In this document: positions 1 through 43,893 of the stretch, one piece after another
Layout of the letters: each line of letters starts with the position of its first letter
How positions within the stretch are numbered: position 1 is the first letter of the stretch
DNA from: a bacterium
GTDB taxonomy: Bacteria; JAMOTN01
Length of the DNA stretch: 43,893 bases
NCBI GenBank assembly: GCA_027062325.1
Contig: JAMOTN010000029.1
Location: forward strand, 1-43,893
Direction: 5' to 3'
Notes under the pieces: generated by a model
Told to the model about the DNA's origin: nothing
Database searches by the model: none
Seen by the model: only the letters and a program-made list of their open reading frames with translations
Made by a program: the position numbers and the translations under genes

Positions 1-210
1 TATACCATCTTGGGCGTTTTTTTCAGCCATCTTGATACCTTTCAGCTGAGAACGCATCTTTTCAGAAATTGATAATCCCGCAGCATCATCTGCAGCACTG
101 TTGATTCTGTAACCAGAGGCCAACTGCTCATAAATTTTGCTCATTCGCTCACTAGTCGAATACAAGTAACGCTGAGCATTAATCGACGAAAGATTGTGGG
201 TAATCCTCAT
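1..210 (-). CDS. fliC: Flagellin, N-terminal 70 aa (runs off the window edge; not in the ORF track)
   Basis: Manual translation from ATG at 210: MRITHNLSSINAQRYLYSTSERMSKIYEQLASGYRINSAADDAAGLSISEKMRSQLKGIKMAEKNAQDGI, the flagellin N-terminal signature; GGGGTG RBS upstream. Confidence 0.95.
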   Translation of the reverse strand, partial: MRITHNLSSINAQRYLYSTSERMSKIYEQLASGYRINSAADDAAGLSISEKMRSQLKGIKMAEKNAQDGI

Positions 211-429
211 CTACTATCACCCCTTCTGCTCCTACATCTTGGAGTCTCATTCTTCACTAAAAAAGTCGTCATTATTCTGAAAAATTTAATAGATTACCAG
301 TTGCCATTAAAAAATGTTTTTACGATAAAATTGCCGGCAATAGCGAAAATATAAACATATCATCCCCTAAAACAAACGAGAAAAAATTAAAATCTAAGAA
401 TTACGATTTGAAAAATTAAACTCTTAAAA

Positions 430-1161
430 TTAGATTTTATTCACTAACTCAAATCTATTGTGAAACCACCAATACTGAGCAGGTTCCTGTTTTATAACAT
501 CCCACAAAGTAGAGAAATATTCTTCTAAAAATCTCTCACTACTAATTTTTTTTATCAACACTGTATGTTTCCCCAATCTTTTCCTTCTAGTAACTACAAA
601 AAACACATTATAACCGTAGCGCCTTGCCATCTTCTCAACAGCATCAGGAGCTAATACATCAAAACCTGCAAAATTAACAACTCTACCTCTTTTTACCCTT
701 TGATCAATCAAAACTCCTATATTCAACCCCTTTGAAAATCCTTTAACTATCCCCTTTCCATCTAGTTTATCTACAACTTTGGCATATTTTTTCCTTATAA
801 AATCATTGATCCAATTCAATCTATTAGCAGTTCTGGCAATTACTATAAAATCCCGTGAGAAATTTCTTCCCAACCAGTTACTCAATACTTCCCAATTACC
901 ATAGTGAGCACTCAACACCAAAACAGGTTCTGAAGAAAAAATCTCATCTGCTCCACTATTCAAATACTCAACATCAAACTCAACTGGAAAAGCAAATTCT
1001 ACAATGAAATTCACTAACTCCTCATAAAACCTACACTCTATTTCTTTCCACTTATCTGGAAACAGTTCTATCAAATTTCTACGCACAATCTTGTATCTAA
1101 AAGGAGCAATTCTTTTTATTAACCCCCTCAAAATTCCCCCCAACACAAACAACCACTCCAA
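430..1161 (-). CDS. lpxL: Lipid A biosynthesis acyltransferase (LpxL/HtrB family)
   Basis: SAHYGNWE acyltransferase motif, VLIDQ, C-terminal PAQYWWFHNRF. Confidence 0.85.
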   Translation of the reverse strand: MEWLFVLGGILRGLIKRIAPFRYKIVRRNLIELFPDKWKEIECRFYEELVNFIVEFAFPVEFDVEYLNSGADEIFSSEPVLVLSAHYGNWEVLSNWLGRNFSRDFIVIARTANRLNWINDFIRKKYAKVVDKLDGKGIVKGFSKGLNIGVLIDQRVKRGRVVNFAGFDVLAPDAVEKMARRYGYNVFFVVTRRKRLGKHTVLIKKISSERFLEEYFSTLWDVIKQEPAQYWWFHNRFELVNKI

Positions 1162-1180
1162 CTACTTCAACTGAAGCCCA

Positions 1181-1870
1181 TCAATATCCGTATAGTGCAT
1201 AAACTCTTGCAATCCAAGGCATATACCTTTTACCTTCTTTAACAACAACCTCTTCTTTAAAAGGTGGCGGTGCTTTTCCTTTTACTAAAGAAGCAAAGAA
1301 AAGATACGGTGCTTCCCTTGAAGTAGCCTTCACATATACAACCCTCACAGTATTAAAACCATACTTAGTATGTATATCAAACACTTCTTCATACCTATCC
1401 ACAGGATACACAAATTCAAATAAACCACCCTTGCATAACAAAGTAGAGGCAGCCTCAAGCATTTTCTCCAAACTTATACTCTTTTCAAACATGCAAACCC
1501 TTCGTTTATCATTAAGTTCCTCTTTTCCATCACCTTTTCTATAAGGTGGATTAAAAACTATGTGCTGAAAAATCTCCTCCTTAAAAGGAGATTTTGTAAA
1601 ATCTGCAAGAACAACTTTATCATCATATCCCAAAGTTGAAATATTTCTTTTGATAAAAGGTAAAAATTCTGACTGTAGCTCTAAAAAATAAACATCAGCT
1701 TGCGCTTTTAGCCACAATGTAAGGCCAACTATCCCATTACCACAACCAGCATCAAGAGTTTTTATCTTGAAACCAGCTGTTGCCAACGCTGCCAGAATTA
1801 TAGAATCTTCATTTATCTTGTACCACTCAGGTGAGACTAAATCCACCTTTCCTCTAGCTTTTACTGCCAT
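1181..1870 (-). CDS. SAM-dependent adenine-N6 methyltransferase, tRNA1(Val) A37 (TrmN6/YfiC-like)
   Basis: LDAGCGNG SAM-binding motif, FNPPY motif, DSIILA N-terminal motif. Confidence 0.75.
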   Translation of the reverse strand: MAVKARGKVDLVSPEWYKINEDSIILAALATAGFKIKTLDAGCGNGIVGLTLWLKAQADVYFLELQSEFLPFIKRNISTLGYDDKVVLADFTKSPFKEEIFQHIVFNPPYRKGDGKEELNDKRRVCMFEKSISLEKMLEAASTLLCKGGLFEFVYPVDRYEEVFDIHTKYGFNTVRVVYVKATSREAPYLFFASLVKGKAPPPFKEEVVVKEGKRYMPWIARVYALYGY

Positions 1871-1916
1871 ACCCTATCTCCAAACTCACCTTTATAAAGT
1901 TACTTTCTATACAATC

Positions 1917-3125
1917 TTACTTTCCTGCCACGTTAACCATCTGAACAAGTGGCATGAAGACTGCCATAACAATTCCACCAATAAGTCCACCCAAGAATAA
2001 AATCATGATAGGCTCGATAACACTTGAAAGTGCTTTAACAGATGCATCAACTTCTTTTTCATAAAAATCTGCAATCTTAGTAAGCATCTTATCAAGTTCT
2101 CCCGTTTCCTCTCCAATTGCAATCATTTGAATAACCATAGGTGGGAAAACCCCCGTTCTTCTCAAGGGGTCCGCAATACTTTCTCCTTCCGAAATACTAC
2201 TTTTAACTTTTCGAACAGCTTCTTCTATGACTTTATTCCCTGCAGCCTCAGCTGTAACTTCCAAAGCTTGCAATATAGGAACACCAGATGCAAGGAGGGT
2301 CCCCAACGTCCTAGTAAATTTTGCTATTGCTGTCTTCTTAATCATGTCTCCAAAAGCTGGCAAATTCAACATAACCTTATCAAACCAATATCTTCCAAAA
2401 TCTGTCTCAAGAAATACCTTTATACCAATAACTATTCCAACCAAAGCAAGTATAACCAAAGCAATATAATTACTGACAAAGTGAGAAAGCATAAGCAATA
2501 TACGTGTTGGAAGTGGTAAAGCATTCTCTCCACCCATATCTTTGAATATCTGCATGAATTGAGGAACAACAAAGGCAAGAATAAATATAACAACCAAAAC
2601 AGCTATTGACATAACAACAACCGGATAAGTTAAAGCTCCCTTAACCTTTCCTTTCAAATCCTCTGCATTTTCCAAATAATCTGCAATTCTTTCCAAAATC
2701 TTATCCAAGATACCACCAGCTTCTCCAGCTTTTACCAAGTTAACAAATAGATCACCGAATACCTTAATATGCGCTTTCATAGCAGCCGACAAAGAAGAAC
2801 CAGCCTCAACATCACTCTTGACCTTACTAACAACCTCTCTAAAAGTTGGATTCTCCATCTGCTCTGCCAATATTTGCAAACATCTTACAAGGGGAACACC
2901 CGAGTTTATCATAACGGCAAATTGACGTGCAAAAACAGCCACCTCTTTACTACTAACACTTGGTTTAAAAAGATCAAAACCACCACCGCGTTTTTCTTGA
3001 ATATTAACAACTATGTAGCCCTTTTTTCTCAACTTTTGGGCAGCTTCTGAAACGCTAGCTGCCTCAACCTCTTCAGTTTTCGACTGTCCTTGATAAGTCC
3101 TGACCTTACATATATAAGTGGGCAT
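1917..3125 (-). CDS. pilC: Type IV pilus platform protein PilC
   Basis: Two T2SSF domains (FARQFAVMINSGVPL, GEAGGILD, GEETGELDKML, IEP); follows pilB-pilT. Confidence 0.95.
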   Translation of the reverse strand: MPTYICKVRTYQGQSKTEEVEAASVSEAAQKLRKKGYIVVNIQEKRGGGFDLFKPSVSSKEVAVFARQFAVMINSGVPLVRCLQILAEQMENPTFREVVSKVKSDVEAGSSLSAAMKAHIKVFGDLFVNLVKAGEAGGILDKILERIADYLENAEDLKGKVKGALTYPVVVMSIAVLVVIFILAFVVPQFMQIFKDMGGENALPLPTRILLMLSHFVSNYIALVILALVGIVIGIKVFLETDFGRYWFDKVMLNLPAFGDMIKKTAIAKFTRTLGTLLASGVPILQALEVTAEAAGNKVIEEAVRKVKSSISEGESIADPLRRTGVFPPMVIQMIAIGEETGELDKMLTKIADFYEKEVDASVKALSSVIEPIMILFLGGLIGGIVMAVFMPLVQMVNVAGK

Positions 3126-3168
3126 TCCCCATCACCTCTCAAGCTTATACTCATACCCCTTATCTACT

Positions 3169-4236
3169 CTAAACTCCCAACATTCTTGACAACTCTTCAG
3201 GATGCAACGTTCTACTCATCGCTTCTTCTAGGCTTATCAAACCACGCTTGTAAAGATCAGCAAGTGACTGCTCAAACGTTTGCATTCCAAGATTAGTTGA
3301 CGTTTGCATAACAGAGTAAAGTTGGTGAATCTTATTCTCACGAATCAAGTTCTTCACAGCTGGATTTGAAACCAAAACCTCACAACATGGAACTCTTCCC
3401 TTTCCAGAAGCCATCGGTATAAGCTGCTGAGCTACAACTCCTTGGAGAACAAAGGAAAGCTGCGTTCTAACCTGCTGTTGCTGGTGGGGAGGAAATACGT
3501 CAATTATACGGTTGATAGCCTGAACAGCATCATTGGTATGTAGAGTTGAGAAAACAAGGTGTCCAGTCTCTGCAATGGTCAAAGCAGCTTCAATCGTTTC
3601 AAGATCACGCATCTCTCCTATTAGAATGACATCCGGATCTTGACGCAACACATACTTCAAAGCATCAGTATAACTTCTCGTATCTGTCCCCAATTCACGC
3701 TGATTAACAACAGACTTTTTGTGATGATGTAGATACTCAATTGGATCCTCTATAGTAATTATATGCTTTCTAAAACTTTGATTTATCATGTCTATTATAG
3801 AAGCCAAGGTCGTTGATTTTCCAGATCCTGTTGGACCTGTAACCAGTACCAATCCCTTAGGAAGTTTAGCAAAATCTTTTATTTTAGGAGGCAAATTTAA
3901 ATCCTCAATTGCTGGAATTTTAGAAGGGATAACACGAAAAGCCGCTGCAACACAGCCACGCTGTTTGTAAACATTAACTCTGAAACGTCCAAAACCATGC
4001 AAACTGTATGAAAAATCAAGCTCATTAGTCTCTTCAAACATTTTTTGTTGTTCAGCTGTAAGAATACTGTATATAAGACTGCGCGTATCCATAGGAGTTA
4101 AAACATCCATATCTGTAGGATAAAGTTGCCCATCTATTCTAAGAATCGGGGGAACACCAACAGTTATGTGCAAATCAGAGGCATCTGAGTCAATAACCAA
4201 TTGGAGCAAGTCATTAAGAACAATCATTCTCAACAC
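3169..4236 (-). CDS. pilT: Type IV pilus retraction ATPase PilT
   Basis: ASDLHI, GPTGSGKSTT, TIEDPIE, LRQDPDVILIGEMRD, AVKNLIRE (AIRNLIRE-like). Confidence 0.95.
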   Translation of the reverse strand: MLRMIVLNDLLQLVIDSDASDLHITVGVPPILRIDGQLYPTDMDVLTPMDTRSLIYSILTAEQQKMFEETNELDFSYSLHGFGRFRVNVYKQRGCVAAAFRVIPSKIPAIEDLNLPPKIKDFAKLPKGLVLVTGPTGSGKSTTLASIIDMINQSFRKHIITIEDPIEYLHHHKKSVVNQRELGTDTRSYTDALKYVLRQDPDVILIGEMRDLETIEAALTIAETGHLVFSTLHTNDAVQAINRIIDVFPPHQQQQVRTQLSFVLQGVVAQQLIPMASGKGRVPCCEVLVSNPAVKNLIRENKIHQLYSVMQTSTNLGMQTFEQSLADLYKRGLISLEEAMSRTLHPEELSRMLGV

Positions 4237-4276
4237 CCCTTTATCAAATCATTTATACTTAATCATTTTGCCTTAA

Positions 4277-6007
4277 CTAATGCCCTGCGGTAACTCTCAC
4301 TACTTCCTCCACAGTTGTCAAGCCTAAAAGCAACTTTCTTATCGCGCTTTCACGCAGTGTAAGCATTCCTTCCTTTTTAGCCTGCTCTCTTATCTCAGCT
4401 GTAGTTTTAGCAGTTGTTATCATATCCGAAATAGTCTCCGTAACCTTCATAACCTCGTAAACACCAATCCTCCCTTTGTAACCAGTTCCACCACACTTAT
4501 CACAACCTCTACCTTTGTAGAAGACAATATTCTTAATATTCATATGTCCCAATCCCAAACGTACCAACAATTCAGGTGTTATCCCCAAACTCTTCAATAG
4601 CTCCGGCTTAGGACGATACTCAGTTTTGCAATGTTTACATATAGTTCTCACAAGACGTTGAGCTTGAACAAGCCTCAAACTTGTGGCAAGCATGAACGGC
4701 TCAATTCCCATGTTCAAAAGTCGCCCAACAGTAGAAGGAGCATCATTGGTATGTAAGGTTGACAAAACCAAGTGACCAGTAAGTGAAGCCTTAATTGCAA
4801 TATCCGCAGTCTCAAAATCTCGTATCTCTCCAACCATTATAATATCTGGATCTTGTCGCAGGAACGAACGCAAAGCTGCTGCAAACGTCAAACCTATCTC
4901 TGGCTTACACTGAACCTGATTTATTCCATATAACTGATACTCAACAGGATCTTCTGCAGTCATTATATTAACCTCAGGCTTATTCAATAAGTGCATAGCA
5001 GAGTAAAGAGTTGTCGTCTTTCCAGATCCAGTCGGTCCCGTAACCAAAACTATCCCATTTGGACTTTGAATTGCTTCTACAAATCTCTCAAGAGACTCAG
5101 GTTCAAATCCCAAATCCTTAAGGTCTAATTTGAGGTTACTCTGGTCAAGAATTCTCATAACAACCTTTTCGCCCCACACACAGGGCAATGTGCTAACACG
5201 CAAATCCACAGGACGCCCTGCAACTTTTATCTTGATACGTCCATCTTGGGGCAATCTTTTCTCTGCAATATCAAGTTTTGACATAATCTTTATACGAGAA
5301 ACTATGGCGTTGTATGCTTTCTTTGGAGGCTTCATAACAACATGCAAAACTCCATCTTTTCTATAACGCACACGGACCTCATGCTCAAAAGCCTCAATGT
5401 GAATATCACTTACTTTCTCCTGCACAGCTTGGGTAAGGATTAAGTTAACCAATCTTATAATAGGAGCATCATTTTCACCAAACTCTGCATCTTCCAAACT
5501 TCCTGCTGCCTCTTCTGGAGTTCCTCCAACATCACCTATCTCTTCCATTATCTCATCAGCTTTGCTGCCACCGTAAATCGACTCTATTGCTGCCTCAATT
5601 TCTGAAGGGAGAGCTATTACAGGCTTCACAACCAATCCTGTCAGGTGTTGTATATCATCTATGGCTATAACATTAAGTGGATCTGCCATAGCAACTGTAA
5701 GCTTATTTCCAACCTTGTTCAAAGGAACCACCTTATATTGTTTCGCAACATTTTCAGGAATTAATTTGGCAACCTCAGGCTCAACCATGTAGTTTTTCAA
5801 ATTGACAAAAGGCACATTAAGCTGTTTTGCCAACACCATTACTATGTCCTTTTCTGTAACAGCTCCCATTTCTATCAGTATTTCACCCAAACGCTTACCT
5901 GTTTTTTTCTGCAACATCAACGCTTTTCTCAACTGGTCTTCATTTATCAATCCCTCTTTTATGAGTGCATCTCCAATTCTCAGCTTTTTTCTTCCCATTT
6001 GCGCCAA
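4277..6007 (-). CDS. pilB: Type IV pilus extension ATPase PilB with N-terminal MshEN-like c-di-GMP motifs
   Basis: RIGDALI...RLGEILI MshEN repeats, GPTGSGKTTT, Zn motif CKHC...CDKC. Confidence 0.95.
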   Translation of the reverse strand: MAQMGRKKLRIGDALIKEGLINEDQLRKALMLQKKTGKRLGEILIEMGAVTEKDIVMVLAKQLNVPFVNLKNYMVEPEVAKLIPENVAKQYKVVPLNKVGNKLTVAMADPLNVIAIDDIQHLTGLVVKPVIALPSEIEAAIESIYGGSKADEIMEEIGDVGGTPEEAAGSLEDAEFGENDAPIIRLVNLILTQAVQEKVSDIHIEAFEHEVRVRYRKDGVLHVVMKPPKKAYNAIVSRIKIMSKLDIAEKRLPQDGRIKIKVAGRPVDLRVSTLPCVWGEKVVMRILDQSNLKLDLKDLGFEPESLERFVEAIQSPNGIVLVTGPTGSGKTTTLYSAMHLLNKPEVNIMTAEDPVEYQLYGINQVQCKPEIGLTFAAALRSFLRQDPDIIMVGEIRDFETADIAIKASLTGHLVLSTLHTNDAPSTVGRLLNMGIEPFMLATSLRLVQAQRLVRTICKHCKTEYRPKPELLKSLGITPELLVRLGLGHMNIKNIVFYKGRGCDKCGGTGYKGRIGVYEVMKVTETISDMITTAKTTAEIREQAKKEGMLTLRESAIRKLLLGLTTVEEVVRVTAGH

Positions 6008-6013
6008 CTTAAA

Positions 6014-7195
6014 TCACCAACCTCTTATCTTTTTATACCTATTATCAACAACTCTTCTCACCTTATCAGCATCAACCGGCAACATTTTCTCAATCTCTCT
6101 CAGATATTTAAGCTCGCTACTCCAATCTTCCTTTTCGAAACTTCTCCATGCTTCAAATATAAACCACGCAAGATTGTCCTTATTTTCTATTTTAAAATAT
6201 GTTTCACAACTTGCAATAAAACCATTTTTTAAATACCAAAATACCCTTTCTTCTGGCATGAAATAAGCCAACTTAAATCCTGCATCAGAATCAAAGGCCA
6301 GTATTTCCCACTTAGGGGAGTAACTAATCTTAAAAGGATAATTCACTTTAACCAAAATGTTTTTCTTCCCTTTTCTATAAACAACTATCTTATCTTCAAA
6401 CGGCAACGAATATATAGCATCTTCTACATCACCATTGTGAAATTTTAAAACTTCAAAATCATAAATTCTAGAAAACTCAGCCAAATCTATCATCTCATGT
6501 GTATCAAACTCCAACGCCACAAGTTCAGCAGCATACCAGTTCAAAATCCACAACTTGCCGAACGCCCACCTCAAAACATATGGCTCCCTTCCAAACCAAA
6601 CATACTTTCTCCTCCACCATACCTCATCTCCAACTTTATCCGCAATTGCCACTCCATAAGGAGTCAAAACAATATCACTTACCACAGCAGTAACAGGATC
6701 TTGAGTATAAACTTCTTTTAGCTCTAGGTCTTTAGCAAATACATCAAATTCCAAAATCCTAACTGAAGCATCTTCAAAACCAACAGCTAACTTCGGATAA
6801 ACATAATCAAAACAAACAGCTTTTTCATTATTAAAGATTTGATTAAAATTTAACACTCTTTCCCTCGTAGCCTCTCTAGAAAACGGATTTATTTTCCAAA
6901 TTTCAAACGAGCCCCCCTTAGTAAGGAGTAGTAAATAAAGTTCTTTTGTAGAATCAAACACCTGAAAATCTTGAACTTCAAAAGTAGCTACAGGCAGCTC
7001 AACAAGTTCGTAAGTAGCAAACCTCATTTTTTCTACAAAAGGTTCAACATCCTCCCAATCCAAATCTTTCCAAGTCAAATTTTTTTTATTACTCCACTCA
7101 TTATCCCAACTCTCAGAATAGGTAAATATTGCAATTGTACCCACTAAAATCACCAGCAACTTCATTAACCTACAAATTACCTCCCTCAAATTCAC
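6014..7195 (-). CDS. Hypothetical exported protein, possibly beta-propeller-like
   Basis: 393-aa ORF in operon between xerC and pilB; N-terminal hydrophobic segment; beta-strand-rich pattern. Confidence 0.55.
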   Translation of the reverse strand: MNLREVICRLMKLLVILVGTIAIFTYSESWDNEWSNKKNLTWKDLDWEDVEPFVEKMRFATYELVELPVATFEVQDFQVFDSTKELYLLLLTKGGSFEIWKINPFSREATRERVLNFNQIFNNEKAVCFDYVYPKLAVGFEDASVRILEFDVFAKDLELKEVYTQDPVTAVVSDIVLTPYGVAIADKVGDEVWWRRKYVWFGREPYVLRWAFGKLWILNWYAAELVALEFDTHEMIDLAEFSRIYDFEVLKFHNGDVEDAIYSLPFEDKIVVYRKGKKNILVKVNYPFKISYSPKWEILAFDSDAGFKLAYFMPEERVFWYLKNGFIASCETYFKIENKDNLAWFIFEAWRSFEKEDWSSELKYLREIEKMLPVDADKVRRVVDNRYKKIRGW

Positions 7196-8151
7196 ATCAT
7201 CCCCTTCTCAAATCTTCTATATTCCTCTATCAACCTTTGAGGACTAACCTTTGTATAAACCTGAGTTGTTGCCACATTTGAGTGCCCAAGAAGCTCTTGA
7301 ATAGCCCTCAAAGACATTCCCCTTTCCAACAAAACCGTTGCCAATGTATGCCTGAAAACATGCGGCGTAATCTTAAATTTCGTTGCAAATTCCTTCAACA
7401 ACTGCGATAAAATAAATCGAACTCCTCTGCTACTTAAACTATCTCCCCTTACATTTACAAACACAACTTTCTTACCTCCAAATATTCCCTTTTGAAGTTC
7501 TTTGTATTTTCTGAACATTTCAGCTAACTCACAAGTGAAGAAAACAACACGTTCTTTTCTCCCTTTCCCAAAAACTCTCACTTCACATTTATCAATATTA
7601 ACATCACTCCACTTCAAACTCACCAGCTCAGACACTCTCACCCCTGTCTCAAACAAGAACCTAAACATCACATAATTCCTAATTTTTAAAAATGCTTTTT
7701 TTATTCTTCTACTTTTACCATCTTTTTCTTCCAAATTAAAAACAGCCCAAAATTCTTTTTTCAGGCTGTTTTTTAACCTGTCAATAAAATTTTTCATTTC
7801 TTCTAATTTGACCGCTTTAGGAAGATAATCTATTCCTCTAGGCTGTTTCAACTTCAAAGCCCAATTTTTATTAATTACTTCCCTCTTCCTCAGAAAAGAA
7901 AAAAAAGTCTTCAAAGCAGAGATTCTCCTTGCCACTGTTCTCTTCTCATATCCTCTCTCCATAAGGAGATAAACGTAATCTCGCAACACACGCAAATTTA
8001 CTTCTTTCAAGTCAATTTTTCTCTTTTCTAAATACTTGCAGAAATCATTCAAATCCGCAATATAAGATCTTACAGTATTTGAGGAATACTTTTTAAAAAA
8101 AGCATACCCCTTAAATAACTCCACAAAATCCTTACATCTCATAACTATCAC
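7192..8151 (-). CDS. xerC: Tyrosine recombinase XerC/XerD family
   Basis: YSSNTVRSYIADL N-terminal domain; catalytic R (TGVRVSE), K (GKGRKER), HVFRH, LLGH, Y (TTQVYT). Confidence 0.85.
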   Translation of the reverse strand: MIVMRCKDFVELFKGYAFFKKYSSNTVRSYIADLNDFCKYLEKRKIDLKEVNLRVLRDYVYLLMERGYEKRTVARRISALKTFFSFLRKREVINKNWALKLKQPRGIDYLPKAVKLEEMKNFIDRLKNSLKKEFWAVFNLEEKDGKSRRIKKAFLKIRNYVMFRFLFETGVRVSELVSLKWSDVNIDKCEVRVFGKGRKERVVFFTCELAEMFRKYKELQKGIFGGKKVVFVNVRGDSLSSRGVRFILSQLLKEFATKFKITPHVFRHTLATVLLERGMSLRAIQELLGHSNVATTQVYTKVSPQRLIEEYRRFEKGMM

Positions 8152-8172
8152 CGAATTTCTGCTTTAAAAACA

Positions 8173-9345
8173 CTATTTCCCCACACCACTGTACATGGCC
8201 ATCATAGGAGTAACAACCATAAGAGCTATGAACCCTATCATAAAAGCTATTCCTAAAATAAACGCAGTTTCTACAAATTTTAACATAAAAGCTAACATTT
8301 GATTAAAACGCCTTTCATAATACATCTTCATCGCTAAAAAACTCTCGTCCAAATTTCCACTTCTCTCTCCTATCTCTACAAAGTTTGTAAACTCAAACGG
8401 AAACCCAACTTCTTTGAAGGCATCAGATAAACTCTTTCCTTCCATAACAAGCTCTCTAACTTTTTTTATTCTATCCCTCCACACTCCCACACTCATTCGC
8501 TCCGCATTAGAAAGAACATTGGTAACAAGAACACCACTTTTCAAAGATATGTAAAAAGTAGCAGACAACTGATACAAAACGTAATAATCTATTATTCTTC
8601 CTACCAATGGAAGCTTGTTGAGGATCCTAGTTAGAAAAGCAGCCAACTTTCTAGAAAGCAATGCTGCAATTAAAAGTAACGGCAATAAAGCTGCTAATAA
8701 AAAAATCCACGTATTAACTCTTAAAACATCAAAAATCTTGAACGACACAAGCGCTATTTTAGGAATTTTTGAAGCAGCAATTCTTATTACCACACTTTTT
8801 AAACGCGGAATTGCAAATTTCGAAAGAAAGTAAACCAAACTCAATGCAACGTAGTACAAAAACAAAGGATAAGAAACATTCTTGAAAAGAGAACTCTTAA
8901 CCTGAGCTCTCATCTTCACAATTTGGGCTGCAAATTCAAAAGCCCCCTCCATATTTCCAGTTGCAAACTGAACCGCCATAACTTCTATAGCCAAATCACC
9001 AAGATAATTACTTATAACTCTAAATGCCTCTGCTGGCTCTCTTCCCTCTTCTAACAACTTCAAAACATCCTCAAATAAGTACTTTGCTTCCTTGGAAGAG
9101 CTAGCAACAATTCTAACCGCCTGAATTAAGGTAACCCCACTCCTAACAAGAAGAGCCAAATCCTCTAAAAGCTCTGCTAACCTTTCATCACCTATCACCA
9201 CAATATTCAAATCAAACACCCGAGAACATTTTAAAACAGCAATCCCTCGCCTATTCAACTCAGCTATAGCTTCATCTTTACTGGAAGCTACAACAAGACC
9301 CTCAACCTCTTTATCACCTTGCAAACCCACATATTTAAACTTCAC
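8173..9345 (-). CDS. Second T2SS F/PilC-family platform protein
   Basis: LLVRSGVTL, SYP, GERSGNLDE; downstream of a GspE-like ATPase. Confidence 0.85.
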   Translation of the reverse strand: MKFKYVGLQGDKEVEGLVVASSKDEAIAELNRRGIAVLKCSRVFDLNIVVIGDERLAELLEDLALLVRSGVTLIQAVRIVASSSKEAKYLFEDVLKLLEEGREPAEAFRVISNYLGDLAIEVMAVQFATGNMEGAFEFAAQIVKMRAQVKSSLFKNVSYPLFLYYVALSLVYFLSKFAIPRLKSVVIRIAASKIPKIALVSFKIFDVLRVNTWIFLLAALLPLLLIAALLSRKLAAFLTRILNKLPLVGRIIDYYVLYQLSATFYISLKSGVLVTNVLSNAERMSVGVWRDRIKKVRELVMEGKSLSDAFKEVGFPFEFTNFVEIGERSGNLDESFLAMKMYYERRFNQMLAFMLKFVETAFILGIAFMIGFIALMVVTPMMAMYSGVGK

Positions 9346-10907
9346 TTAAGAGTTAATACCTCCTTAATGGATATCTCACCCTTACGCGCAAGCTCTAAAG
9401 CCTTACTTCTCAAAGTCCCAATTTGGGCTCTTTTCTCAAATTCCACTTTGGATCCCGTATTTTCTATAGCTTCCCTAAGAGCTGCATCAACCTGCAACAT
9501 TTGGTAAACCAAAATTCTTCCCGCAACTCCTGTATGCCCACATTTATCACATCCTACAGCCTCACTCCACTCTCCATCTCCATACATCTCAACAATTTGT
9601 GGATCCTCTACCCTCCTCTTACAATACGGACACAATCTTTTCAGAAGTCTTTGAGCTATTAAAACATCAAGGCTTCCCGCAACTATGTATGATGGAACCC
9701 CCATTTGAATAAGCCTTATAGGAATTTCTGCAACATCATAAGTGTGAATTGTAGTCAAAACCAAGTGGCCGGTGAGAGCTGCTTCACAAGCAAGATGTGC
9801 CGTCTCAGAATCCCTTATCTCGCCAACCATTATGACATCCGGATCTGCTCTCAAAACACTACGCAAAGCTTTTGCAAAATCCAAACCAACCGCTTTATTA
9901 ACCTGAATCTGAGTTAACCAATCAAATCTGTATTCTACGGGATCTTCTATGCTTATCACTTTTCTCTTAGTAACTCCTATTAACTTCTGTAAAATTGTGT
10001 AAAGAGTAGTAGTCTTTCCAGATCCTGTTGGACCTGCCACAACTATCATTCCAGCATTTCTACCACTGTAAATTTCAAGCAACTTAGCATCATCTTTGTT
10101 AAATCCCAACACTTCCAGATCAAATTCAACATTTTGCATTCCAAGAATCCTCAACACAGCCTCTTCTCCATAAACCGTAGGTATCGTAACAACTCTAACC
10201 TCATATGTGGCAATCTTGCCAAAATTAAATACAAAACTACCATCTTGCGGAATCCTATCATCGGTGACATCCATTCCTCCAACAACTTTAACACGTCTTA
10301 TAACATTATCCGCCGTGGGCTGTTTTAAACTTTTAACAGTAGTTAAAACACCATTTATTCTAAATCTTACTCGTATATCTCCTCCTTTATCTCTTTCAAA
10401 GTGGATATCACTTGCAGTATTCTCTACAGCTGCTTCAAGTATCTCCTGCAATAAAACTGCTATATCGTCTTCATCTGCTATATCAACAGCAGAAGCTTTA
10501 GAAACAATTTCATTAAACGTGTCTTCATCTATTAAAAACAGTTGAATAGGTTTATCAAAAGCATTCGAAATCTCATTCAAATTCAAAAGACTGGTAGGAT
10601 CGTAAAAACCAACCCACACGCTCCTTGAATCCTCAAGTAATGGAACCAATCCCCACTCTTTAAGTTTCTTTTTAGGAAATCTTTGAATCAACTGCGAAGA
10701 TACCTCTTCAACCTTTCTAAGATAAGGTACTCCTATTTGAGAAGCAAGAGTTTCATACAAATCATTTTTATCTATATAACCAGCTTTTACAAGATAATCT
10801 CCTAACTTTAAGCCTTCTCGCTTAGCTTCTTTCAAAGCCTTCTCCAAAGTTTCAGGAGTTAACTTACCAGCTTTAACCAGCAGTTCTCCCAACCTCAAAA
10901 CAACCAT
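9342..10907 (-). CDS. Second GspE/PilB-family ATPase
   Basis: RLGELLV MshEN motif, ASDIHFE, GPTGSGKTTT, LRADPDVIMVGEIRD, CPYC...CDKC. Confidence 0.92.
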   Translation of the reverse strand: MVVLRLGELLVKAGKLTPETLEKALKEAKREGLKLGDYLVKAGYIDKNDLYETLASQIGVPYLRKVEEVSSQLIQRFPKKKLKEWGLVPLLEDSRSVWVGFYDPTSLLNLNEISNAFDKPIQLFLIDEDTFNEIVSKASAVDIADEDDIAVLLQEILEAAVENTASDIHFERDKGGDIRVRFRINGVLTTVKSLKQPTADNVIRRVKVVGGMDVTDDRIPQDGSFVFNFGKIATYEVRVVTIPTVYGEEAVLRILGMQNVEFDLEVLGFNKDDAKLLEIYSGRNAGMIVVAGPTGSGKTTTLYTILQKLIGVTKRKVISIEDPVEYRFDWLTQIQVNKAVGLDFAKALRSVLRADPDVIMVGEIRDSETAHLACEAALTGHLVLTTIHTYDVAEIPIRLIQMGVPSYIVAGSLDVLIAQRLLKRLCPYCKRRVEDPQIVEMYGDGEWSEAVGCDKCGHTGVAGRILVYQMLQVDAALREAIENTGSKVEFEKRAQIGTLRSKALELARKGEISIKEVLTLK

Positions 10908-10965
10908 TTAATGCCATCACCTACACAATAGAAAGCAACCTTTTTACAAGCATTCAAGTCTTAAC

Positions 10966-12333
10966 TTATTTTCCCTTTAACTTCAAACTTTTCATATCTC
11001 TCTCATCAACAATAGGACCAACTCTTAAATTTAACTTTTTAGAAGAAACCCTTTTAACCACAACTTTAGACTTATGATTCAATTTTTTCGCTGTCTCCTT
11101 TTTACCTTCTCCTCCAACCCTTTTTACAAATAAAAACAAGTAAAGATTAGTCCAACTATAGCTTTTTTTCTTTTTTCTAAAAGCATTAGAAATTAGTGGT
11201 AAATCTCCAAAAAATGGAACCTTTTTGGTATAAAGTGTAGCCACTTTTTTGAATAATCCCCCTATAACAATTCCCTCTCCATCTTTCAACCATAAAGTTG
11301 TCTCTGCCTTTCTCGAGGACACTATGGGAGAGGAATTTACTCCCTCTCCAACTACCTCACTAACCTCCAACGCTAGATCAAGATTTATCTTATCTCCCTC
11401 AACAATCGGAGTAACATTCAACTTTATTCCAACATCCATGTACTCAACATCTGTTGAGGAAACTCCATTGTTAACAATTGTTGACTTGAGATAAGGTACT
11501 CTCTTACCAACCTCCAACTTAGCACTTCTCCCAGAAGATACAACCACACTAGGCTCAGAATAAGTTTTAGCTATACTCTTATCCTCTAGTAACCTCAACA
11601 ACGTTCCAAAATTTTCAAAATTCAATTCTCCTGGCGATGAAGACAAAGAAGTATCTCTCTCAAACTTTTTAAATGGCCAGAAAGTATCAATTCTAGAAGG
11701 CGCTTGATAAAGCGCTTCAAAATTCCAATCAAATCCTTCTTCTTTCATTTTACTTATGTCTATTGCTACAATGTAAGCCTTTATCATAACTTTATCAGTC
11801 ATTTTAGTCTTAGGCTCTTTCTTTTGTTTATTCCTCTCTTTCTCCTCTTTTTTCAAAACAAGATTGACGACTCTGTCAAATTCTCTCACCAACTTAGCCT
11901 CCAATGTAGCAAAGGCTATTCCGCTGGCTTTATCGTACTTCAAAACCACCTTTCCCTTCCAACCAAAAGTTTTTACTGCACTCAAAACCTTTCTGTAAAC
12001 TTTGTAATCCATAGAGTATATCAGAGTTTTAAAACCACTAATGCCAGCTGCATTTTTTTTCTGGCGAGAATATATAAAATAGACACCATCTTTTTTCTTC
12101 CAATCAAGCTTATCCGCCAATTTATACAGTGCTTCTTCAAAACTCTTACTTAATAACAAGCTAGACGGCACCTTTAAAGCATAAAGAGTCTTATCTTCAA
12201 TCTTATACTTTACCTTACTATCAGCTGACAACATATCCAAAACATCTGGCAAATACATAGTTTTGGCAGCGTTAACCACTAATAGCACAACAAAAACAAA
12301 AAACAATGCCAGCAATCTAACATTCATCCTCAT
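10966..12333 (-). CDS. Secretin (GspD/PilQ family)
   Basis: Signal peptide; VGIKLNVTP, IVIGGL, KVPFFGDLPLISNAF secretin motifs. Confidence 0.9.
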   Translation of the reverse strand: MRMNVRLLALFFVFVVLLVVNAAKTMYLPDVLDMLSADSKVKYKIEDKTLYALKVPSSLLLSKSFEEALYKLADKLDWKKKDGVYFIYSRQKKNAAGISGFKTLIYSMDYKVYRKVLSAVKTFGWKGKVVLKYDKASGIAFATLEAKLVREFDRVVNLVLKKEEKERNKQKKEPKTKMTDKVMIKAYIVAIDISKMKEEGFDWNFEALYQAPSRIDTFWPFKKFERDTSLSSSPGELNFENFGTLLRLLEDKSIAKTYSEPSVVVSSGRSAKLEVGKRVPYLKSTIVNNGVSSTDVEYMDVGIKLNVTPIVEGDKINLDLALEVSEVVGEGVNSSPIVSSRKAETTLWLKDGEGIVIGGLFKKVATLYTKKVPFFGDLPLISNAFRKKKKSYSWTNLYLFLFVKRVGGEGKKETAKKLNHKSKVVVKRVSSKKLNLRVGPIVDERDMKSLKLKGK

Positions 12334-12355
12334 TCTAACTCTATCACCACCACGT

Positions 12356-12802
12356 TTACCTTCTCTCCCTAAGCTCCCTCACTAAATCTCTCCAATCTTT
12401 TAACAAAATCTTCTCTCCTCGTTCTAATACGTATTCCCCTTCGAAAGTTCCTCCTCTATAGCTATACGGCACTTCAAATAATTCTACCTCTAAACTAGAG
12501 TTAATCAAAACAGCCATTCTTTTCCCTGCTTTGTTGAACACTCCTCTCAAATACCACGTCCACCACAAAGGTCTTTTAAAAAAATCAATGATTCGATCCT
12601 TATCTTCATCACCGTCGTTAGAAATTATCACTTCTTCTTTAGGAATATATTTCAACCACTCTTCAGGCGAAAAATTAACCTTCCTAGCATAAACCCTTAC
12701 CGCGCTAAAATAACACACATAAGCCCACACTACAAACAAAACTCCGAATAATATCCCAACTGCCACCTTCAAGTGTTTCATCTTCATACTAAACAACTCC
12801 AC
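12356..12802 (-). CDS. Hypothetical membrane-anchored protein (PilP position)
   Basis: N-terminal TM; immediately upstream of the secretin gene. Confidence 0.5.
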   Translation of the reverse strand: MELFSMKMKHLKVAVGILFGVLFVVWAYVCYFSAVRVYARKVNFSPEEWLKYIPKEEVIISNDGDEDKDRIIDFFKRPLWWTWYLRGVFNKAGKRMAVLINSSLEVELFEVPYSYRGGTFEGEYVLERGEKILLKDWRDLVRELRERR

Positions 12803-13408
12803 TTATTTACCTGCAGTTGACCTATTAACCACATTGGGCTTTTCTCTCACCGCAAAACGCCAAACGCCCTTTAGCCATAAAGCAATTTTTTCTCCATTTG
12901 ACAATATCTTAAACTCCTCTATATTTACTCTTCCCCTAAGTAATTTTAGAAGTTTTAACCATACAAAGTCAGTCTCACTTTCAAAACTCAGCTCAAATGG
13001 CAAAAATACAAACTCTGATATTCCAAACTTTTTAACTCTCCTAACTCTTAACCCTTTCCAAGCTACTTTTAAAGAAAGTCCCTCTACAACATTACCCAAA
13101 TTACTCCTCAATTCGTAATCCATACGCTCCTTGACATCCGAAACCCCATTGGAAAAGTCAAAGTACTCCCTTGTCTTATTTTCCAACTTATTCTTTCTCT
13201 TTGATAACTCGGTAAAAATTTCCTTCAAGACTGGTGAAGAGTACTTAAGTTTTATCAACTCAAACTCAGTTTTCAAATCTTCCACTTCTTTTCCTAAGCT
13301 GTTGTACTTCTTAAACCACTCGATAAAAAATCTTCCATAAATCAATGAAATAACTATCAATAATGTTAGCACAACTTTATCTATATCTTCTCTACTCAAA
13401 CAGCTCAC
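12803..13408 (-). CDS. PilO/GspM-like bitopic protein
   Basis: N-terminal TM, coiled coil, then alpha/beta domain; gene position. Confidence 0.5.
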   Translation of the reverse strand: MSCLSREDIDKVVLTLLIVISLIYGRFFIEWFKKYNSLGKEVEDLKTEFELIKLKYSSPVLKEIFTELSKRKNKLENKTREYFDFSNGVSDVKERMDYELRSNLGNVVEGLSLKVAWKGLRVRRVKKFGISEFVFLPFELSFESETDFVWLKLLKLLRGRVNIEEFKILSNGEKIALWLKGVWRFAVREKPNVVNRSTAGK

Positions 13409-14478
13409 CTCTTAACATCAATCTCAAACATTATCTCTCCATTGTCCCCATCATAATTAGCCGACAATATCTTGTATCCCTCCTCACTCAACCAATCACT
13501 CAACCCTCTGTAAGCTTTAAAACCTTTAGTCATAACCACAAAAGTAAACTTTCCTCCTGAAAATTCAACTTTTTTCACCCATGAATTAAGTGGAAGATTT
13601 TTAAAAACTTTTTTCATAACCATCATAATAGCACTAACATTAGAAAATTTTGTCATACTAACTAACTCTTTGTAAAGCTCTGCTTCTTTTTTCAAATCAT
13701 CCTCTACTTTTTTAAAAATGGGAAAAGCCCCTTTCATCCTAATCAATTCATCGTACATGATTTTCCTAACCACCAAAGCTTTATTCATCAACAGATAGGC
13801 ACCCACTAAGGAAATCAAAAAGAACATAATCAACAAAATATCCCGTGATACAGAAAACTCATCTTCTAATATCCCAATAAAATTCAAATTCCAAATGTTT
13901 AAACACTCGTAACCCTCAACTTCAGTATCAGAGTATATTGTTATACTAGAGATTCCGCTGTTTCTAGCTAAAACAACTATTTGAGGTAACCTAAGTATAA
14001 ACTCAGTTGAGGATATTATAGGAATGGTAGTTATTTTAACATTATCCTCATTTAACTCCACATAAACAATTGGAACGGCCTTTAAAACATATCCTACATT
14101 ATTCTTCTTATAATCAAGACTTTTCAAAAATGTGGCAGGTAAAGAAGACACTTTTTTAACTTTTATCTCTTTTTTCCCCAAGTCATTTATCAAATTTTTA
14201 ATGCTACTTTCTATATGAGCTACTGCAACCCAATTATTTTTCAGTTTGAATATGGTATATATTAAATTTTCCTTTGTTCCAAATATAAGCTGCTTATTCC
14301 TCTCCAAAAAATCCTCATCTAATTTCTTTAACTCTTTCACAGGTTTAGAATAAATGTAGAAATCGGTATCAACAACTAACTCAATCCTTTTTCCCTTAAG
14401 CTCATCCAAATCTACGGAGCCAGCATTTATTTCACTTACCAAAAGTCTCCTTATATCTTTCCCTAACATATTTGTCAA
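13405..14478 (-). CDS. PilM/PilN (GspL)-like protein
   Basis: Cytoplasmic N-domain, one TM, coiled coil, PilN-like LPLNSWVKKVEF; annotated start overlaps the dxr 3' end. Confidence 0.55.
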   Translation of the reverse strand: MTNMLGKDIRRLLVSEINAGSVDLDELKGKRIELVVDTDFYIYSKPVKELKKLDEDFLERNKQLIFGTKENLIYTIFKLKNNWVAVAHIESSIKNLINDLGKKEIKVKKVSSLPATFLKSLDYKKNNVGYVLKAVPIVYVELNEDNVKITTIPIISSTEFILRLPQIVVLARNSGISSITIYSDTEVEGYECLNIWNLNFIGILEDEFSVSRDILLIMFFLISLVGAYLLMNKALVVRKIMYDELIRMKGAFPIFKKVEDDLKKEAELYKELVSMTKFSNVSAIMMVMKKVFKNLPLNSWVKKVEFSGGKFTFVVMTKGFKAYRGLSDWLSEEGYKILSANYDGDNGEIMFEIDVKR

Positions 14479-15544
14479 ACTCCTCTATCTCGCGGATAGT
14501 GGTAAATTCCTGTTTTAACTCTACTCTTTCAACCACATCTATAATTCGATCAATCACTTCCCCAAATCTTATACTCCCCCTCAAGAAATCCTCAACTGCA
14601 CACTCATCAGCCGCATTCAAAGCTACCATAGCACTTTCTCCGTAACTTTTAAACTTATCAAGCGCATAAAAAAACAAAGGATATTTTTCCTCATCTATAC
14701 GGCAAAACTCCATATCTCCATTCACATTGAACTCTTTTCTAAAACTACCCCTAACTTCTGGATATGTAAGAGCATAGTTTATAGCAAACCTCATATCCGG
14801 ATCAGAAACAGCAAAAATCAAAGATCCATCAACCAACCTTAAAAATGAGTGAACGTAACTCTGCCTATGCAAAACAACCTCAACATCCTCCACATCTACA
14901 TCAAAATACCAACAAGCCTCTACCACTTCCAAAGCTTTATTAAACATTGTCGCAGAATCAACTGTTATTTTAGCTCCCATATTCCAATTTGGATGCCTTA
15001 ATACTTCCTCTGCACTCAAATCCCTAGGATTATCAACATCTCTTATAGCTCCACCCGAAGCCGTTATCCCAAACCTTGCTATGTATGGCCTCTTCACAAA
15101 TTCAGAAAGCATAAGTAGGGATGTGTGCTCACTATCTATAGGAACAATTTCAGCCTTAACTCCTTTAAGCAATTTTCCCCCACAAACAACACTTTCTTTG
15201 TTAGCCAAGGCTATCCTCTTTGAAGTATTAGAAAAAGCAATTGTTATCTCCAAGCCCGCAAATCCCGAAACAGCATTTACAACAACATCAGCTTTTTCTT
15301 TTGCTACTTCAATAGCCTCTGCAAAACTTATGAGCTTATTTCTTTTTACCAAATCATCAGCCAGCTCATTTTTTAAACTTCTAACAGCTATTTGCGGAAT
15401 AGAATATTTATAAGCCAACTCTTGTAAAAGATGTAAATTACTCCCAGCTGTTGCAGCAACAACCTGCCAACCAAGTTTATCTATGACATCCAAAGCCTGC
15501 TTTCCTATGCTACCAGTTGCTCCAAAAACAGCCACCTTTTTCAT
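14432..15544 (-). CDS. dxr: 1-deoxy-D-xylulose 5-phosphate reductoisomerase
   Basis: GATGSIG, LANKES, PIDSEH, HPNWNMGAKITVDSATMFNK. Confidence 0.97.
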   Translation of the reverse strand: MKKVAVFGATGSIGKQALDVIDKLGWQVVAATAGSNLHLLQELAYKYSIPQIAVRSLKNELADDLVKRNKLISFAEAIEVAKEKADVVVNAVSGFAGLEITIAFSNTSKRIALANKESVVCGGKLLKGVKAEIVPIDSEHTSLLMLSEFVKRPYIARFGITASGGAIRDVDNPRDLSAEEVLRHPNWNMGAKITVDSATMFNKALEVVEACWYFDVDVEDVEVVLHRQSYVHSFLRLVDGSLIFAVSDPDMRFAINYALTYPEVRGSFRKEFNVNGDMEFCRIDEEKYPLFFYALDKFKSYGESAMVALNAADECAVEDFLRGSIRFGEVIDRIIDVVERVELKQEFTTIREIEEFDKYVRERYKETFGK

Positions 15545-15625
15545 AGTTTATAGATTACCAAACACCCAAGCAAAATTTAAAGGGTTAGGTGTAAAATATT
15601 TTTGTAAGAAAAAGGAGGGTAGCAA

Positions 15626-16960
15626 GTGAATCAAAACAAGTTCCATAGCATTAAAGTAGCAATAATAACTTTTGGTTGCCAAGCAAATGTCTTTAACGCC
15701 TCACAATTGAAAACACTTCTCTTAAGCTCAGGATTCGAAATTGTGGACGAACAAATAGCTAACGTGGGAATAGTCATATCTTGTGCTGTCCGTAAAAAAC
15801 CAGAAGATATAGCACTAGCAACTGCTCAAAAGCTTGCCTCTTCCGGCAAATTAGCCATATTAACTGGCTGCGCTCCACACTTTGTAAAAGACAGAATTTC
15901 GCCCGACAGTAACATTATCCTTGTTCCCATAACCGAGATGTACAAAATACCAAATTTAATTCGCACATATTATATGAAAAGTGAAAATCTAGATAACAGT
16001 GCTTTTCTCCTAAACACAGAATCTTTGACTGAACCAAAGCTAAATATCTACACTCCAGAAGAATTTCCTTCAGCTTTTGTAGCAATTTCTGAAGGATGCA
16101 ATAATTTCTGCTCATACTGTGCCGTTCCTTTTGCAAGGAGCCGTGAGCGCAGTGTTAAGCCTGACGAAATTTGCAAATTCATCGAAAAACTCGCTTCTAG
16201 CGGGTACAAGCTCATAACAATAATTGGTCAAAACGTCAATTCTTACGGAAAAGACATAGGCTATTCATTTCTTAAATTGTTAAAAGACATTGACTCCATA
16301 CCCCAAAATTTTTGGTGTTTTTTTACAACATCTCATCCCAAAGACCTATCTCTAGAAGTTGTAGATTTTGTAATGAATTCTAGAAAGATCGGACGCTGGT
16401 TCCATCTCCCTCTTCAAAGCGCAAGCAATAGAATTCTCTCCAAGATGAATCGCCCCTATACTTTTGAAAAGTACTTAGAGATTGTAAATTATATAAAGGA
16501 GCTGGATAAAAACAACTTTGCAACTATAACCACAGACTTGATGGTTGGTTTCCCAACAGAAACAGAAGACGACTTCACAAAAACCTTGGAAGCAGTAAAA
16601 ATTATAGGATTCGATGGAGCTTATACCTACTACTATCAAGAAAGGGCAGGCACATTCGCAACGCGCCTTCCTCAACTTCCTATTGAGCTGAGAAAAAAAC
16701 GCCTCGAAAAACTCGTAGAAACTGTAATGACACTTTCTAAACAACAGAGCAAGCGTTTTCTCAATCGTTCATTCGAAGTAATTATTGAAAAGAAAGCTAA
16801 AAAAGGCGGATGGCAAGCTAGAATGTTCAATAATAAAGTTGTTGTTATAAACAAAAGCCACAACCTACAATTGGATAAAATCGCTCCATCTGATAAAATC
16901 AGCGTTAAGATAACAGACTCAAGAGGCTGGATCTTGTTAGGCATCGTGGAAAAGGAGTGA
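15626..16960 (+). CDS. miaB: tRNA methylthiotransferase MiaB (radical SAM + TRAM)
   Basis: TFGCQAN, SCAVR, GCNNFCSYCAVP, GQNVNSYG, TDLMVGFPTET. Confidence 0.88.
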   Translation: MNQNKFHSIKVAIITFGCQANVFNASQLKTLLLSSGFEIVDEQIANVGIVISCAVRKKPEDIALATAQKLASSGKLAILTGCAPHFVKDRISPDSNIILVPITEMYKIPNLIRTYYMKSENLDNSAFLLNTESLTEPKLNIYTPEEFPSAFVAISEGCNNFCSYCAVPFARSRERSVKPDEICKFIEKLASSGYKLITIIGQNVNSYGKDIGYSFLKLLKDIDSIPQNFWCFFTTSHPKDLSLEVVDFVMNSRKIGRWFHLPLQSASNRILSKMNRPYTFEKYLEIVNYIKELDKNNFATITTDLMVGFPTETEDDFTKTLEAVKIIGFDGAYTYYYQERAGTFATRLPQLPIELRKKRLEKLVETVMTLSKQQSKRFLNRSFEVIIEKKAKKGGWQARMFNNKVVVINKSHNLQLDKIAPSDKISVKITDSRGWILLGIVEKE

Positions 16961-17697
16961 TTGTTTTGTCAAACCTCGAAGACAAACAAGAACAGCAAGA
17001 CGTTTCTACTGATAACAAAACTAAAACTCCCCAAGGAACTTCCAAATTTATCTGGGAGATACTTCAAACTCTGTTGATAGCATTCTTAATAATAAAATTC
17101 GTAACTCAGACATCTCTAGTTGTTGGTGAATGTATGCTTCCTTTGTTGAAGGATGGAGACAGGATTTTAGTTAATAAGTTTGTCTACCACTTTAAGCCAA
17201 TCAAACGCGGTGACATAATAGTATTTAAATTCCCGAAAGATCCTAGCAAAGAATTTATAAAGCGAGTTATCGGACTTCCCGGAGATCACATTAAAATAGT
17301 AAACGGCCAAGTTTTCATAAACGGGAAAAAACTTAATGAACCGTATGTAAAGTTTCGTTCCTCAGAGGTATTTCCGCCTGGTAGAAGCGAATTTGTCGTC
17401 CCAGCTAACTCTTTCTTTGTTATGGGAGACAATCGCCCCAACAGTTTAGATAGCAGATTCTGGGGAACAGTACCTAAAAAGTTGATAGTTGGAAAAGCTT
17501 TTTGGAGATTTTGGCCATGCTTTGAAAACGCTTCGTTTGTCAAAAATTTAGTAGCATTTTTAAACCCTATCCCACGAACTAGTTGGAGTTGTAAGAGAAG
17601 AATATGGTTAGATGGAGGAGAAAAGTGGCGAGAAGCTTACGGTGAACTTGCTGCTGAATTTCCTCCTTCTAAAACTTCACCAAAAAGCAAACAATAA
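16957..17697 (+). CDS. lepB: Signal peptidase I (Cys at the catalytic Ser position)
   Basis: TM then GECMLPLL, RGDIIVF, FIKRVIGLPGD, GDNRPNSLDSRFWG. Confidence 0.92.
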   Translation: MIVLSNLEDKQEQQDVSTDNKTKTPQGTSKFIWEILQTLLIAFLIIKFVTQTSLVVGECMLPLLKDGDRILVNKFVYHFKPIKRGDIIVFKFPKDPSKEFIKRVIGLPGDHIKIVNGQVFINGKKLNEPYVKFRSSEVFPPGRSEFVVPANSFFVMGDNRPNSLDSRFWGTVPKKLIVGKAFWRFWPCFENASFVKNLVAFLNPIPRTSWSCKRRIWLDGGEKWREAYGELAAEFPPSKTSPKSKQ

Positions 17698-17717
17698 TCT
17701 TAATTGGAGGGATCAAT

Positions 17718-19115
17718 ATGAAGATCAAAGAACTAAAAGAAAAGTACAATCTTGAAGAGCTTGCCTCCAATGCTTTAAAGTCACTTGAAGATTTTGAATT
17801 TGCTGAGTTTTTCTTCGAAGAGGCAAGCGAGGAAAGTATAACCGCAGAAAACAAGAGCATAACTGCAGCAACCTCCTCCTTAAGACGTGGCGTAGCCATA
17901 AGAGTATTTAATAAAGGTTCAATTTTTCACGCTTATACAACCGATCTATCAAAGCGTGGAATTGATGAACTTGTTGAATTCGTAAAGAGTATGGTTCGTA
18001 ACTATTCAACATCGAAGATAGGAATAGAACTTACCTCCCCTGCTGAAGAAAAATTTACTCATGAAGCAGTAATATCATCTCCGGAGATTAAAGTCAGCAA
18101 ACTAAGAGAAGCCATAGACAAAGCTTTCTCTTACTCTTACACACAGTCATTTATGGGCTTGGTAAGAGAAAGTGCAAGGAGCATATTCATCAAGAACTCA
18201 CTCGGAGTAACAGCAGAGGATGATTATGTAAAAACAGGATCCTTCGTTAAAATTATTGCCACAAAAGATGGATATACAGACTTTTCTTATAAAACTCGGG
18301 CATTTTCAAAACCGGCATCAGAGCTTGACCTCGTCGAACTAGTAGAAGATGCTATAAGAATTGCCGAGGTAAACTTCTCTGCACGTCCCACACCTGCAGG
18401 AAACTTTCCAATAGTTGTTGCTCATGGACAAGGCGCCATAGTCTTTCACGAAGCGTGCGGCCATGCACTTGAAGGAGACTCAATTGCCAACGAAACCTCC
18501 GTCTTTTCCAAAAAATTAGGAGAAAAAATCGCTGTTGAAAATTTAAACTTAATAGACGATGGAACCGTTCCTTTATCTTATGGAAGTTACAATTTCGACG
18601 ATGAAGGCATCCCCTCACAAAAAACTCCTCTCATTGAAAATGGAATCTTAGTTGGATACATGTTAGACCTAAAATCATCTCTTCAACTGGGCATGAAGCC
18701 CACAGGCAATGGTCGTAGACAAACTTACAAGCACTTTCCAATTCCAAGAATGAGAAACACCATAATTACCCCAACAAAACCGGACGGAAGCGCAGAGGAC
18801 ATAATAGCCTCTGTCAAAAAAGGTATATACGTAAAGTACCTAGGAGGCGGACAAGTTGATGTTATAACAGGTGACTTTGTTTTCTCCATGCGCGAAGCTT
18901 ACATGATAGAAAATGGTAAGATAACGCATCCAATAAGAGGCGGAACAATTGCGGGAAATGGTCCCGAAGTTTTGAAGAGTATTGTAGCATTTGGAGATGA
19001 CTTTGAGATGGATTCTGGTGGAGGCATGTGCGGTAAGGAAGGCCAGGGAGCACCAGTTTCTCAGGGACAACCAACAATAAAGATAGCCAAGCTTCTTGTT
19101 GGCGGAGTTGGATAA
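17718..19115 (+). CDS. tldD: TldD metalloprotease
   Basis: HEACGHALEGD, FDDEG, PRMRNT, CGKEGQ. Confidence 0.93.
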   Translation: MKIKELKEKYNLEELASNALKSLEDFEFAEFFFEEASEESITAENKSITAATSSLRRGVAIRVFNKGSIFHAYTTDLSKRGIDELVEFVKSMVRNYSTSKIGIELTSPAEEKFTHEAVISSPEIKVSKLREAIDKAFSYSYTQSFMGLVRESARSIFIKNSLGVTAEDDYVKTGSFVKIIATKDGYTDFSYKTRAFSKPASELDLVELVEDAIRIAEVNFSARPTPAGNFPIVVAHGQGAIVFHEACGHALEGDSIANETSVFSKKLGEKIAVENLNLIDDGTVPLSYGSYNFDDEGIPSQKTPLIENGILVGYMLDLKSSLQLGMKPTGNGRRQTYKHFPIPRMRNTIITPTKPDGSAEDIIASVKKGIYVKYLGGGQVDVITGDFVFSMREAYMIENGKITHPIRGGTIAGNGPEVLKSIVAFGDDFEMDSGGGMCGKEGQGAPVSQGQPTIKIAKLLVGGVG

Positions 19116-19188
19116 ACTACAAGAAGGAGTCTTGGAGCAGTGGGGAGAAGAGGAGTTAAAATTAAATATAAGAAAGGGGTCGATTGAT

Positions 19189-19485
19189 ATGGTAAAAATT
19201 GGAGCTGTAAGTGGGACAGGTAATTACTATCAAATCAAATCGCAACCACCCCAAAAAACTCAACCAACACAGCAAAATCGCCTACAAAATCAGCAAATGC
19301 AGCGAGATAATGCACAAAATCAACCTCAAATAGACACTCAAGTCAGGAGACGGATGCACGTAAGAGCAAATCAAGAAGTACAAAATCAAACAATTCAAAA
19401 GGCTGGCAATACTCAGGATACAGTTAACACTCAAACCGCAGGAACCAGCTATTTAGTAGGTCAGTATTTAAATATTACAGTTTAG
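19189..19485 (+). CDS. Small Gln-rich protein, C-terminus reminiscent of YjfB-type motility proteins
   Basis: AAGGGG RBS before ATG at 19189 (preferred over the 19096 start); ends GQYLNITV. Confidence 0.55.
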   Translation: MVKIGAVSGTGNYYQIKSQPPQKTQPTQQNRLQNQQMQRDNAQNQPQIDTQVRRRMHVRANQEVQNQTIQKAGNTQDTVNTQTAGTSYLVGQYLNITV

Positions 19486-19492
19486 GTCAACT

Positions 19493-19525
19493 AAAAAACC
19501 CCCCGCTTGCAAGCGGGGGGTAAAA
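19493..19525. terminator. Intrinsic terminator between convergent genes
   Basis: Perfect palindrome ACCCCCCGCTTGCAAGCGGGGGGT with an A-run on the left (U-tract on the minus strand). Confidence 0.85.
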
Positions 19526-19568
19526 TCTTCTATTATTACTACTCGAGTAAGTAGCGTTCTCTTCTAAA

Positions 19569-20630
19569 TTAAGTAGTGCTACCTTCCTCATCCAAATAGA
19601 ACACTTCATCAGAAATTGGATCATTCACTCTTTTGAATCCCGGCAATAGCTCAATCCTATACCATGCAGACTTATACCAAATAAAATCTGGAACCTTTTG
19701 CTCGGTCAAAGCCACACGAGCTGCAACGGTATTCCCGTGGTAATCCCAGTTCATGTAGTGATTGAAGTCCTGAATTATATCAGTAATTACTGCACCGTAA
19801 AATTCAACTAACTCCTTCTGGAATTGTTTCCACCTGTAAATAGAAGAGTCACGAAGAGTAAGACCAAAGTATCCCACTCCTCCTCTATCTTTAATAGTCG
19901 CTATACCACGCCCAATAAAAGCTTTAAAAGCAGCTGGAGTCTCCGGAGGATCAGTTACAAACACATCAAACTTGCCCAAAAACTCTTCTGTGTAAGGATT
20001 TCTCAAATCCCAAACGCGAGCTTCAGCATTTTTCAAACCAAGCTCTTTAATCCACTTGTTGTCAAATTCTATTAAGCGCTCATCTATATCAATAATCAAA
20101 ACTTTTTTAGCCTTCTGAGTCAACGCAATAGCAAGCCCTGTCAAATCATCTTCTGCTCCCATGACAATTATCTCTTTACCCTCAATATCACCACGGCTGT
20201 GCATGTGAAGAACACGAGAAATTGTAGTTTCAGGAGTAACTGCTCCTTGATCAAAATCCTGGATTGCACCTGGCCTATCTTTTGCAATTTCAACAAACTT
20301 TCTATAAAACTCTTTATCCTGCCAAAAAGCAACTCCCCTGCCTTCACAAGCAGGACACTTATACTCCACGTGAGGAGCCACTCCTGCTTCCTTAGCAAAT
20401 TCTTTTCCTTTATCAGTAAGGTAAATACCATCAGCCTCTACCCTTACAAGTCCCTCATCCGACAAAACTTCCAACACAACTTTCAAATAAGGAACTGGCA
20501 TATCAGCATGATCTACAAGCCTCCAAAAATTACTTGTGTCAAACAAACCAGCCAACACTCTCTCTATGTTTTTCCAGTAAATCCTTTCAACACCCTTTTG
20601 ATGCACTTTTTCCACTAATTTTTCAAACAC
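19569..20630 (-). CDS. bpsA: Branched-chain polyamine synthase (N4-bis(aminopropyl)spermidine synthase)
   Basis: CPACEGRG, FDQG, GAEDDLTG (GDDD-like), IDIDERL, TDPPET, AFIGRG. Confidence 0.88.
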   Translation of the reverse strand: MFEKLVEKVHQKGVERIYWKNIERVLAGLFDTSNFWRLVDHADMPVPYLKVVLEVLSDEGLVRVEADGIYLTDKGKEFAKEAGVAPHVEYKCPACEGRGVAFWQDKEFYRKFVEIAKDRPGAIQDFDQGAVTPETTISRVLHMHSRGDIEGKEIIVMGAEDDLTGLAIALTQKAKKVLIIDIDERLIEFDNKWIKELGLKNAEARVWDLRNPYTEEFLGKFDVFVTDPPETPAAFKAFIGRGIATIKDRGGVGYFGLTLRDSSIYRWKQFQKELVEFYGAVITDIIQDFNHYMNWDYHGNTVAARVALTEQKVPDFIWYKSAWYRIELLPGFKRVNDPISDEVFYLDEEGSTT

Positions 20631-20669
20631 TCAAGACACCCCCTTTAAAAATTTTGGCTCAATATACCT

Positions 20670-21299
20670 CTATTTAGCTCTCTGTGTCAAAATGTTACAC
20701 GAAAATTGAAAATTATCCAATATTTTCGCACTAAAAGAATCCCAAAATACACATGTTCCGTATATCTCAAGCAAACCTTTGCCCACTTTTTTACCAGCTG
20801 CTATTACACGTTCATCTTCTGTCTTAGCTATCACATAACCATCACTTAATTCTATACTAGCAGTACAAGGAAAACATATCTTACTGACACCCTCACTGTA
20901 TTCTCTCAACTCACTGGTAACCACATAATATGGATCTCCTTGCCAATTGCTCTTATCATCCTTAACATGATCGTAGTTAAACTTCAACCCATATTTAGCA
21001 ACAACGTCATTTATAAGTTCTGCTACCCTATCTTCATTCTTGTAGTAAGCGAGAAACATTATCTTTTTACCATAATTTAGCCACTTATCTATCATATTTT
21101 TCTCTTCATCCGAAAACCAAATCTCTGGATAGTTGAACACTATCACATCGTAATTTTCAAGCCTCTCAAATTCATCAACTTCATCAATTACTATCCCTTT
21201 TTCTCTTAGCTTTTTATCAAACCAACCAAAATAGTAATAATCAGAAATTATAAACTCTTGATGCGACGCACTCCAAGCTATTTTTAAATTAACTTCCAT
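20670..21299 (-). CDS. Hypothetical protein, GldG/DUF4350-like alpha/beta fold
   Basis: YDVIVFNYPE...FSDEEK...W, GKKVGKG...DNFQF pattern. Confidence 0.45.
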   Translation of the reverse strand: MEVNLKIAWSASHQEFIISDYYYFGWFDKKLREKGIVIDEVDEFERLENYDVIVFNYPEIWFSDEEKNMIDKWLNYGKKIMFLAYYKNEDRVAELINDVVAKYGLKFNYDHVKDDKSNWQGDPYYVVTSELREYSEGVSKICFPCTASIELSDGYVIAKTEDERVIAAGKKVGKGLLEIYGTCVFWDSFSAKILDNFQFSCNILTQRAK

Positions 21300-21323
21300 A
21301 CTATCACCCTCCTGTTTAAACTC

Positions 21324-22070
21324 TCATTTCTGGTTCTTCTCTACAAACATTTTAAAATGCTCAAAATCCTCAAGAGTATCAACACCAAACGGTTTATAAC
21401 TTGTATAAACAACCTTTACAGGATAACCATGCCACATCCATCTTAGCTGCTCTAGCTTTTCAGTTTCTTCCAGATCACAAACCTCAAGTCTTGAAATTGC
21501 TCGTAACGTTGAAACTCTGTAAGCATATATCCCAACATGAAGCAAAAAACCCTCTTTTCTCTCTTCCCTTGCAAAAGGGATCGCTGCACGCGAAAAGTAC
21601 ATAGCGTACCCATCTTTATTCAAAACAACTTTTACTTTAGCAGGGTTCTGAGCCTCATCCTCTGAAAGGTAGGTGGCAGCCGTAGCTATAACTTTATCTT
21701 CTAGCCCTGCAACCTCTTCTGCTACATCCTTTACCAATTCTGAATCAATAAAAGGCTCGTCCCCTTGAAGATTTACTACGATCACTTCATCACCTACTCC
21801 CAACATATCTACAGCCTGAGCAACTCTATCTGTTCCACAGCCTGCAGGACCAGTGATAACAACCTCTGCCCCAAACTTTTCAAGCTCTTCCTTTATCAAC
21901 CCACTATCAGTTGCTATGACCACTCTAAATCCACTTTTTACAGCACTCTTCCATGTATAATACAAAAGTGGTTTTCCCTTCACTTCTAGAAGCATCTTCC
22001 TAGGAAGCCTTTTAGATTCAAGACGTGCAGGAATAATTACTATCTTTTCCACTTTCTCCATAAAATTCAC
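21324..22070 (-). CDS. kdsB: CMP-Kdo synthetase
   Basis: IIPARLESKRLPRK, GTDR, NLQGDEP, YFSRAAIP, EKLEQLR. Confidence 0.96.
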   Translation of the reverse strand: MNFMEKVEKIVIIPARLESKRLPRKMLLEVKGKPLLYYTWKSAVKSGFRVVIATDSGLIKEELEKFGAEVVITGPAGCGTDRVAQAVDMLGVGDEVIVVNLQGDEPFIDSELVKDVAEEVAGLEDKVIATAATYLSEDEAQNPAKVKVVLNKDGYAMYFSRAAIPFAREERKEGFLLHVGIYAYRVSTLRAISRLEVCDLEETEKLEQLRWMWHGYPVKVVYTSYKPFGVDTLEDFEHFKMFVEKNQK

Positions 22071-22080
22071 CTCAAAAACT

Positions 22081-23694
22081 CTATTTCAAGTACTCAAACT
22101 TATCAACATCAAACAAACCTCTATCTGTCAATTTAAGATGAGGGATGACCTCCAAAGCCATGAAAGTCAAAGTTGAAAATGGATCAGTTAAACTACTTCC
22201 AAGCAGACGAGCGTGATCTTTCAAGTTTCTAACTTCGCTTGCCACAATAACCGGCTCCTTTTCGGAAACAACTCCTCCAACACGTAGAGGCAACTCGTAA
22301 ATTTTCTCACCATCAAACAGAGCCTGCCCCCCCTGCATATCAATTACTGCATTAATCACTTTCAAAATAGCCTCATCCGAGGTTCCAACAGCCAAAATGT
22401 TATGACAATCATGTGAAAGAGAAGTAGCTATCGCTCCCCTTTTCAAACCAAACCCTTTTATAAAACTTGCTGCTTTTCTTCCATGCCCGTAACGCTCATA
22501 AACAACTATCTTTAGAATATCATTTTCCAAATCGTAATCTTCCTTCATACTTTCTCCAAGATCTAACTTGTGAGTTATAAGTGTACCATCAGAAGCCACC
22601 ATAGCAACATCGCGCAAATCAGGAGTAGGCACATCCTTTTGTTCAGGCAAGTTGAATGTATTCAGAAACTCAGCCGGTATATCAAATCCAACGCTCATCT
22701 GCCTCATAAATTTCCCATCAACAACTACCTCAACAGGATCAAAATCCTCATCAAACAAAACCACCCATGCTTTATTCCCAACTTTTATCTCTGCATACTC
22801 TTCAAGCCCATAGTACTTAAGCCCATTGTAAGTGGCCGCTTTTACAGCTAAAATCTCAGGTATACCATTTCTAATAGCTTTTTTAACGTTGTAGTTTATA
22901 TGGCCTTTCTTTAAAATATCCTCGATTGTTTTATCATCCGTGCAAAACATCACATCATCAGGATACTCTCTCAAAATTCTATAGGCATCAGGCCTTGTTT
23001 TTTCAGGACTTCCCTCTCTTATAAAAACCTTCATTCCAAGTTCTATCTTTTTTTTCAATTCTTCGTAAGAATAACTCTCGTGATCATCTTCCGCCCCTGC
23101 AGCAACGTATCTCTTCAAAATTTCATCATCCAAATGAGGTGCATGCCCATTAACTCTCTTTCCCAACTCTTTCGCTCTCTTTATAATATCTGGATAAAAA
23201 CTTAATCCCTGGACAACTCCCGGAACATTCATGAGCTCACCTAAAGCCACAACCTCCTGCAACTCTAGAAGTTCAAAAATCTCTTCTTTTCCAAGCCTAC
23301 CACCACTTGTATTGAATTCTGTAGCGGGAACACATGAAGAAACCGCAAATTTAATATTGGCAACACCATGTTTAGCATTCTCAACAAAGAATAGAAATCC
23401 CTCTTTACCTCTAACATTGGAAATCTCGTGCGGATCTGCAACAACGTGAAGCGTCCCAAACGACGCCACTACTTTTGAAAAATTAGCAGGAACAAGGTAT
23501 GAACTCTCAATATGACAGTGACAATCTATGAGCCCCGGAGTTAAAAACTTCTCACGCGCATTGATCACTATTTTACCATTCAAAGGCTTATCACTGATGC
23601 GAGAAATTACACCATTTTCTATACCAACACTCACCTTTCTCCATTTCATCTCAAAGAAATCCGGAATAAGGCAGTTATTAAAAACTATATCCAT
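22081..23694 (-). CDS. ade: Adenine deaminase
   Basis: DCHCHIESS, DPHEI, GHAP, DHE, SHDCHN, LEVIPHLKLTDRGL. Confidence 0.93.
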   Translation of the reverse strand: MDIVFNNCLIPDFFEMKWRKVSVGIENGVISRISDKPLNGKIVINAREKFLTPGLIDCHCHIESSYLVPANFSKVVASFGTLHVVADPHEISNVRGKEGFLFFVENAKHGVANIKFAVSSCVPATEFNTSGGRLGKEEIFELLELQEVVALGELMNVPGVVQGLSFYPDIIKRAKELGKRVNGHAPHLDDEILKRYVAAGAEDDHESYSYEELKKKIELGMKVFIREGSPEKTRPDAYRILREYPDDVMFCTDDKTIEDILKKGHINYNVKKAIRNGIPEILAVKAATYNGLKYYGLEEYAEIKVGNKAWVVLFDEDFDPVEVVVDGKFMRQMSVGFDIPAEFLNTFNLPEQKDVPTPDLRDVAMVASDGTLITHKLDLGESMKEDYDLENDILKIVVYERYGHGRKAASFIKGFGLKRGAIATSLSHDCHNILAVGTSDEAILKVINAVIDMQGGQALFDGEKIYELPLRVGGVVSEKEPVIVASEVRNLKDHARLLGSSLTDPFSTLTFMALEVIPHLKLTDRGLFDVDKFEYLK

Positions 23695-23866
23695 AAAAAT
23701 CCCTCCTCATTCTTTTATGTTTTAGTATATCAAATCTTATAATTTTAGAACTGCAAACCCCTACAAAAGCTAGAAAAATATATAAATCACTTACTTTCAA
23801 AATTTGCTAAACTAGTAGTGTACCTAACAAAAGCACTCTAAAATCTTTAAGTACATATAAGGGGGT

Positions 23867-25810
23867 ATGTCTATGAATTTTTTCAGAAAAATTTCTCCCG
23901 AATTTCAAATTAGGGCATGTTTGATTGTACTATTTCTATCGATCGTGGCATCAGTTTTATGGGGTAGCAAATTTATTTTCTTAAACTACATTCCATTGCT
24001 GCTATCCTTTATTGCGATTTTCCACATCCCAATTCAGATCAAGAAAAAACAAGAATTACTTAATAAGCACTCCAATGCAGCCATAGAAGAGATCCGACCA
24101 TTTGAACTTTTCGTATTTAACAAATTCCCAAACCTTGAAAAATTTCCAAAATTTATAAAACCGCTTCTTAAATTTGCTGCTCGATTTGCTGCAGCCACTG
24201 TGGCTCAGTTGAAAGCATTCACCAGCCAATCACAGGTTATTCTAGAAATAAGAAATTTCATGGAAAACCTACAAAACAAAATCCAAAAACACTCTGAAAC
24301 ATCAAATGAAGTTTCTCAAACAATGCTTGAAGTATCAGAAGAGGCAAACCGCACCATCAAAAATACTCTTAATTCCTTTAACGAATTCAATATCGCAATA
24401 GAAGACATAAACAAGAGCATACTCCACACAGTAGAAAAAACAGCCATAGCACGTGATAAGGCTGAGCATGTAAAAGGAAGAATTGAAAAATTATTCGAGA
24501 GTTCTCAAAACATTCTGGAAGTATCACATGTTATAGAACAAATAGCTGAACAAACAAACCTTCTTGCTATAAACGCCTCCATTGAAGCTTCCAGAGCTGG
24601 AGAAGCTGGAAAAGGATTTGCAATAGTAGCCCAGGAAGTTAAAAATCTTGCTGAAGAAACAGAGCAAGCTACAAAACGCATATCCGAAATCATAAGCTCA
24701 ATCCGTGAGGAAATAACTGCAAGTGTAAAAGCTGTTGCAGAAATTGCAGAAGACGTCGTAGATATCGACAAATACGCTAATAATGTCGCAGCTGCAAGTG
24801 AAGAACAGTATGCAACTCTAGCTAACGTCAAAGAACAAATGAACGCTATGTCAAACATAATAGAAGCCGTAGCAGAAAAAGCTGTTCAATTAAATGAACA
24901 CATTAAAGACTTTGAAAAGCTCGATAAACTTCTCAAAACTTCCACTAACGTTCTAAGTATCATCGCAAACCAGAATACGGCAATGTTAGCTAACATCTCC
25001 ATAAGCAGCGACTTTCAAGATGTTGTCCTTAAAGAAGCTTCTCGCTACACTGCATTTAAAACAGCCTTTACGAAACACTATGAATGGATTAATGAAGTCA
25101 TAAGCGCCCTCATTCAAGCTAAACCACCAGAGGTTGAAGTTGATCCAAATAAGTGTTTCTTAGGTAAGCTCCTTGCATCTTACACACCAAGCAATGAAAA
25201 AGAACGTGAAATTTTACTTATAATTGAAGATCTGCATTCCACTCTTCACCGCTCTGTAGCTGACATCCAGCAGCTACTCACAAGTGGAAATATTGAAGGA
25301 GCTCATGAAATTCTAACAACTGTAACTCTCAAGGCATTCTATGAACTTTCTACCACCTTCAATAAACTCCTTACGATTTTTGAAGAAAAAGAGGGTATTA
25401 ACCGTGATTTTATGCCTTGGGGTCCACAGTTCACACTGGGCATCTCAATAATCGATTCCCAGCACAAAAAATTATTTGACCTGGTAAACAATCTATACAA
25501 AGCTTTCAAAACTGGCAAAGACCACGCTGTATTGGAAAGCATTTTAGAAGAACTCACTTCATATACAGATTACCACTTCAAAACAGAAGAGGAACTATTT
25601 GAGAAATACGGTTATCCAGAAACAGACATTCACAAAGAAATTCACAAGAAACTTGTCGACAAAGTAGTAGCGTTTTTACATAACTTTAAAGCTGGAAAAG
25701 CTACGGTTAACTTTGAAGTTTTAAACTTCTTAAAGAATTGGCTGACAAACCACATTGGGGTAACTGATAGAAAATATGCACCATTCCTCAAATCCAAAGG
25801 TGTGAAGTAG
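23867..25810 (+). CDS. Methyl-accepting chemotaxis protein with C-terminal CZB and hemerythrin domains
   Basis: Two N-terminal TMs; IAEQTNLLAINASIEASRAGEAGKGFAIVA; CZB-like HYEW..CFLGK..HSTLH; hemerythrin IDSQH, HFKTEE, HKEIH, HIGVTD. Confidence 0.9.
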   Translation: MSMNFFRKISPEFQIRACLIVLFLSIVASVLWGSKFIFLNYIPLLLSFIAIFHIPIQIKKKQELLNKHSNAAIEEIRPFELFVFNKFPNLEKFPKFIKPLLKFAARFAAATVAQLKAFTSQSQVILEIRNFMENLQNKIQKHSETSNEVSQTMLEVSEEANRTIKNTLNSFNEFNIAIEDINKSILHTVEKTAIARDKAEHVKGRIEKLFESSQNILEVSHVIEQIAEQTNLLAINASIEASRAGEAGKGFAIVAQEVKNLAEETEQATKRISEIISSIREEITASVKAVAEIAEDVVDIDKYANNVAAASEEQYATLANVKEQMNAMSNIIEAVAEKAVQLNEHIKDFEKLDKLLKTSTNVLSIIANQNTAMLANISISSDFQDVVLKEASRYTAFKTAFTKHYEWINEVISALIQAKPPEVEVDPNKCFLGKLLASYTPSNEKEREILLIIEDLHSTLHRSVADIQQLLTSGNIEGAHEILTTVTLKAFYELSTTFNKLLTIFEEKEGINRDFMPWGPQFTLGISIIDSQHKKLFDLVNNLYKAFKTGKDHAVLESILEELTSYTDYHFKTEEELFEKYGYPETDIHKEIHKKLVDKVVAFLHNFKAGKATVNFEVLNFLKNWLTNHIGVTDRKYAPFLKSKGVK

Positions 25811-25834
25811 AATTGTTATGAGTATGAAACAAAT

Positions 25835-25864
25835 AAAAAAAGGGGGCTTTAAAAGCCCCCCTTT
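25835..25864. terminator. Bidirectional intrinsic terminator
   Basis: A-run, GGGGGCTTT-A-AAAGCCCCC stem, T-run; between convergent genes. Confidence 0.85.
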
Positions 25865-25888
25865 AAATTTTCTACACACATTTTCACA

Positions 25889-26602
25889 TCACTTTCCAAA
25901 CCGCAAGCTTTTTAACTTCAACCTCAAATAAACTGTATGCCAATACTCCGCTTTATTCTCATCTTTACCACAGTAACTCATCCAATTATCATAAGCTTTT
26001 TTTACAAGGTAATCGTTCCAATTATTAAAAGCTGCAAAATCAAGCACTGCAGAATCAAAATCTGTGTACTTTAATGTACCACTTTTATATTCAACTGCTT
26101 CCTTTTCTCCAACATAGCGCTTCTGCTTGCTACTCCTTACAACAACTAATCCTCTCCAAACAACTGCCTTACCACTTCTAGATTTATAACTATAATCAAC
26201 ACCAAAACAGGTTCCTTTAACTGCAGCAACAAAAGAAGGCGTGACTACTCTAAAGCCCTGATCAGTCTTGACAACATTCAACCATACCTTTCCCCTCTTG
26301 AGCTTAACAGTGGTTGGATAAAGTTTTAAAAGTGCAGGTCCTGCTACTCGTAAAACGTGTCCTTTATCAAACCTTAACTCTAAATTAGCCCCCTGAGCCA
26401 ACTTCAATACATCTTTACTCTCAAGTGCAGCTCCTTCCTTCAACTCAAACTCATTGTGCCCTCTTTTTACCTTAATCTCCCCAAATACAAGCGTAGCAAT
26501 TGCCAGTCTATTGCTCCCGGCTAAAACCTTCAAAGAGGTAACTGCGAAGACCACCACTACTAATAACAACTCCAACTTCCTCACTAACTTCTTCTCTATC
26601 AT
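25889..26602 (-). CDS. FecR-domain exported protein
   Basis: Signal peptide; LKRGKVW, FRVVTPSFVAAVKGTCFGV, VWRGLV. Confidence 0.8.
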   Translation of the reverse strand: MIEKKLVRKLELLLVVVVFAVTSLKVLAGSNRLAIATLVFGEIKVKRGHNEFELKEGAALESKDVLKLAQGANLELRFDKGHVLRVAGPALLKLYPTTVKLKRGKVWLNVVKTDQGFRVVTPSFVAAVKGTCFGVDYSYKSRSGKAVVWRGLVVVRSSKQKRYVGEKEAVEYKSGTLKYTDFDSAVLDFAAFNNWNDYLVKKAYDNWMSYCGKDENKAEYWHTVYLRLKLKSLRFGK

Positions 26603-26659
26603 AATTTATACCGCCTCCTCTCTTAATTTTCTTTCTACTTCTACTCAACTGAGCTAAAC

Positions 26660-29299
26660 TTATATTCCATCAGCTAAAGTTGGAACATAAACTTTTTCTG
26701 CAACACTTTTTACAAACTTAGCAGCCTCATCAACACGAGCGAAATTCTCAAGCCCAACACCACTTATCACACGCACGCTGCGTTTAGTCTTTGTCAAAAT
26801 CACAGCTGCTCCAATAAAATTAGTACCTTTATCCCCACTAACATATTCTCCAACAACCTCAGTCTTGGCTCCCCCACTTTTCACCACATCAAACACCGTA
26901 GGAAGAGCCATCGCCGTATTGGCTCCAGCTGTTCTCAAAGCAAAAACCTCATCTTCCAAGCGCAATTTAACTCCTTCTACATCCCTAGCAAATTCAACTT
27001 TGAATATACGTCTCAAAGCATCATCTGCCAACTCAAGCTGCTCCACTCCTACTCCCATCATAACAACTCTACCGCCACCTCTTAAAAACTTATAAAGTTC
27101 TGCCACTTCAAATCTACTAATACTAGCAGGATTTCCTCCGACACTCCAAAACACCACTGCGTCTCTGTAATTTTTCAAAACTTTAGCATTAACCGGCCCA
27201 AATACCTCTGGAATCCAAATATCCACTACGTATCCTGCTCCTCTCAATATCTGGGCATAGTACTTACCGTAAACCATATTGGCATACAAACTCCCTTGAT
27301 TCATCACTAACAATGCATTTCCATTCCTCACAAACTTTGGCTTCAAACTTATCAACTCATCCCAGTGAGTAGCAGCTGCCCAATCAAGGTTTTTATAAGA
27401 TATCATGTAATTTAAAACCGAAGGAACATACACACTCAAACCAAAACTTCCCGCCATTTCCGGCGTATGCCCTTCTGCAAACACAACACCTGAAGAGTAA
27501 ACAACACTGGCATTCTTTATTTTACCTTCACTCGACCAACTATCATCATCTAAGTAATGAATCACATAGTTTATTTCATCAACTCTTTCATCACCTATGA
27601 ATGGCCCAATCTCAACAACCCACTTATTTCCCTCTTTCCTAAAAGGAGTCACAACACACTTTTTATCTTCACGCAACTTGCTGCCAAAAGGCCAGTACTT
27701 TTTATCAGGTACTTTCCAACCGTTTATCCCCCAATGAATCTCTGCAGGTCTGGAGAACTCAATGTGGATTGGATCATTAAAAATTTTTTTATTCTTATCT
27801 TGTAAAGATGTCACCAACTCTATTCCTTGAGTTTTGATAACCTCTAAGGCTAATCTGCCTATCTCCTGATCTTTACTCTTTAAAAGTTGAGATACATTGT
27901 ACACAAAACCTAAAAGATCACAGTAATCTGGATCATCGTAGTCTCTTGTTTGAAGCCTTGCCTTTGCAATTAAACTTAAAACTTCAGGACTCTTTTTAGC
28001 TAATTCAAGAATACGCACAGCAAAATTATCTACAGCCTTGGCTAACTCGTCTATTCTATCCAAATCAATCGCAGCCTGGGTAACCTTTCCCCATCCTTGA
28101 ATTCCACCCTCATAAGACTTAACATAAGCTTCAACCACATTTTTGGCAAATTCCCTACCATCCATATCTGGCTTCTTTTTGAGACGCGCCAAAATCTCAT
28201 CATACGGCCAACCATCACCCGGCTCTGTCTGTTCACTTCCTATCATCACATGAGCAAAATCTTTAAGCTGATAAGCAACCTCTATCATCCCCATCAAACA
28301 AGCATCAAAAGCAATTACATCTAACTTCCCACCATGAACATCTCTTATTTGTCTTAAAGCACTCTTCAAAGCCCAAAAATCCAGATTATTTCCACTCGAT
28401 TCATCGTAAGAAACTCCCTTGTGAATTGGTGCCTTCCAACCAGCACCGTGATTCCATATAACAAGTGCTACACGCTCAGCTGGGAAATTCTTCATTCCCC
28501 ATTTAGCAAAGTCAACGAGAGTGGATGCTGCCCCCATATCCACTTCTCCTAAATCTGCAAGTAATCGAGAACCTATCTTTTTATTATCAATATCCAAAGT
28601 TATGTAATAACGGCGTGCTCCAGTCCAGTCTCCATTTGAGGCATCATAACCTTCTGCTCTGTCTATTTGAACCACAATCTTAACATCGTCGTCGCTTCCC
28701 ACTCTTTCCATCTCATTTATATCGTCTATTCCAGCACTTTCCAAGTCATTATCTGCATTTATATAAACGAGCACAAGCCACTTAGCCTTTTTAGTGGTCC
28801 CCCCCGTATTTTGAGATTGACTCGAACCAACAATCTCATCATCTTTTTTCCCATTTTTCCACCTGCTAACAGCATCCTGAATATAAGCTTCAACATCAAC
28901 ATTTCTGAACTCGTACTCAATCTGCTGAACCAAAACCAAAACTTTAGTCAACTGCCAATCAGACATCGTCAATACCTTTGATTTCAACAATTTTTCTATC
29001 TCTTTCACAAGATCCATAATTACAATTAAATCTTGGTTGTAGCGAAAGTACATCTGCTTTACAAAATTCTCAATTCCTTCGTAATCTTTCTTCTCTATCA
29101 TTTTCTCTGTATACTTCAAAATCCTATCCTTCAATTTTTCAGCCTTTTCTCTATACATCTCTTTTTCTTCTGTCGTTTTAGCAGCATAAAATGCTATTTT
29201 GGTAAAGAAATACTTATCAACCTTTTTCAAAAGAATATCCACATAAGCAAAGCTGAAAACAAAAGTTAGAACTACAAACAGCAGTATCCATCTCTTCAT
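26660..29299 (-). CDS. Exported clostripain-family (C11) cysteine peptidase with extra domains
   Basis: WLVLVYINADNDLE, catalytic WNHGAGW and FDACLMG, GLSVYVP...THWDELI. Confidence 0.88.
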   Translation of the reverse strand: MKRWILLFVVLTFVFSFAYVDILLKKVDKYFFTKIAFYAAKTTEEKEMYREKAEKLKDRILKYTEKMIEKKDYEGIENFVKQMYFRYNQDLIVIMDLVKEIEKLLKSKVLTMSDWQLTKVLVLVQQIEYEFRNVDVEAYIQDAVSRWKNGKKDDEIVGSSQSQNTGGTTKKAKWLVLVYINADNDLESAGIDDINEMERVGSDDDVKIVVQIDRAEGYDASNGDWTGARRYYITLDIDNKKIGSRLLADLGEVDMGAASTLVDFAKWGMKNFPAERVALVIWNHGAGWKAPIHKGVSYDESSGNNLDFWALKSALRQIRDVHGGKLDVIAFDACLMGMIEVAYQLKDFAHVMIGSEQTEPGDGWPYDEILARLKKKPDMDGREFAKNVVEAYVKSYEGGIQGWGKVTQAAIDLDRIDELAKAVDNFAVRILELAKKSPEVLSLIAKARLQTRDYDDPDYCDLLGFVYNVSQLLKSKDQEIGRLALEVIKTQGIELVTSLQDKNKKIFNDPIHIEFSRPAEIHWGINGWKVPDKKYWPFGSKLREDKKCVVTPFRKEGNKWVVEIGPFIGDERVDEINYVIHYLDDDSWSSEGKIKNASVVYSSGVVFAEGHTPEMAGSFGLSVYVPSVLNYMISYKNLDWAAATHWDELISLKPKFVRNGNALLVMNQGSLYANMVYGKYYAQILRGAGYVVDIWIPEVFGPVNAKVLKNYRDAVVFWSVGGNPASISRFEVAELYKFLRGGGRVVMMGVGVEQLELADDALRRIFKVEFARDVEGVKLRLEDEVFALRTAGANTAMALPTVFDVVKSGGAKTEVVGEYVSGDKGTNFIGAAVILTKTKRSVRVISGVGLENFARVDEAAKFVKSVAEKVYVPTLADGI

Positions 29300-29403
29300 A
29301 CTACACCCCTCCTTTGTTTAATATTATAAGGGAGAAATAAACAGCTGCTTCTATAAAATTCCTTTTGTTAAAACATAAACCGTGTCTTAAGGAGGCGATC
29401 AGA

Positions 29404-29904
29404 ATGATCAAGGAATGGCAGGGAATCACTCCAGAAATTTCAGAGGATGCATTTGTTGCAGAAACCGCCATCATTATTGGAAAAGTCAAAATAGAAAGTA
29501 AAGCAAGCATATGGTTTGGAGCCGTACTGCGTGGAGACATAGAGGATATTGTAATAAAAGAAGGAGCCAACATTCAGGATAATTGTGTAATACACACATC
29601 ACCAAACCTCCCCGTTGTGGTTGGTGAAAACACAACTGTTGGACACCTTGCAATGCTTCACGGATGTAAAATTGGTAAAAACTGTCTCATTGGTATGAGT
29701 GCAGTTATTCTAGATGGAGCTGTAGTTCCTGATAATACAATTGTTGCTGCAGGAGCAGTAGTCCCACCGGGAAAAAAATTGGAAAGCGGCATCATTTGGG
29801 CAGGCAATCCTGCAAAACCATTGCGTGAGATTCGCCCTGAAGAGATAGAAATGATAAAGAAAAATGCAGCTCACTACATTGAGCTTGCAAACAGCCACAA
29901 CTAA
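29404..29904 (+). CDS. Gamma carbonic anhydrase-family protein (YrdA/PaaY-like)
   Basis: LRGD, NIQDNCVIH, TVGHLAMLHGC, hexapeptide repeats; AAGGAGG RBS before ATG at 29404. Confidence 0.92.
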   Translation: MIKEWQGITPEISEDAFVAETAIIIGKVKIESKASIWFGAVLRGDIEDIVIKEGANIQDNCVIHTSPNLPVVVGENTTVGHLAMLHGCKIGKNCLIGMSAVILDGAVVPDNTIVAAGAVVPPGKKLESGIIWAGNPAKPLREIRPEEIEMIKKNAAHYIELANSHN

Positions 29905-29922
29905 AGTTTCACTAGTACGAAT

Positions 29923-29957
29923 AAAAAAGGGGGCTTATTTTAAGTAAGCCCCCCTTA
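29923..29957. terminator. Bidirectional intrinsic terminator
   Basis: AAAAAA-GGGGGCTTATTT-T-AAGTAAGCCCCC-CTT between convergent genes. Confidence 0.85.
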
Positions 29958-29992
29958 TCATTAATTTCAAATCCAAAATTTTGATTCTTTAT

Positions 29993-31105
29993 TTATTTTG
30001 AACTTATTGGTCTCACTCCCCTGAAATTTCTATAACCCGGTATAAAGCGCGCATTAGATTTGAATGTTGGCACCGATGGAGTAGGAACCGTTGGTATTCC
30101 CGGCAAAGTTGGCAGAGTCGTTGGAGCAACCACTGGCAAAGCTTTTGGCAAAGCTGCCGCTGGGACTTTTGTCTGACCAGGAAACCTAACTGCCCTCTTA
30201 GTAGGATAAGGCAACACACGCTCACCAGTAGCTGCAGGCATATTTCTCATTTTAGAGATCAATCTTTTTTGCATAATAAGCTTCTGTCTGATTACACTGC
30301 GCAAATTCTTACGACTCGTTTTAACTCTTCCAATAACATTTTCATGAGTAACTTTCATCTCTCCAGTAGCTTTTACCAATCCTCGCGGAGTTTTTACAAA
30401 TTTTTTAACAAGAGTTGGCACTATTGACCTCCTATTTCTTCTATTCCTTCTAACAATCGGATTAACTCCAACAGCAACAGTAGCAAGTCTATTCGTAGTT
30501 ACACCAACAAATTTTTTTCCTCCAGTAACAGCTATTGATCTTCTCCTAGTAAACAACTTCTTCAATATTAAGCTCTTTTTAACAGTATTAACCCTGACTT
30601 CATTAGAGGAAACCACCACTTCAGCAGAACCTCTCCTGTTAATCATACTTATCCTTTTCAATCTGTTTATAAGCACTTCTACAGTGGAGGTTCTAATCCT
30701 ACTCTCATAAGTACTCGTTGAAATTACTGTGCCCTTATCAGTTTCAACAGTAGCATTATTCCCTACCACCTCAACAGTAGCATCTCGGGTAACTACAGAC
30801 GTCTCTGCACTTGAAGCAGTAATGGTATAATCATCACCTCTAACAGTTGAATTGACAGCTTCAGTAGCATTAATCTCATTAGGTTCATAAGTAGCCGTAT
30901 CGTAAGGATAATATGAAGGGTAAGACTCTACAGATGACTCTGTAGATGAATAATAACTTTCGTAACTTGCATAACCATAAACTGCTTCATTAGTAGGATA
31001 ATTAGTAGGATAAGAGTAATAGCTACCTCTAGTAAAATCCCTTGCTAAACTAACAAAATACACTCCACACATCAAAACCACTATCAAAACAAGCGCTCTT
31101 CTCAT
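29993..31105 (-). CDS. Exported low-complexity hypothetical protein
   Basis: Signal peptide; Tyr/Ser-rich, then ATVE-type repeats, Arg/Lys-rich, then Pro/Thr-rich segments; GAGGGG RBS. Confidence 0.7.
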   Translation of the reverse strand: MRRALVLIVVLMCGVYFVSLARDFTRGSYYSYPTNYPTNEAVYGYASYESYYSSTESSVESYPSYYPYDTATYEPNEINATEAVNSTVRGDDYTITASSAETSVVTRDATVEVVGNNATVETDKGTVISTSTYESRIRTSTVEVLINRLKRISMINRRGSAEVVVSSNEVRVNTVKKSLILKKLFTRRRSIAVTGGKKFVGVTTNRLATVAVGVNPIVRRNRRNRRSIVPTLVKKFVKTPRGLVKATGEMKVTHENVIGRVKTSRKNLRSVIRQKLIMQKRLISKMRNMPAATGERVLPYPTKRAVRFPGQTKVPAAALPKALPVVAPTTLPTLPGIPTVPTPSVPTFKSNARFIPGYRNFRGVRPISSK

Positions 31106-31222
31106 AATAATCCCCTCTTTAAAATAGTATTCTCTCCTTTTCTCCCACCACCTTCCTTATTTTTTAGACGCACATAAAAGCATTCTTAGTACTAATTAAA
31201 TCCTTATCCTCAATCACCTTTC

Positions 31223-31699
31223 TTAAAATCCATTTTTTCCCTTTCCTTTACTATTATCCCTAAATGTAAACCCTTTGTGTCCTCTCCTAAAAAATCTTTT
31301 CTCAAGCACTGGCAAAACACTAGGATCCTTAACTATCTTTAACAAATCCTGCCGGGCTTTCCAATTTAAATCTATTATTTTCCTATTCAAATCATTTATC
31401 TTGTCATTTATTGCCAATACATCCTCTAATTTTGCCTGCGGATCAAAGTACTTTTTTCTAAGTTCTCTTCTCAATTTAAAAATTTCACGTAAAATCTCCC
31501 CAACATTTTTTCTCAAATTTATAAATATTTCTCTAATCTGCTGTTTTTGCTCCGGCGTTAAATTTTTCAAAACAGCCCTAATAGCCCCTTTATTTCCTGC
31601 ACCATTACCAATGCCTCCCTCATTAGCTGCAAACCCTACAAATGCCAAAAACAACAGCAACATTCCACTTAGCAACACTTTTCTTTTCATCTCCACCAC
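31223..31699 (-). CDS. Periplasmic Spy/CpxP/ZraP-like helical protein
   Basis: Signal peptide, NLTPEQKQQIREI, helical hairpin. Confidence 0.7.
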   Translation of the reverse strand: MVEMKRKVLLSGMLLLFLAFVGFAANEGGIGNGAGNKGAIRAVLKNLTPEQKQQIREIFINLRKNVGEILREIFKLRRELRKKYFDPQAKLEDVLAINDKINDLNRKIIDLNWKARQDLLKIVKDPSVLPVLEKRFFRRGHKGFTFRDNSKGKGKNGF

Positions 31700-31840
31700 C
31701 CCCTAAATTTCATACAATCCTCAATTTAATCATTCAATTTTTCTTCAATCTTTTATTTAAATTTTAACACTTTTTCCCCAATTTGGCGCATGTTTAGCTC
31801 TTTCCTATTCAACATTCCATCTAATTACTTTGCTCAATGA

Positions 31841-31975
31841 CACTGGGTAATTTTTACCGCAATCGTGAAACTCTTCAAACAAGAAGGATACGAAAAATCA
31901 CCGATAAAAATCTATGAATTTTCCGTAGGAGCAGTTATTGCACTTCACATAGGAATCGAGCAGGTTTTAAAGTAA
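31841..31975 (+). pseudogene. Possible gene remnant resembling a DegV C-terminus
   Basis: Open stretch ...IYEFSVGAVIALHIGIEQVLK* resembles the DegV 'GxVIxxHxG' motif; no good start or RBS. Confidence 0.25.
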
Positions 31976-32530
31976 AAGCCGTTTTTCAAAAGCAGCATAC
32001 GGAAGACTTGACAAAGTCATACTTCACTATGCAACAAATATCTTGAAGATGCCCCCTTTTTGGAAAGTTGGGGCTGTTTTTTTTACAACCTTTTGAGGAA
32101 AAAAACTTCTAATGTAGCAACTGTCAACGCTACCACCAACGCCAACAGCAGCGTAAAATTTACACCTGCACAAAAATTTGCACTAAACGACGACTCCCCT
32201 AATTGATGGCTATTTTAAACTCATTTAAAATGCCCTTCCGGCTTGTCCGCACAAGGATAAAATGGGGAAGCATATCTATATCTGCTAAATTTTATTTTTG
32301 AGGCAGATGGCCTCTCCTTATTGCTTATTTTTCTTATTCTTTCCAATTTTCCCAAGCAACTACTTAATAATACTTTTTTCATCAATATTTCCTTAACTCC
32401 CCGCCAATTAATAATTTACACCACAGATATTTCTCGCTTTCATAGTAAGTTGGACAAGTCTTAGCAATAGTTCAGAGCCCAAATAAATAGACTCCCAAAA
32501 AGCAAAACAAACACTAAAAAAGAAGCATTT

Positions 32531-32557
32531 AAAAAGGGGAGGTGAATTCACCTCCCC
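32531..32557 (-). terminator. Intrinsic terminator downstream of P5C dehydrogenase
   Basis: Perfect palindrome GGGGAGGTGAATTCACCTCCCC followed by TTTTT on the minus strand. Confidence 0.85.
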
Positions 32558-32605
32558 CGCTTATCACCTTCTCCAACACAGTTATCCACTACCCTAATCC
32601 GCAAC

Positions 32606-32645
32606 CTTAACTTAACCTAACTTAACTTAACTTAACTCTTAACTT
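32606..32645. repeat. CTTAA pentanucleotide tandem repeat (about 7 units)
   Basis: CTTAA CTTAA CCTAA CTTAA CTTAA CTTAA CT CTTAA CTT. Confidence 0.85.
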
Positions 32646-32654
32646 CCAAACCAC

Positions 32655-34274
32655 CTATCCTAGGAAAGGATACCTCCAATCCTCTGGTGGCAAGAACGTC
32701 TCTTTGATCGTGCGTGGCGTCACCCATCTATAAAGATTCAACTTACTTCCAGCCTTATCATTAGTTCCACTTGCCCTGCTTCCCCCAAACGGCTGCTGTC
32801 CAACAACAGCGCCAGTGGGCTTGTCATTAATGTAGAAGTTTCCGGCACTCCAACGGAGAACTTTTTCTGCCTTTTCCACAGCCTCCCTGTCATTGGCAAA
32901 CACAGCACCAGTCAATCCATAAGGACTCGTCTCATTGCACAACTCAAGCACTTCCTCATACTTTGCATCTTCATAAACATAAACCGTCAAAACCGGACCA
33001 AATATCTCTTCTTGCATAAGTCTATGCTTTGGATCTTTCACCTGCACCACATAAGGCCATATAAAGTATCCCTTGCTGTCATCATACTTTCCTTCCACAA
33101 CAATCTCTGCGTCTTTATCTTCTTTTGCAAACTCAACATAACTTACTATTTTATCGAACGCTGCCTTATCAATCACAGCATTTATAAAGTTAGAAAAGTC
33201 CTCTGGTCCCCCAACTTTCATCTGTGCTACCTCTTCTCTCATCAACTTCAAAACCTCATCCCACTTGCTTGCAGGTATATAAGCACGCGAAGCTGCACTG
33301 CACTTCTGTCCTTGATACTCGAAAGCTCCCCTCAAAAGTGCAACAACCGTTGCCTTCACATCAGCAGATGGGTGCATCACAACAAAATCCTTACCACCTG
33401 TCTCACCAACAATTCTTGGGTAATTCTTGAACTTATTTATATTGCGCCCAATCTCTGTCCAAATATAATTGAAAGTACTGCTTGATCCAGTAAAGTGAAC
33501 TCCTGCCAAATCAGGATGCGAAAATGCAAACTCTCCAAAATCGCGTCCGCGAGATGGTACAAAATTAATAACACCAGCTGGCAATCCAGCTTCCTGCAAT
33601 ATTTTCATAACAAAATAGTTAGAATAAATAACATTTGTAGCAGGTTTCCACAATGCGACACATCCCATCATTGCAGGAGAAGTAGGCAAGTTTCCTGCAA
33701 TGGATATAAAGTTAAACGGAGGAATGGCCGCAACAAAACCCTCTAACGGCCTGTATTCAACACGATTCCACGTTCCAGTTGGCGAATACATCGGCTGCTC
33801 CGAATAAATCTCTGCCGCATAATAAGCATTAAATCTCCAAAAATCTATAAGCTCTGCTATATCAATCTCTGCCTGAAAAGGATTCTTAGAGTGAACAAGC
33901 ATTGTCACAGCATCCATAAAGTAACGATATTTCTTACTGAGAAGCTCTGCCGCCTTCAAAAACACAGCAACTCTTTGATACCAAGGCAACTCAGCCCAAA
34001 CCTTGTGAGCCTCCTTAGCAGCCTCAACTGCCTCTTCAAGCTCCTTTTCCGTCGCAAGATGTGCAATCCCTATCACCTTTTTATAATCAGAAGGAAGCGT
34101 AAGCTCAACAGTCTTTCCAGTCTTTACTTCCTTTCCTCCAATAATAAGCGGAATCTCAATAGGCTCTCCATTTAAAATCTTTTCAATTTCCCGCAAAGTT
34201 TCATCTCTTTCCTTTGTCCCGGGTGCGAAGCTCAAAATCGGCTCATTCACCGGTGTCGGTACTTTATATATCAT
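32655..34274 (-). CDS. pruA: 1-pyrroline-5-carboxylate dehydrogenase
   Basis: NEP, PFNF, FTGS, GETGGKD, FEYQGQKCSA, EEIFGP, QPFGGSRASGTNDKAG. Confidence 0.95.
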   Translation of the reverse strand: MIYKVPTPVNEPILSFAPGTKERDETLREIEKILNGEPIEIPLIIGGKEVKTGKTVELTLPSDYKKVIGIAHLATEKELEEAVEAAKEAHKVWAELPWYQRVAVFLKAAELLSKKYRYFMDAVTMLVHSKNPFQAEIDIAELIDFWRFNAYYAAEIYSEQPMYSPTGTWNRVEYRPLEGFVAAIPPFNFISIAGNLPTSPAMMGCVALWKPATNVIYSNYFVMKILQEAGLPAGVINFVPSRGRDFGEFAFSHPDLAGVHFTGSSSTFNYIWTEIGRNINKFKNYPRIVGETGGKDFVVMHPSADVKATVVALLRGAFEYQGQKCSAASRAYIPASKWDEVLKLMREEVAQMKVGGPEDFSNFINAVIDKAAFDKIVSYVEFAKEDKDAEIVVEGKYDDSKGYFIWPYVVQVKDPKHRLMQEEIFGPVLTVYVYEDAKYEEVLELCNETSPYGLTGAVFANDREAVEKAEKVLRWSAGNFYINDKPTGAVVGQQPFGGSRASGTNDKAGSKLNLYRWVTPRTIKETFLPPEDWRYPFLG

Positions 34275-34363
34275 TATCTCCCCACCTCCAAGTAAAGAAA
34301 ATTACAAAAACATCACCCCGACCAGCCCACCCCTATTTTATCAAAATATAAACCCATATAAAA

Positions 34364-34390
34364 TGTCACAAATTCTTTCAACCTCCCTTC
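34364..34390 (+). promoter_or_regulatory. Candidate ECF-type promoter 1: TGTCACA-N16-CTTC
   Basis: Same motif and spacing as 37279-37305 (-) and 38888-38914 (+); just upstream of an AAGGAGGT RBS. Confidence 0.6.
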
Positions 34391-34414
34391 TTATTCAATA
34401 AGGAGGTGGTCAAT

Positions 34415-34618
34415 ATGATCATGCTAAAATTGCGCTGCCCTTATAACCCTACTATCAAGTGTCCATGGTATAATCGAAGTTTTGGTAAATGTGAAAGCTG
34501 TCCTGTGAAGAAAGGGAGCAAAAACTCTACAATTGGAAAACTCATCGATACACTAATTGAGATAATATTCAAAGATCCTCAAGTAATATTTAGAGATCCA
34601 CCTTTTCCTTTCATTTAA
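34415..34618 (+). CDS. Small four-cysteine protein (67 aa)
   Basis: AAGGAGGT RBS before ATG at 34415; C-x7-C-x9-C-x2-C. Confidence 0.7.
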   Translation: MIMLKLRCPYNPTIKCPWYNRSFGKCESCPVKKGSKNSTIGKLIDTLIEIIFKDPQVIFRDPPFPFI

Positions 34619-34638
34619 TAAGTCAAGGGGGTGGAAGT

Positions 34639-34959
34639 ATGAAAATATCCCTTTATGAATTTATAGAGAAGTTATTCAACTCAGAATTCAAACTCACTGT
34701 CGTATTCAAAGGTGAAAACGAAGAAAACACCTATTACGCTTTCGTTCACAACAGAAAAAATATACTCATACCCGTTACCAAACTTCCAAAATTATTTGTC
34801 GAAGCTTTCGAATATTTCTTAGAATTTAGAGGACTTGAAGAACCACCAAATCCAATTTTAGACCTAGCCGATTACTTTCAATTCGTAGTAGAAGAATTCA
34901 AAATAAAAAATGTCCCAATTTACGCAGAGATGCAGCTCATCTATCCCGACAAAACGTAA
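34639..34959 (+). CDS. Hypothetical protein (106 aa)
   Basis: GGGGGTGG RBS; co-oriented with the Cys-rich ORF. Confidence 0.65.
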   Translation: MKISLYEFIEKLFNSEFKLTVVFKGENEENTYYAFVHNRKNILIPVTKLPKLFVEAFEYFLEFRGLEEPPNPILDLADYFQFVVEEFKIKNVPIYAEMQLIYPDKT

Positions 34960-36175
34960 GAACAATCTCGTACTTATCATTGCTACTAACATAGTTCAAG
35001 AGGTGAACCACTAATTCTGTCTTATATTTTACCATTAAAGCACTATTTACCCCGTGCAACTCTTTCCACAAACCAGCAACAAACCATCCACCTAAGTATA
35101 CTGCACCATCAACTCCAAGCATCAAATGAACAGTTTGCACTCTATTATTTCCTAAAATGCCTTTTATTAATTCACTCAATTCGTTAAAATACTTTGGAAA
35201 ATTTTTCAGGCAGCTTTCATGTAAAGCATCGCCACTTTCAAACCTGTAAATTTTCACATTTTCCTCTGGAAAACCATCTGGTGGGACATAAGCATTCATA
35301 CCTACCTTCTTATCACCATCTCCCCCAAAATAAACCCCAACAGGCTTTTTTTGTACTATACTAGGGTTAACACTCTTTCTCTCTTTTGACCTTAAAAGAA
35401 TAAACAACTCGTTCCTTTCAAACTTAACTAAAAATTTACCTATCCACTCCAACAAAAAATTCAATTTGACCCCTTTTCTCACTGTCCATTCATAAGTTTT
35501 TGTAAAATAAGTTAAAAGCGAAATGAATCTTCTTTCTTCTATTTTTCTACATTCAGGCAACTTTTTTAACAACTCAGCTTTCTTCTCATCGTGAGCTCTC
35601 TTCAAATACCCATCCTTTAAAACCCCTGTAAAGGCAAACTCTTCTAAATCTTCTCTTACTTCCAAACCTAAATTCTCAAAAATCGCAGAAACAAATCCTA
35701 TCAAAAATGCCAAATTCCATGACATACCTGTCAGTATCTTATGCAAACCAATATCAGTCAATTCAAATCCTAAAATCAACTCCATTTCTAACTCTTCAAA
35801 ATAATTGCTTTTTAAAACATCTATCCAAACCCTCTTATATCCCTTTTCCCTAAATAAAACTTTCTCCAATTCATCTCTTAACTTTTCCAGACCTCCCTCA
35901 AGCTCTTTTAACCATGAAAGTTTCTCTTTTCCTACATTAATTTTTTCTAAAATTCGCCCCAACTCTTTCTTATTGGCAACATTAAAAACCCATATCTTGT
36001 AAATATCCAACTCTTCATCCACAATTACTGGAAAATTCACCTTAGTAATACAGTTAGTCTCTAAAAAATCTATAAAATCTGCCCTCTCAGCTTTAAGTTT
36101 CCACAAACCGCCATTTTTAATCTTACCAGTAGTAAAATCACATTTCCATTCAAGGAAAATTAATCCACGTTCCAT
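34937..36175 (-). CDS. Lon-type protease domain plus SAVED/CARF-like lobe (CalpL-like)
   Basis: TGMS152WNLA...FAFTGVLKDG...EKK199AE Ser-Lys dyad pattern; C-terminal VHLMLGV...LNYVSSNDKYEIVL resembles a SAVED C-lobe; CRISPR context. Confidence 0.65.
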   Translation of the reverse strand: MERGLIFLEWKCDFTTGKIKNGGLWKLKAERADFIDFLETNCITKVNFPVIVDEELDIYKIWVFNVANKKELGRILEKINVGKEKLSWLKELEGGLEKLRDELEKVLFREKGYKRVWIDVLKSNYFEELEMELILGFELTDIGLHKILTGMSWNLAFLIGFVSAIFENLGLEVREDLEEFAFTGVLKDGYLKRAHDEKKAELLKKLPECRKIEERRFISLLTYFTKTYEWTVRKGVKLNFLLEWIGKFLVKFERNELFILLRSKERKSVNPSIVQKKPVGVYFGGDGDKKVGMNAYVPPDGFPEENVKIYRFESGDALHESCLKNFPKYFNELSELIKGILGNNRVQTVHLMLGVDGAVYLGGWFVAGLWKELHGVNSALMVKYKTELVVHLLNYVSSNDKYEIVLTFCRDR

Positions 36176-36194
36176 CTCTATACCTCATAAATCC

Positions 36195-37226
36195 CTATAC
36201 TTCTTCAATATCAATCACAACTTCCCCTGCCTTCATAAGAGCAAACATAACTTTTAGTTCTTCTCCTTTTTGGGCATCTCCTTTATTATCTAAAATCAAT
36301 GGTAACATATCAATCTCAAACTCTAATTCATCTCTTTGATTATTCCTCTTGTTAATAAAAACCAACTTATATTTTCTTCCTCTCTCAAGTTTTTCCATAA
36401 CTTCGTCTAATATATCAATAAACAAACTAACCTTTTCTTTATACTCAACTAATTTAACCATCACCTTTTCAAATTTTTTAACTTTTTCTGGTCCTTCTGC
36501 AGCAGCCGCTAACACTATCCGTTCCTGTGGAGGACATAAGTAACTCTTTAAAACTTCATAAACTTTATTTAATACAATAACTTGAGCAGATTTACCCGAT
36601 AAAACAACCTGCTCTTTTTTTTTAACATCTGCAATTTCTAATAATTCGTCGAAATACACCAATTTCCAATTTATTTCAGCTAAGATTGATCTAACTTCTA
36701 ACCGAAAGTCTCCTTTTTTAAGGTACGGTATGCCCCGAGACAGAATAAAATGTTTTAGATCTACTGATAAAATTAAATTTGAAGCTTCTCCAACTCCTGT
36801 TAATTTTTTTATTACTTCCGCCACCTCTTCAGGAACATAAGAAACTAAATAGCAAATTTTCCTTATCGAATTCAAACTTAACGTGCAGACAGCATCTGTA
36901 AATACTGCCCACACTCCTCCTTTCATATCTCTTACCACCCAATCCTGCATATCCGCAAGAATGTGATATTTACTCACAAGCACCACATCTGCCATTTCTC
37001 CATCTTCATCTAATATCAAAATCCCAAAATCCTCAGCCCCCTCGAATACATATAAATCTCCTTCCGAAAAAATTACTGGATAATTTTTCTTCTCCTTCTC
37101 ATTTAACACTTCTAAATATTTTCCTTCAAACATTTCTTTCAAACTTCGTGCTTTTTCTAATATTTCCTCCTCATTATATTTTCCTAATATTTCCTCAACC
37201 TTTCTCTTTAATGCTTCCAACTTCAT
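36195..37226 (-). CDS. Putative anti-sigma factor/protease target (CalpT-like)
   Basis: EGDLYVF...VVLVSKYHILADMQDWVV...YLVSYVPEE resembles a MazF/PemK-like fold; LAAAAE linker; between sigma and protease genes. Confidence 0.55.
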   Translation of the reverse strand: MKLEALKRKVEEILGKYNEEEILEKARSLKEMFEGKYLEVLNEKEKKNYPVIFSEGDLYVFEGAEDFGILILDEDGEMADVVLVSKYHILADMQDWVVRDMKGGVWAVFTDAVCTLSLNSIRKICYLVSYVPEEVAEVIKKLTGVGEASNLILSVDLKHFILSRGIPYLKKGDFRLEVRSILAEINWKLVYFDELLEIADVKKKEQVVLSGKSAQVIVLNKVYEVLKSYLCPPQERIVLAAAAEGPEKVKKFEKVMVKLVEYKEKVSLFIDILDEVMEKLERGRKYKLVFINKRNNQRDELEFEIDMLPLILDNKGDAQKGEELKVMFALMKAGEVVIDIEEV

Positions 37227-37278
37227 CGCTGACCCCTCCCTGCTTAGTAGTTTGTCTTAAAGCTTCTCCATTTTGTAG

Positions 37279-37305
37279 GACCTATGTAACTACCTTCTTG
37301 TGACA
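37279..37305 (-). promoter_or_regulatory. Candidate ECF-type promoter 2: TGTCACA-N16-GGTC
   Basis: Overlaps the sigma gene stop and points at the CalpT-like gene about 50 nt downstream. Confidence 0.55.
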
Positions 37306-38136
37306 AAACAATTTTTTAATTTTTTCCCAGCACAACTTCGCACTTTCAAACTCCAACTTATCTAACTCTTCTTTGGCAATTTCTTGCATCTCCTCACTAC
37401 ACAAATACAAAGCAATTAAACATTCCTCGACTACTTCAGATAATTCTTCTTCTGCTAAGAAAAACTCTTTCCATTCTTCTTCAACAGTTTTCCAAAACTC
37501 CTTTAACTTTTTCTCAGCTCTTGACTTCTGCTTTCTAGCAACCGCAGGCATAGAAAATTTATAAATTTCTCTGCACTCATCAACAACACTGTGAATACCT
37601 CTCACAATATTTTTTAACATCGTCCAAAACATTCCTACCAATTCAGCAGGAGTAAAATTTAGGAACTTTTTCATCTCTTCAATAAATGCTTCATAGTAAT
37701 CAAGCTGAGGAATAGAAAACTTCTTATTCAAATTCTCTAATTTCTCAATATCCAACTTTTCATTATCATCCAAACTATCAATCTGTAGCTGATACTTTTT
37801 CTTCTCTTCTTCCAAATAGCTTGACCAACTATGAATAACAGTGGTTTTGAAATAATTATAATATTTACCCCACTCTCCAGATTTCGGATCAAATGCCAAG
37901 GTTTTATTTTTCATTGCTTTCTCAATTTTATGCAAGTACTTATCAATAAAATCCTCTATTATTAAGAATGGCAAATCTGGAAATTTTTTTCTGATAATTT
38001 TAACCATAATTTTTTCAACACTATTTTGCAACTCTGCTACTGCCTTCAGACTAACACCAGCATTTTCATCATGCAAAATCCTAAAATAATAGTAGAGTAC
38101 ATGAGCCGGAGTTTCCTTCCTATTCACTGTAATCAC
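37282..38136 (-). CDS. Divergent sigma70/ECF-like factor (CalpS-like)
   Basis: Region 2-like FDPKSG..YYNYFKTTVIHSWSSYLEEEKK..IDSLDD; region 4-like end VARKQKSRAEKKLKEF. Confidence 0.65.
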   Translation of the reverse strand: MITVNRKETPAHVLYYYFRILHDENAGVSLKAVAELQNSVEKIMVKIIRKKFPDLPFLIIEDFIDKYLHKIEKAMKNKTLAFDPKSGEWGKYYNYFKTTVIHSWSSYLEEEKKKYQLQIDSLDDNEKLDIEKLENLNKKFSIPQLDYYEAFIEEMKKFLNFTPAELVGMFWTMLKNIVRGIHSVVDECREIYKFSMPAVARKQKSRAEKKLKEFWKTVEEEWKEFFLAEEELSEVVEECLIALYLCSEEMQEIAKEELDKLEFESAKLCWEKIKKLFCHKKVVT

Positions 38137-38155
38137 TCCTTCAAAATAGTACTAT

Positions 38156-38827
38156 TTATTCAACAGCTAAAACTCTCTCAATAAACTTCAAAGCTTCCCT
38201 TCTCCCTCCAAACATTTTTATCAAATCAACTCCATGTTTTCTCGCGCATTCTCTAAATACGCTTTCACTTTTTCTAATATAATTCCAATATCTACTATTC
38301 AAGTAAATTTTCCTCACCCTTTTCTTTTTAGGATTAATTCCTATGTAACTAGCATTTTCCATCAAATACTCCCTACATTCTCCCTCAATACTAACCATAT
38401 CCCATTTAACAGATAAAAGATCAATTTTCAAATTTTTTACTCCTAGAAATTTAGGATAACTTGTAAGAAACAGTAATCGCTCTCCTTTTAAAAACCTCCA
38501 CCTTAAAACTGGTCGCCTGTCTTTATTCCCTAACCATCTCTCTACAACCTCTCTCAACTCTTGAGGCAAATTTTTATCAAACCTCCAGAAAATCTTATTT
38601 TTCAAATACCCAAACGTCACTGTTGAATTTTTCTCAACAATTCTAATAATCTCATCATCTGACATCTTTTTCTTAAACTTAAACTTTCTCCTATTCCTAA
38701 ATTTAACATTCCTTTTATTCTTACTTCTCTTAGTAGTTTCTCCATCCTCACTATCGCCACTTGAGCTAAAAATAAAATAACCAGCCGCCATTAACATCCC
38801 CAAAATTACTCCACCTAAACCGTTCAT
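38156..38827 (-). CDS. Hypothetical basic membrane-anchored protein
   Basis: N-terminal TM, Lys/Arg-rich; GGGGGA RBS; 19 nt upstream of the sigma gene. Confidence 0.65.
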   Translation of the reverse strand: MNGLGGVILGMLMAAGYFIFSSSGDSEDGETTKRSKNKRNVKFRNRRKFKFKKKMSDDEIIRIVEKNSTVTFGYLKNKIFWRFDKNLPQELREVVERWLGNKDRRPVLRWRFLKGERLLFLTSYPKFLGVKNLKIDLLSVKWDMVSIEGECREYLMENASYIGINPKKKRVRKIYLNSRYWNYIRKSESVFRECARKHGVDLIKMFGGRREALKFIERVLAVE

Positions 38828-38887
38828 AACTTATCCCCCCATATTTTCCAACAAAAATTCACTATCTATATTTTACTTCTTTGAAAC

Positions 38888-38914
38888 TGTCACAAAAAAC
38901 AAACCTCCCCCATC
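38888..38914 (+). promoter_or_regulatory. Candidate ECF-type promoter 3: TGTCACA-N16-CATC
   Basis: Same motif and spacing as the other two; followed by AAGGAGGTGGT and ATG at 38951. Confidence 0.6.
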
Positions 38915-38950
38915 TTTCTATAAATACCCCAATTCAAGGAGGTGGTAACA

Positions 38951-39013
38951 ATGATGATCCTCATCTTTTGGATATTTCTTAATTTAAAAAACAAAACAAA
39001 AAACCTCCCTTAA
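38951..39013 (+). CDS. Possible 20-aa peptide MMILIFWIFLNLKNKTKNLP
   Basis: Consensus RBS AAGGAGGT at good spacing; below the ORF-track cutoff. Confidence 0.35.
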   Translation: MMILIFWIFLNLKNKTKNLP

Positions 39014-39037
39014 TCTCACTTATCATCTCCAAAACCT

Positions 39038-39361
39038 CTACGCAATAATACCAGAAAACTTATTCTTAAAGTAATTCTCAACTTTCCTTAAATTTGCCTT
39101 AACTTTATTCAACACTTTGTCTTCAACAGATGTTATAAACAAATTGTCATCCTCATCCAATATTTTCTCAAGCTCTTTTAACACCTTATCAAGTTGCCTC
39201 TTTGACAAGTAACATGCAAACACACTGAACTGAACATCAACACCATACCTTCTAAGTAACTCCAAAATTTTTCTATCCTTTTTAGAATACCTAGTCCTAT
39301 CTTTCGCTCTAATATCATAAGATATGATGTAAATCTTTTTAGAAACCGTCATACATATCAC
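39038..39361 (-). CDS. cas2: CRISPR-associated Cas2 (second copy)
   Basis: YIISYDI...LRRYGVDVQFSVF...DDNLFI. Confidence 0.9.
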   Translation of the reverse strand: MICMTVSKKIYIISYDIRAKDRTRYSKKDRKILELLRRYGVDVQFSVFACYLSKRQLDKVLKELEKILDEDDNLFITSVEDKVLNKVKANLRKVENYFKNKFSGIIA

Positions 39362-39423
39362 TTGTCCTCTTGGTAGTCATAAGACTCCCTTACTAACACA
39401 ACTCTCCCTAAAAATTCATCTTT

Positions 39424-40845
39424 TCACTTTAACACTTCAAGCACATCCTTGTACAAACGCTTCAACTCATTACTCCTATAGTAAAAACCTGCTAAATTAA
39501 GCAAAACGTTCCCAGGAACAACGTAACTAACAAACCAATTAATAAAACTTTTGATCTGACCATTTAAAATTATCCTATAAGAAAACACCTCATCATCTAT
39601 CCAGTTCACTAATTCCTGAGCAAACGAAGAGAAAGTTTTGCTCCCCAACTCTTCCGCCAAGAAAAAGTTTGCTTCCCACAAACTTGAATCACCCTCACTC
39701 CACGAAGGAACATCTAAAAATCTAAATGCCACCATTAAAGCCAAATACTCCAACAAATCATCTCTAAACTCTGTATCCTTTAGCATCTGCTCTATAAATC
39801 CCACAACCAAGATTAGCAATGAAAAGTAAGCAAATCCAAACATATCAAATGCATTAACGTGGAAAAACCAAAGTTCTTTTTTACTCATATCATCGTAATG
39901 ACTCTGTCTAACAACACGTTTAATTTCGTTAACAAATCCTCTTAAAAATCTGTTAATTCCATAAGCCGAAAAAGTACCATTTCCAAGTGTATCCAGCTCC
40001 CCCAAAAACCATTCCAACTCATGTCTAACTTTCAACTCCCACTTAAATAACCCTATCAAATCAGAGCTCTTGTTTAGAGAATGCCTAAAAACTTTATTGT
40101 AACCTCCCCAACTGAACACCTCATCGGAAAACGCAGTATAACACCTACCAATCAACTTTTTATATTCATACTTATATTCATCAAGTATCCTCAACATCTG
40201 CTCTTCAGCAGGAGATAAATTGTGCTTCCCCCTTAAGAACTCGTAAAACGGCTTTCTGTAGTTCGCCCACCACTGCTTACGTATTCTCTCTTTCTCCTTA
40301 GCCCTGCCTCTCTTATCCAAAACCTTTTTCAACTCTCCATAGCTCATTTCATTCCACGTAACTTTAGCAACAATACTCTTTACCCGCCTCAAAAAAGTAT
40401 CAACTTTTTTTCTCATAGGTGTTACTGCCTCAGTCAAACTTCTGAACAAATCCGCTATATTTGGAGTTTTTAATCTATCAAGCATAAACATGTAATTTAA
40501 GCAATCAAAATTCACACAGTAGTTGTAAAACTCCCTCGCCAAATCAACGTTCTGCTTCAAAAAAGCATTTTTTAACTCTTCACGTTCTCTGCTGCTCACC
40601 CTCCTACTAATAGGAGTTACACGCTTAAATAATCCCAAGCAATTTCCAGCAAATTCCCACCTAGCATCAACTTCCCAAAAAACATCATCCGTCAGCCTAA
40701 ATTTATACTTTCCATCATCTCTTTTAACCAATAAACGTTCTATTTGCGGCACTACAATTTTGACAGTTCGAGGTTTAGTTCTTTTCTTACGATTTATAAG
40801 AACTCCAGCAACTTTTCCTAGAAACTCCAATATTCCCATTCTCAT
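39424..40845 (-). CDS. Highly diverged, probably inactive Cas1 paralogue
   Basis: Collinear by-eye matches to Cas1: IVVPQIERLLV, DLAREF..NYMFML, FLRGFVNE (cf. LRGYEG), VNAFDMFGFAY (cf. LNLFFNYAY), DDLLE (cf. SDIME), YRIILNGQI; His loop absent; flanked by two cas2 genes. Confidence 0.55.
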   Translation of the reverse strand: MRMGILEFLGKVAGVLINRKKRTKPRTVKIVVPQIERLLVKRDDGKYKFRLTDDVFWEVDARWEFAGNCLGLFKRVTPISRRVSSREREELKNAFLKQNVDLAREFYNYCVNFDCLNYMFMLDRLKTPNIADLFRSLTEAVTPMRKKVDTFLRRVKSIVAKVTWNEMSYGELKKVLDKRGRAKEKERIRKQWWANYRKPFYEFLRGKHNLSPAEEQMLRILDEYKYEYKKLIGRCYTAFSDEVFSWGGYNKVFRHSLNKSSDLIGLFKWELKVRHELEWFLGELDTLGNGTFSAYGINRFLRGFVNEIKRVVRQSHYDDMSKKELWFFHVNAFDMFGFAYFSLLILVVGFIEQMLKDTEFRDDLLEYLALMVAFRFLDVPSWSEGDSSLWEANFFLAEELGSKTFSSFAQELVNWIDDEVFSYRIILNGQIKSFINWFVSYVVPGNVLLNLAGFYYRSNELKRLYKDVLEVLK

Positions 40846-40889
40846 CTCTTCCTAAATCAACATATACCCCTTGACTATACAAACATTTC

Positions 40890-41153
40890 TTAAACTATCA
40901 TCCATCTAAAAAATTTTCTATTTCCCAAATAAATTCGCCCCTTGCAATCATTATCAGTTTGGGGAATAAAAAGCAACCTATCCCCTTTATTCAAAAGCTG
41001 AGAACAATCCCAATACAAATCATTCACTTTCTTAAAAGGGATTTCTATTTCAAAAATACTGTATTGAATCCTACAACCGTATTTTAAGAGCAAAGCAGAA
41101 ATTTTCCTCCTAATTTTATCATCTGAAATATCAAAAGCCACTAACCACTTCAT
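40890..41153 (-). CDS. cas2: CRISPR-associated Cas2 (first copy)
   Basis: WLVAFDISDDKIRRKI...YGCRIQYSIFE...GDRL. Confidence 0.93.
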   Translation of the reverse strand: MKWLVAFDISDDKIRRKISALLLKYGCRIQYSIFEIEIPFKKVNDLYWDCSQLLNKGDRLLFIPQTDNDCKGRIYLGNRKFFRWMIV

Positions 41154-41187
41154 TTCCAGATACTCCTTTAGTAGTTATATTGGCTCC

Positions 41188-42795
41188 TTAACCATTAACT
41201 TTTCTCTCTCCAAACTTTCTCAATGCTTTTTCAAAGGAGCTTATATCCTCCTTCAAAAATCTCTCCACAATTCTCAATAATCTAAACTCAAACCATTCAG
41301 AAACTACTCGCACCACCAATGAAAAATCCAGATCAAATCTTTCCTTATTCAACAACGCCCTAAGAATTCTTTCAAATTCATCTTCCTCTCTATTCTTCTG
41401 GCCATCCTCTTCGCCATCCTCGGCAGCAACATCTTTAATTACCTGCAATCTCCTAAGCTCTTCCAACAAACTTACCCATATATTATATCTCAAACTTTCC
41501 AACAAACTCTCCAACTTCTCATCCTTGCCATAAAGTGCCGTGTTCAATTCTTTATATTTACTCCTAAAAGGATGCTTTACCTCTTCTGTCCATTCCAAAT
41601 AAAGCTTTAAAATTGAACTCAATACATCAGAATCTCCCAAATCCCCATCTTCCTCACAAGCCTCATTGATAGCAATATCATTTTTAGAACAAGATTCACT
41701 ATTAGAGTTACAATTGCGTCTTTCATTTTTTTCATTATTGCCTACATTTTTACCAGCATCCGTAAATCCTTTCAAAAATCTTTCTAAGTCACCCCTTTTA
41801 TCATCCAAAAACCTATTAAAAACAACGGTATCAAAAACCACATGTTTTATGAGTAGCACACGCACTCTTTCCATAATATCCGACGCTAAAGCATAGTGTC
41901 TCCCCCTCTTTATGTGCATCACACCGAGTGAGGGATTGAAATTTTTTATCAAGAGTATGCAAGTTGTAAGGTTGTATATGAGAGTATATGCATAATTAAA
42001 GAATAGATTTAAGAAATCATTTGACTTCCTGTCACGCCTTTTAAACGCCGGATCCAAACCAAAAGTTCCTAACACATTCTTCATCAAATCAAACATGAAT
42101 ACACTAGCTCTTCCTTCATAACCCCTTAGAGTATTAATCTGCGAATCCAAGACATTTACATAAGTTTCCAGATTCCTAGCTATCCTCTTTTTATAGCTGC
42201 CTAACTCTTTCAAAAAATCATGCAGTCGCTTTTTGGTATTTTTCAACCAATTTAACAATCTAAGTCCATTATATTCACTATCAGCCTCCCCATTCTCATC
42301 AGTCCAGTTTCCATGTTCCGTCTTCACTTTCAAAAACAGTAGTTCTGTTAGCTCAAAAAGACTTACCATTTCCTGAATTTTGTCACGCACTATCTTAATA
42401 ATAAAATTTAATCTCCAGGGTGAGTTAGTCAATAACATTTGAAGTTCTCGTAATTTGTAAGCACTAAAGTAAGAAGACGGTAAAATAACCGACTTTATAC
42501 TCAAATTTCTTCCTACAATTATTACTTTTTTCTCATAGTTCGCTAATAATCCTAAAGCTTGCGTTGTTAATTGAACATTCTGTGAAACTATAAGGTAATC
42601 AATTGCAGCTATTGGAATTTGAATTTTTTCAGGATAAGAACGAGCATCACTAACTCCGCCAATATCAATTTTTTTGCTAATTCCTCCTGTAGAAACAGTA
42701 AGATTAGTAGAAGTTAGTGATGTAAGAACAGAAAAAGGCCGAAACAATAAACTTCCCTTCTCTACTCTCAACTTACCGGGTTTAAGGATTATCAT
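41188..42795 (-). CDS. cas1: CRISPR-associated Cas1, enlarged (535 aa)
   Basis: IPIAAIDYLIV, LTTQALGLL, LRGYEG (E), NYAY, LGVMH (H), LASDIME (D/E). Confidence 0.92.
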   Translation of the reverse strand: MIILKPGKLRVEKGSLLFRPFSVLTSLTSTNLTVSTGGISKKIDIGGVSDARSYPEKIQIPIAAIDYLIVSQNVQLTTQALGLLANYEKKVIIVGRNLSIKSVILPSSYFSAYKLRELQMLLTNSPWRLNFIIKIVRDKIQEMVSLFELTELLFLKVKTEHGNWTDENGEADSEYNGLRLLNWLKNTKKRLHDFLKELGSYKKRIARNLETYVNVLDSQINTLRGYEGRASVFMFDLMKNVLGTFGLDPAFKRRDRKSNDFLNLFFNYAYTLIYNLTTCILLIKNFNPSLGVMHIKRGRHYALASDIMERVRVLLIKHVVFDTVVFNRFLDDKRGDLERFLKGFTDAGKNVGNNEKNERRNCNSNSESCSKNDIAINEACEEDGDLGDSDVLSSILKLYLEWTEEVKHPFRSKYKELNTALYGKDEKLESLLESLRYNIWVSLLEELRRLQVIKDVAAEDGEEDGQKNREEDEFERILRALLNKERFDLDFSLVVRVVSEWFEFRLLRIVERFLKEDISSFEKALRKFGERKVNG

Positions 42796-43223
42796 GATTT
42801 ATATTATAAAATAATATTCGAGATAACGATGGATATATTCTGTTTGTAATCAAAAAATTGATGAGGGGGGAAGTTATAGAAATAAATTTAGGGATATGTA
42901 GCTGAACCGTCTTAATCGAAAAATTAAACGGAACTTTAATATATCTCTAGGTTTTCTATGAGTATTAGTTAAAAGTAGCAGCTGTAAATTGAAATCAACA
43001 TTAATGACAAGAGTAAATACTGCAATAAAGTAGAATAAGAAGAGGGAGCTGTTTAGTGTAAAATTGTTCAAATAATTAAAAATTTTGAAAACGAGGGCTA
43101 TTCAAGAAAGAGCTAATTTGAAGTATACTAATTGTGCAATTTAAAATTTGAAAAAGAAGTGTACAAGCGTCTTCCCCACTAGTGGGTTAAAATTGCCTAT
43201 TCAGAATATATATGATAAGTAGT
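42796..43223 (+). promoter_or_regulatory. AT-rich CRISPR leader / divergent cas promoter region
   Basis: AT-rich gap between cas1 start and the first repeat; candidate sigma70 promoter TTCAAG(43101)-N17-TATACT(43124-43129). Confidence 0.7.
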
Positions 43224-43893
43224 GTTTCATTGCCGAACACTTACTAACGGATTACGACATATATCGCCCTCGTAGAGGGCTACGGAAATTCTCACAGTTT
43301 CATTGCCGAACACTTACTAACGGATTACGACCGAGTTCCCCTCGCTTCGGGTGTCCCCCCTTTGGGTTTCATTGCCGAACACTTACTAACGGATTACGAC
43401 AAACTAAACACTCTAGGTTTTACGGCAAAAGCATTTGTGTTTCATTGCCGAACACTTACTAACGGATTACGACGGGCTCGGGCGGGGTCCCGGGGCTTTT
43501 GCCCCCGCGCGGTTTCATTGCCGAACACTTACTAACGGATTACGACCCCCGACGCCCCAGTTGGGGGTGTTGGGGGCTCGTCGGTTTCATTGCCGAACAC
43601 TTACTAACGGATTACGACCGGTTTCCTTTTTTATGTTCCCTTTTGCAGCTGTGAGAGCCCGGGCCCCGCACCCGAGCTCCCATACGACCGGTTTCCTTTT
43701 TTATGTTCCCTTTTGCAGTTTCTGTTTCATTGCCGAACACTTACTAACGGATTACGACGAGTCTTCGACTCCCTTATTTATTTATAATGAAAAGTTTCAT
43801 TGCCGAACACTTACTAACGGATTACGACGTGAGGTCGCGGCCGCGGTCCTCAGGCCTAAGCCTGAGTTTCATTGCCGAACACTTACTAACGGA
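43224..43893 (+). CRISPR. CRISPR array, 35-nt repeat GTTTCATTGCCGAACACTTACTAACGGATTACGAC, 8 full repeats plus 1 cut by the window edge; type III-like
   Basis: Identical repeats at 43224, 43297, 43366, 43439, 43512, 43584, 43724, 43794, 43866; spacers of 38, 34, 38, 38, 37, 105, 35, 37 nt; 3' end ATTACGAC resembles type III 8-nt handles. Confidence 0.98.

Follow-up and report, generated by a model that had tools for sequence, protein, structure and literature searches.

The motif TGTCACA-N16-NNTC is placed non-randomly in the genome analysed here. Three copies lie in a CRISPR-adjacent island, a fourth precedes an operon on another contig, and all four sites share one architecture consisting of TGTCACAA, a 16-nt spacer, NNTC and then an A/T-rich stretch, with a Shine-Dalgarno (SD) sequence and start codon 24-58 nt downstream (Table 1). 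We consider it rather likely that the four sites are functional and co-regulated, and one regulator probably switches the motif-bearing genes on together. More tentatively, and at somewhat less than even confidence, we propose that the sites constitute a small private regulon whose dedicated reader may be a highly divergent sigma factor.

Table 1. Motif sites, ribosome-binding sites and genes of the island, with the site found elsewhere in the genome.
Feature	Position	Strand	Description
Site 1	34364..34390	+	TGTCACA-N16-CTTC; intergenic, flanked by the aldehyde dehydrogenase gene (-) and the Cys-rich ORF (+)
SD and start, site 1	34400..34417	+	AAGGAGGTGGT, followed after 4 nt by the start codon (ATG) of the Cys-rich ORF
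67-aa ORF	34415..34618	+	four Cys; no family match
106-aa ORF	34639..34959	+	no family match
412-aa ORF	34937..36175	-	ORFan
343-aa ORF	36195..37226	-	ORFan; first gene downstream of site 2
Site 2	37279..37305	-	TGTCACA-N16-GGTC; runs over the final 8 codons and the stop codon of the 284-aa ORF
284-aa ORF	37282..38136	-	all-helical ORFan; only sigma-like candidate
223-aa ORF	38156..38827	-	ORFan; heads the minus-strand cluster
Site 3	38888..38914	+	TGTCACA-N16-CATC; within the 210 nt that separate the 223-aa ORF from cas2
SD and 20-codon ORF	38936..39013	+	AAGGAGGTGGT, 4 nt, then the ORF
cas2 (second copy)	39038..39361	-	convergent with the site 3 unit
Site 4	G000:C68:11663-11637	-	ends in GCTC; before a five-gene operon with two dynamin-like GTPases

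Distribution of the motif in the window and in the genome

Within the window, by which we mean the whole stretch of 43,893 nucleotides that was analysed, scanning for TGTCACA-N16-NNTC returned exactly three matches (0.27 expected; at least three in 1 of 100 dinucleotide shuffles). This confirmed the three island copies listed in a first-pass annotation of the sequence, and its observation that each copy lies just upstream of a ribosome-binding site and start codon was likewise borne out, with SD and start 24-52 nt downstream. The distance to the ATG was 24 nt for site 1 (ATG at 34415), 52 nt for site 2 (ATG of the 343-aa ORF at 37226, with GGGAGGGG as the SD) and 36 nt for site 3 (ATG of the 20-codon ORF at 38951). 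The bare heptamer TGTCACA occurred four times in the window versus 3.71 expected, a count reached in 54 of 100 shuffles; its fourth copy (33903, + strand) sits in antisense orientation within the aldehyde dehydrogenase gene, and there the TC is absent. GTCAC pentamers had the full TGTCACA context in three of four cases in the island versus 83 of 832 genome-wide. The 8-mer TGTCACAA is common to the three 120-nt upstream regions, and 1.4% of 20,000 Markov resamplings contained any common 8-mer. One-mismatch variants of the motif showed no excess over chance in the window (7 versus 7.73 expected).

The genome-wide motif scan that the first-pass annotation had called for covered 1,647,580 bases on both strands of an assembly that is 84% complete, with sites placed on a crude map of 1466 ORFs (93% coding). 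This revealed 83 heptamers and 11 full motifs versus 10.7 expected under a first-order Markov model, so that, by the refuting criterion of the first-pass annotation (background frequency genome-wide), the total speaks against the motif and the distribution does not. Three of the 11 full motifs fall within 4.6 kb (binomial P 3.5e-6 for a given stretch of that length, and approximately 1.3e-3 after multiplication by the number of such stretches), and on the crude ORF map four of the 11 are promoter-positioned (P approximately 0.0045) and seven are wholly intragenic. Among 1040 upstream regions (111 kb) there were three exact sense matches versus 0.12 expected, a number reached in 0 of 300 shuffles; site 3 stands outside this count, its 20-codon ORF being absent from the gene set. 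One-mismatch variants in these regions numbered 7 versus 3.9 expected, nothing beyond chance.

Architecture of the four sites and alternative explanations

Read the other way, sites 2 and 4 would serve no gene, which fixes the orientation of the motif. No canonical -35/-10 pair was found at any of the four sites, either by promoter scan or by reading of the sequences, and a tRNA promoter of the same genome is a textbook TTGACC-17-TATAAT, unlike the four sites. The distance from heptamer to TC is identical in all four, of which three were chosen by the 16-nt criterion and the fourth, which played no part in defining the motif, was found by it. We infer, at a level that falls a little short of an even chance, that the four sites are sigma-type promoters. 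Their likeliest reader would be an alternative sigma factor, with TGTCACA as its -35 element and ..TC as its -10 element.

An alternative that is unlikely, yet deserves serious weight, is that a DNA-binding activator or repressor takes the heptamer as its operator and that the housekeeping sigma factor uses the TATAAAT-like stretches past the TC. Any ORFan of the island could be this regulator, one example being the 412-aa protein, whose possible CARF-like domain would recall Csa3-type regulators. A -10-like A/T stretch does lie 1-5 nt past the TC at every site (TATTCAAT, TACAAAAT, TATAAAT and TATAAAT), but the distance from the heptamer to this stretch varies from 21 to 24 nt, whereas the distance to the TC is constant at 16. 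TGTnACA is a small palindrome, although 7 bp is little for a regulator that binds as a dimer, and a second half-site was not seen. The absence of sigma profile matches from the island and the resemblance of the 412-aa C-terminus to Csa3_N in its Atlas model (TM 0.40 by row) are consistent with an operator, while family scans of the island ORFs detected neither a helix-turn-helix (HTH) nor any other DNA-binding family.

Sites 1 and 3 are not independent, because they have far more than the motif in common: both carry the 11-nt ribosome-binding string AAGGAGGTGGT, of which these are the only two occurrences in the genome, and they also share ACCTCCC in the spacer, the 4-nt gap between SD and start, and ATGAT. 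Common descent could explain this pair, and an alternative is that the sites have no common regulation, sites 1 and 3 being a duplicated expression module and sites 2 and 4 chance matches. We regard this as rather unlikely. The background total is in keeping with it, as is the finding that any common 7-mer arose among three such regions in 8.6% of resamplings. However, the stretches between the common elements of sites 1 and 3 are unlike in both sequence and length, which argues for constraint on the elements and not for a recent copy, and site 4 is similar to site 1 over much of the spacer. Moreover, sites 2 and 4 would both have to lie before a gene start by chance with the TC in register, when only 0.12 such matches are expected in all upstream regions.

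It is improbable that the sites are sigma-type promoters read by a sigma factor encoded elsewhere, whether the 183-aa protein on contig C52, the 194-aa protein on contig C26 or one encoded in the 16% of the genome that the assembly lacks. These two proteins are the only profile-confirmed sigma factors of ECF size, the genome is 84% complete, and the site on C68 shows the regulon extending beyond the island; against this, both proteins lack the C-terminal extension that defines ECF41, no motif precedes either gene (a one-mismatch match near the C52 sigma gene lies inside a permease coding frame), and three of the four sites are in the island. Far less probable still is that the conserved part acts in RNA, with CCUCC in the spacer pairing with the SD and masking it in transcripts begun further upstream: ACCTCC or CACCT is present in the spacer of three of the four sites, a hairpin at site 1 covers the SD (-12.4 kcal/mol, z -1.89) and site 3 is preceded by a sigma-70-like match at 38845-38872, but shuffled sequences fold at least as well as sites 3 and 2 (z +0.37 and +1.71, respectively), an anti-SD is missing from site 2 and the heptamer plays no part in the folds.

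Island proteins and the candidate reader

In the window, the only recognised neighbours of the sites are cas1, two cas2 genes and the array, and no homologues of three unknown island proteins were found among billions of proteins searched. Sigma-70, Lon and SAVED models matched no island ORF in Pfam, NCBIfam, PADLOC or PHROGs. The CRISPR-linked sigma factor named in the first-pass annotation thus has no sigma-70 profile match behind it, its sigma-2-like hints being sub-threshold, and nothing measurable backs the names anti-sigma factor and protease that had been given to the 343-aa and 412-aa proteins, respectively. Even at E-values up to 10, no island ORF gave a sigma-70 profile match; for the 284-aa ORF in particular, no Sigma70 family was matched in Pfam at that limit, nor in NCBIfam, and hhalign comparison with the genome's own seven sigma factors gave a probability of 0.13%. 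Sigma70_r2 and Sigma70_r4_2 have seven and nine matches in the genome, respectively, with none on the window's contig.

We find weak hints that the N-terminal region of the 284-aa protein (residues 5-130) may be sigma-2-like. Its nearest named Atlas clusters (score 0.94) carry Sigma70_r2 in 16% and Sigma70_r4 in 76% of their members. For residues 5-133, the best row of the Foldseek re-alignment was sigma-E region 2 (5or5; Z 6.1, rmsd 4.0, 89 residues aligned of a 95-residue chain), sigma-E also appeared as 1or7_A (Z 5.3), followed by rows for region 2 of sigma-A, sigma-B and sigma-S, and an independent wide structure search returned SigI6 at Z 5.9; all of these structural scores fall short of the stated noise level for helical proteins. 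The underlying model is of poor quality (pLDDT 51), its C-terminal part not being confidently modelled. No sense-orientation motif precedes the 284-aa gene or the cluster-heading 223-aa gene, and the usual ECF autoregulation is therefore missing. We favour this ORFan, encoded by the island itself, as the candidate reader of the four sites, at odds well short of even.

The other island proteins offer few leads. The 412-aa protein shows weak Atlas similarity (0.82) to SAVED-bearing clusters in addition to its possible Csa3_N/CARF-like C-terminal domain, and its AF2 model is unusable (pLDDT 32). By its translation, the 223-aa protein begins with a hydrophobic segment, after which comes a stretch rich in Lys and Arg, and the product of the 20-codon ORF has a hydrophobic N-terminal half and a basic tail. 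The 106-aa ORF is probably co-transcribed with the Cys-rich 67-aa ORF. Transcription from site 3, as predicted, would read antisense into cas2.

Comparison with ECF41 promoters and CRISPR-linked regulators

In the available text of Wecke et al. (2012, PMC3426412), the ECF41 consensus is TGTCACA-n16-CGTC, with a -10 element of CGTC or TGTT and a spacer of 16 +/- 1 nt; ECF41 sigma factors have a fused C-terminal domain and usually adjoin their target gene, and the only known targets given there belong to the carboxymuconolactone decarboxylase, oxidoreductase or epimerase class. Measured against that text, the likeness to ECF41 noted in the first-pass annotation holds for the -35 heptamer and the 16-nt spacer, which are identical in all four sites, and fails for the -10 element, where CTTC, GGTC, CATC and GCTC have TC alone in common and GTC occurs in one of the four. 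Nor was an ECF41-type sigma factor with a C-terminal extension found in this assembly, from which, at 84% completeness, one could be missing, and no scanned ORF of the window belongs to a target class that the text lists.

Regulators beside cas1 and cas2 include the Csa3-type CARF proteins, sensor-domain regulators of CRISPR adaptation genes that bind promoters in the locus. Here, no winged HTH was found in the 412-aa ORF, whose possible CARF-like part is C-terminal and only weakly similar. [quoted passage not shown] 2022, PMC10028731). This distribution resembles the three island sites and one site elsewhere among our four promoter-positioned matches. As described there, however, CASP-sigma was recognised as an ECF sigma factor with an HHpred probability of 100%, whereas no profile method detects a sigma factor here, and no site lies before cas1, one site instead pointing antisense into cas2.

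CalpL, CalpT and CalpS are the Lon-SAVED protease, anti-sigma factor and ECF-like sigma factor of a type III CRISPR system, and the available text names no target promoter for CalpS (bioRxiv 10.1101/2024.05.08.593097, PMC12751052). As far as that account goes, three adjacent island ORFs could take the roles of protease with sensor domain, anti-sigma factor and sigma factor. On other contigs, the genome likewise holds a type III CRISPR system with Cas10-like genes: Csm1-model matches lie on C49 (E 6.8e-30, 1165-aa frame) and C25 (E 1.0e-27, 762-aa frame), both below the curated cut-off, while RAMP matches on C25 are above the cut-off. In contrast to CalpL-CalpT-CalpS, the island gave no Lon, SAVED or sigma-70 profile match, only the Atlas score of 0.82 and a weak CARF-like fold, and it adjoins cas1, cas2 and the array, not type III effector genes.

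A candidate regulon and its implications

In the regulon that we propose, a single dedicated factor would act through promoters built alike on four transcription units: the Cys-rich 67-aa ORF with the 106-aa ORF, the 343-aa ORF with the 412-aa ORF, the hydrophobic 20-aa peptide or else a cas2-antisense RNA, and the five-gene operon with two dynamin-like GTPases. Counted against this proposal are the background total, the lack of one-mismatch enrichment, a -10 element reduced to TC and the lack of a sigma profile. Its fullest version, which we judge distinctly unlikely as a whole, is that the all-ORFan island encodes an extremely divergent sigma-like factor of 284 aa and a nucleotide-sensing 412-aa partner, through which a defence signal would activate a four-promoter regulon comprising the Cys-rich protein, the 20-aa membrane-type peptide with the cas2-antisense transcript, the factor's own partner genes and the distant operon of two dynamin-like, membrane-remodelling GTPases. 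A cyclic-oligoadenylate trigger is speculation drawn from the weak leads for the 412-aa protein.

To our knowledge, few target genes of CRISPR-linked transcription factors have been identified. In the available texts, sites have been mapped for CASP-sigma only (PMC10028731), and those on CalpS name no target promoter (bioRxiv 10.1101/2024.05.08.593097, PMC12751052). The four sites, one of them outside the locus, offer a compact and unusually clean candidate regulon, in which dynamin-like membrane proteins and a tiny hydrophobic peptide would be tied to a CRISPR adaptation module. If the 284-aa protein proves to be such a factor, sigma-like factors would be seen to diverge past the reach of all current profile methods; should the fullest version hold, the island would represent a signalling-to-transcription arm of defence that works like CalpL-CalpT-CalpS or CASP-sigma with no detectable sequence kinship to either.

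Promoter-positioned copies of the motif in the island and before a dynamin operon

The motif TGTCACA-N16-NNTC had been reported in the first-pass annotation at three places in the island of ORFs of no known family beside cas2, cas1 and the CRISPR array, each time just upstream of a ribosome-binding site and start codon. A pattern search found exactly three copies in the 43,893-base window, where 0.27 are expected and three were reached in 1 of 100 shuffles, and a strong Shine-Dalgarno sequence was present at all three starts, confirming the observation, which was also extended beyond the window. The heptamer TGTCACA alone occurs in the window at chance level (4 copies versus 3.71 expected), the copy outside the three sites lying antisense within an aldehyde dehydrogenase gene and lacking the TC that ends the -10 part. 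The 8-mer TGTCACAA is common to the three upstream regions; any shared 8-mer was obtained in only 1.4% of 20,000 resamplings.

A fourth promoter-positioned match, site 4, is an exact and intergenic copy on contig C68, before a five-gene operon. Its -10 position reads GCTC with the TC in register, site 4 not having been used in the definition of the motif, and its spacer is similar to that of site 1. Two products of the operon were assigned to the dynamin family through Pfam PF00350 (E 9.5e-17 and 5.3e-21), and the 907-aa GTPase weakly resembles the LeoBC defence protein (PADLOC, 2.5e-6).

Features of the window and of motif-related loci elsewhere in the genome; positions without a contig label refer to the window, and ORFs are in window order
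Feature	Position	Strand	Description
Type IV pilus/type II secretion-like genes	1900-14500		
Heptamer without TC	33903		within aldehyde dehydrogenase gene
Site 1	34364-34390	+	CTTC; 24 nt from its end to ATG 34415 of 67-aa ORF with four Cys
AAGGAGGTGGT, first copy	34400-34410		downstream of site 1
Cys-rich ORF, 106-aa ORF		+	leftmost
412-, 343-, 284-, 223-aa ORFs		-	right of 106-aa ORF
Site 2	37305-37279	-	GGTC; overlaps last codons and stop of 284-aa ORF; 52 nt from its end to ATG 37226 of 343-aa ORF
Reversed site 3 region	38828-38950	-	GTGACA, 17 nt, TATAGA
Site 3	38888-38914	+	CATC; 36 nt from its end to ATG 38951 of 20-codon ORF
AAGGAGGTGGT, second copy	38936-38946		downstream of site 3
20-codon ORF		+	between 223-aa ORF and cas2
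cas2, 473-aa ORF, cas2, cas1	39038-42795	-	adaptation module; right of 20-codon ORF
CRISPR array	43224-43893		35-nt repeat, 9 copies up to contig end; continues at end of C76
36-nt segment, present twice	43613-43648, 43683-43718		within irregular array unit
Site 4	G000:C68:11663-11637	-	GCTC
Operon behind site 4	G000:C68:2639-11663	-	two dynamin-family GTPases (907 and 880 aa), three unknown proteins
Heptamer with CTAC	G000:C23:19706	+	intergenic

Frequency and placement of the motif in the genome

A background frequency genome-wide had been named as a finding that would speak against the regulon; the total is indeed at background, while the distribution is not. The genome (81 contigs, 1.65 Mb, 38% G+C), of which the window is one entire contig (C29), holds 83 heptamers and 11 full motifs, against 10.7 full motifs predicted by a first-order Markov model. 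Three of the 11 fall inside 4.6 kb (P about 1.3e-3, corrected for the number of windows), and on a crude ORF map (1466 ORFs, 93% coding) four are promoter-positioned and seven lie entirely within genes. Exact sense matches in 1040 upstream regions (111 kb) numbered three, with 0.12 expected and none of 300 shuffles reaching three; site 3 comes on top of this count because its tiny ORF is absent from the gene set. One-mismatch variants were enriched neither in the window nor in the upstream regions, and the motif set thus appears small and sharp. The motif could instead be an operator for another regulator, a reading that we regard as rather doubtful.

The pentamer GTCAC/GTGAC is scarce genome-wide (832 seen versus 1642 expected under a first-order Markov model; ratio 0.51), which could reflect avoidance of a GTSAC-type site, which we take to be the specificity of a restriction enzyme. 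We rejected the idea that the cluster is foreign DNA not yet purged of such sites: the island has four GTCAC copies versus 2.4 expected, and unpurged sites do not explain the cluster because three of these four are the motif, whereas 83 of the 832 genome-wide have the full heptamer context. The heptamer at C23:19706 has the 13-mer ATGTCACAAATTC in common with site 1 and CTAC instead of NNTC; downstream of it come a canonical TTGACC-17-TATAAT promoter, a tRNA gene and an apparent tmRNA gene.

Elements shared by sites 1 and 3 and the direction of reading

Sites 1 and 3 both hold ACCTCCC in their spacers, and each is followed by the 11-mer AAGGAGGTGGT, whose only two copies in the whole 1.65-Mb genome lie downstream of these motif copies, 4 nt before an ATGAT start. 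As the two sites are alike beyond the motif, they are not independent evidence, and duplication plus chance is an alternative origin of the sites, one that we consider unlikely: between the shared elements the two are unlike in sequence and length, and the likeness looks like constraint on discrete elements. It also argues that the 20-codon ORF may be expressed like the Cys-rich ORF. The pattern TGTCACAAA-N16-TC-N4-30-AAGGAGGTGGT was found at five loci in 185,579 species genomes, about equal to a rough estimate of the number due to chance; four, in Lachnospiraceae and Porcincola MAGs, repeat a single sequence ahead of one and the same transposase-like ORF, and the fifth precedes an unrelated HTH gene.

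Sites 2 and 4 have no gene to serve in the opposite direction, which fixes the direction of reading. Reversed, site 3 would make a fair promoter of the sigma-70 type for the gene cluster 223-284-343-412, so that its heptamer could serve both directions.

The 284-aa ORF as a candidate sigma factor

The first-pass annotation had ascribed the motif to a CRISPR-linked sigma factor encoded in the island, with an anti-sigma and a protease. By profile searches the island has no such sigma: Sigma70_r2 and Sigma70_r4_2 gave 7 and 9 matches in the genome and 0 on this contig, Pfam placed neither the 284-aa ORF nor its halves in a sigma family at E up to 10, and its hhalign comparison with the seven sigmas of this genome gave a probability of 0.13%. 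In the Atlas, the named clusters closest to the ORF, at a score of 0.94, have Sigma70_r2 in 16% of their members and Sigma70_r4 in 76%. The AF2 model of the protein, made from a single sequence, is of low confidence (pLDDT 51; about 65 for residues 10-125); its N-terminal domain aligned best with sigma region 2 of 5or5 (Z 6.1, rmsd 4.0, 89 of the chain's 95 residues aligned), followed by 1or7_A (Z 5.3) and then sigma-A, sigma-B and sigma-S, and a structure search not leaning on Foldseek matched the model to SigI6 (Z 5.9), all of these Z scores being under the level stated as meaningful for helical proteins. Foldseek found nothing for the model in PDB or BFVD at E <= 0.001. The Atlas and the two structure searches are three weak, partly independent hints that agree on a possible sigma likeness. 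By eye, a stretch ending FDPKSGEWGKYYNYF is reminiscent of FDP..G...Y, the signature of region 2.2-2.3, and another close to the C-terminus, LYL......EIAK, is reminiscent of region 4.2. We consider it roughly as likely as not that the 284-aa ORF encodes a sigma-like protein.

A scan for sigma-70 promoters was uninformative, with 29 promoter-like sites versus 31.1 expected. A sigma-54 reading (TGGCAC-N5-TTGC) was rejected by eye for want of a -12 element; a one-mismatch site near the ECF sigma on C52 falls within a permease coding frame; and the 9-mer AATCGAATA, common upstream of both ECF genes, is not a motif, since its 13 copies are all inside ORFs.

The 412-aa ORF, taken for the protease, matched neither Lon nor SAVED; the Atlas gave no more than leads, to two clusters bearing SAVED (0.82) and from the C-terminal domain to Csa3_N (TM 0.40), and the AF2 model (pLDDT 32) was unusable. 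Nothing supports the name anti-sigma for the 343-aa ORF. Cas10-like frames were found on C25 (762 aa, with two RAMP genes) and C49 (1165 aa), so cyclic-nucleotide signalling is possible in the organism; these effector modules are on contigs other than that of the adaptation genes and array.

Isolation of the island

Among the island genes, Pfam, NCBIfam and PADLOC gave family matches for cas1 and the two cas2 only, PHROGs gave no match at E below 0.019, and the best E in PDB sequence searches was 0.27. A 5.8-billion-protein index returned for the 284-, 412- and 343-aa proteins each itself only, as did HMMER, run over all of 1.84 billion representatives, for the 284-aa protein. The unknown proteins have no paralogues in the genome, the sole mutual match being between the two cas2 copies. 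Island G+C is 32-35% versus 38% for the genome. Searched at the DNA level, 40 other genomes, all 'same domain' and none closer kin, gave one 47-nt match only, and a Cas1-based locus search returned only the window's own contig in metagenome_contigs and nothing in genome_contigs.

The adaptation module is unusual: cas1 encodes 535 aa, the Cas1 domain match ending near residue 324 and the long C-terminal remainder being acidic. A 473-aa ORF that matches no family sits between the two cas2 genes, whose products of 87 and 107 aa are 25% identical. The array includes one irregular unit of 140-nt spacing, and several of its spacers are very G+C-rich against the genome average. Among the translations of the type IV pilus/type II secretion-like genes, so named by reading, are three ATPases whose Walker motifs are of the GPTGSGKTTT type, along with polytopic platform proteins.

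Comparison with known systems

A study of ECF41 promoters gives the consensus TGTCACA-n16-CGTC and calls the -35 part group-specific (PMC3426412). The likeness to this consensus proposed earlier holds for heptamer and spacer at 4/4 sites and fails in the -10 part, which is CTTC, GGTC, CATC and GCTC versus CGTC. The genome yielded no ECF41-type sigma with a C-terminal extension, its two ECF-sized sigmas being 183 and 194 aa, and it is quite improbable that a sigma encoded elsewhere in the genome reads the motif. An RNA-level anti-Shine-Dalgarno element is hardly credible, the 5' region folds of sites 3 and 2 being no better than shuffles and that of site 1 marginal. The accessible CalpS literature names no target promoter, and a CalpS motif could be given in the 2023 CalpL paper in Nature.

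A small private regulon of four promoters is the most likely meaning of the motif; its reader may be a sigma factor, for which the 284-aa ORFan is the candidate. The best functional parallel is CASP-sigma of type III-E loci, whose motif matches strongly at three places within its own locus and well at one place elsewhere (PMC10028731), as in the three-plus-one layout of sites here.

Follow-up and report, generated by a model that had tools for sequence, protein, structure and literature searches.

The window, the whole stretch of 43,893 nucleotides that was analysed, carries three co-oriented genes (ORF284, ORF343 and ORF412, here called the trio) downstream of CRISPR adaptation genes, with the following features.

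37282-38136, (-) strand: ORF284, CalpS-like (ECF-like sigma factor candidate), 284 aa, 34.0 kDa, GTG start
36195-37226, (-) strand: ORF343, CalpT homologue (putative anti-sigma factor and protease substrate), 343 aa, 39.4 kDa
34937-36175, (-) strand: ORF412, CalpL-like protease candidate, 412 aa, 47.9 kDa
36777-37076, (-) strand: MazF-like N-terminal domain of ORF343, residues about 51-150
36495-36512, (-) strand: LAAAAE in ORF343, candidate cleavage site, residues 239-244
36198-36494, (-) strand: C-terminal domain of ORF343, CalpT10-like, residues 245-343
35531-36175, (-) strand: N-terminal and Lon-like part of ORF412, residues 1-215
35720-35722, (-) strand: S152 of ORF412
35624-35632, (-) strand: F182-T183-G184 of ORF412
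34940-35560, (-) strand: C-terminal sensor candidate of ORF412, reduced SAVED/CARF-like, residues 206-412
38156-38827, (-) strand: ORF223, basic protein with hydrophobic N-terminus, same operon as ORF284
39038-39361, (-) strand: cas2, upstream of the trio
39424-40845, (-) strand: ORF473 (473 aa), no assigned function, between the two cas2 genes
40890-41153, (-) strand: second cas2
41188-42795, (-) strand: cas1
43224-43893, (+) strand: CRISPR array with a 35-nt repeat, running off the contig end

The preliminary description had placed three co-oriented hypothetical genes at 34937-38136, and the ORF list returns exactly these limits, with gaps of 55 and 19 bp within the trio. The label was apt, as Pfam, NCBIfam, PADLOC and PHROG assign no family to any of the three. 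ORF223 (223 aa), which ends 19 bp before ORF284, is likewise without a family in Pfam, NCBIfam and PADLOC and is unrelated to the conserved fourth gene of other Calp loci. The described setting beside adaptation genes also holds: cas1, two cas2 genes and the array lie upstream, the genes on the same strand as the trio. Both Cas2 (Pfam E 2.6e-15 and 1.4e-16) and Cas1 (E 1.7e-28) calls are shared by NCBIfam and PADLOC, the latter covering only 9 of the window ORFs. As had been stated, no cas10, csm, cmr or cas6 family is matched among the 39 window ORFs scanned with Pfam. The array contains 8-9 repeat copies by repeat search and is the sole array-like region among the 81 contigs of the genome. 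A degenerate terminal repeat is present at the end of contig C76.

Searches of 5.8 billion and of 1.84 billion proteins returned no homologue of the trio. Matches to Lon, SAVED, sigma-70, PemK/MazF and DUF2080 were absent from the three proteins, including their domain pieces at E up to 10, and phmmer against the PDB recovered no CalpL, CalpT or CalpS chain. Genuine CalpS and CalpT proteins of one compared locus (L036) also lack a relevant Pfam match, so the absence of Pfam matches in the trio is uninformative. Because standard tools gave neither family nor homologue, genuine Calp loci were fetched from other genomes, 42 in all, and used to build CalpL, CalpT and CalpS profiles. The fetched CalpL relatives match Sulfurihydrogenibium CalpL (7qda_A) at E 1.5e-42, and at 27 of 34 loci, examined with 1.5-kb flanks only, a CalpT-sized co-oriented gene lies directly upstream of CalpL, preceded by CalpS at 23 of these 27. 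A second clade (clade B) has CalpT at 8 of 8 loci and CalpS at 7 of 8. The window order (sigma-like, CalpT-like, protease-like) is that of the fetched loci, and the divergence of all three window proteins far exceeds that among the 42 loci.

The remote homology of ORF343 to CalpT is statistically secure by profile comparison. A 27-sequence CalpT HMM ranks it first among the 1453 genome ORFs (E 4.2e-8, 29.4 bits; runner-up E 0.22), with residues 24-142 matching HMM positions 17-120, and a 35-sequence HMM again ranks it first (E 3.1e-7); hhalign gives P 1.1e-4. Its identity to CalpTs is 14-21%. An AF2 model with the CalpT alignment as input has a mean pLDDT of 71.6, with 83-92 in the N-domain and 80-90 in the C-domain. 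Foldseek top matches of the N-domain are MazF toxins (5ckf_A, TM by target 0.69, E 0.015), and VIA-align superposes it on 7bye_B with Z 9.2 (rmsd 2.9, 94 aligned residues) and on eight further MazF or CcdB chains with Z of at least 8. The earlier call of a MazF-fold-like middle protein is supported by the fold of this family-guided model. In the same model, the fold of which is guided by the CalpT alignment, the C-domain matches 8b0u_C of the CalpL/T10 complex (Z 5.5, rmsd 2.9, 75 of 76 residues); by sequence alone its similarity to CalpT is not significant (hhalign P 0.21). When ORF343 was included in a CalpT profile, five of 401 sampled genomes gave a match, namely the present genome and exactly the four that also carry CalpL.

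The LAAAAE segment, which the preliminary description had proposed as a cleavage linker, occupies residues 239-244 at the coordinates given there, and its candidacy has gained support. In a MAFFT --add alignment it falls on the Ala-rich column of the CalpT family, where the column of A242 holds A in 27 of 35 CalpTs and that of A243 holds A in 19, G in 8 and S in 5. AAAA is present in 18 of 1009 genome ORFs of at least 200 aa. The match to CalpT10 begins inside the motif, with model residue 242 aligned to 8b0u_C residue 195. In the available part of one report, the cut in CCaCalpT falls within LAAA, between A204 and A205 (bioRxiv 10.1101/2024.05.08.593097).

Evidence for ORF412 as a CalpL comes in two weak matches, separate and collinear. 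Against 42 CalpLs, the N/Lon part scores P 0.0057 with the N/Lon columns (hhalign; 0 of 150 null segments equal the score) and residues 326-408 score P 0.0068 with the end of the SAVED columns (equalled by 1 of 150 null segments); the Fisher combination is about 4e-4, the split points having been picked after the first alignments were seen. The clade-B CalpL HMM ranks ORF412 third of 1453 (E 0.42), other CalpL HMMs rank it 36 (E 3.2) and 147 (E 13), and the clade-B alignment matches residues 144-192 in hhalign with P 0.004. The hhalign probabilities for ORF412 and ORF284 are 1-11%. In single-sequence phmmer searches involving about 430 neighbour ORFs, the best match of ORF412 is a CalpL, and most of the best matches of ORF284 are CalpS.

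MAFFT --add aligns S152, W153 and L155 of ORF412 with positions occupied by S, by F or Y, and by L, respectively, in all 42 CalpLs; at the positions of F182, T183 and G184, the same residue is present in 41, 38 and 42 of the 42, respectively. The nucleophile of ORF412 is most likely S152. In this alignment the column with Lys in 42 of 42 CalpLs holds C209, with K211 two residues further, so the Ser-Lys dyad is unconfirmed; the hhalign register instead places K198 or K199 near that column, and K192, K198, K199 and K211 all lie near the expected position, where the alignment has an insertion. For the claimed Lon-type Ser-Lys protease, the serine falls in the expected column and the Lon part shows weak similarity, but the lysine is not securely placed and HMMER scores are sub-threshold. 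We infer that ORF412 is an active protease, and likewise the ligand it senses and the position at which it cuts.

The claimed SAVED-like C-terminus stands in part: the last portion matches, but the sensor region is about 207 aa vs about 285 aa in CalpL, some 80 aa short, with internal stretches unmatched and no Pfam SAVED match. The Atlas feature search places two SAVED clusters, of 468 and 529 aa, at the top for ORF412 (score 0.82), a lead that the Atlas rule rates probably wrong, as only 3 of the 10 best family-bearing matches have a family in common. Residues 275-411 of the Atlas model resemble Rossmann-like/CARF domains (Csa3_N, TM by row 0.40, below the bar of the tool). Neither the single-sequence AF2 model of ORF412 (pLDDT 32.5) nor the Atlas models of ORF412 and ORF284 (pLDDT 0.56-0.59) gave an independent fold for the two proteins.

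ORF284 has no Pfam family. Residues 150-237 match CalpS columns 138-216 (23 sequences) in hhalign with P 0.0026, a score attained by none of 138 null ORFs, the N and C parts giving P 0.06 and 0.0029, respectively; with a wider 30-sequence CalpS alignment the match falls to P 0.028, and CalpS HMMs rank ORF284 at 43 (E 6) and 1206 of 1453. Atlas feature scores reach 0.94 to Sigma70_r2, Sigma70_r4 and HTH clusters. The proposed sigma factor identity draws on the CalpS similarity and on a place before the CalpT homologue, which CalpS occupies at the fetched loci, but remains sub-threshold, with non-significant HMMER scores; ORF284 would presumably be a working sigma factor.

A complex with the middle protein, a point on which the preliminary description had let its reading turn, is predicted. 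The model of ORF284, folded without alignment, with ORF343 residues 1-238 scores 0.65 (runs 0.54, 0.67 and 0.65), vs 0.20 for the best of three controls; among solved complexes the mark used for such models is attained by 116 of 157, and among mismatched pairs by 2 of 215, counts that hold only roughly here because our own alignment was used. The runs have at least 27% of contacts in common and partner pLDDT of at least 55, and the predicted interface on ORF343 (residues 47-57, 101-102, 126-135 and 156-160) involves the MazF-like domain. Binding of ORF284 to the N-part of ORF343 is thus supported in silico only.

A signal synthase had been expected elsewhere in the genome, and two Cas10 genes with intact GGDD motifs lie on other contigs: one of 1161 aa on contig C49, with HD and GGDD at residue 863, and one of 754 aa on contig C25, with GGDD at 526, adjoining Csm3 and Csm4. 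Beside the csm genes of C25, a 141-aa gene encodes a STIV_B116-like protein (E 2.6e-13) of the Crn2/AcrIII-1 family, described in the available part of one source as cA4-cleaving (PMC12409355). Since both Cas10 genes lie on other contigs of an assembly that is 84% complete, we infer their functional link to the trio.

Taken with the CalpT homology, the shared gene order and the profile and structure comparisons, the CalpL/T/S-like cascade first proposed is upheld: the trio is probably a very diverged calpS-calpT-calpL module, a type III CRISPR switch from signal to transcription. By analogy with studied Calp systems, type III complexes encoded elsewhere would recognise foreign RNA, and their Cas10 cyclase would make a cyclic oligoadenylate, most likely cA4. 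Its binding to the shortened CARF/SAVED-like C-terminal part of ORF412 would switch on the ATPase-less Lon-type protease part, which would cut ORF343 in or beside LAAAAE into a MazF-like N-fragment of about 27.5 kDa and a C-fragment of about 12 kDa, the putative protease-docking domain. The N-fragment is expected to hold the sigma-like ORF284, and cleavage followed by further degradation of this fragment would free ORF284 to redirect RNA polymerase. The kind of system is already known; the present copy is unusually remote and its sensor shortened.

Descent from calpS-T-L followed by decay or rewiring, with protease activity or cyclic oligoadenylate sensing perhaps lost and the trio a relic or answering another input, is unlikely. 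It would account for C209 at the invariant Lys column, the roughly 80 unmatched SAVED residues, the low identity of ORF343 to CalpTs and the empty database searches, but all three reading frames are unbroken and run close together in the same direction as cas1 and cas2, ORF412 retains the invariant Ser, aromatic, Leu and F-T-G positions with several lysines near the expected place, ORF343 retains the Ala-rich site, and the predicted sigma/anti-sigma interface passes its controls. Less probable still is that only ORF343 is Calp-related and that ORF412 and ORF284 belong to something else, such as a MazF-fold toxin-antitoxin-like or other defence system with no protease or sigma logic. The non-significant HMMER E-values of ORF412 (CalpL) and ORF284 (CalpS) and the missing folds of both would agree with this; yet CalpT-like genes occur only in CalpL-bearing genomes of the sampled set, calpT lies directly upstream of calpL in fetched loci, pre-specified hhalign tests give P 0.003-0.007 at the expected collinear places where same-genome nulls rarely match, and the phmmer matches and the ORF284/ORF343 model point the same way. 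Chance open frames in AT-rich DNA, which would explain the absent homologues, are hardly credible given frames of 284-412 codons that follow each other closely on a single strand of a cas operon, the significant homology of ORF343 to CalpT and the confident domains of its family-guided model.

Among the known systems closest to the trio, read as a diverged Calp module, is the studied CalpL-CalpT-CalpS system of Sulfurihydrogenibium sp. YO3AOP1 (PDB 7QDA, 8B0R, 8B0U). Both combine a sigma factor gene (a candidate here) with genes for a MazF-like anti-sigma factor, whose small docking domain at the C-terminus matches CalpT10 in the ORF343 model, and for a Lon-type protease that lacks an ATPase and ends in a nucleotide sensor, for which ORF412 is the candidate; S152 lies in the catalytic Ser column, and the published dyad is S152-K193 in the part of the source available (bioRxiv 10.1101/2024.05.08.593097). 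Pairwise sequence comparison detects no similarity of the trio to the PDB chains. The trio also differs in a shorter ORF412 (412 aa vs 472-548 aa in 34 relatives of Sulfurihydrogenibium CalpL), in a longer ORF343 (343 aa vs 248-312 for CalpT) and ORF284 (284 aa vs 164-266 for CalpS), and in its setting, next to the array and the cas1 and cas2 genes but on a different contig from either cas10.

For the Candidatus Cloacimonas acidaminovorans system (PDB 9EYI group, by entry title), the available part of the same report gives cleavage of CCaCalpT into a 24.3-kDa MazF fragment and a 10.9-kDa C-fragment, with CalpS bound only by the N-fragment (bioRxiv 10.1101/2024.05.08.593097). The LAAAAE of ORF343, its predicted fragment sizes and the predicted ORF284 interface on the MazF-like domain are alike; the order there is, in that part, L-T-S, whereas the window and the fetched loci have S-T-L. 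DUF2080 (PF09853) was not found in ORF343 or elsewhere in the present genome. Clade B, consisting of Lon-SAVED-Crn2 fusions with their own CalpT and CalpS (loci L070-L077), provides the closest profile to ORF412, shares the S-T-L order and also has a weak SAVED (Pfam E 0.0044), but its proteins are about 565 aa and end in a STIV_B116-like ring-nuclease domain (E 5.7e-21) that is absent from ORF412 and is here the separate gene on contig C25. With MazF, Kid and CcdB toxins of toxin-antitoxin systems, ORF343 shares the fold of residues 51-150 (Z 8-9.2); it differs from them in its long linker, its CalpT10-like C-domain and its homology to CalpT in particular, and the MazF-like domain of Calp systems holds a sigma factor.

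The window is a complete contig of an assembly of 81 contigs (1.65 Mb, 84% complete), and no other genome from the order or phylum is present in the genome collection searched. The ORF coordinates confirm three co-oriented genes between 34937 and 38136, with an LAAAAE segment at 36495-36512 in the middle one, which the preliminary description had read as a cascade like CalpS-CalpT-CalpL, the CRISPR trio of sigma factor, MazF-fold anti-sigma factor (also the substrate) and cyclic oligoadenylate (cOA)-activated SAVED-Lon protease. That match is supported by CalpT homology, gene order, and profile and structure comparison, and the trio is probably a very remote calpS-calpT-calpL module. The kind of system is already known and the trio is a further member of it, possibly with a reduced sensor and in an unusual place beside adaptation genes. 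The three genes belong to one tightly packed minus-strand row heading away from a CRISPR array.

Features of the gene row and array (position, strand, description)
43224 to contig end: CRISPR array with a 35-nt repeat
41188-42795, minus: cas1, 535 aa, extended at the C-terminus by a long acidic stretch
40890-41153, minus: cas2, first of two, between cas1 and ORF473
39424-40845, minus: ORF473, basic, flanked by the two cas2 genes
39038-39361, minus: second cas2, after ORF473
38156-38827, minus: ORF223, basic, with a hydrophobic N-terminus, between cas2 and ORF284
37282-38136, minus: ORF284, 284 aa, CalpS-like
36195-37226, minus: ORF343, 343 aa, CalpT homologue
36495-36512, minus: LAAAAE, residues 239-244 of ORF343
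34937-36175, minus: ORF412, 412 aa, protease candidate, starting 19 bp after ORF343

With cas1 and both cas2 genes in the same row, and the array beside it, the trio does adjoin the adaptation genes, as had been noted. A scan of the window ORFs likewise bore out that no cas10, csm, cmr or cas6 is present in the window, whose remaining genes are housekeeping. ORF473 and ORF223 matched no family in Pfam, NCBIfam, PADLOC or PHROGs, the two cas2 genes resemble each other at E about 1e-5, and a promoter and terminator scan stayed at chance level.

ORF284, ORF343 and ORF412 matched no relevant family in Pfam (including domain pieces searched up to E 10), NCBIfam, PADLOC or PHROGs, no chain among PDB sequences (phmmer), and only themselves among 5.8 billion proteins. 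Among 1.84 billion representatives ORF412 found itself and one protein, P0003, which was rejected as a relative because it is a beta-propeller repeat protein with a spurious, repeat-driven match. ORF412 had no tblastn match in plasmids and phages, and its single-sequence AF2 model had a pLDDT of 32.5 and no usable fold. A language-model Atlas offered leads only: the two best feature matches of ORF412 were SAVED-bearing clusters (468 and 529 aa, score 0.82), and ORF284 scored 0.94 to clusters with Sigma70_r2 (16% of members), Sigma70_r4 (76%) or HTH_IclR (70%). The library negatives say little about the trio because, at a genuine Calp locus from another genome (L036), CalpS and CalpT have no relevant Pfam match and the Lon part of CalpL has none either.

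Genuine Calp loci were collected for comparison. A search for SAVED (PF18145) in 401 sampled genomes gave matches in 18, and two of the proteins proved to be genuine CalpL relatives (phmmer E 1.5e-42 and 4.5e-30 to 7qda_A and 8b0r_A, nearly full length). With a profile of five such proteins, CalpL was detected in 79 of 178 genomes belonging to a single phylum; 34 distinct loci (clade A) were kept, with 1.5-kb flanks only. Directly upstream of calpL, 27 of the 34 have a co-oriented gene of 240-320 aa (CalpT), and 23 of those 27 have a gene of 150-260 aa (CalpS) ahead of it, so that 23/34 clade-A loci are in S-T-L order; because of the short flanks, loci lacking CalpT or CalpS may be truncations. 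The CalpT-sized and CalpS-sized sets each form a coherent family. The order is the same in the eight clade-B loci (proteins of about 565 aa), with CalpT in 8/8 and CalpS in 7/8. In the window, too, the order is sigma candidate, anti-sigma and protease candidate, with ORF284 directly upstream of the CalpT homologue. Other routes to related loci yielded little: DUF2080 (PF09853) gave one irrelevant match in 301 genomes and none in this genome, the CalpL alignment held no stretch conserved enough for a related-locus query, and a single CalpL query returned one weak locus.

Two features of the comparison loci were seen in passing. Behind a weak SAVED match, the clade-B CalpL-like proteins (L070-L077, from the phylum of genome G341; e.g. 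L071:4342-6054) end in a STIV_B116-like (Crn2/AcrIII-1 ring nuclease) domain (E 5.7e-21), and are in this respect Lon-SAVED-ring-nuclease fusions; Csx1-Crn2 is the only fusion named in the accessible part of PMC12409355. In six Calp loci (L036:5442-5894, L072:2941-3456, L073:7102-7626, L074:2739-3239, L075:7966-8496 and L076:290-796) calpS is immediately preceded by a conserved fourth gene, whose Cys-rich product of 150-176 aa has a KKRPF motif (E 1e-38 to 6e-80 to a joint HMM). That HMM found no counterpart in the window, and its best matches in this genome were at E 0.75 or worse.

Judged by its sequence, ORF343 is a CalpT. An unfiltered search of the genome's 1453 ORFs with the 27-sequence CalpT HMM ranked ORF343 first (E 4.2e-8, HMM positions 17-120 matching residues 24-142); the runner-up had E 0.22. 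A 35-sequence version again placed ORF343 first (E 3.1e-7), hhalign against CalpT gave P 1.1e-4, and a CalpT profile including ORF343 matched, among the 401 sampled genomes, this genome and the four with CalpL and no others. PF09853 (DUF2080) has no match in ORF343. An AF2 model of ORF343, with the CalpT alignment supplied, had a mean pLDDT of 71.6, with confident domains at residues 51-145 and 250-343 and a poorly predicted linker between them. The top Foldseek matches of the N-domain were all MazF (5ckf_A, TM by target 0.69, E 0.015), and MazF 7bye_B aligned with a VIA-align Z of 9.2. The proposal of a MazF-fold-like anti-sigma factor is supported by the CalpT HMM and, in the model, by the MazF fold. 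The C-domain, in a model guided by the CalpT alignment, best matched 8b0u_C, the CalpT10 fragment bound to CalpL (Z 5.5, rmsd 2.9, 75/76 residues); the C-part alone was not significant against CalpT by hhalign (P 0.21).

The suggestion that LAAAAE is a candidate cleavage linker also gained support. Its distance from the C-terminus of ORF343 fits the 75-100 residues or so expected for the Ala-rich motif of a CalpT. In a MAFFT alignment the segment sits on the Ala-rich column of the CalpT family (A in 27/35 CalpT), and model residues 242-343 align with residues 195-269 of 8b0u_C, so that the first ordered residue of CalpT10 falls inside LAAAAE. The CalpT of Cloacimonas acidaminovorans (CCaCalpT) is reported to be cut within LAAA into fragments of 24.3 and 10.9 kDa (bioRxiv 10.1101/2024.05.08.593097). 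A cut at the candidate site in ORF343 would yield fragments of about 27.5 and 12 kDa, compared with those 24.3 and 10.9 kDa.

ORF284 is a candidate for the sigma factor. Against 23 CalpS sequences hhalign gave P 0.0026 (columns 138-216 matched by residues 150-237; 0/138 null ORFs reach it), and against 30 CalpS it gave P 0.028 in a nearly full-length collinear alignment. By parts, P was 0.06 for the N part and 0.0029 for the C part. HMMER with the CalpS profiles was not significant (ranks 43 and 1206). No Pfam sigma family matched ORF284, nor does any match the genuine CalpS of L036. A complex was modelled from ORF343 residues 1-238 with their own alignment and ORF284 folded without one. It scored 0.65 (runs 0.54, 0.67 and 0.65), the highest of three controls scoring 0.20, with contact agreement of at least 27% and partner pLDDT of at least 55; the mark is reached by 116/157 solved complexes and 2/215 mismatched pairs, counts that are rough here since an own alignment was used. 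The modelled interface sets the MazF-like domain against ORF284 residues 8-64, and this in silico prediction supports binding of ORF284 by the N-part of ORF343. In line with it, published work reports that CalpS binds to CalpT solely through the N-fragment (bioRxiv 10.1101/2024.05.08.593097).

For ORF412, HMMER with the CalpL profiles was not significant (ranks 36 and 147 of 1453; rank 3, E 0.42, with the clade-B profile). By hhalign, its N-terminal Lon part matched CalpL with P 0.0057 (0/150 null segments of this genome reach the score) and its sensor part matched the SAVED columns with P 0.0068 (1/150). Both matches are weak, but they are collinear and lie where they would be expected. Combined by Fisher's method they give about 4e-4, for a split chosen after the first alignments had been seen. 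A collinear-block statistic of our own was discarded as powerless, its positive control (ORF343 against CalpT) reaching only z 1.1.

In a MAFFT alignment with 42 CalpL, the columns that take the FPV motif, S152-W153-x-L155 and F182-T183-G184 of ORF412 are invariant or nearly so. The catalytic dyads reported are S152-K193 in Sulfurihydrogenibium CalpL and S154-K195 in the Cloacimonas protein (bioRxiv 10.1101/2024.05.08.593097). The invariant Lys column holds C209 in ORF412, with K211 two residues on, while the hhalign register brings K198 or K199 near the Lys position instead; the Lon part has insertions of about 36 and about 10 residues. From these alignments S152 is a fair candidate for the nucleophile, with S163 as an alternative, and the base is not securely placed. 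ORF412 is a candidate Lon-type Ser-Lys protease, with S152 in the invariant Ser column and the hhalign match on one side and the Lys column and HMMER on the other. Its C-terminus is likewise a candidate SAVED-like sensor: the final part matches, but PF18145 has no Pfam match in ORF412 and the sensor is about 80 aa shorter, at about 207 aa where CalpL has about 285 aa, the matched part being residues 326-408 with internal stretches missing.

An improbable extension of this reading makes ORF412 a minimal CalpL that senses with one reduced CARF-like lobe in place of a two-lobed SAVED. Its activation would then have to follow another route, such as dimerisation around the ligand or the sensing of another nucleotide. 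In the same extension ORF284 could control spacer acquisition or array expression instead of a general stress response, given the wiring of the trio into the cas1-cas2 operon beside the array.

A Cas10 with an intact GGDD motif, which was to be sought elsewhere in the genome as signal synthase, was found on two other contigs. On C49 it has 1161 aa, with HD and GGDD at residue 863; on C25 it has 754 aa, with GGDD at residue 526, and adjoins Csm3 and Csm4. The association with a type III system and a GGDD Cas10 holds at the level of the genome and not of the locus, where the module adjoins cas1, cas2 and the only CRISPR array assembled in the 81 contigs. The cas6 model gave a single partial match of 18.8 bits, inside a Csm4-like gene. 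Next to the csm genes is a stand-alone gene for a candidate ring nuclease of the Crn2 family, STIV_B116-like and 141 aa long (G000:C25:30211-30636; L014:12212-12637, minus strand; Pfam E 2.6e-13). The Crn2/AcrIII-1 family is described as cA4-cleaving (PMC12409355), and its presence beside the csm genes favours cA4 as messenger. A 604-aa GGEEF protein on C25 (G000:C25:36078-37892; L014:18079-19893, minus strand) matched a Cas10 palm model weakly (E 4.3e-6) but looks more like a protein of the diguanylate-cyclase type than a Cas10. An 845-aa HD-domain protein adjoins it. At the end of contig C76 (L012, 11264-16593) the CRISPR repeat of the window recurs as a degenerate copy. Its neighbours are a protein of 510 aa that weakly matches Csx1/Csm6 CARF+HEPN (PADLOC E 1.6e-5) and one of 803 aa without a family.

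CalpL-T-S is one of few routes from a CRISPR alarm to a transcriptional response, and CalpL was counted in 17 of 1113 type III loci in one survey (PMC11229360). Since the copy described here is too diverged for standard profiles and billion-protein searches, such modules are probably undercounted in profile-based surveys. The features that survive this extreme divergence, namely the Ser-aromatic-x-Leu and F-T-G motifs, the Ala-rich cut site and the MazF-like core, provide positions of use in family definition and in protease engineering. If it still works, the shortened sensor could mark the minimum for cOA control.

Some minor observations concern the ends of the gene row. A convergent 106-aa ORF of no family (34639-34959, plus strand) overlaps the final 23 bases of ORF412, and a 70-aa Cys-rich ORF (34406-34618) lies just before it. 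Of the seven inter-repeat intervals of the array (43259-43793), four have a G+C content of 51-84%, and three of these lie at 68-84%, compared with 38% for the genome. A 105-nt interval (43619-43723) without a proper repeat holds a 36-nt exact duplication.

Follow-up and report, generated by a model that had tools for sequence, protein, structure and literature searches.

GC-rich and partly palindromic spacers beside an RT-free cas1-cas2 module in a deep-branching thermophile: a possible case of structure-biased acquisition

Spacer acquisition in type III-A CRISPR systems can favour structured DNA, with hairpin-forming, partly palindromic sequences described as enriched among the spacers acquired by Streptococcus thermophilus (Zhang et al., NAR 2022, PMC8860593). 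That report presents the bias as measured on millions of fresh spacers and lists single-strand origins, rRNA and tRNA genes, and attenuators among their sources. The reverse transcriptase (RT)-free type III-A system of Staphylococcus epidermidis is summarised as showing a structure bias likewise in a 2022 review (PMC9048733), which also describes type III systems with RT-Cas1 as acquiring their spacers from RNA, and which presents as open whether type III Cas1-Cas2 recognises DNA secondary structure itself or needs another factor. The laboratory evidence stems from mesophilic Firmicutes, in which the spacers were newly acquired and had not passed through selection, and our literature search returned no paper on GC-rich or palindromic spacers in native arrays, thermophiles included. 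The array described here offers a natural and testable thermophile case: roughly half of the spacers it retains are rich in GC, and several form hairpins over nearly their whole length; with nine inserts and no source found, we present it as a lead rather than a demonstration.

The window, by which we mean the whole 43,893-nt stretch of DNA analysed, ends in a genuine CRISPR array (43224-43893, + strand) that runs off the contig end, with identical direct repeats of 35 nt recurring at regular intervals, unique spacers between them, and cas1 and cas2 adjoining. Eight full copies of the repeat (starting at 43224, 43297, 43366, 43439, 43512, 43584, 43724 and 43794) and a ninth cut by the contig end (43866) carry no mismatches, and their start-to-start spacing is 69-73 nt plus one interval of 140 nt, the latter attributable to an apparently ectopic insert in the S6 region. 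The repeat has no structure of its own (z -0.03). The assembly (81 contigs, 84% complete) contains no other array; this one is spread over contigs C29 and C76 and totals ten repeats, namely the nine in the window, of which the first is perfect, and a degenerate terminal copy at the far end on C76. An AT-rich, non-coding stretch of 428 bp (42796-43223, +) separates the start codon of cas1 from the first repeat, a putative leader in which no ORF reaches 90 aa and which bears three sigma-70-like sites on the + strand (43004-43031, 43118-43147 and 43187-43216; consensus matches only). The array is probably read on the + strand, with the final 8 nt of each repeat as the probable crRNA 5' tag, and we take these 8 nt to resemble known type III crRNA tags. 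The window is best explained as the leader-proximal part of the single array of a thermophilic bacterium of 38% GC.

Its host is a deep-branching thermophile, the evidence for thermophily being a 16S rRNA of 61.7% GC against a genome of 38.3% and tRNAs averaging 64% GC, and it is the sole member of both its order and its phylum in the genome set searched. The surroundings of the array are AT-rich (window 33-41% GC), as the sequence-only reading had stated. Scanning metagenome contigs with the repeat core returned the source contig alone, and the assembly and the genome set offered no second array, and no relative in the order or phylum, in which the spacer skew might be replicated. For the organism, one DNA run (X1) and no RNA run are listed, and none of the X1 contigs covers spacers S1-S5, which is uninformative either way.

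Turning to the adaptation genes, cas1 (41188-42795, -) encodes a protein of 535 aa that matches PF01867 (E 1.7e-28), TIGR00287 and the PADLOC Cas1 profile (E 1e-32), and cas2 (39038-39361, -) encodes 107 aa matching PF09827 (E 2.6e-15), TIGR01573 and PADLOC Cas2b (E 3e-19). The Cas1 domain occupies roughly residues 50-330 and is followed by a C-terminal tail of about 200 aa that has no match; Cas1 is present in one copy in the assembly, and a word-indexed search returned no relatives at E<=1e-5. Between cas1 and cas2 sits an orphan ORF of 473 aa (39424-40845, -) that belongs to no Pfam, NCBIfam or PADLOC family, returned only itself in a phmmer search against 1.84 billion representatives, and gave an unusable AlphaFold model (pLDDT 37) and no usable Atlas match. 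Neither fused to Cas1 (by Pfam, NCBIfam and PADLOC) nor beside it did we find a reverse transcriptase, and RVT_1 had no match in the assembly, which at 84% complete leaves the absence unproven; within that assembly, the adaptation module is RT-free. Four ORFs downstream of cas2 and three others on contigs C25 and C76 yielded no Pfam family that passed its curated cut-off, the best E being 0.028; for three of these seven, all rows were sub-threshold.

The effector module lies on another contig, C25, and consists of genes for Cas10 (E 1.4e-25), Csm4 (1.6e-16), two copies of Csm3 (5e-54 and 6e-22), a weakly matching Csm2 (E 1e-4) and a weakly matching Cas6 (E 1.8e-4); no protein on C25 scored as Csm5, and a neighbouring ORF of 513 aa belongs to no family. 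Whole-assembly profile searches, covering the RAMP, RVT_1 and Cas1 families, found this module, probably of type III-A (Csm), as the sole effector module in the genome. Effector genes (C25) and array (C29/C76) were not found on the same contig, although in an assembly as fragmented as this one (81 contigs) they may still be linked in the genome; we tie the Csm module to the array because it is the only effector module found and because of the apparent likeness of the tag to those of type III systems. On C76, an ORF of 510 aa next to the degenerate terminal repeat matches Csx1/Csm6 (E 1.6e-5) and CARF_HEPN (2.6e-4), has no Pfam match, and shows an R-x4-H motif near the C-terminus of its translation, so that we regard it as a putative CARF-HEPN protein of Csx1/Csm6 type. 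For the analogy with type III-A adaptation that the sequence-only reading had drawn, a Csm-type module as the only effector found, the putative CARF-HEPN gene where the array ends and the lack of a detected RT speak in favour, as does a pooled folding excess (p 0.00025 at 37 C), although the analogy is carried by only three to four of the nine inserts.

The S6 region had been taken for a single spacer, a description that gave way on inspection, as its 105 nt comprise a 35-nt spacer that is split by a 34-nt GC-rich insert accompanied by a 36-bp duplication. The first copy of the duplication (43613-43648, +) is made of the last 6 nt of repeat 6 and the first 30 nt of S6, the second (43683-43718, +) is 100% identical to it at a spacing of 70, and between them lies S6mid (43649-43682, +; 34 nt, 76% GC), which we read as an ectopically integrated spacer; S6 proper follows at 43689-43723 (+; 35 nt, 37% GC), is T-rich (20 T, 2 A) and is unstructured (z +0.41). 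A 100-nt unitig of run X1, that is, of a second assembly, covers 43619-43718 with no differences. From its layout, a spacer-sized insert flanked by direct duplications of about repeat length and located away from the leader-repeat junction, this region bears the signature of off-register Cas1-Cas2 integration, in which a staggered integration one repeat-length wide, and out of register, would leave duplicated flanks around S6mid. S6mid is not preceded by a proper 5' tag and should therefore not serve as a guide. The event provides a clear instance, from nature, of the integrase applying its repeat-length ruler at the wrong site.

Across all nine inserts (34-38 nt), the most conspicuous property is composition, as five (S2, S4, S5, S6mid and S8) have 68-84% GC and average 75% (135/180 nt) in a genome of 38% GC. 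Host 37-mers that are comparably GC-rich (at least 25/37) number 2,491, so that, at 0.15% of the genome, the five of nine far exceed what host composition would supply. The GC counts given from the sequence alone were right (S2 23/34, S4 32/38, S5 28/37, S8 26/37), and the stems named there are indeed the predicted minimum-energy structures.

Folding separates the inserts more finely, with z-scores under DNA parameters calculated per insert from 200 dinucleotide shuffles each. The clearest case is S5 (43547-43583, +; 37 nt, 76% GC), whose 12-bp hairpin with two G-T pairs spans 29 of its 37 nt, gives an RNA z of -3.66 (0/500 shuffles as good) and a DNA z of -3.11, and retains -11.9 kcal/mol at 75 C. 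On the - strand, S6mid folds into a hairpin of 13 bp (RNA z -4.55, DNA z -2.71), and in both inserts the hairpin is strand-specific (S5 -25.6 vs -16.6, S6mid -13.2 vs -24.1 kcal/mol) because of G-T wobble pairs. Less pronounced are S1 (43259-43296, +; 38 nt, 47% GC), with a 6-bp stem entirely of G/C (DNA z -2.66, 1/200 shuffles as good), and S7 (43759-43793, +; 35 nt, 29% GC), with a weak 5-bp stem (DNA z -1.75, 12/200) that is unfolded at 75 C. S8 (43829-43865, +; 37 nt, 70% GC) has two small hairpins (DNA z -1.23, 26/200), and its structure beyond its own composition is not clear; S4 (43474-43511, +; 38 nt, 84% GC) reaches -19.3 kcal/mol as RNA yet has an RNA z of +0.29 and a DNA z of +0.03; S2 (43332-43365, +; 34 nt, 68% GC) shows no excess structure (DNA z -0.68, RNA z +0.46); and S3 (43401-43438, +; 38 nt, 34% GC) is unstructured (DNA z -0.28). 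The signal is thus strong in S5 and S6mid (z about -3 to -4) and moderate in S1 and S7. Most spacers had been described as stem-loops and the array as one of near-uniform hairpins; the first description holds for S1, S5 and S6mid, which clearly beat their shuffles (3/9), with S7 borderline, but not for S2, S3, S4, S6 and S8 (5/9), and the second does not hold, the signal being carried by three to four inserts.

Pooled over inserts and taking the better strand of each, the comparison with shuffles suggested at the outset did reveal an excess of structure at 37 C (mean z -1.29 with RNA and -1.35 with DNA parameters; empirical p 0.00025 each), while S2, S4 and S8 folded no lower than composition-matched shuffles, which for these three is the outcome that the sequence-only reading had itself named as refuting it, and the pooled value with DNA parameters at 70 C was not significant (mean z -0.39, p 0.12). 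Measured against the host rather than against shuffles, S1, S4, S5, S6mid and S8 fall within the lowest 1.5% of folding energies of 1,499 random host 36-mers, and four of the nine inserts reach -13 kcal/mol or lower, compared with 0.22% of 1,644,745 host 36-mers. These same five inserts keep their structure at 75 C, with energies no higher than -2.3 kcal/mol, a temperature at which 1.5% of host 36-mers reach -2 or lower. A likeness of several spacers to terminators had also been proposed; with two terminator-like sites in 42700-43893 against 1.2 +/- 1.3 in shuffles, there is no excess, and we dropped this interpretation as having no statistical support.

To account for these observations, we tentatively favour structure-biased acquisition, that is, type III-A adaptation that works without an RT and has a preference for DNA able to form structure, as reported for Streptococcus thermophilus, a reading we hold as plausible while stopping short of calling it probable. 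The RT-free Cas1-Cas2 module would capture DNA that folds on itself while transiently single-stranded, with single-strand replication origins, transfer origins, structured-RNA genes, attenuators and terminators as candidate sources. At a high growth temperature, only G+C-rich stems might persist, and the bias would then show as GC-rich spacers even where the invaders are AT-rich. That three to four of the nine inserts are imperfect palindromes well beyond their composition agrees with this reading; against it count the five of nine inserts that match their shuffles, the loss of the pooled excess at 70 C with DNA parameters, and a sample of nine from one array.

Searches for the sources of the spacers, which the sequence-only reading had suggested and which we ran against host, phages and plasmids, found no protospacer. 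Against the host genome (84% assembled), the matches of all inserts by blastn-short did not exceed 18 nt, with a best E of 0.03, and against the host rRNA operon, 5S, 44 tRNA/tmRNA genes and GC islands, eight of the nine inserts aligned no better than 100 shuffles, the remaining one being the AT-rich S7 (score 14, shuffle maximum 13). The bias seen in the laboratory is therefore not visible in this array in the form of spacers taken from the host's own rRNA or tRNA. Rfam gave no match in the window at the gathering threshold, nor did any family match 43200-43893 at E<=10. Phages and plasmids gave best E values of 0.2-0.7 over matches of 22-32 nt only, and exact scans returned no match in IMG/VR for 23-27-nt cores of S1-S6, S6mid and S8, nor in GTDB species genomes for the cores of S4 and S5, all of these scans being exact-match and so missing any diverged protospacers. 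Comparing the inserts with each other, we found S4 to resemble the reverse complement of S6mid (gapped 19/22 match, p 0.002 uncorrected) and that of S3 (p 0.001 uncorrected) among 72 comparisons. A common source of the GC-rich inserts was considered on these grounds and set aside, as both likenesses were lost after correction for the 72 comparisons.

The foremost alternative, less likely in our view yet a serious contender, is that the GC-rich spacers come from at least one high-GC invader (a virus, a plasmid or neighbour DNA) with no structural preference, the hairpins being incidental. GC-richness alone is explained equally well in this way, and the shuffle-like folding of S2, S4 and S8, the absence of a pooled excess at 70 C under DNA parameters, and the S4-S6mid match, which would be expected if the two shared a source or belonged to a repeated element, all fit. 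That match, however, fails correction, the five inserts with their mean of 75% GC lie above almost any genome average, and neither GTDB (S4 and S5 cores) nor IMG/VR contained an exact match to the 23-26-nt cores. Two of the five GC-rich inserts, the near-complete hairpins S5 and S6mid, fold about as well as the best 1% of their own shuffles, which would not be expected of fragments drawn at random from a genome of high GC; stems beyond shuffles are present, too, in S1 and S7, neither of them GC-rich.

Two further explanations appear improbable to us. Under the first, a bias of retention rather than of acquisition, folded crRNAs would be poor guides, neutral and hence kept, with active self-targeting spacers purged; counter-selection is reported to shape type III arrays (PMC8860593), and an S6mid that should not act as a guide would fit. 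This had been raised from the sequence alone, in the form of structured crRNAs surviving counter-selection, and it gained no support, as all nine inserts lack a match in the genome as assembled (84%) and in its structural RNAs, and nothing therefore indicates that self-targeting ever played a part; moreover, inactivity gives foreign spacers no advantage, and the acquisition of GC-rich DNA is left unexplained. The second, a small-sample accident in which a few palindromes arose by chance among nine inserts with nothing systematic behind them, draws on the small number itself, on a signal that rests on S5, S6mid and S1, and on the lack of a relative that replicates it, whereas the pooled p of 0.00025 against shuffles and the five of nine inserts at 68% GC or more, compared with 0.15% of host windows, tell against it. 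Finally, copying of the spacers from structured GC-rich RNAs by a reverse transcriptase is very improbable, since the RNA-like strand specificity of the S5 and S6mid hairpins with their G-T wobbles and the 62-64% GC of the structural RNAs in a 38% GC genome are set against an 84%-complete assembly with no RVT_1 domain, a Cas1 with no RT fusion, and inserts with no Rfam match (E<=10) and no likeness to host RNAs.

Returning to structure-biased acquisition, a more specific version of it can be formulated around the gene set, in which the tailed Cas1, the 473-aa protein and Cas2 would form a structure-selective capture machine for thermostable GC-rich hairpins or imperfect palindromes from AT-rich invaders, with a relaxed choice of site that would explain the out-of-register integration. 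We put this version forward as speculation that is improbable as a whole. Single-strand replication origins and IS200/IS605-type ends are examples of sources under this version. If true, it would be the first native-array record of a hairpin preference in type III, and the 473-aa protein would be a candidate for the factor other than Cas1 and Cas2 that recognises structure; the order cas1, orphan ORF, cas2 in any case makes an unusual gene set for expression.

Placed beside the described systems, the S6 event invites comparison with off-target integration, since Nivala, Shipman and Church (Nat Microbiol 2018) are said to have described non-canonical, off-target spacer integration by Cas1-Cas2. 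The likeness lies in a 34-nt insert, a duplication of about repeat length (36 vs 35 bp) and a position away from the leader-repeat junction; unlike theirs, the event here is inside an array, six repeats from the leader, results from shifted cuts such that the pseudo-repeat combines 6 nt of repeat with 30 nt of spacer, and is a fixed natural event seen in two assemblies where theirs was experimental. Off-target spacer integration by Cas1-Cas2 is also cited in a discussion passage of PMC6698737 (reference 51). With the RT-Cas1 type III systems, the locus shares a type III context and structured, strand-specific spacer hairpins, but no reverse transcriptase was detected here and none is fused to Cas1. 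The closest systems are those of S. thermophilus and S. epidermidis, from which this one differs in offering nine retained inserts of a native array with no match to its own rRNA or tRNA, in showing the bias mainly as extreme GC in an AT-rich thermophile, and in its adaptation genes, where Cas1 ends in some 200 aa with no match and the orphan 473-aa ORF intervenes between cas1 and cas2, and with which it has in common an RT-free Cas1-Cas2, a genome probably of type III-A, an apparent enrichment of partly palindromic, hairpin-forming spacers and broad spacer lengths (here 34-38 nt).

The array occupies the end of its contig, which is the entire window and one of 81 contigs in a 1.65-Mb assembly estimated to be 84% complete. 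A 35-nt direct repeat occurs nine times at positions 43224–43893 (eight complete, identical copies and a ninth truncated where the contig stops), with inserts of 34–38 nt between copies plus a single one of 105 nt; a simple repeat finder returned no second array in this 84%-complete genome. At the end of another contig (C76) lies a repeat copy in the opposite orientation, with 29 contiguous matching bases and six differing bases at the repeat's 3′ end, which is probably the degenerate repeat that terminates this array. Searching the repeat in metagenome contigs returned the source contig alone.

Numbering the spacers S1 to S8 from the first repeat, and counting a 34-nt insert hidden inside the 105-nt S6 (S6mid), 5 of the 9 inserts are 68–84% GC. 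The G+C counts in an earlier sequence-only reading were correct (S2 23/34, S4 32/38, S5 28/37, S8 26/37). Among all host 37-mers, 0.15% contain at least 25 G+C, and the host genome holds 155 GC-rich islands, 60 of them in rRNA, tRNA or tmRNA genes. The spacers are thus truly and very strongly skewed towards GC.

Within S6, repeat 6 is followed by 30 nt of a spacer and a 34-nt stretch of 76% GC (S6mid, 43649–43682), and then by the repeat's last 6 nt, the same 30 nt once more, 5 further nt and repeat 7. The result is a duplication within 43613–43718: 36 bp, made up of 6 nt of repeat and 30 nt of spacer, occur twice with 100% identity at a distance of 70 bp. The spacer-sized insert between the two copies folds almost entirely into one 13-bp hairpin on the minus strand. 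We read this arrangement as a likely Cas1-Cas2 integration out of register, six repeats from the leader, in which two staggered cuts one repeat-length apart (36 versus 35 bp) would have fallen off register and gap repair would have produced a duplicated 'pseudo-repeat'. Off-target integration by Cas1-Cas2, reportedly with a repeat-length duplication, is known from Nivala, Shipman and Church (reference 51 of PMC6698737). A decayed repeat is far less likely, as it needs 29 consecutive changed positions while both spacer copies stay identical. In a separate assembly of X1, a public DNA sequencing run, a 100-nt unitig spans 43619–43718 with zero differences, so the duplication was not created by the assembler that built the contig, though the underlying reads may be the same.

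The stems named in the sequence-only reading are the predicted minimum-energy structures. At 37 °C, S1, S4, S5, S6mid and S8 (5 of 9 inserts) have folding energies as low as the bottom 1.5% of 1,499 random host 36-mers, and these five remain folded at 75 °C; folding energies of −13 kcal/mol or below were reached by 4 of 9 inserts versus 0.22% of 1,644,745 host 36-mers. We then compared each insert with 200 dinucleotide shuffles of itself under DNA parameters, giving z −3.11 for S5 (2/200 shuffles as good), −2.71 for S6mid on the minus strand (3/200), −2.66 for S1 (1/200), −1.75 for S7 (12/200), −1.23 for S8 (26/200), −0.68 for S2 (54/200), −0.28 for S3 (68/200), +0.03 for S4 (103/200) and +0.41 for S6 (200/200). 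RNA parameters left the ranking unchanged (S5 z −3.66, S6mid z −4.55). Taking the better strand per insert, the pooled mean z at 37 °C was −1.29 with RNA and −1.35 with DNA parameters (empirical p 0.00025 each), and with DNA parameters at 70 °C it was −0.39 (p 0.12). The pooled excess over shuffles thus held at 37 °C but was absent at 70 °C with DNA parameters, and a hairpin excess beyond composition exists, borne by three or four inserts. The broader impression of near-uniform hairpins is not supported; S4, S8 and S2 fold only as their GC content predicts, and terminator-like sites were not enriched (2 sites versus 1.2 ± 1.3 in shuffles), one of the two sites taking its T-run from the repeat.

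A source for the spacers, which the same reading had proposed to seek among host and mobile-element sequences, did not emerge: none matched the host assembly, GenBank phages, PLSDB plasmids, host structural RNAs or Rfam. Exact-match scans were negative in IMG/VR with the cores of 8 of 9 inserts and in GTDB species genomes with those of S5 and S4. S4 (43474–43511) gives a gapped 19-of-22 match to the reverse complement of S6mid (p 0.002 for the pair) and has a 9-mer in common with the reverse complement of S3 (43401–43438); both hint that the spacers share a source or stem from a recurrent one, but neither is significant once the 72 comparisons are corrected for.

The host is the sole genome of its order and of its phylum in the GTDB-based set. 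Against the bacterial model its 16S gene reaches 1,500 bits; this gene is 61.7% GC versus 38.3% for the genome, and its tRNAs average 64% GC; such GC-rich 16S and tRNA genes in a 38% GC genome point to a thermophile. In run X1, labelled hydrothermal vent metagenome, a 9.4-kb contig includes the leader region with zero differences, and because X1 may be the source sample it is not independent habitat evidence. Elsewhere in the assembly, a near-identical 37–38-nt GC-rich sequence occurs three times at contig starts (C43:170–206, C44:129–166 and C44:1159–1196), unexplained and unrelated to the spacers. The window also encodes an 879-aa protein (26660–29299, minus strand) with a clostripain (Peptidase_C11) domain, an Ig-like stretch just above the Pfam cut-off and a sub-threshold DHHA1-like stretch.

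The array is probably transcribed from the plus strand, because its perfect first repeat adjoins an AT-rich non-coding stretch (428 bp upstream, without an ORF of at least 90 aa) and the degenerate repeat lies at the far end. On the plus strand S6 consists largely of pyrimidines (20 T, 8 C, 5 G, 2 A), and host coding strands carry a very strong excess of G over C (GC skew about 0.4–0.5, seen as −0.4 to −0.5 over minus-strand genes), so that a plus-strand crRNA would be antisense to host-like mRNA, which supports this orientation. A third reason is that the repeat's last 8 nt appear to resemble type III 5′ tags; as the repeat's reverse complement likewise ends in a tag-like word, we infer the orientation rather than show it.

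Beyond the 428-bp stretch lies cas1 (41188–42795, minus strand; 535 aa), in which the Cas1 domain extends to about residue 330 and the remaining 200 or so aa form an acidic tail without a match; a word-indexed search of 5.8 billion proteins returned no relative at E ≤ 1e-5. Between cas1 and cas2 sits an orphan 473-aa ORF (39424–40845, minus strand) to which Pfam, NCBIfam and PADLOC assign no family and for which a search of 1.84 billion representative proteins returned no relative; it is predicted to be mostly helical, and its AlphaFold model is unusable (pLDDT 37). Past this ORF come cas2 (minus strand, 107 aa) and, downstream, four consecutive minus-strand ORFs of 223, 284, 343 and 412 aa (34937–38827), which have no credible match in Pfam (matches to E 1, none at the curated cut-off), NCBIfam or PADLOC and may be cas or accessory genes that escaped recognition.

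Contig C25, reached through a RAMP search of the assembly, encodes Cas10, Csm4, two Csm3, a weak Csm2 and a weak Cas6, by sequence a type III-A-like module with no Csm5 recognised. It lies at about 6347–14087 of locus L015 (C25:16000–35999) in two divergent groups, with Csm2, Csm3 and a 513-aa unknown on the minus strand and the Cas6-like protein, Cas10, Csm4 and Csm3 on the plus strand; no array adjoins it, and the rRNA operon is about 17 kb away. Beside the C76 terminal repeat, a 510-aa ORF (13833–15365) matches Csx1/Csm6 and CARF-HEPN weakly and shows an R-x4-H motif, and about 1.2 kb without a long ORF (15366–16559) separates it from the degenerate repeat. An 803-aa ORF nearby (11264–13675, minus strand) has no family. 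Neither a reverse transcriptase domain nor a second Cas1 was found in the 84%-complete assembly.

We tentatively interpret the spacer skew as structure-preferring capture, as in the laboratory type III-A bias, and give this reading slightly less than an even chance. At the host's growth temperature G+C-rich stems alone would persist, and structure-seeking capture would then yield GC-rich spacers even from AT-rich invaders. The main rival, a high-GC invader sampled without structural preference, would account for S2, S4 and S8 as well and is favoured by the loss of the pooled folding signal at 70 °C, but we consider it unlikely given two near-complete hairpins among the five GC-rich inserts, stems also in S1 and S7, which are not GC-rich, and the 75% average GC of those five. 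Rated lower still, retention of inactive structured guides and a small-sample accident are both improbable, and derivation of the spacers from RNA is very improbable.

The array, the cas genes and the out-of-register integration are all of known kinds. What is unusual is the setting, namely the sole genome of a phylum in the set, a Cas1 with no relative at E ≤ 1e-5 in the word-indexed search and an orphan 473-aa gene between cas1 and cas2. For native type III arrays, a narrow phrase search found no paper on spacers that are GC-rich or palindromic, and nine inserts with no source found make this a moderately interesting lead rather than a demonstrated new phenomenon. In the Streptococcus thermophilus type III-A system, new spacers are described as enriched in partly palindromic DNA able to form hairpins and as taken without PAM or orientation preference (PMC8860593), and a similar structure preference is described for the RT-free Staphylococcus epidermidis system in the review PMC9048733, which lists as open whether Cas1-Cas2 itself recognises structure. 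The array here resembles that laboratory bias in its type III-A context, in having no reverse transcriptase detected and in its excess of imperfect palindromes, and its spacer skew is plausibly the natural counterpart of what laboratory work has already shown.

Follow-up and report, generated by a model that had tools for sequence, protein, structure and literature searches.

Excess hairpin structure in the spacers of a natural CRISPR array from an uncultured hydrothermal-vent bacterium

Positions 43224–43893 of the window, by which we mean the entire 43,893-nt contig (C29) that was analysed, are the leader-proximal portion of a CRISPR array, and the nine spacers of this region jointly fold better than their own dinucleotide shuffles (Fisher p = 3e-4 with RNA parameters and 1e-3 with DNA parameters). 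The excess structure is real, and it is carried by two to four of the spacers. [quoted passage not shown] The array suggests that a bias demonstrated in the laboratory in firmicutes has also left its mark on a natural array in a thermophilic lineage very far removed from them.

The array, its adaptation genes and the CRISPR type of the genome

The host is an uncultured, thermophilic hydrothermal-vent bacterium, very distant from the firmicutes, whose genome comprises 1.65 Mb in 81 contigs at 38% GC and is 84% complete. Its GTDB order and its phylum each hold one genome in the collection searched, namely that of the host itself. The features on which the argument draws are as follows.

39038–39361, − strand: cas2 (107 aa), matching PF09827 (E 2.6e-15), TIGR01573 and PADLOC Cas2b (E 3e-19)
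39424–40845, − strand: ORF of 473 aa, between cas1 and cas2, matching no family
41188–42795, − strand: cas1 (535 aa), matching Pfam PF01867 (E 1.7e-28) and TIGR00287 (E 4e-26)
42796–43223, + strand: probable leader, an AT-rich stretch of about 430 nt that separates cas1 from repeat 1
43224–43893, + strand: CRISPR array with a 35-nt repeat, in eight full copies and a ninth broken by the contig end

All eight full repeats are identical, beginning with GTTTC and ending with GAC, and the spacers between them are 34–38 nt long, the composite S6 excepted. The far end of the array forms the end of another contig, C76, where the last repeat is degenerate at its 3′ end (in the orientation of the window) and only 5 nt of a last spacer are present. 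Taken together, the degenerate last repeat, the AT-rich stretch of about 430 nt and the termini of the repeat indicate that the leader probably lies on the cas1 side, and they favour crRNA production from the + strand. The leader stretch contains a 12-nt perfect palindrome at 43175–43186, as well as promoter-like sites on the + strand at 43118–43147 and 43187–43216, which are consensus matches only.

Allowing up to three mismatches, the repeat was found nowhere else in the genome, being confined to contig C29, and the genome holds no other assembled CRISPR array. A metagenome scan for the array or its repeat returned the window's own contig alone. The caution voiced in the first-pass annotation of this DNA, that the sample is small, therefore holds, with nine spacers at hand and no further copy of the array or the repeat.

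The array adjoins cas1 and cas2, which are its sole adaptation genes, and the genome has a single cas1. In the encoded protein, a Cas1 fold at approximately residues 56–352 (PADLOC Cas1 match over residues 56–324, E 1e-32) precedes a C-terminal tail that is acidic and about 180 aa long, and the best alignments with PDB chains show conserved catalytic-type motifs. A word search found no relatives of this Cas1. The 473-aa ORF between cas1 and cas2 matched no family in Pfam, NCBIfam, PADLOC or PHROG, gave no usable Atlas match, and had no relative by word search among 5.8 billion proteins. It is one of five − strand ORFs near cas2 (473, 223, 284, 343 and 412 aa) for which no family was matched, and these five could belong to another system. 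No reverse transcriptase (RT) domain (RVT_1) was detected in Cas1 or its neighbours; the first-pass annotation had seen no RT in the window, and a search of the whole assembled genome (PF00078; 84% complete) was likewise empty.

The sole recognisable effector genes in the genome are of type III (Csm), and they lie on contigs other than that of the array: C25 encodes Csm3 (E 3.5e-53), Cas10/Csm1, Csm4 and a second Csm3-like protein, and C49 encodes an HD-Cas10 (1161 aa) together with Csm4. Nothing in the genome scored above the cut-off for the Cas3 core, and no Cas6 was found with PF01881. Approximately 1.2 kb from the far end of the array, on C76, a 510-aa ORF shows a weak PADLOC match to Csx1/Csm6 (CARF+HEPN, E 1.6e-5) and no Pfam match. 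The array most likely serves the type III (Csm) effectors of the other contigs, a reading based on co-occurrence in one 84% complete genome of 81 contigs and not on adjacency.

The spacers and their folding

The borders that the first-pass annotation had given for S1–S5, S7 and S8 were borne out, and S6, which it had left unresolved, could be broken down into its parts. In S6 (43619–43723, 105 nt), a 34-nt insert (S6b) flanked by a 36-nt duplication is combined with a 35-nt spacer (S6c), so that this region of the array counts nine spacers. Each spacer was folded with RNA and with DNA parameters, and the better of its two strands was compared with 3000 dinucleotide shuffles; a second folding computation gave the same picture. 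The spacers and the parts of S6 are listed below with p values against shuffles, X3 being one of the sequencing runs described further on.

43259–43296, + strand: S1, 47% GC, 6-bp G+C-rich stem at bases 8–22, p = 0.06 (0.025 as DNA)
43332–43365, + strand: S2, 68% GC, 4-bp stem from base 1, p = 0.36
43401–43438, + strand: S3, 34% GC, no hairpin, protospacer in X3
43474–43511, + strand: S4, 84% GC, folding no better than shuffles (p = 0.55, z = 0.03)
43547–43583, + strand: S5, 76% GC, 12-bp stem beginning at base 1 and including two G-T pairs (+ strand), 5-nt loop and 8-nt 3′ tail
43613–43648, + strand: copy 1 of the 36-nt duplication, made up of the last 6 nt of repeat 6 and the first 30 nt of S6c, the two copies being 100% identical
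43649–43682, − strand: S6b insert, 34 nt, 74% GC, whose − strand pairs from base 1 into a 13-bp stem (three of the pairs G-T) that leaves 3 nt unpaired at the 3′ end
43683–43718, + strand: copy 2 of the 36-nt duplication, identical to copy 1
43689–43723, + strand: S6c, intact 35-nt AT-rich spacer without a hairpin
43759–43793, + strand: S7, 29% GC, with a T-rich run after a 5-bp stem that begins at base 1, p = 0.09, protospacer in X3
43829–43865, + strand: S8, 70% GC, two overlapping hairpins, the spacer alone folding no better than shuffles (p = 0.13), protospacer in X3

The arrangement of S6 is best explained by one integration event at sites 29–30 nt to the right of the proper ones, duplicating 36 bp instead of the 35-bp repeat, with S6b as the spacer that was integrated off register. 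The alternative, duplication of a spacer, would additionally require two independent deletions. In run X1, a hydrothermal vent metagenome that is probably the source sample and that contains the leader and pieces of the array, a 100-nt contig spans 43619–43718 and bridges the second S6 junction; it has 30 letters to the left of the first junction, for which the bar for bridging is one letter higher. Mis-targeted integrations are rarely recorded in vivo, and that of S6b has left a target duplication that can be measured (36 bp). Type III-A Cas1–Cas2 of Thermotoga profunda, another thermophile, is reported (PMC13769266) to integrate promiscuously in vitro on its own, which fits the off-register event seen here, and the repeat of its arrays 2/3, like ours, starts with GTTTC and ends with GAC, a likeness that also speaks for the type III reading of our array. 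In contrast to that in vitro system, what is preserved here is the trace of an in vivo event, a duplication of 36 bp displaced 29 nt from the repeat.

Two of the nine spacers fold significantly better than their shuffles at p < 0.01 when taken individually, namely S5 (p = 0.003, z = −3.11) and S6b (p = 0.0007), and two more, S1 and S7, lie at p = 0.06–0.09. Folded as DNA, S1 has z = −2.66 and is equalled by 1 of 200 shuffles. For the remaining five spacers (S2, S3, S4, S6c and S8), all p values exceed 0.1. High GC alone (68–84%) accounts for the apparent hairpins of S2, S4 and S8, the shuffles of S4 averaging −19.7 kcal/mol, which serves as a methodological warning that G+C-rich spacers fold whatever the order of their letters. 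A shared hairpin family was also considered, S4 resembling the − strand of S6b at p = 0.006, but this was one of 72 comparisons and is not significant.

The first-pass annotation had read the hairpins as positioned, with the 5′ stem arm beginning at the first spacer base in S2, S4, S5, S7 and, weakly, S3, at the second base in S8, and at base 8 in S1. Minimum-energy folds with RNA parameters reproduced the base-1 start in four of the nine spacers (S2, S4, S5 and S7) and the start of S1 at base 8, but placed S3 at base 17 and S8 at base 3; S6b started at base 4 and S6c at base 16. With DNA parameters, a base-1 start was obtained in three of nine (S2, S5 and S7). Dinucleotide shuffles lead one to expect 2.2 base-1 starts in nine against the four observed (tail p = 0.13), and 3.4 starts at base 1 or 2 against four (p = 0.46). 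In the host rRNA operon, 24% of 953 randomly drawn 37-nt windows start paired at base 1, rising to 31% in those with a GC fraction of at least 0.65 (n = 197), and at a rate of 0.28 the probability of at least four base-1 starts in nine is about 0.23. The position of the stems along the spacers is not beyond chance.

A second claim, that G-T pairs favour one strand, holds to the extent that S4 and S5 each have two such pairs on the + strand, but S4 folds no better than its shuffles. The + strand of S5 folds better than the − strand by 9.0 kcal/mol, with its two G-T pairs (p = 0.004), whereas in S6b, where the comparison concerns the off-register event, it is the − strand that is better, by 10.9 kcal/mol and with three G-T pairs (p = 0.007). 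In the other spacers the strand difference stays within the range of shuffles. Over all nine, the better-folding strand is + in S4, S5, S7 and S8 and − in S2, S3 and S6b, with no difference in S1 and S6c. Since S5 and S6b, the informative pair, favour opposite strands, neither a one-strand preference of the G-T pairs nor the fixed integration polarity that had been deduced from it finds support, and published type III-A uptake is independent of orientation.

Protospacers and the source of the spacers

Protospacers with flanks other than the array were found for four of the nine spacers (S3, S6b, S7 and S8), on short spacer-matching contigs from two runs of another study, X2 and X3, whose library type was guessed to be DNA. 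The S6b protospacer, in X2, has no differing letters, and its borders are exactly those of the insert. In X3, the S3 protospacer occurs in two records, with 0 and 2 differing letters, the S7 protospacer is identical to its spacer, and the S8 protospacer differs in 2 letters. Because these four protospacers are present in the runs of another study, the spacers were copied from foreign DNA that is still circulating. X2 and X3 also carry contigs identical to 42764–43047, which means that the host or a near relative is present there as well.

The mapped flanks make the array informative on where cuts fell relative to stems; their pairing was worked out by hand on consensus ends of 29–30 letters and not computed. 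In its native context, S6b belongs to a 20-bp stem of 17 Watson–Crick pairs and three G-T pairs (− strand), closed by a 5-nt loop, of which it takes up the inner part: read along the hairpin strand, the stem starts 7 nt before the first base of the spacer and runs 4 nt beyond its last. The stem of S7 grows to 9 bp, four of its pairs (three Watson–Crick and one G-T) lying outside the spacer, upstream of base 1, and together with the T-rich run it resembles an intrinsic terminator on the + strand. In S8, the 3′ hairpin measures 8 bp and ends 2 nt past the end of the spacer; its first hairpin starts at base 2, as the first-pass annotation had it, and gains no pairs from the flank. That annotation had proposed that the leader-proximal end of the prespacer is set at or just inside the foot of a hairpin, which was not borne out: the stems of S6b and S7 pass the spacer border and that of S8 passes the 3′ end, so that the cut sites fall within stems and not at their feet. 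A stem that appears to start at base 1 is what results wherever a spacer border cuts through a longer 5′ arm, and folding spacers without their flanks makes border-cut stems look like base-1 starts, a second methodological warning. The three 5′ flanks and four 3′ flanks seen, a small number, share no common motif.

Most of the source DNA appears to be much more G+C-rich than the host at 38% GC. The surroundings of the S8 protospacer (98 nt, about 75% GC) have 15, 6 and 3 A/T letters in the three codon phases by hand count, suggesting the coding DNA of a replicon of about 75% GC, and the same count around the S6b protospacer gives 12, 7 and 7, suggesting non-coding DNA. The two flanks of the S7 protospacer differ in composition, at 76% and 20% GC.

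Searches for a host origin gave no self-match, the longest agreement between a spacer and its own genome being 16–18 nt. The similarity of the spacers to the host rRNA operon is no greater than that of shuffles, and three spacers, at 74–84% GC, exceed nearly every window of host rRNA in GC. No Rfam family matched the spacers at E values up to 10. When the whole array was compared by blastn with phages and with plasmids, the 17 and 13 records returned were at chance level (best E 0.7 and 0.2, respectively). Scans of sequence collections took in S1, S3, S4, S5, S6b, S7 and S8. Exact scans of viral contigs (IMG/VR) returned 0 matches for S1, S3, S4, S5, S6b and S7, and scans of GTDB genome contigs returned 0 for S8 and for the 28-nt core of S6b; with up to three mismatches, S6b was found in 0 of 400 other sampled genomes. 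A resemblance of S5 to a non-coding stretch of a microvirus (24 of 25 letters) misses the 5′ arm, and a motif scan of viral contigs gave 0, leading us to discard it as a chance match.

Explanations for the hairpin excess

In the reading that we favour, S6b and S7 sit on real hairpins of the source DNA, as their flanks show, and S5 and S1 probably do as well. These hairpins are either terminator-like or long stems with imperfect pairing, whose G-T pairs fall on one strand, and in S6b, S7 and S8 the spacer borders cut through the stems and do not lie at their feet. A type III Cas1–Cas2 without an RT would prefer DNA that folds into hairpins when it is transiently single-stranded, for which single-strand origins, transfer origins, attenuators or terminators, and structural RNA genes are candidate sources, and would take it up without a PAM and in either orientation, as in the experiments on Streptococcus thermophilus.

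In that organism, the type III-A Cas1–Cas2 has no RT and shows no PAM or orientation bias, according to Zhang, Garrett, Graveley and Terns (NAR 2022, PMC8860593), and its spacers favour hairpin-capable DNA, including single-strand origins, oriT, attenuators and terminators, and rRNA and tRNA genes. The type III-A system of S. epidermidis is likewise reported to sample rRNA and tRNA loci (PMC8860600). The present array has in common with the S. thermophilus system an RT-less Cas1–Cas2 and Csm genes in the genome and an over-representation of imperfect palindromes that includes a terminator-like hairpin; judging by the few flanks and the two strand-asymmetric spacers seen here, hairpins on either strand and a lack of a shared flank motif may be further common points. 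The two differ in that ours is a natural nine-spacer array of an uncultured vent bacterium and theirs an adaptation assay; in that the 535-aa Cas1 of the vent bacterium is without close relative; in that the targets here are mostly of 68–84% GC against a host of 38% GC; and in that the bias is deduced here from folding statistics and four mapped protospacers. A further likeness to published systems is the sampling of structured, highly transcribed DNA by type III Cas1–Cas2, but here there were no matches to host rRNA or Rfam. This Cas1 is very far from any studied Cas1, so the S. thermophilus result is carried over to it by analogy. The first-pass suggestion of a single-stranded substrate, DNA or RNA, survives in part: the real hairpin enrichment and the precedent of RT-less type III-A systems, which prefer DNA able to form hairpins when single-stranded (PMC8860593, PMC13575424), speak for it, but RNA is unlikely, no RT having been found in Cas1, its neighbours or the 84% complete genome.

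The main rival, which we regard as doubtful but deserving of weight, dispenses with any bias at uptake. Their source would be a foreign genome or mobile element so rich in G+C that any 35-nt piece of it folds, with frequent intergenic terminators or REP-like palindromes, and the true hairpins among the spacers would be chance draws. This agrees with the failure of S2, S4 and S8 to fold better than their shuffles, and with the codon-phase signal around the S8 protospacer, which suggests ordinary coding DNA of a high-GC replicon, and terminator or REP-like hairpins in a high-GC source may suffice for two to four matches in nine. Long hairpins, however, usually occupy only a few percent of a genome, so two to four of nine spacers on hairpins is a lot; the folding of S5 and S6b stands out against dinucleotide shuffles, S6b forms the centre of a 20-bp stem once its native flanks are added (by hand), and the AT-rich S7 likewise sits on a hairpin. 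A further possibility, quite improbable to our mind, places the bias after integration: uptake would be unbiased, and the crRNAs retained would be those that target transcript 3′ ends or structured RNAs that are conserved and highly expressed. Stable target hairpins, on the other hand, should impede crRNA pairing. Selection of this kind would give a consistent sense strand without polar integration, but the strands are mixed. S7 does cover a terminator-like hairpin, and natural type III arrays are reported to encode functional antisense crRNAs for the most part (PMC8860593). Against this, S6b lies off register with no proper repeat on either side and is therefore not selectable for interference, yet it has the strongest hairpin, a hint that the bias is already present at uptake, without interference.

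The foot-of-stem scheme of the first-pass annotation, in which a single-stranded substrate (ssDNA or RNA) is integrated with fixed polarity and its leader-proximal end at the base of a hairpin, now seems very unlikely. The base-1 starts in four of nine spacers, the better-folding + strand in S4, S5, S7 and S8, and the first hairpin of S8, which runs from base 2 and is left unextended by its flank (by hand), would all agree with it, but such starts are not significantly more frequent than in shuffles and occur in 24–31% of random rRNA windows, stems run past the borders of S7 and S6b and past the 3′ end of S8 (by hand), the − strand is better in S2, S3 and S6b, with the G-T pairs of S6b on the strand opposite to those of S5, and no RT was found in the 84% complete genome. 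Least probable of all, in our estimate, is that the spacers were reverse-transcribed from structured RNA, as in acquisition of the RT-Cas1 type. G-T pairs confined to one strand would suggest structure at the RNA level (G-U), and the best PDB match of this Cas1 is a Cas6-RT-Cas1 chain (E 3.1e-6), but plain Cas1 chains are nearly equal (E 6.1e-6), no RT domain was detected in Cas1, its neighbours or the assembled genome (84% complete), and the spacers match neither an Rfam family nor the host rRNA operon. The type III-B system of Marinomonas mediterranea, in which RT-Cas1 acquires spacers from RNA (PMC5576922; Cas6-RT-Cas1 structure 7kft), shares with the present array a type III context and a proposed single-stranded substrate, in contrast to the lack of a detected RT domain here.

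A bolder reading, which we consider improbable, would make the loop-proximal tip of a long imperfect hairpin on single-stranded foreign DNA the prespacer itself, taken as such by the Cas1–Cas2 of this lineage. A 2026 paper (PMC13575424) restates the proposal of the Terns laboratory, which that laboratory is not known to have demonstrated, that the stems of hairpins on displaced single strands may serve directly as substrates; if the tip were indeed the prespacer, the array would offer the first natural cut-site evidence for that idea. Folded on the strand that each favours, S5 and S6b are paired at the 5′ end and leave a few bases free at the 3′ end (12-bp stem with 8-nt tail and 13-bp stem with 3-nt tail, respectively), and the excision of S6b from its 20-bp stem corresponds to two cuts with a 3-nt stagger, as judged by hand.

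A composite spacer and a rejected match

Within the CRISPR array, spacer S6 is composite and lies within the following stretch.

43613-43723, composite spacer region S6

We found that an exact 36-nt duplication, combining the repeat's last 6 nt with 30 nt from the adjacent spacer, flanks a 34-nt insert (43649-43682) in this spacer, with its two copies at 43613-43648 and 43683-43718. The borders of the protospacer found in X2, a run of another study, are the same as the borders of this insert. As judged from sequence, S6 is best explained as a fossil record of an integration that would have occurred off register.

A source was also considered for S5, part of which (43558-43582) shares 24 of 25 letters with positions 290-314 of a river-water microvirus record (L011), in a non-coding stretch. 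The match has an E of 0.7 and does not extend over the hairpin's 5' arm; it is probably due to chance.

Leader and cas1-cas2 neighbourhood

The presumed leader carries a perfect 12-nt palindrome (43175-43186), situated 37 nt upstream of repeat 1, which could serve as a protein-binding site in integration. Contigs identical to 42764-43047, part of the region between cas1 and the array, are present in both X2 and X3, a further run of the same study, and no contigs from these runs were matched either to 43048-43223 or to the array repeats; their source may be a relative in which the leader-proximal part, or the array, differs.

34937-42795, - strand, cas1-cas2 gene stretch

Cas1 is 535 aa long, with an acidic C-terminal tail of ~180 aa, and a word search for its relatives found none. 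An orphan ORF of 473 aa is placed between cas1 and cas2, and four more co-directional ORFs (223, 284, 343 and 412 aa) could not be assigned to any family in Pfam, NCBIfam, PADLOC or PHROG. The family-less ORFs around cas1 and cas2 could be as yet unrecognised cas genes.

Far array end, effector genes and host genome

Other parts of the probable type III system lie on further contigs of the host genome.

C76, 11264-16593 (L010), other end of the array
C25, about 22.3-30.1 kb, effector set 1: Csm3, Cas10, Csm4 and a Csm3-like gene
C49, 1-4212, effector set 2: HD-Cas10 (1161 aa) and a cut Csm4

On C76, the last repeat is degenerate (16560-16588). At ~1.2 kb from the array end, an ORF of 510 aa weakly matches CARF/HEPN proteins (Csx1/Csm6); two ORFs near this far end (803 and 92 aa) matched no family. 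The two type III effector gene sets are separate, and no assembled array adjoins either.

No other genomes of the host's GTDB order or phylum were found in the collection searched. Its rRNA operon (C25, 34-4835) has a GC content of 60% compared to 38% for the genome, and purine skew is strong on coding strands, with GC skew values as low as -0.54. The host looks like a deep-branching hydrothermal-vent thermophile.

Follow-up and report, generated by a model that had tools for sequence, protein, structure and literature searches.

A spacer-length insert between 36-bp direct duplications in a CRISPR array, probably integrated out of register, in an uncultured bacterium

The CRISPR locus, its cas genes and the host genome

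The window analysed here, 43,893 nt long, is one whole contig (C29) of a metagenome-assembled genome, which comprises 1,647,580 bases in 81 contigs, is 83.9% complete and has a GC content of 38%. Genes for a type IV pilus and secretin on the contig identify the organism as a bacterium. The sequencing runs in which most of the stretch is found carry the label hydrothermal vent metagenome. Kinship with the nearest genomes searched goes no further than the same domain in any case (60/60), and within that collection the organism seems isolated at a high taxonomic rank. Across most of positions 1-42000 of the window the GC skew is about -0.2 to -0.5 and nearly all long open reading frames lie on the minus strand; the coding strands of this part are therefore purine-rich.

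The contig end falls within a CRISPR array (Table 1). The repeat is exactly 35 nt long: its eight full copies are identical, and the neighbouring bases on both sides are variable. These direct repeats are regularly interspaced by unique spacers of 34-38 nt, with periods of 69-73 nt, in all but the sixth unit, which measures 140 nt. This is the sole array with this repeat in the genome. Between the start of cas1 and the first repeat lies an AT-rich intergenic region, the presumed leader, with three sigma-70-like sites on the plus strand, the last at positions 43187-43216 (consensus match only). If this region is the leader, spacer 1 is presumably the newest; the direction of the array is deduced on that basis.

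Table 1. Positions of the array, of its nested insertion and of the associated genes (window coordinates unless another contig is named)
Feature	Position	Strand	Remarks
CRISPR array	43224..43893	+	8 identical 35-nt repeats; the 9th is partial, truncated at the contig end
AT-rich intergenic region, presumed leader	42796..43223	+	between cas1 start and first repeat
cas1, presumed integrase	41188..42795	-	535 aa; TIGR00287 E 4e-26; PF01867 E 1.7e-28; PADLOC Cas1 E 1e-32
cas2	40890..41153	-	87 aa; PF09827 E 1.4e-16; best PADLOC model Cas2_IIIb E 1.2e-18
Second cas2	39038..39361	-	107 aa; PF09827 E 2.6e-15; PADLOC Cas2b E 3e-19
Csm-type (type III-A-like) effector set	contig C25, about 22300-30100		Cas10, two Csm3, Csm4, weak Csm2 and Cas6
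Repeat 6	43584..43618	+	last 6 nt (43613-43618) within the duplicated target
Target-site duplication, left copy, 36 bp	43613..43648	+	TACGAC of the repeat, then nt 1-30 of the old spacer; 100% identity
Inserted spacer, 34 nt	43649..43682	.	76% GC; unique in its own genome
Target-site duplication, right copy, 36 bp	43683..43718	+	100% identical to the left copy, spacing 70
Original spacer 6, 35 nt	43689..43723	+	37% GC; intact, directly abuts repeat 7
Repeat 7	43724..43758	+	

The repeat, at up to three mismatches, is carried by none of the 60 other genomes searched, and a pattern that fixes its first 8 and last 10 nt gave six single matches and no arrays elsewhere. A search of the whole array by BLAST returned chance-level matches only (seven phage records at E 0.7 and one plasmid record at E 0.2), and Rfam gave no match at E values up to 10. 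When the spacers and the parts of the insert were compared with the rest of the genome as possible self-targets, nothing beyond words of 12-20 nt was detected; the best self-match is 16 nt long (E 0.007) and belongs to the old spacer 6. Five of the nine spacer units, namely S2, S4, S5, S8 and the insert (window 43259-43865), have a GC content of 68-84% in this genome of 38% GC. In run X1, 31-letter contigs consisting of repeat only (window 43723-43823) have depths of 110 and 195, compared with 9.3 for the flank. As a rough figure taken from per-contig depths, this suggests that the array, or arrays sharing the repeat in the X1 sample, comprise roughly 12-21 repeats, compared with nine on the contig.

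The array is adjoined by cas1 and cas2 genes, all of which score above the curated cut-offs. In the cas1 product the Cas1 domain covers approximately residues 56-352; the C-terminal extension behind it, about 180 amino acids, has no match. Both cas1 and cas2 look intact. The cas1 motifs GYEGRAS, GVMH and ALASDIME, which we take to be the catalytic E/H/D positions of Cas1, align with the corresponding stretches of solved Cas1 proteins. Among proteins of solved structure, the Cas1 part of a Cas6-RT-Cas1 fusion (7kft, E 3e-6) is the best relative. A reverse transcriptase route to RNA-derived spacers was considered and rejected, as there is no RVT_1 match in the 84%-complete genome.

The adaptation operon (34937-42795, minus strand) is transcribed away from the array and consists of cas1, cas2, a 473-aa gene, the second cas2 and four further genes of 223, 284, 343 and 412 aa. 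The order of the operon is unusual, and its five uncharacterised genes reach no Pfam, NCBIfam or PADLOC family. The 473-aa open reading frame between the two cas2 genes displays no Cas1 similarity (E 0.86), no PDB match and no usable Atlas match; a relaxed scan gave one sub-threshold Pfam match (YukC, E 0.013).

Cas10 and RAMP subunits, that is, a type III effector of Csm type, are encoded on another contig, C25, where PADLOC detects Cas10 (E 1.4e-25), two Csm3 (E 5e-54 and 6e-22) and Csm4 (E 1.6e-16). No Cas3 core match above the cut-off is found in the genome. We infer that the effector on C25 is linked to the array on the present contig and that the locus is a type III-associated CRISPR array of an uncultured bacterium. 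The C25 module has no array of its own in the assembled part, and it has a 513-aa neighbour without a match.

The nested insertion, its junctions and its source

The aberrant sixth spacer of 105 nt consists of an ordinary 35-nt spacer and a 70-nt insertion, the latter made up of a 34-nt piece and a second copy of a 36-nt segment. Inspection of the sequence alone had picked out an exact 36-nt direct repeat, with a period of 70, around a unique 34-nt insert, and the sequence bears this out in every position. Each 36-nt copy begins with the final 6 letters of the CRISPR repeat and continues with 30 nt of an AT-rich spacer, so that the duplicated target is not a repeat in register. The right copy, together with the next 5 nt (TTTCT, 43719-43723), forms a normal 35-nt spacer ahead of repeat 7. 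The insert is of spacer length (34 nt, compared with 34-38 nt for the canonical spacers), and the exact 36-bp duplication is close in length to the 35-bp repeat.

All 81 contigs were scanned for direct repeats that are exact, 22 nt or longer and spaced at periods of 50-99. Of the eight rows returned, seven belong to the CRISPR repeat and the remaining one to this 36-mer; a second direct repeat of about repeat length is not present in the genome within these limits. The duplication of the 36-mer is far beyond chance, and it has no sibling event in the genome.

A unit of this kind might be suspected of being an assembly or sequencing artefact, a chimera created when a repetitive array was assembled from a metagenome. 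Arrays are often misassembled, and the metagenome-assembled contig does stop inside this one. The sequence-only reading had itself named a chimera as a possible undoing of its interpretation. A second assembly, however, made with different software at k=31 from run X1, contains a 100-nt contig (record 3) that covers positions 43619-43718 with 0 differences and 0 gaps and crosses both junctions. Its depth is 8.77, compared with 9.26 for a 9.4-kb single-copy flank contig. A de Bruijn chimera requires a shared word, whereas here the junction words themselves are present; the contig excludes a graph chimera, and both junctions are real in k-mers derived from reads. X1 is the single junction-crossing run and is possibly the source sample of the window itself, which makes its evidence independent of the assembler, not of the sample. 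The sizes in the structure are also exactly those that one integration event predicts. Taken with the second assembly, this leaves an artefact very improbable.

No X1 contigs were placed over positions 43300-43599 (spacers 1-5), a gap that carries no inference. An insert-free allele was sought with the 30-nt pattern of spacer 6 in a metagenome contig collection, where it matched the window's own contig only; contigs at k=31 cannot separate an insert-free from an insert-bearing allele. The empty, pre-integration site is thus putative.

The source of the insert is seen in run X3, which belongs to a different study. A 151-nt contig (record 10) matches the insert exactly, over 34 of 34 positions, and the match is flanked by 63 and 54 nt of unrelated GC-rich sequence. 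The letters just before the match are ...GGGGGATTGC and those just after it are CAGGCAAACC... The two flanks exceed the 31-letter word and differ from one another, and are therefore not CRISPR repeats; the 34-nt block in X3 is a protospacer in its native context. As the match ends exactly at the edges of the insert, the insert is 34 nt and the duplication 36 bp. The insert is a real spacer of foreign origin. The X3 contig also rules out a different parsing of the unit, into a 35-nt spacer, a degenerate 35-nt repeat and a second 35-nt spacer, because CTGTG, the first five letters of the insert, stays with the GC-rich block in X3.

Other spacers of the array also match foreign DNA. In run X4, contigs that are not arrays, with non-repeat flanks, match S7 (35/35), S3 (38/38) and S8 (with 2 differences). 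The insert has no exact match in viral contigs or in genome contigs (GTDB) and none in phage or plasmid collections; S7 and S3 have no matches in viral contigs. In the X3 and X4 contigs that carry the insert and S8, GC-rich sequence lies on either side. The protospacer of S7 is situated where GC-rich sequence gives way to AT-rich, on a terminator-like hairpin with AAAGGAG after it. Positions 1917-12333 of the window encode a set of pilus and secretin proteins of a type that serves in DNA uptake, and one idea drawn from this set is that the spacers may come from the DNA of neighbours that was taken up.

Integration out of register and its alternatives

In normal acquisition each 3' end of a prespacer attacks a different strand, one at either border of a repeat, and repair of the gaps duplicates the repeat. 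The insertion in the sixth unit was very probably formed by the same kind of reaction, carried out off register by Cas1-Cas2 with staggered cuts 36 bp apart, as opposed to the 35 bp of the repeat. The core of this proposal, that a spacer-sized foreign piece entered at a non-repeat site with duplication of a segment of about repeat length, was made from the sequence at the outset and has since gained support from the sizes, the X1 junctions and the X3 protospacer. The Cas1-Cas2 of this locus is the presumed catalyst, and the assignment of the cuts to strands is likewise presumptive.

The following course of events is proposed. A 34-nt prespacer from a GC-rich foreign element would have been integrated out of register and not at a repeat border. 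Attack on the first strand would have taken place between 43612 and 43613, with 6 nt of repeat 6 still to come, and attack on the second strand 36 bp onward, past base 30 of spacer 6. When both single-stranded gaps were filled, the 36 bp between the cuts would have been duplicated, just as the 35-bp repeat is in normal integration. The usual integration chemistry, shifted 29 nt out of register, would in this way leave a spacer-length insert between two copies of the target. Because the outcome is a duplication and not a deletion, the top-strand cut is assigned to the left (43612|43613, in repeat 6) and the bottom-strand cut to the right.

The stagger of 36 bp, set against a repeat of 35 bp, implies that the spacing seems to be fixed by the geometry of the integrase, acting as a ruler, and not by the sequence of the repeat. 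A stagger of 35 bp may also be considered, but it needs an end base of the prespacer that differs from the X3 contig. The suggestion of a ruler with loose sequence specificity, which came from the sequence-only reading, is reasonable, though such rulers are already established in other systems.

Two other routes to the same structure were weighed. In one, a spacer and repeat were first duplicated in tandem, and recombination or gene conversion then put foreign sequence of equal length in place of 34 nt in the middle. The layout would have been repeat 6, spacer 6, repeat, spacer 6 and repeat 7, and the replaced part would be the last 5 nt of the spacer and the first 29 nt of the repeat. Spacer duplications do occur in CRISPR arrays. 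The arithmetic is also suggestive, in that 105 equals 3 x 35 and the 70-nt period equals one repeat plus one spacer, so that the replaced part is also exactly 34 nt. An equal length is, however, to be expected in any case when a duplication close to the repeat in size accompanies an insert close to a spacer in size. Two events are required by this route, and the second of them, an equal-length replacement by non-homologous sequence, has no known mechanism. The foreign block seen in X3 is uninterrupted and ends at the edges of the duplication, which is what integration in one step predicts instead. The route by tandem duplication appears quite improbable.

The other route is the insertion of a tiny mobile element, or some other non-Cas insertion that makes a long target duplication. 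Direct duplications around an insert are a general hallmark of transposition. The insert, however, is only 34 nt long, is present as a single copy in the genome, and has no match in phage, plasmid, viral or GTDB collections. The event is situated in a CRISPR array beside cas1 and cas2, and the length of its duplication is that of the local repeat plus 1. To our knowledge, 36 bp is far longer than the target duplications made by transposases. A transposon or MITE was rejected as a class for the single copy, for the length of the duplication and because the inverted repeat of the insert is an internal hairpin and does not form terminal repeats; the probability of a non-Cas insertion is considered next to negligible.

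The hairpin of the insert had been put forward as a sign of its orientation. On the reverse strand the insert does form a stem of 13 bp that starts at base 1 (-24.1 kcal/mol, z -4.2), and the forward strand folds at -13.2 kcal/mol. None of 3000 shuffles reaches the 13 pairs from base 1. It had further been claimed that the insert follows the pattern of the spacers but is inverted, which presupposes a rule that spacers begin with such a hairpin. Support for such a rule is limited to one spacer: among the eight canonical spacers only S5 exceeds the shuffles, with an end-flush hairpin of 12 bp from base 1 that 5 of 3000 shuffles reach, and the stems of S2, S4 and S7 are 4-6 bp long and are matched by 16-37% of shuffles. 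With only S5 and the insert passing the shuffles, the hairpin pattern was discarded as an argument that the insert is inverted. In the source contigs of X3 and X4, examined by eye, the stems extend past the edges of the spacers, that of the insert by seven further pairs and that of S7 by two; starting flush is therefore no property of the source. A G precedes the protospacer of S7 and of S8, and the insert has a G there only if it is inverted; with n=2, these flanks are too few for a PAM.

Features that might have guided the choice of site were also considered. The motif GTTTCT is present at positions 43718-43723 and had been read as a mimic of the start of the repeat. Its placement does not agree with that role. 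The duplication needs a bottom-strand cut at its right edge, and GTTTCT therefore falls in the flank, outside the duplicated segment, whereas the true start of a repeat lies inside it; the motif cannot act as a repeat start. A second candidate mimic, GTTTCCTT (43621-43628), is inside the duplicated segment but 8 nt from its edge, and was rejected as misplaced relative to the cuts. When the target was compared with the canonical leader-repeat-spacer site over 66 junction-aligned positions, 19 agreed in the direct orientation and 17 in the inverted one, and random windows of the contig gave 17.5 +/- 3.5 as background. Both counts are at background level, and mimicry of the canonical site was rejected as the cause of site choice.

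The consequences for the cell can be predicted from the way in which type III crRNAs are made, by cutting within repeats and trimming from the 3' end. With intact repeats on both sides, the sixth unit would be released as a single long precursor. Given the 3' trimming, bases 1-30 of the old spacer 6 would be kept in the mature crRNA, whereas the new piece would remain silent. The event is thus predicted to be nearly neutral. The similarity of junction depth and flank depth in X1 fits near-neutrality, but is a weak indication because the depth is one figure per contig.

A more speculative possibility is that integration of this kind, in an 'anti-register' mode, is recurrent and not a one-off slip. 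Spacer 6 is 35 nt long, the length of the repeat, so that the true borders that flank it are one ruler length apart and would frame a pseudo-target that spans the spacer. Relative to these borders, the observed cuts are displaced towards the leader by 6 and 5 nt. If this mode does exist, nested spacers would be cheap, given 3' trimming, and might persist, overlooked, as 'over-long spacers' in many arrays, and they could also seed new repeat variants. The event is a single one, with no second in the genome and no related arrays found elsewhere, and a recurrent mode is regarded as doubtful.

Relation to known integration events

Off-target integration of spacer-sized DNA has been described for the type I-E system of Escherichia coli, in which, according to the accessible account, events occur genome-wide, generate new repeats or 'neo-CRISPR' loci and can spawn new arrays (Nivala, Shipman and Church, 2018, Nat Microbiol). 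A paper that cites this work speaks, in its accessible text, of natural evidence outside the laboratory as circumstantial and from two other species. The present case resembles the E. coli neo-CRISPR events, as these are portrayed there, in that a spacer-sized piece appears to have been integrated by Cas1-Cas2 into DNA that is not in register, with duplication of the target between staggered cuts. Those events arose under laboratory overexpression and elsewhere in the chromosome, whereas the present one is natural, lies within the array and straddles a repeat-spacer border. It also differs in that the system is putatively type III-associated, belongs to a deep-branching bacterium and comes with a matching protospacer.

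Ectopic acquisition is known from type II-A systems of Streptococcus thermophilus and S. pyogenes (Achigar et al., 2017, 2021; McGinn and Marraffini, 2016). As in the streptococcal events outlined in these sources, the new spacer is located in the interior of the array and is not adjacent to the leader. As described, the streptococcal events keep the register, with duplication of a complete repeat and a functional new unit. In the present array the duplication takes in no complete repeat, and the piece is nested in an older spacer. In-register ectopic acquisition was rejected as an explanation of the sixth unit, as there is no complete repeat between positions 43619 and 43723.

A molecular ruler that determines the second site of integration, or the length of the repeat, has been reported for type I-E (Goren et al., 2016) and type II-A (Kim et al., 2019), and control by a ruler is reported for type I-B (Wang et al., 2016), as far as the accessible parts of these papers go. 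In repeat mutants of the type II-A system, a shifted second site led to 'partial duplication of the spacer' in the words of the accessible text (Kim et al., 2019). The array described here resembles these systems, as presented in those texts, in that the distance between the cuts appears to be measured and not read from the sequence. In the ruler studies the repeats were engineered and the first cut was placed at the canonical leader-repeat border, again according to the parts accessible. Here both cuts lie off the borders, 29 nt into a repeat and 30 nt into a spacer, and the flanking repeats are wild type.

Promiscuous integration in the absence of HU is reported for the type III-A Cas1-Cas2 of Thermotoga profunda in the accessible portion of a recent paper (Microlife 2026, PMC13769266). 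Both cases, to the extent that this portion covers the first, concern a type III-associated integrase of a thermophile with limited intrinsic fidelity for its site. The T. profunda work was performed in vitro with plasmids, and a footprint with duplication in a genome is not described in that portion; the present case is a genomic footprint.

The insertion in the sixth unit is a natural, well-delimited example of an already known type of event. No natural, in-array, out-of-register event was found described in the literature covered, a body from which many subscription papers and supplements fell outside scope. Natural footprints of integrase mistakes are rare. This one provides an in vivo spacing of cuts (36 bp, with a 35-bp repeat) for an uncharacterised, deep-branching and putatively type III-associated Cas1-Cas2 on a target unlike the repeat, and it supports a ruler set by protein in a system that has not been studied. 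It also points to one way in which arrays might gain irregular units and new repeat-like duplications. Array finders, and pipelines that match spacers to viruses, would see one aberrant 105-nt spacer at this locus and would miss a 34-nt spacer whose protospacer is public.
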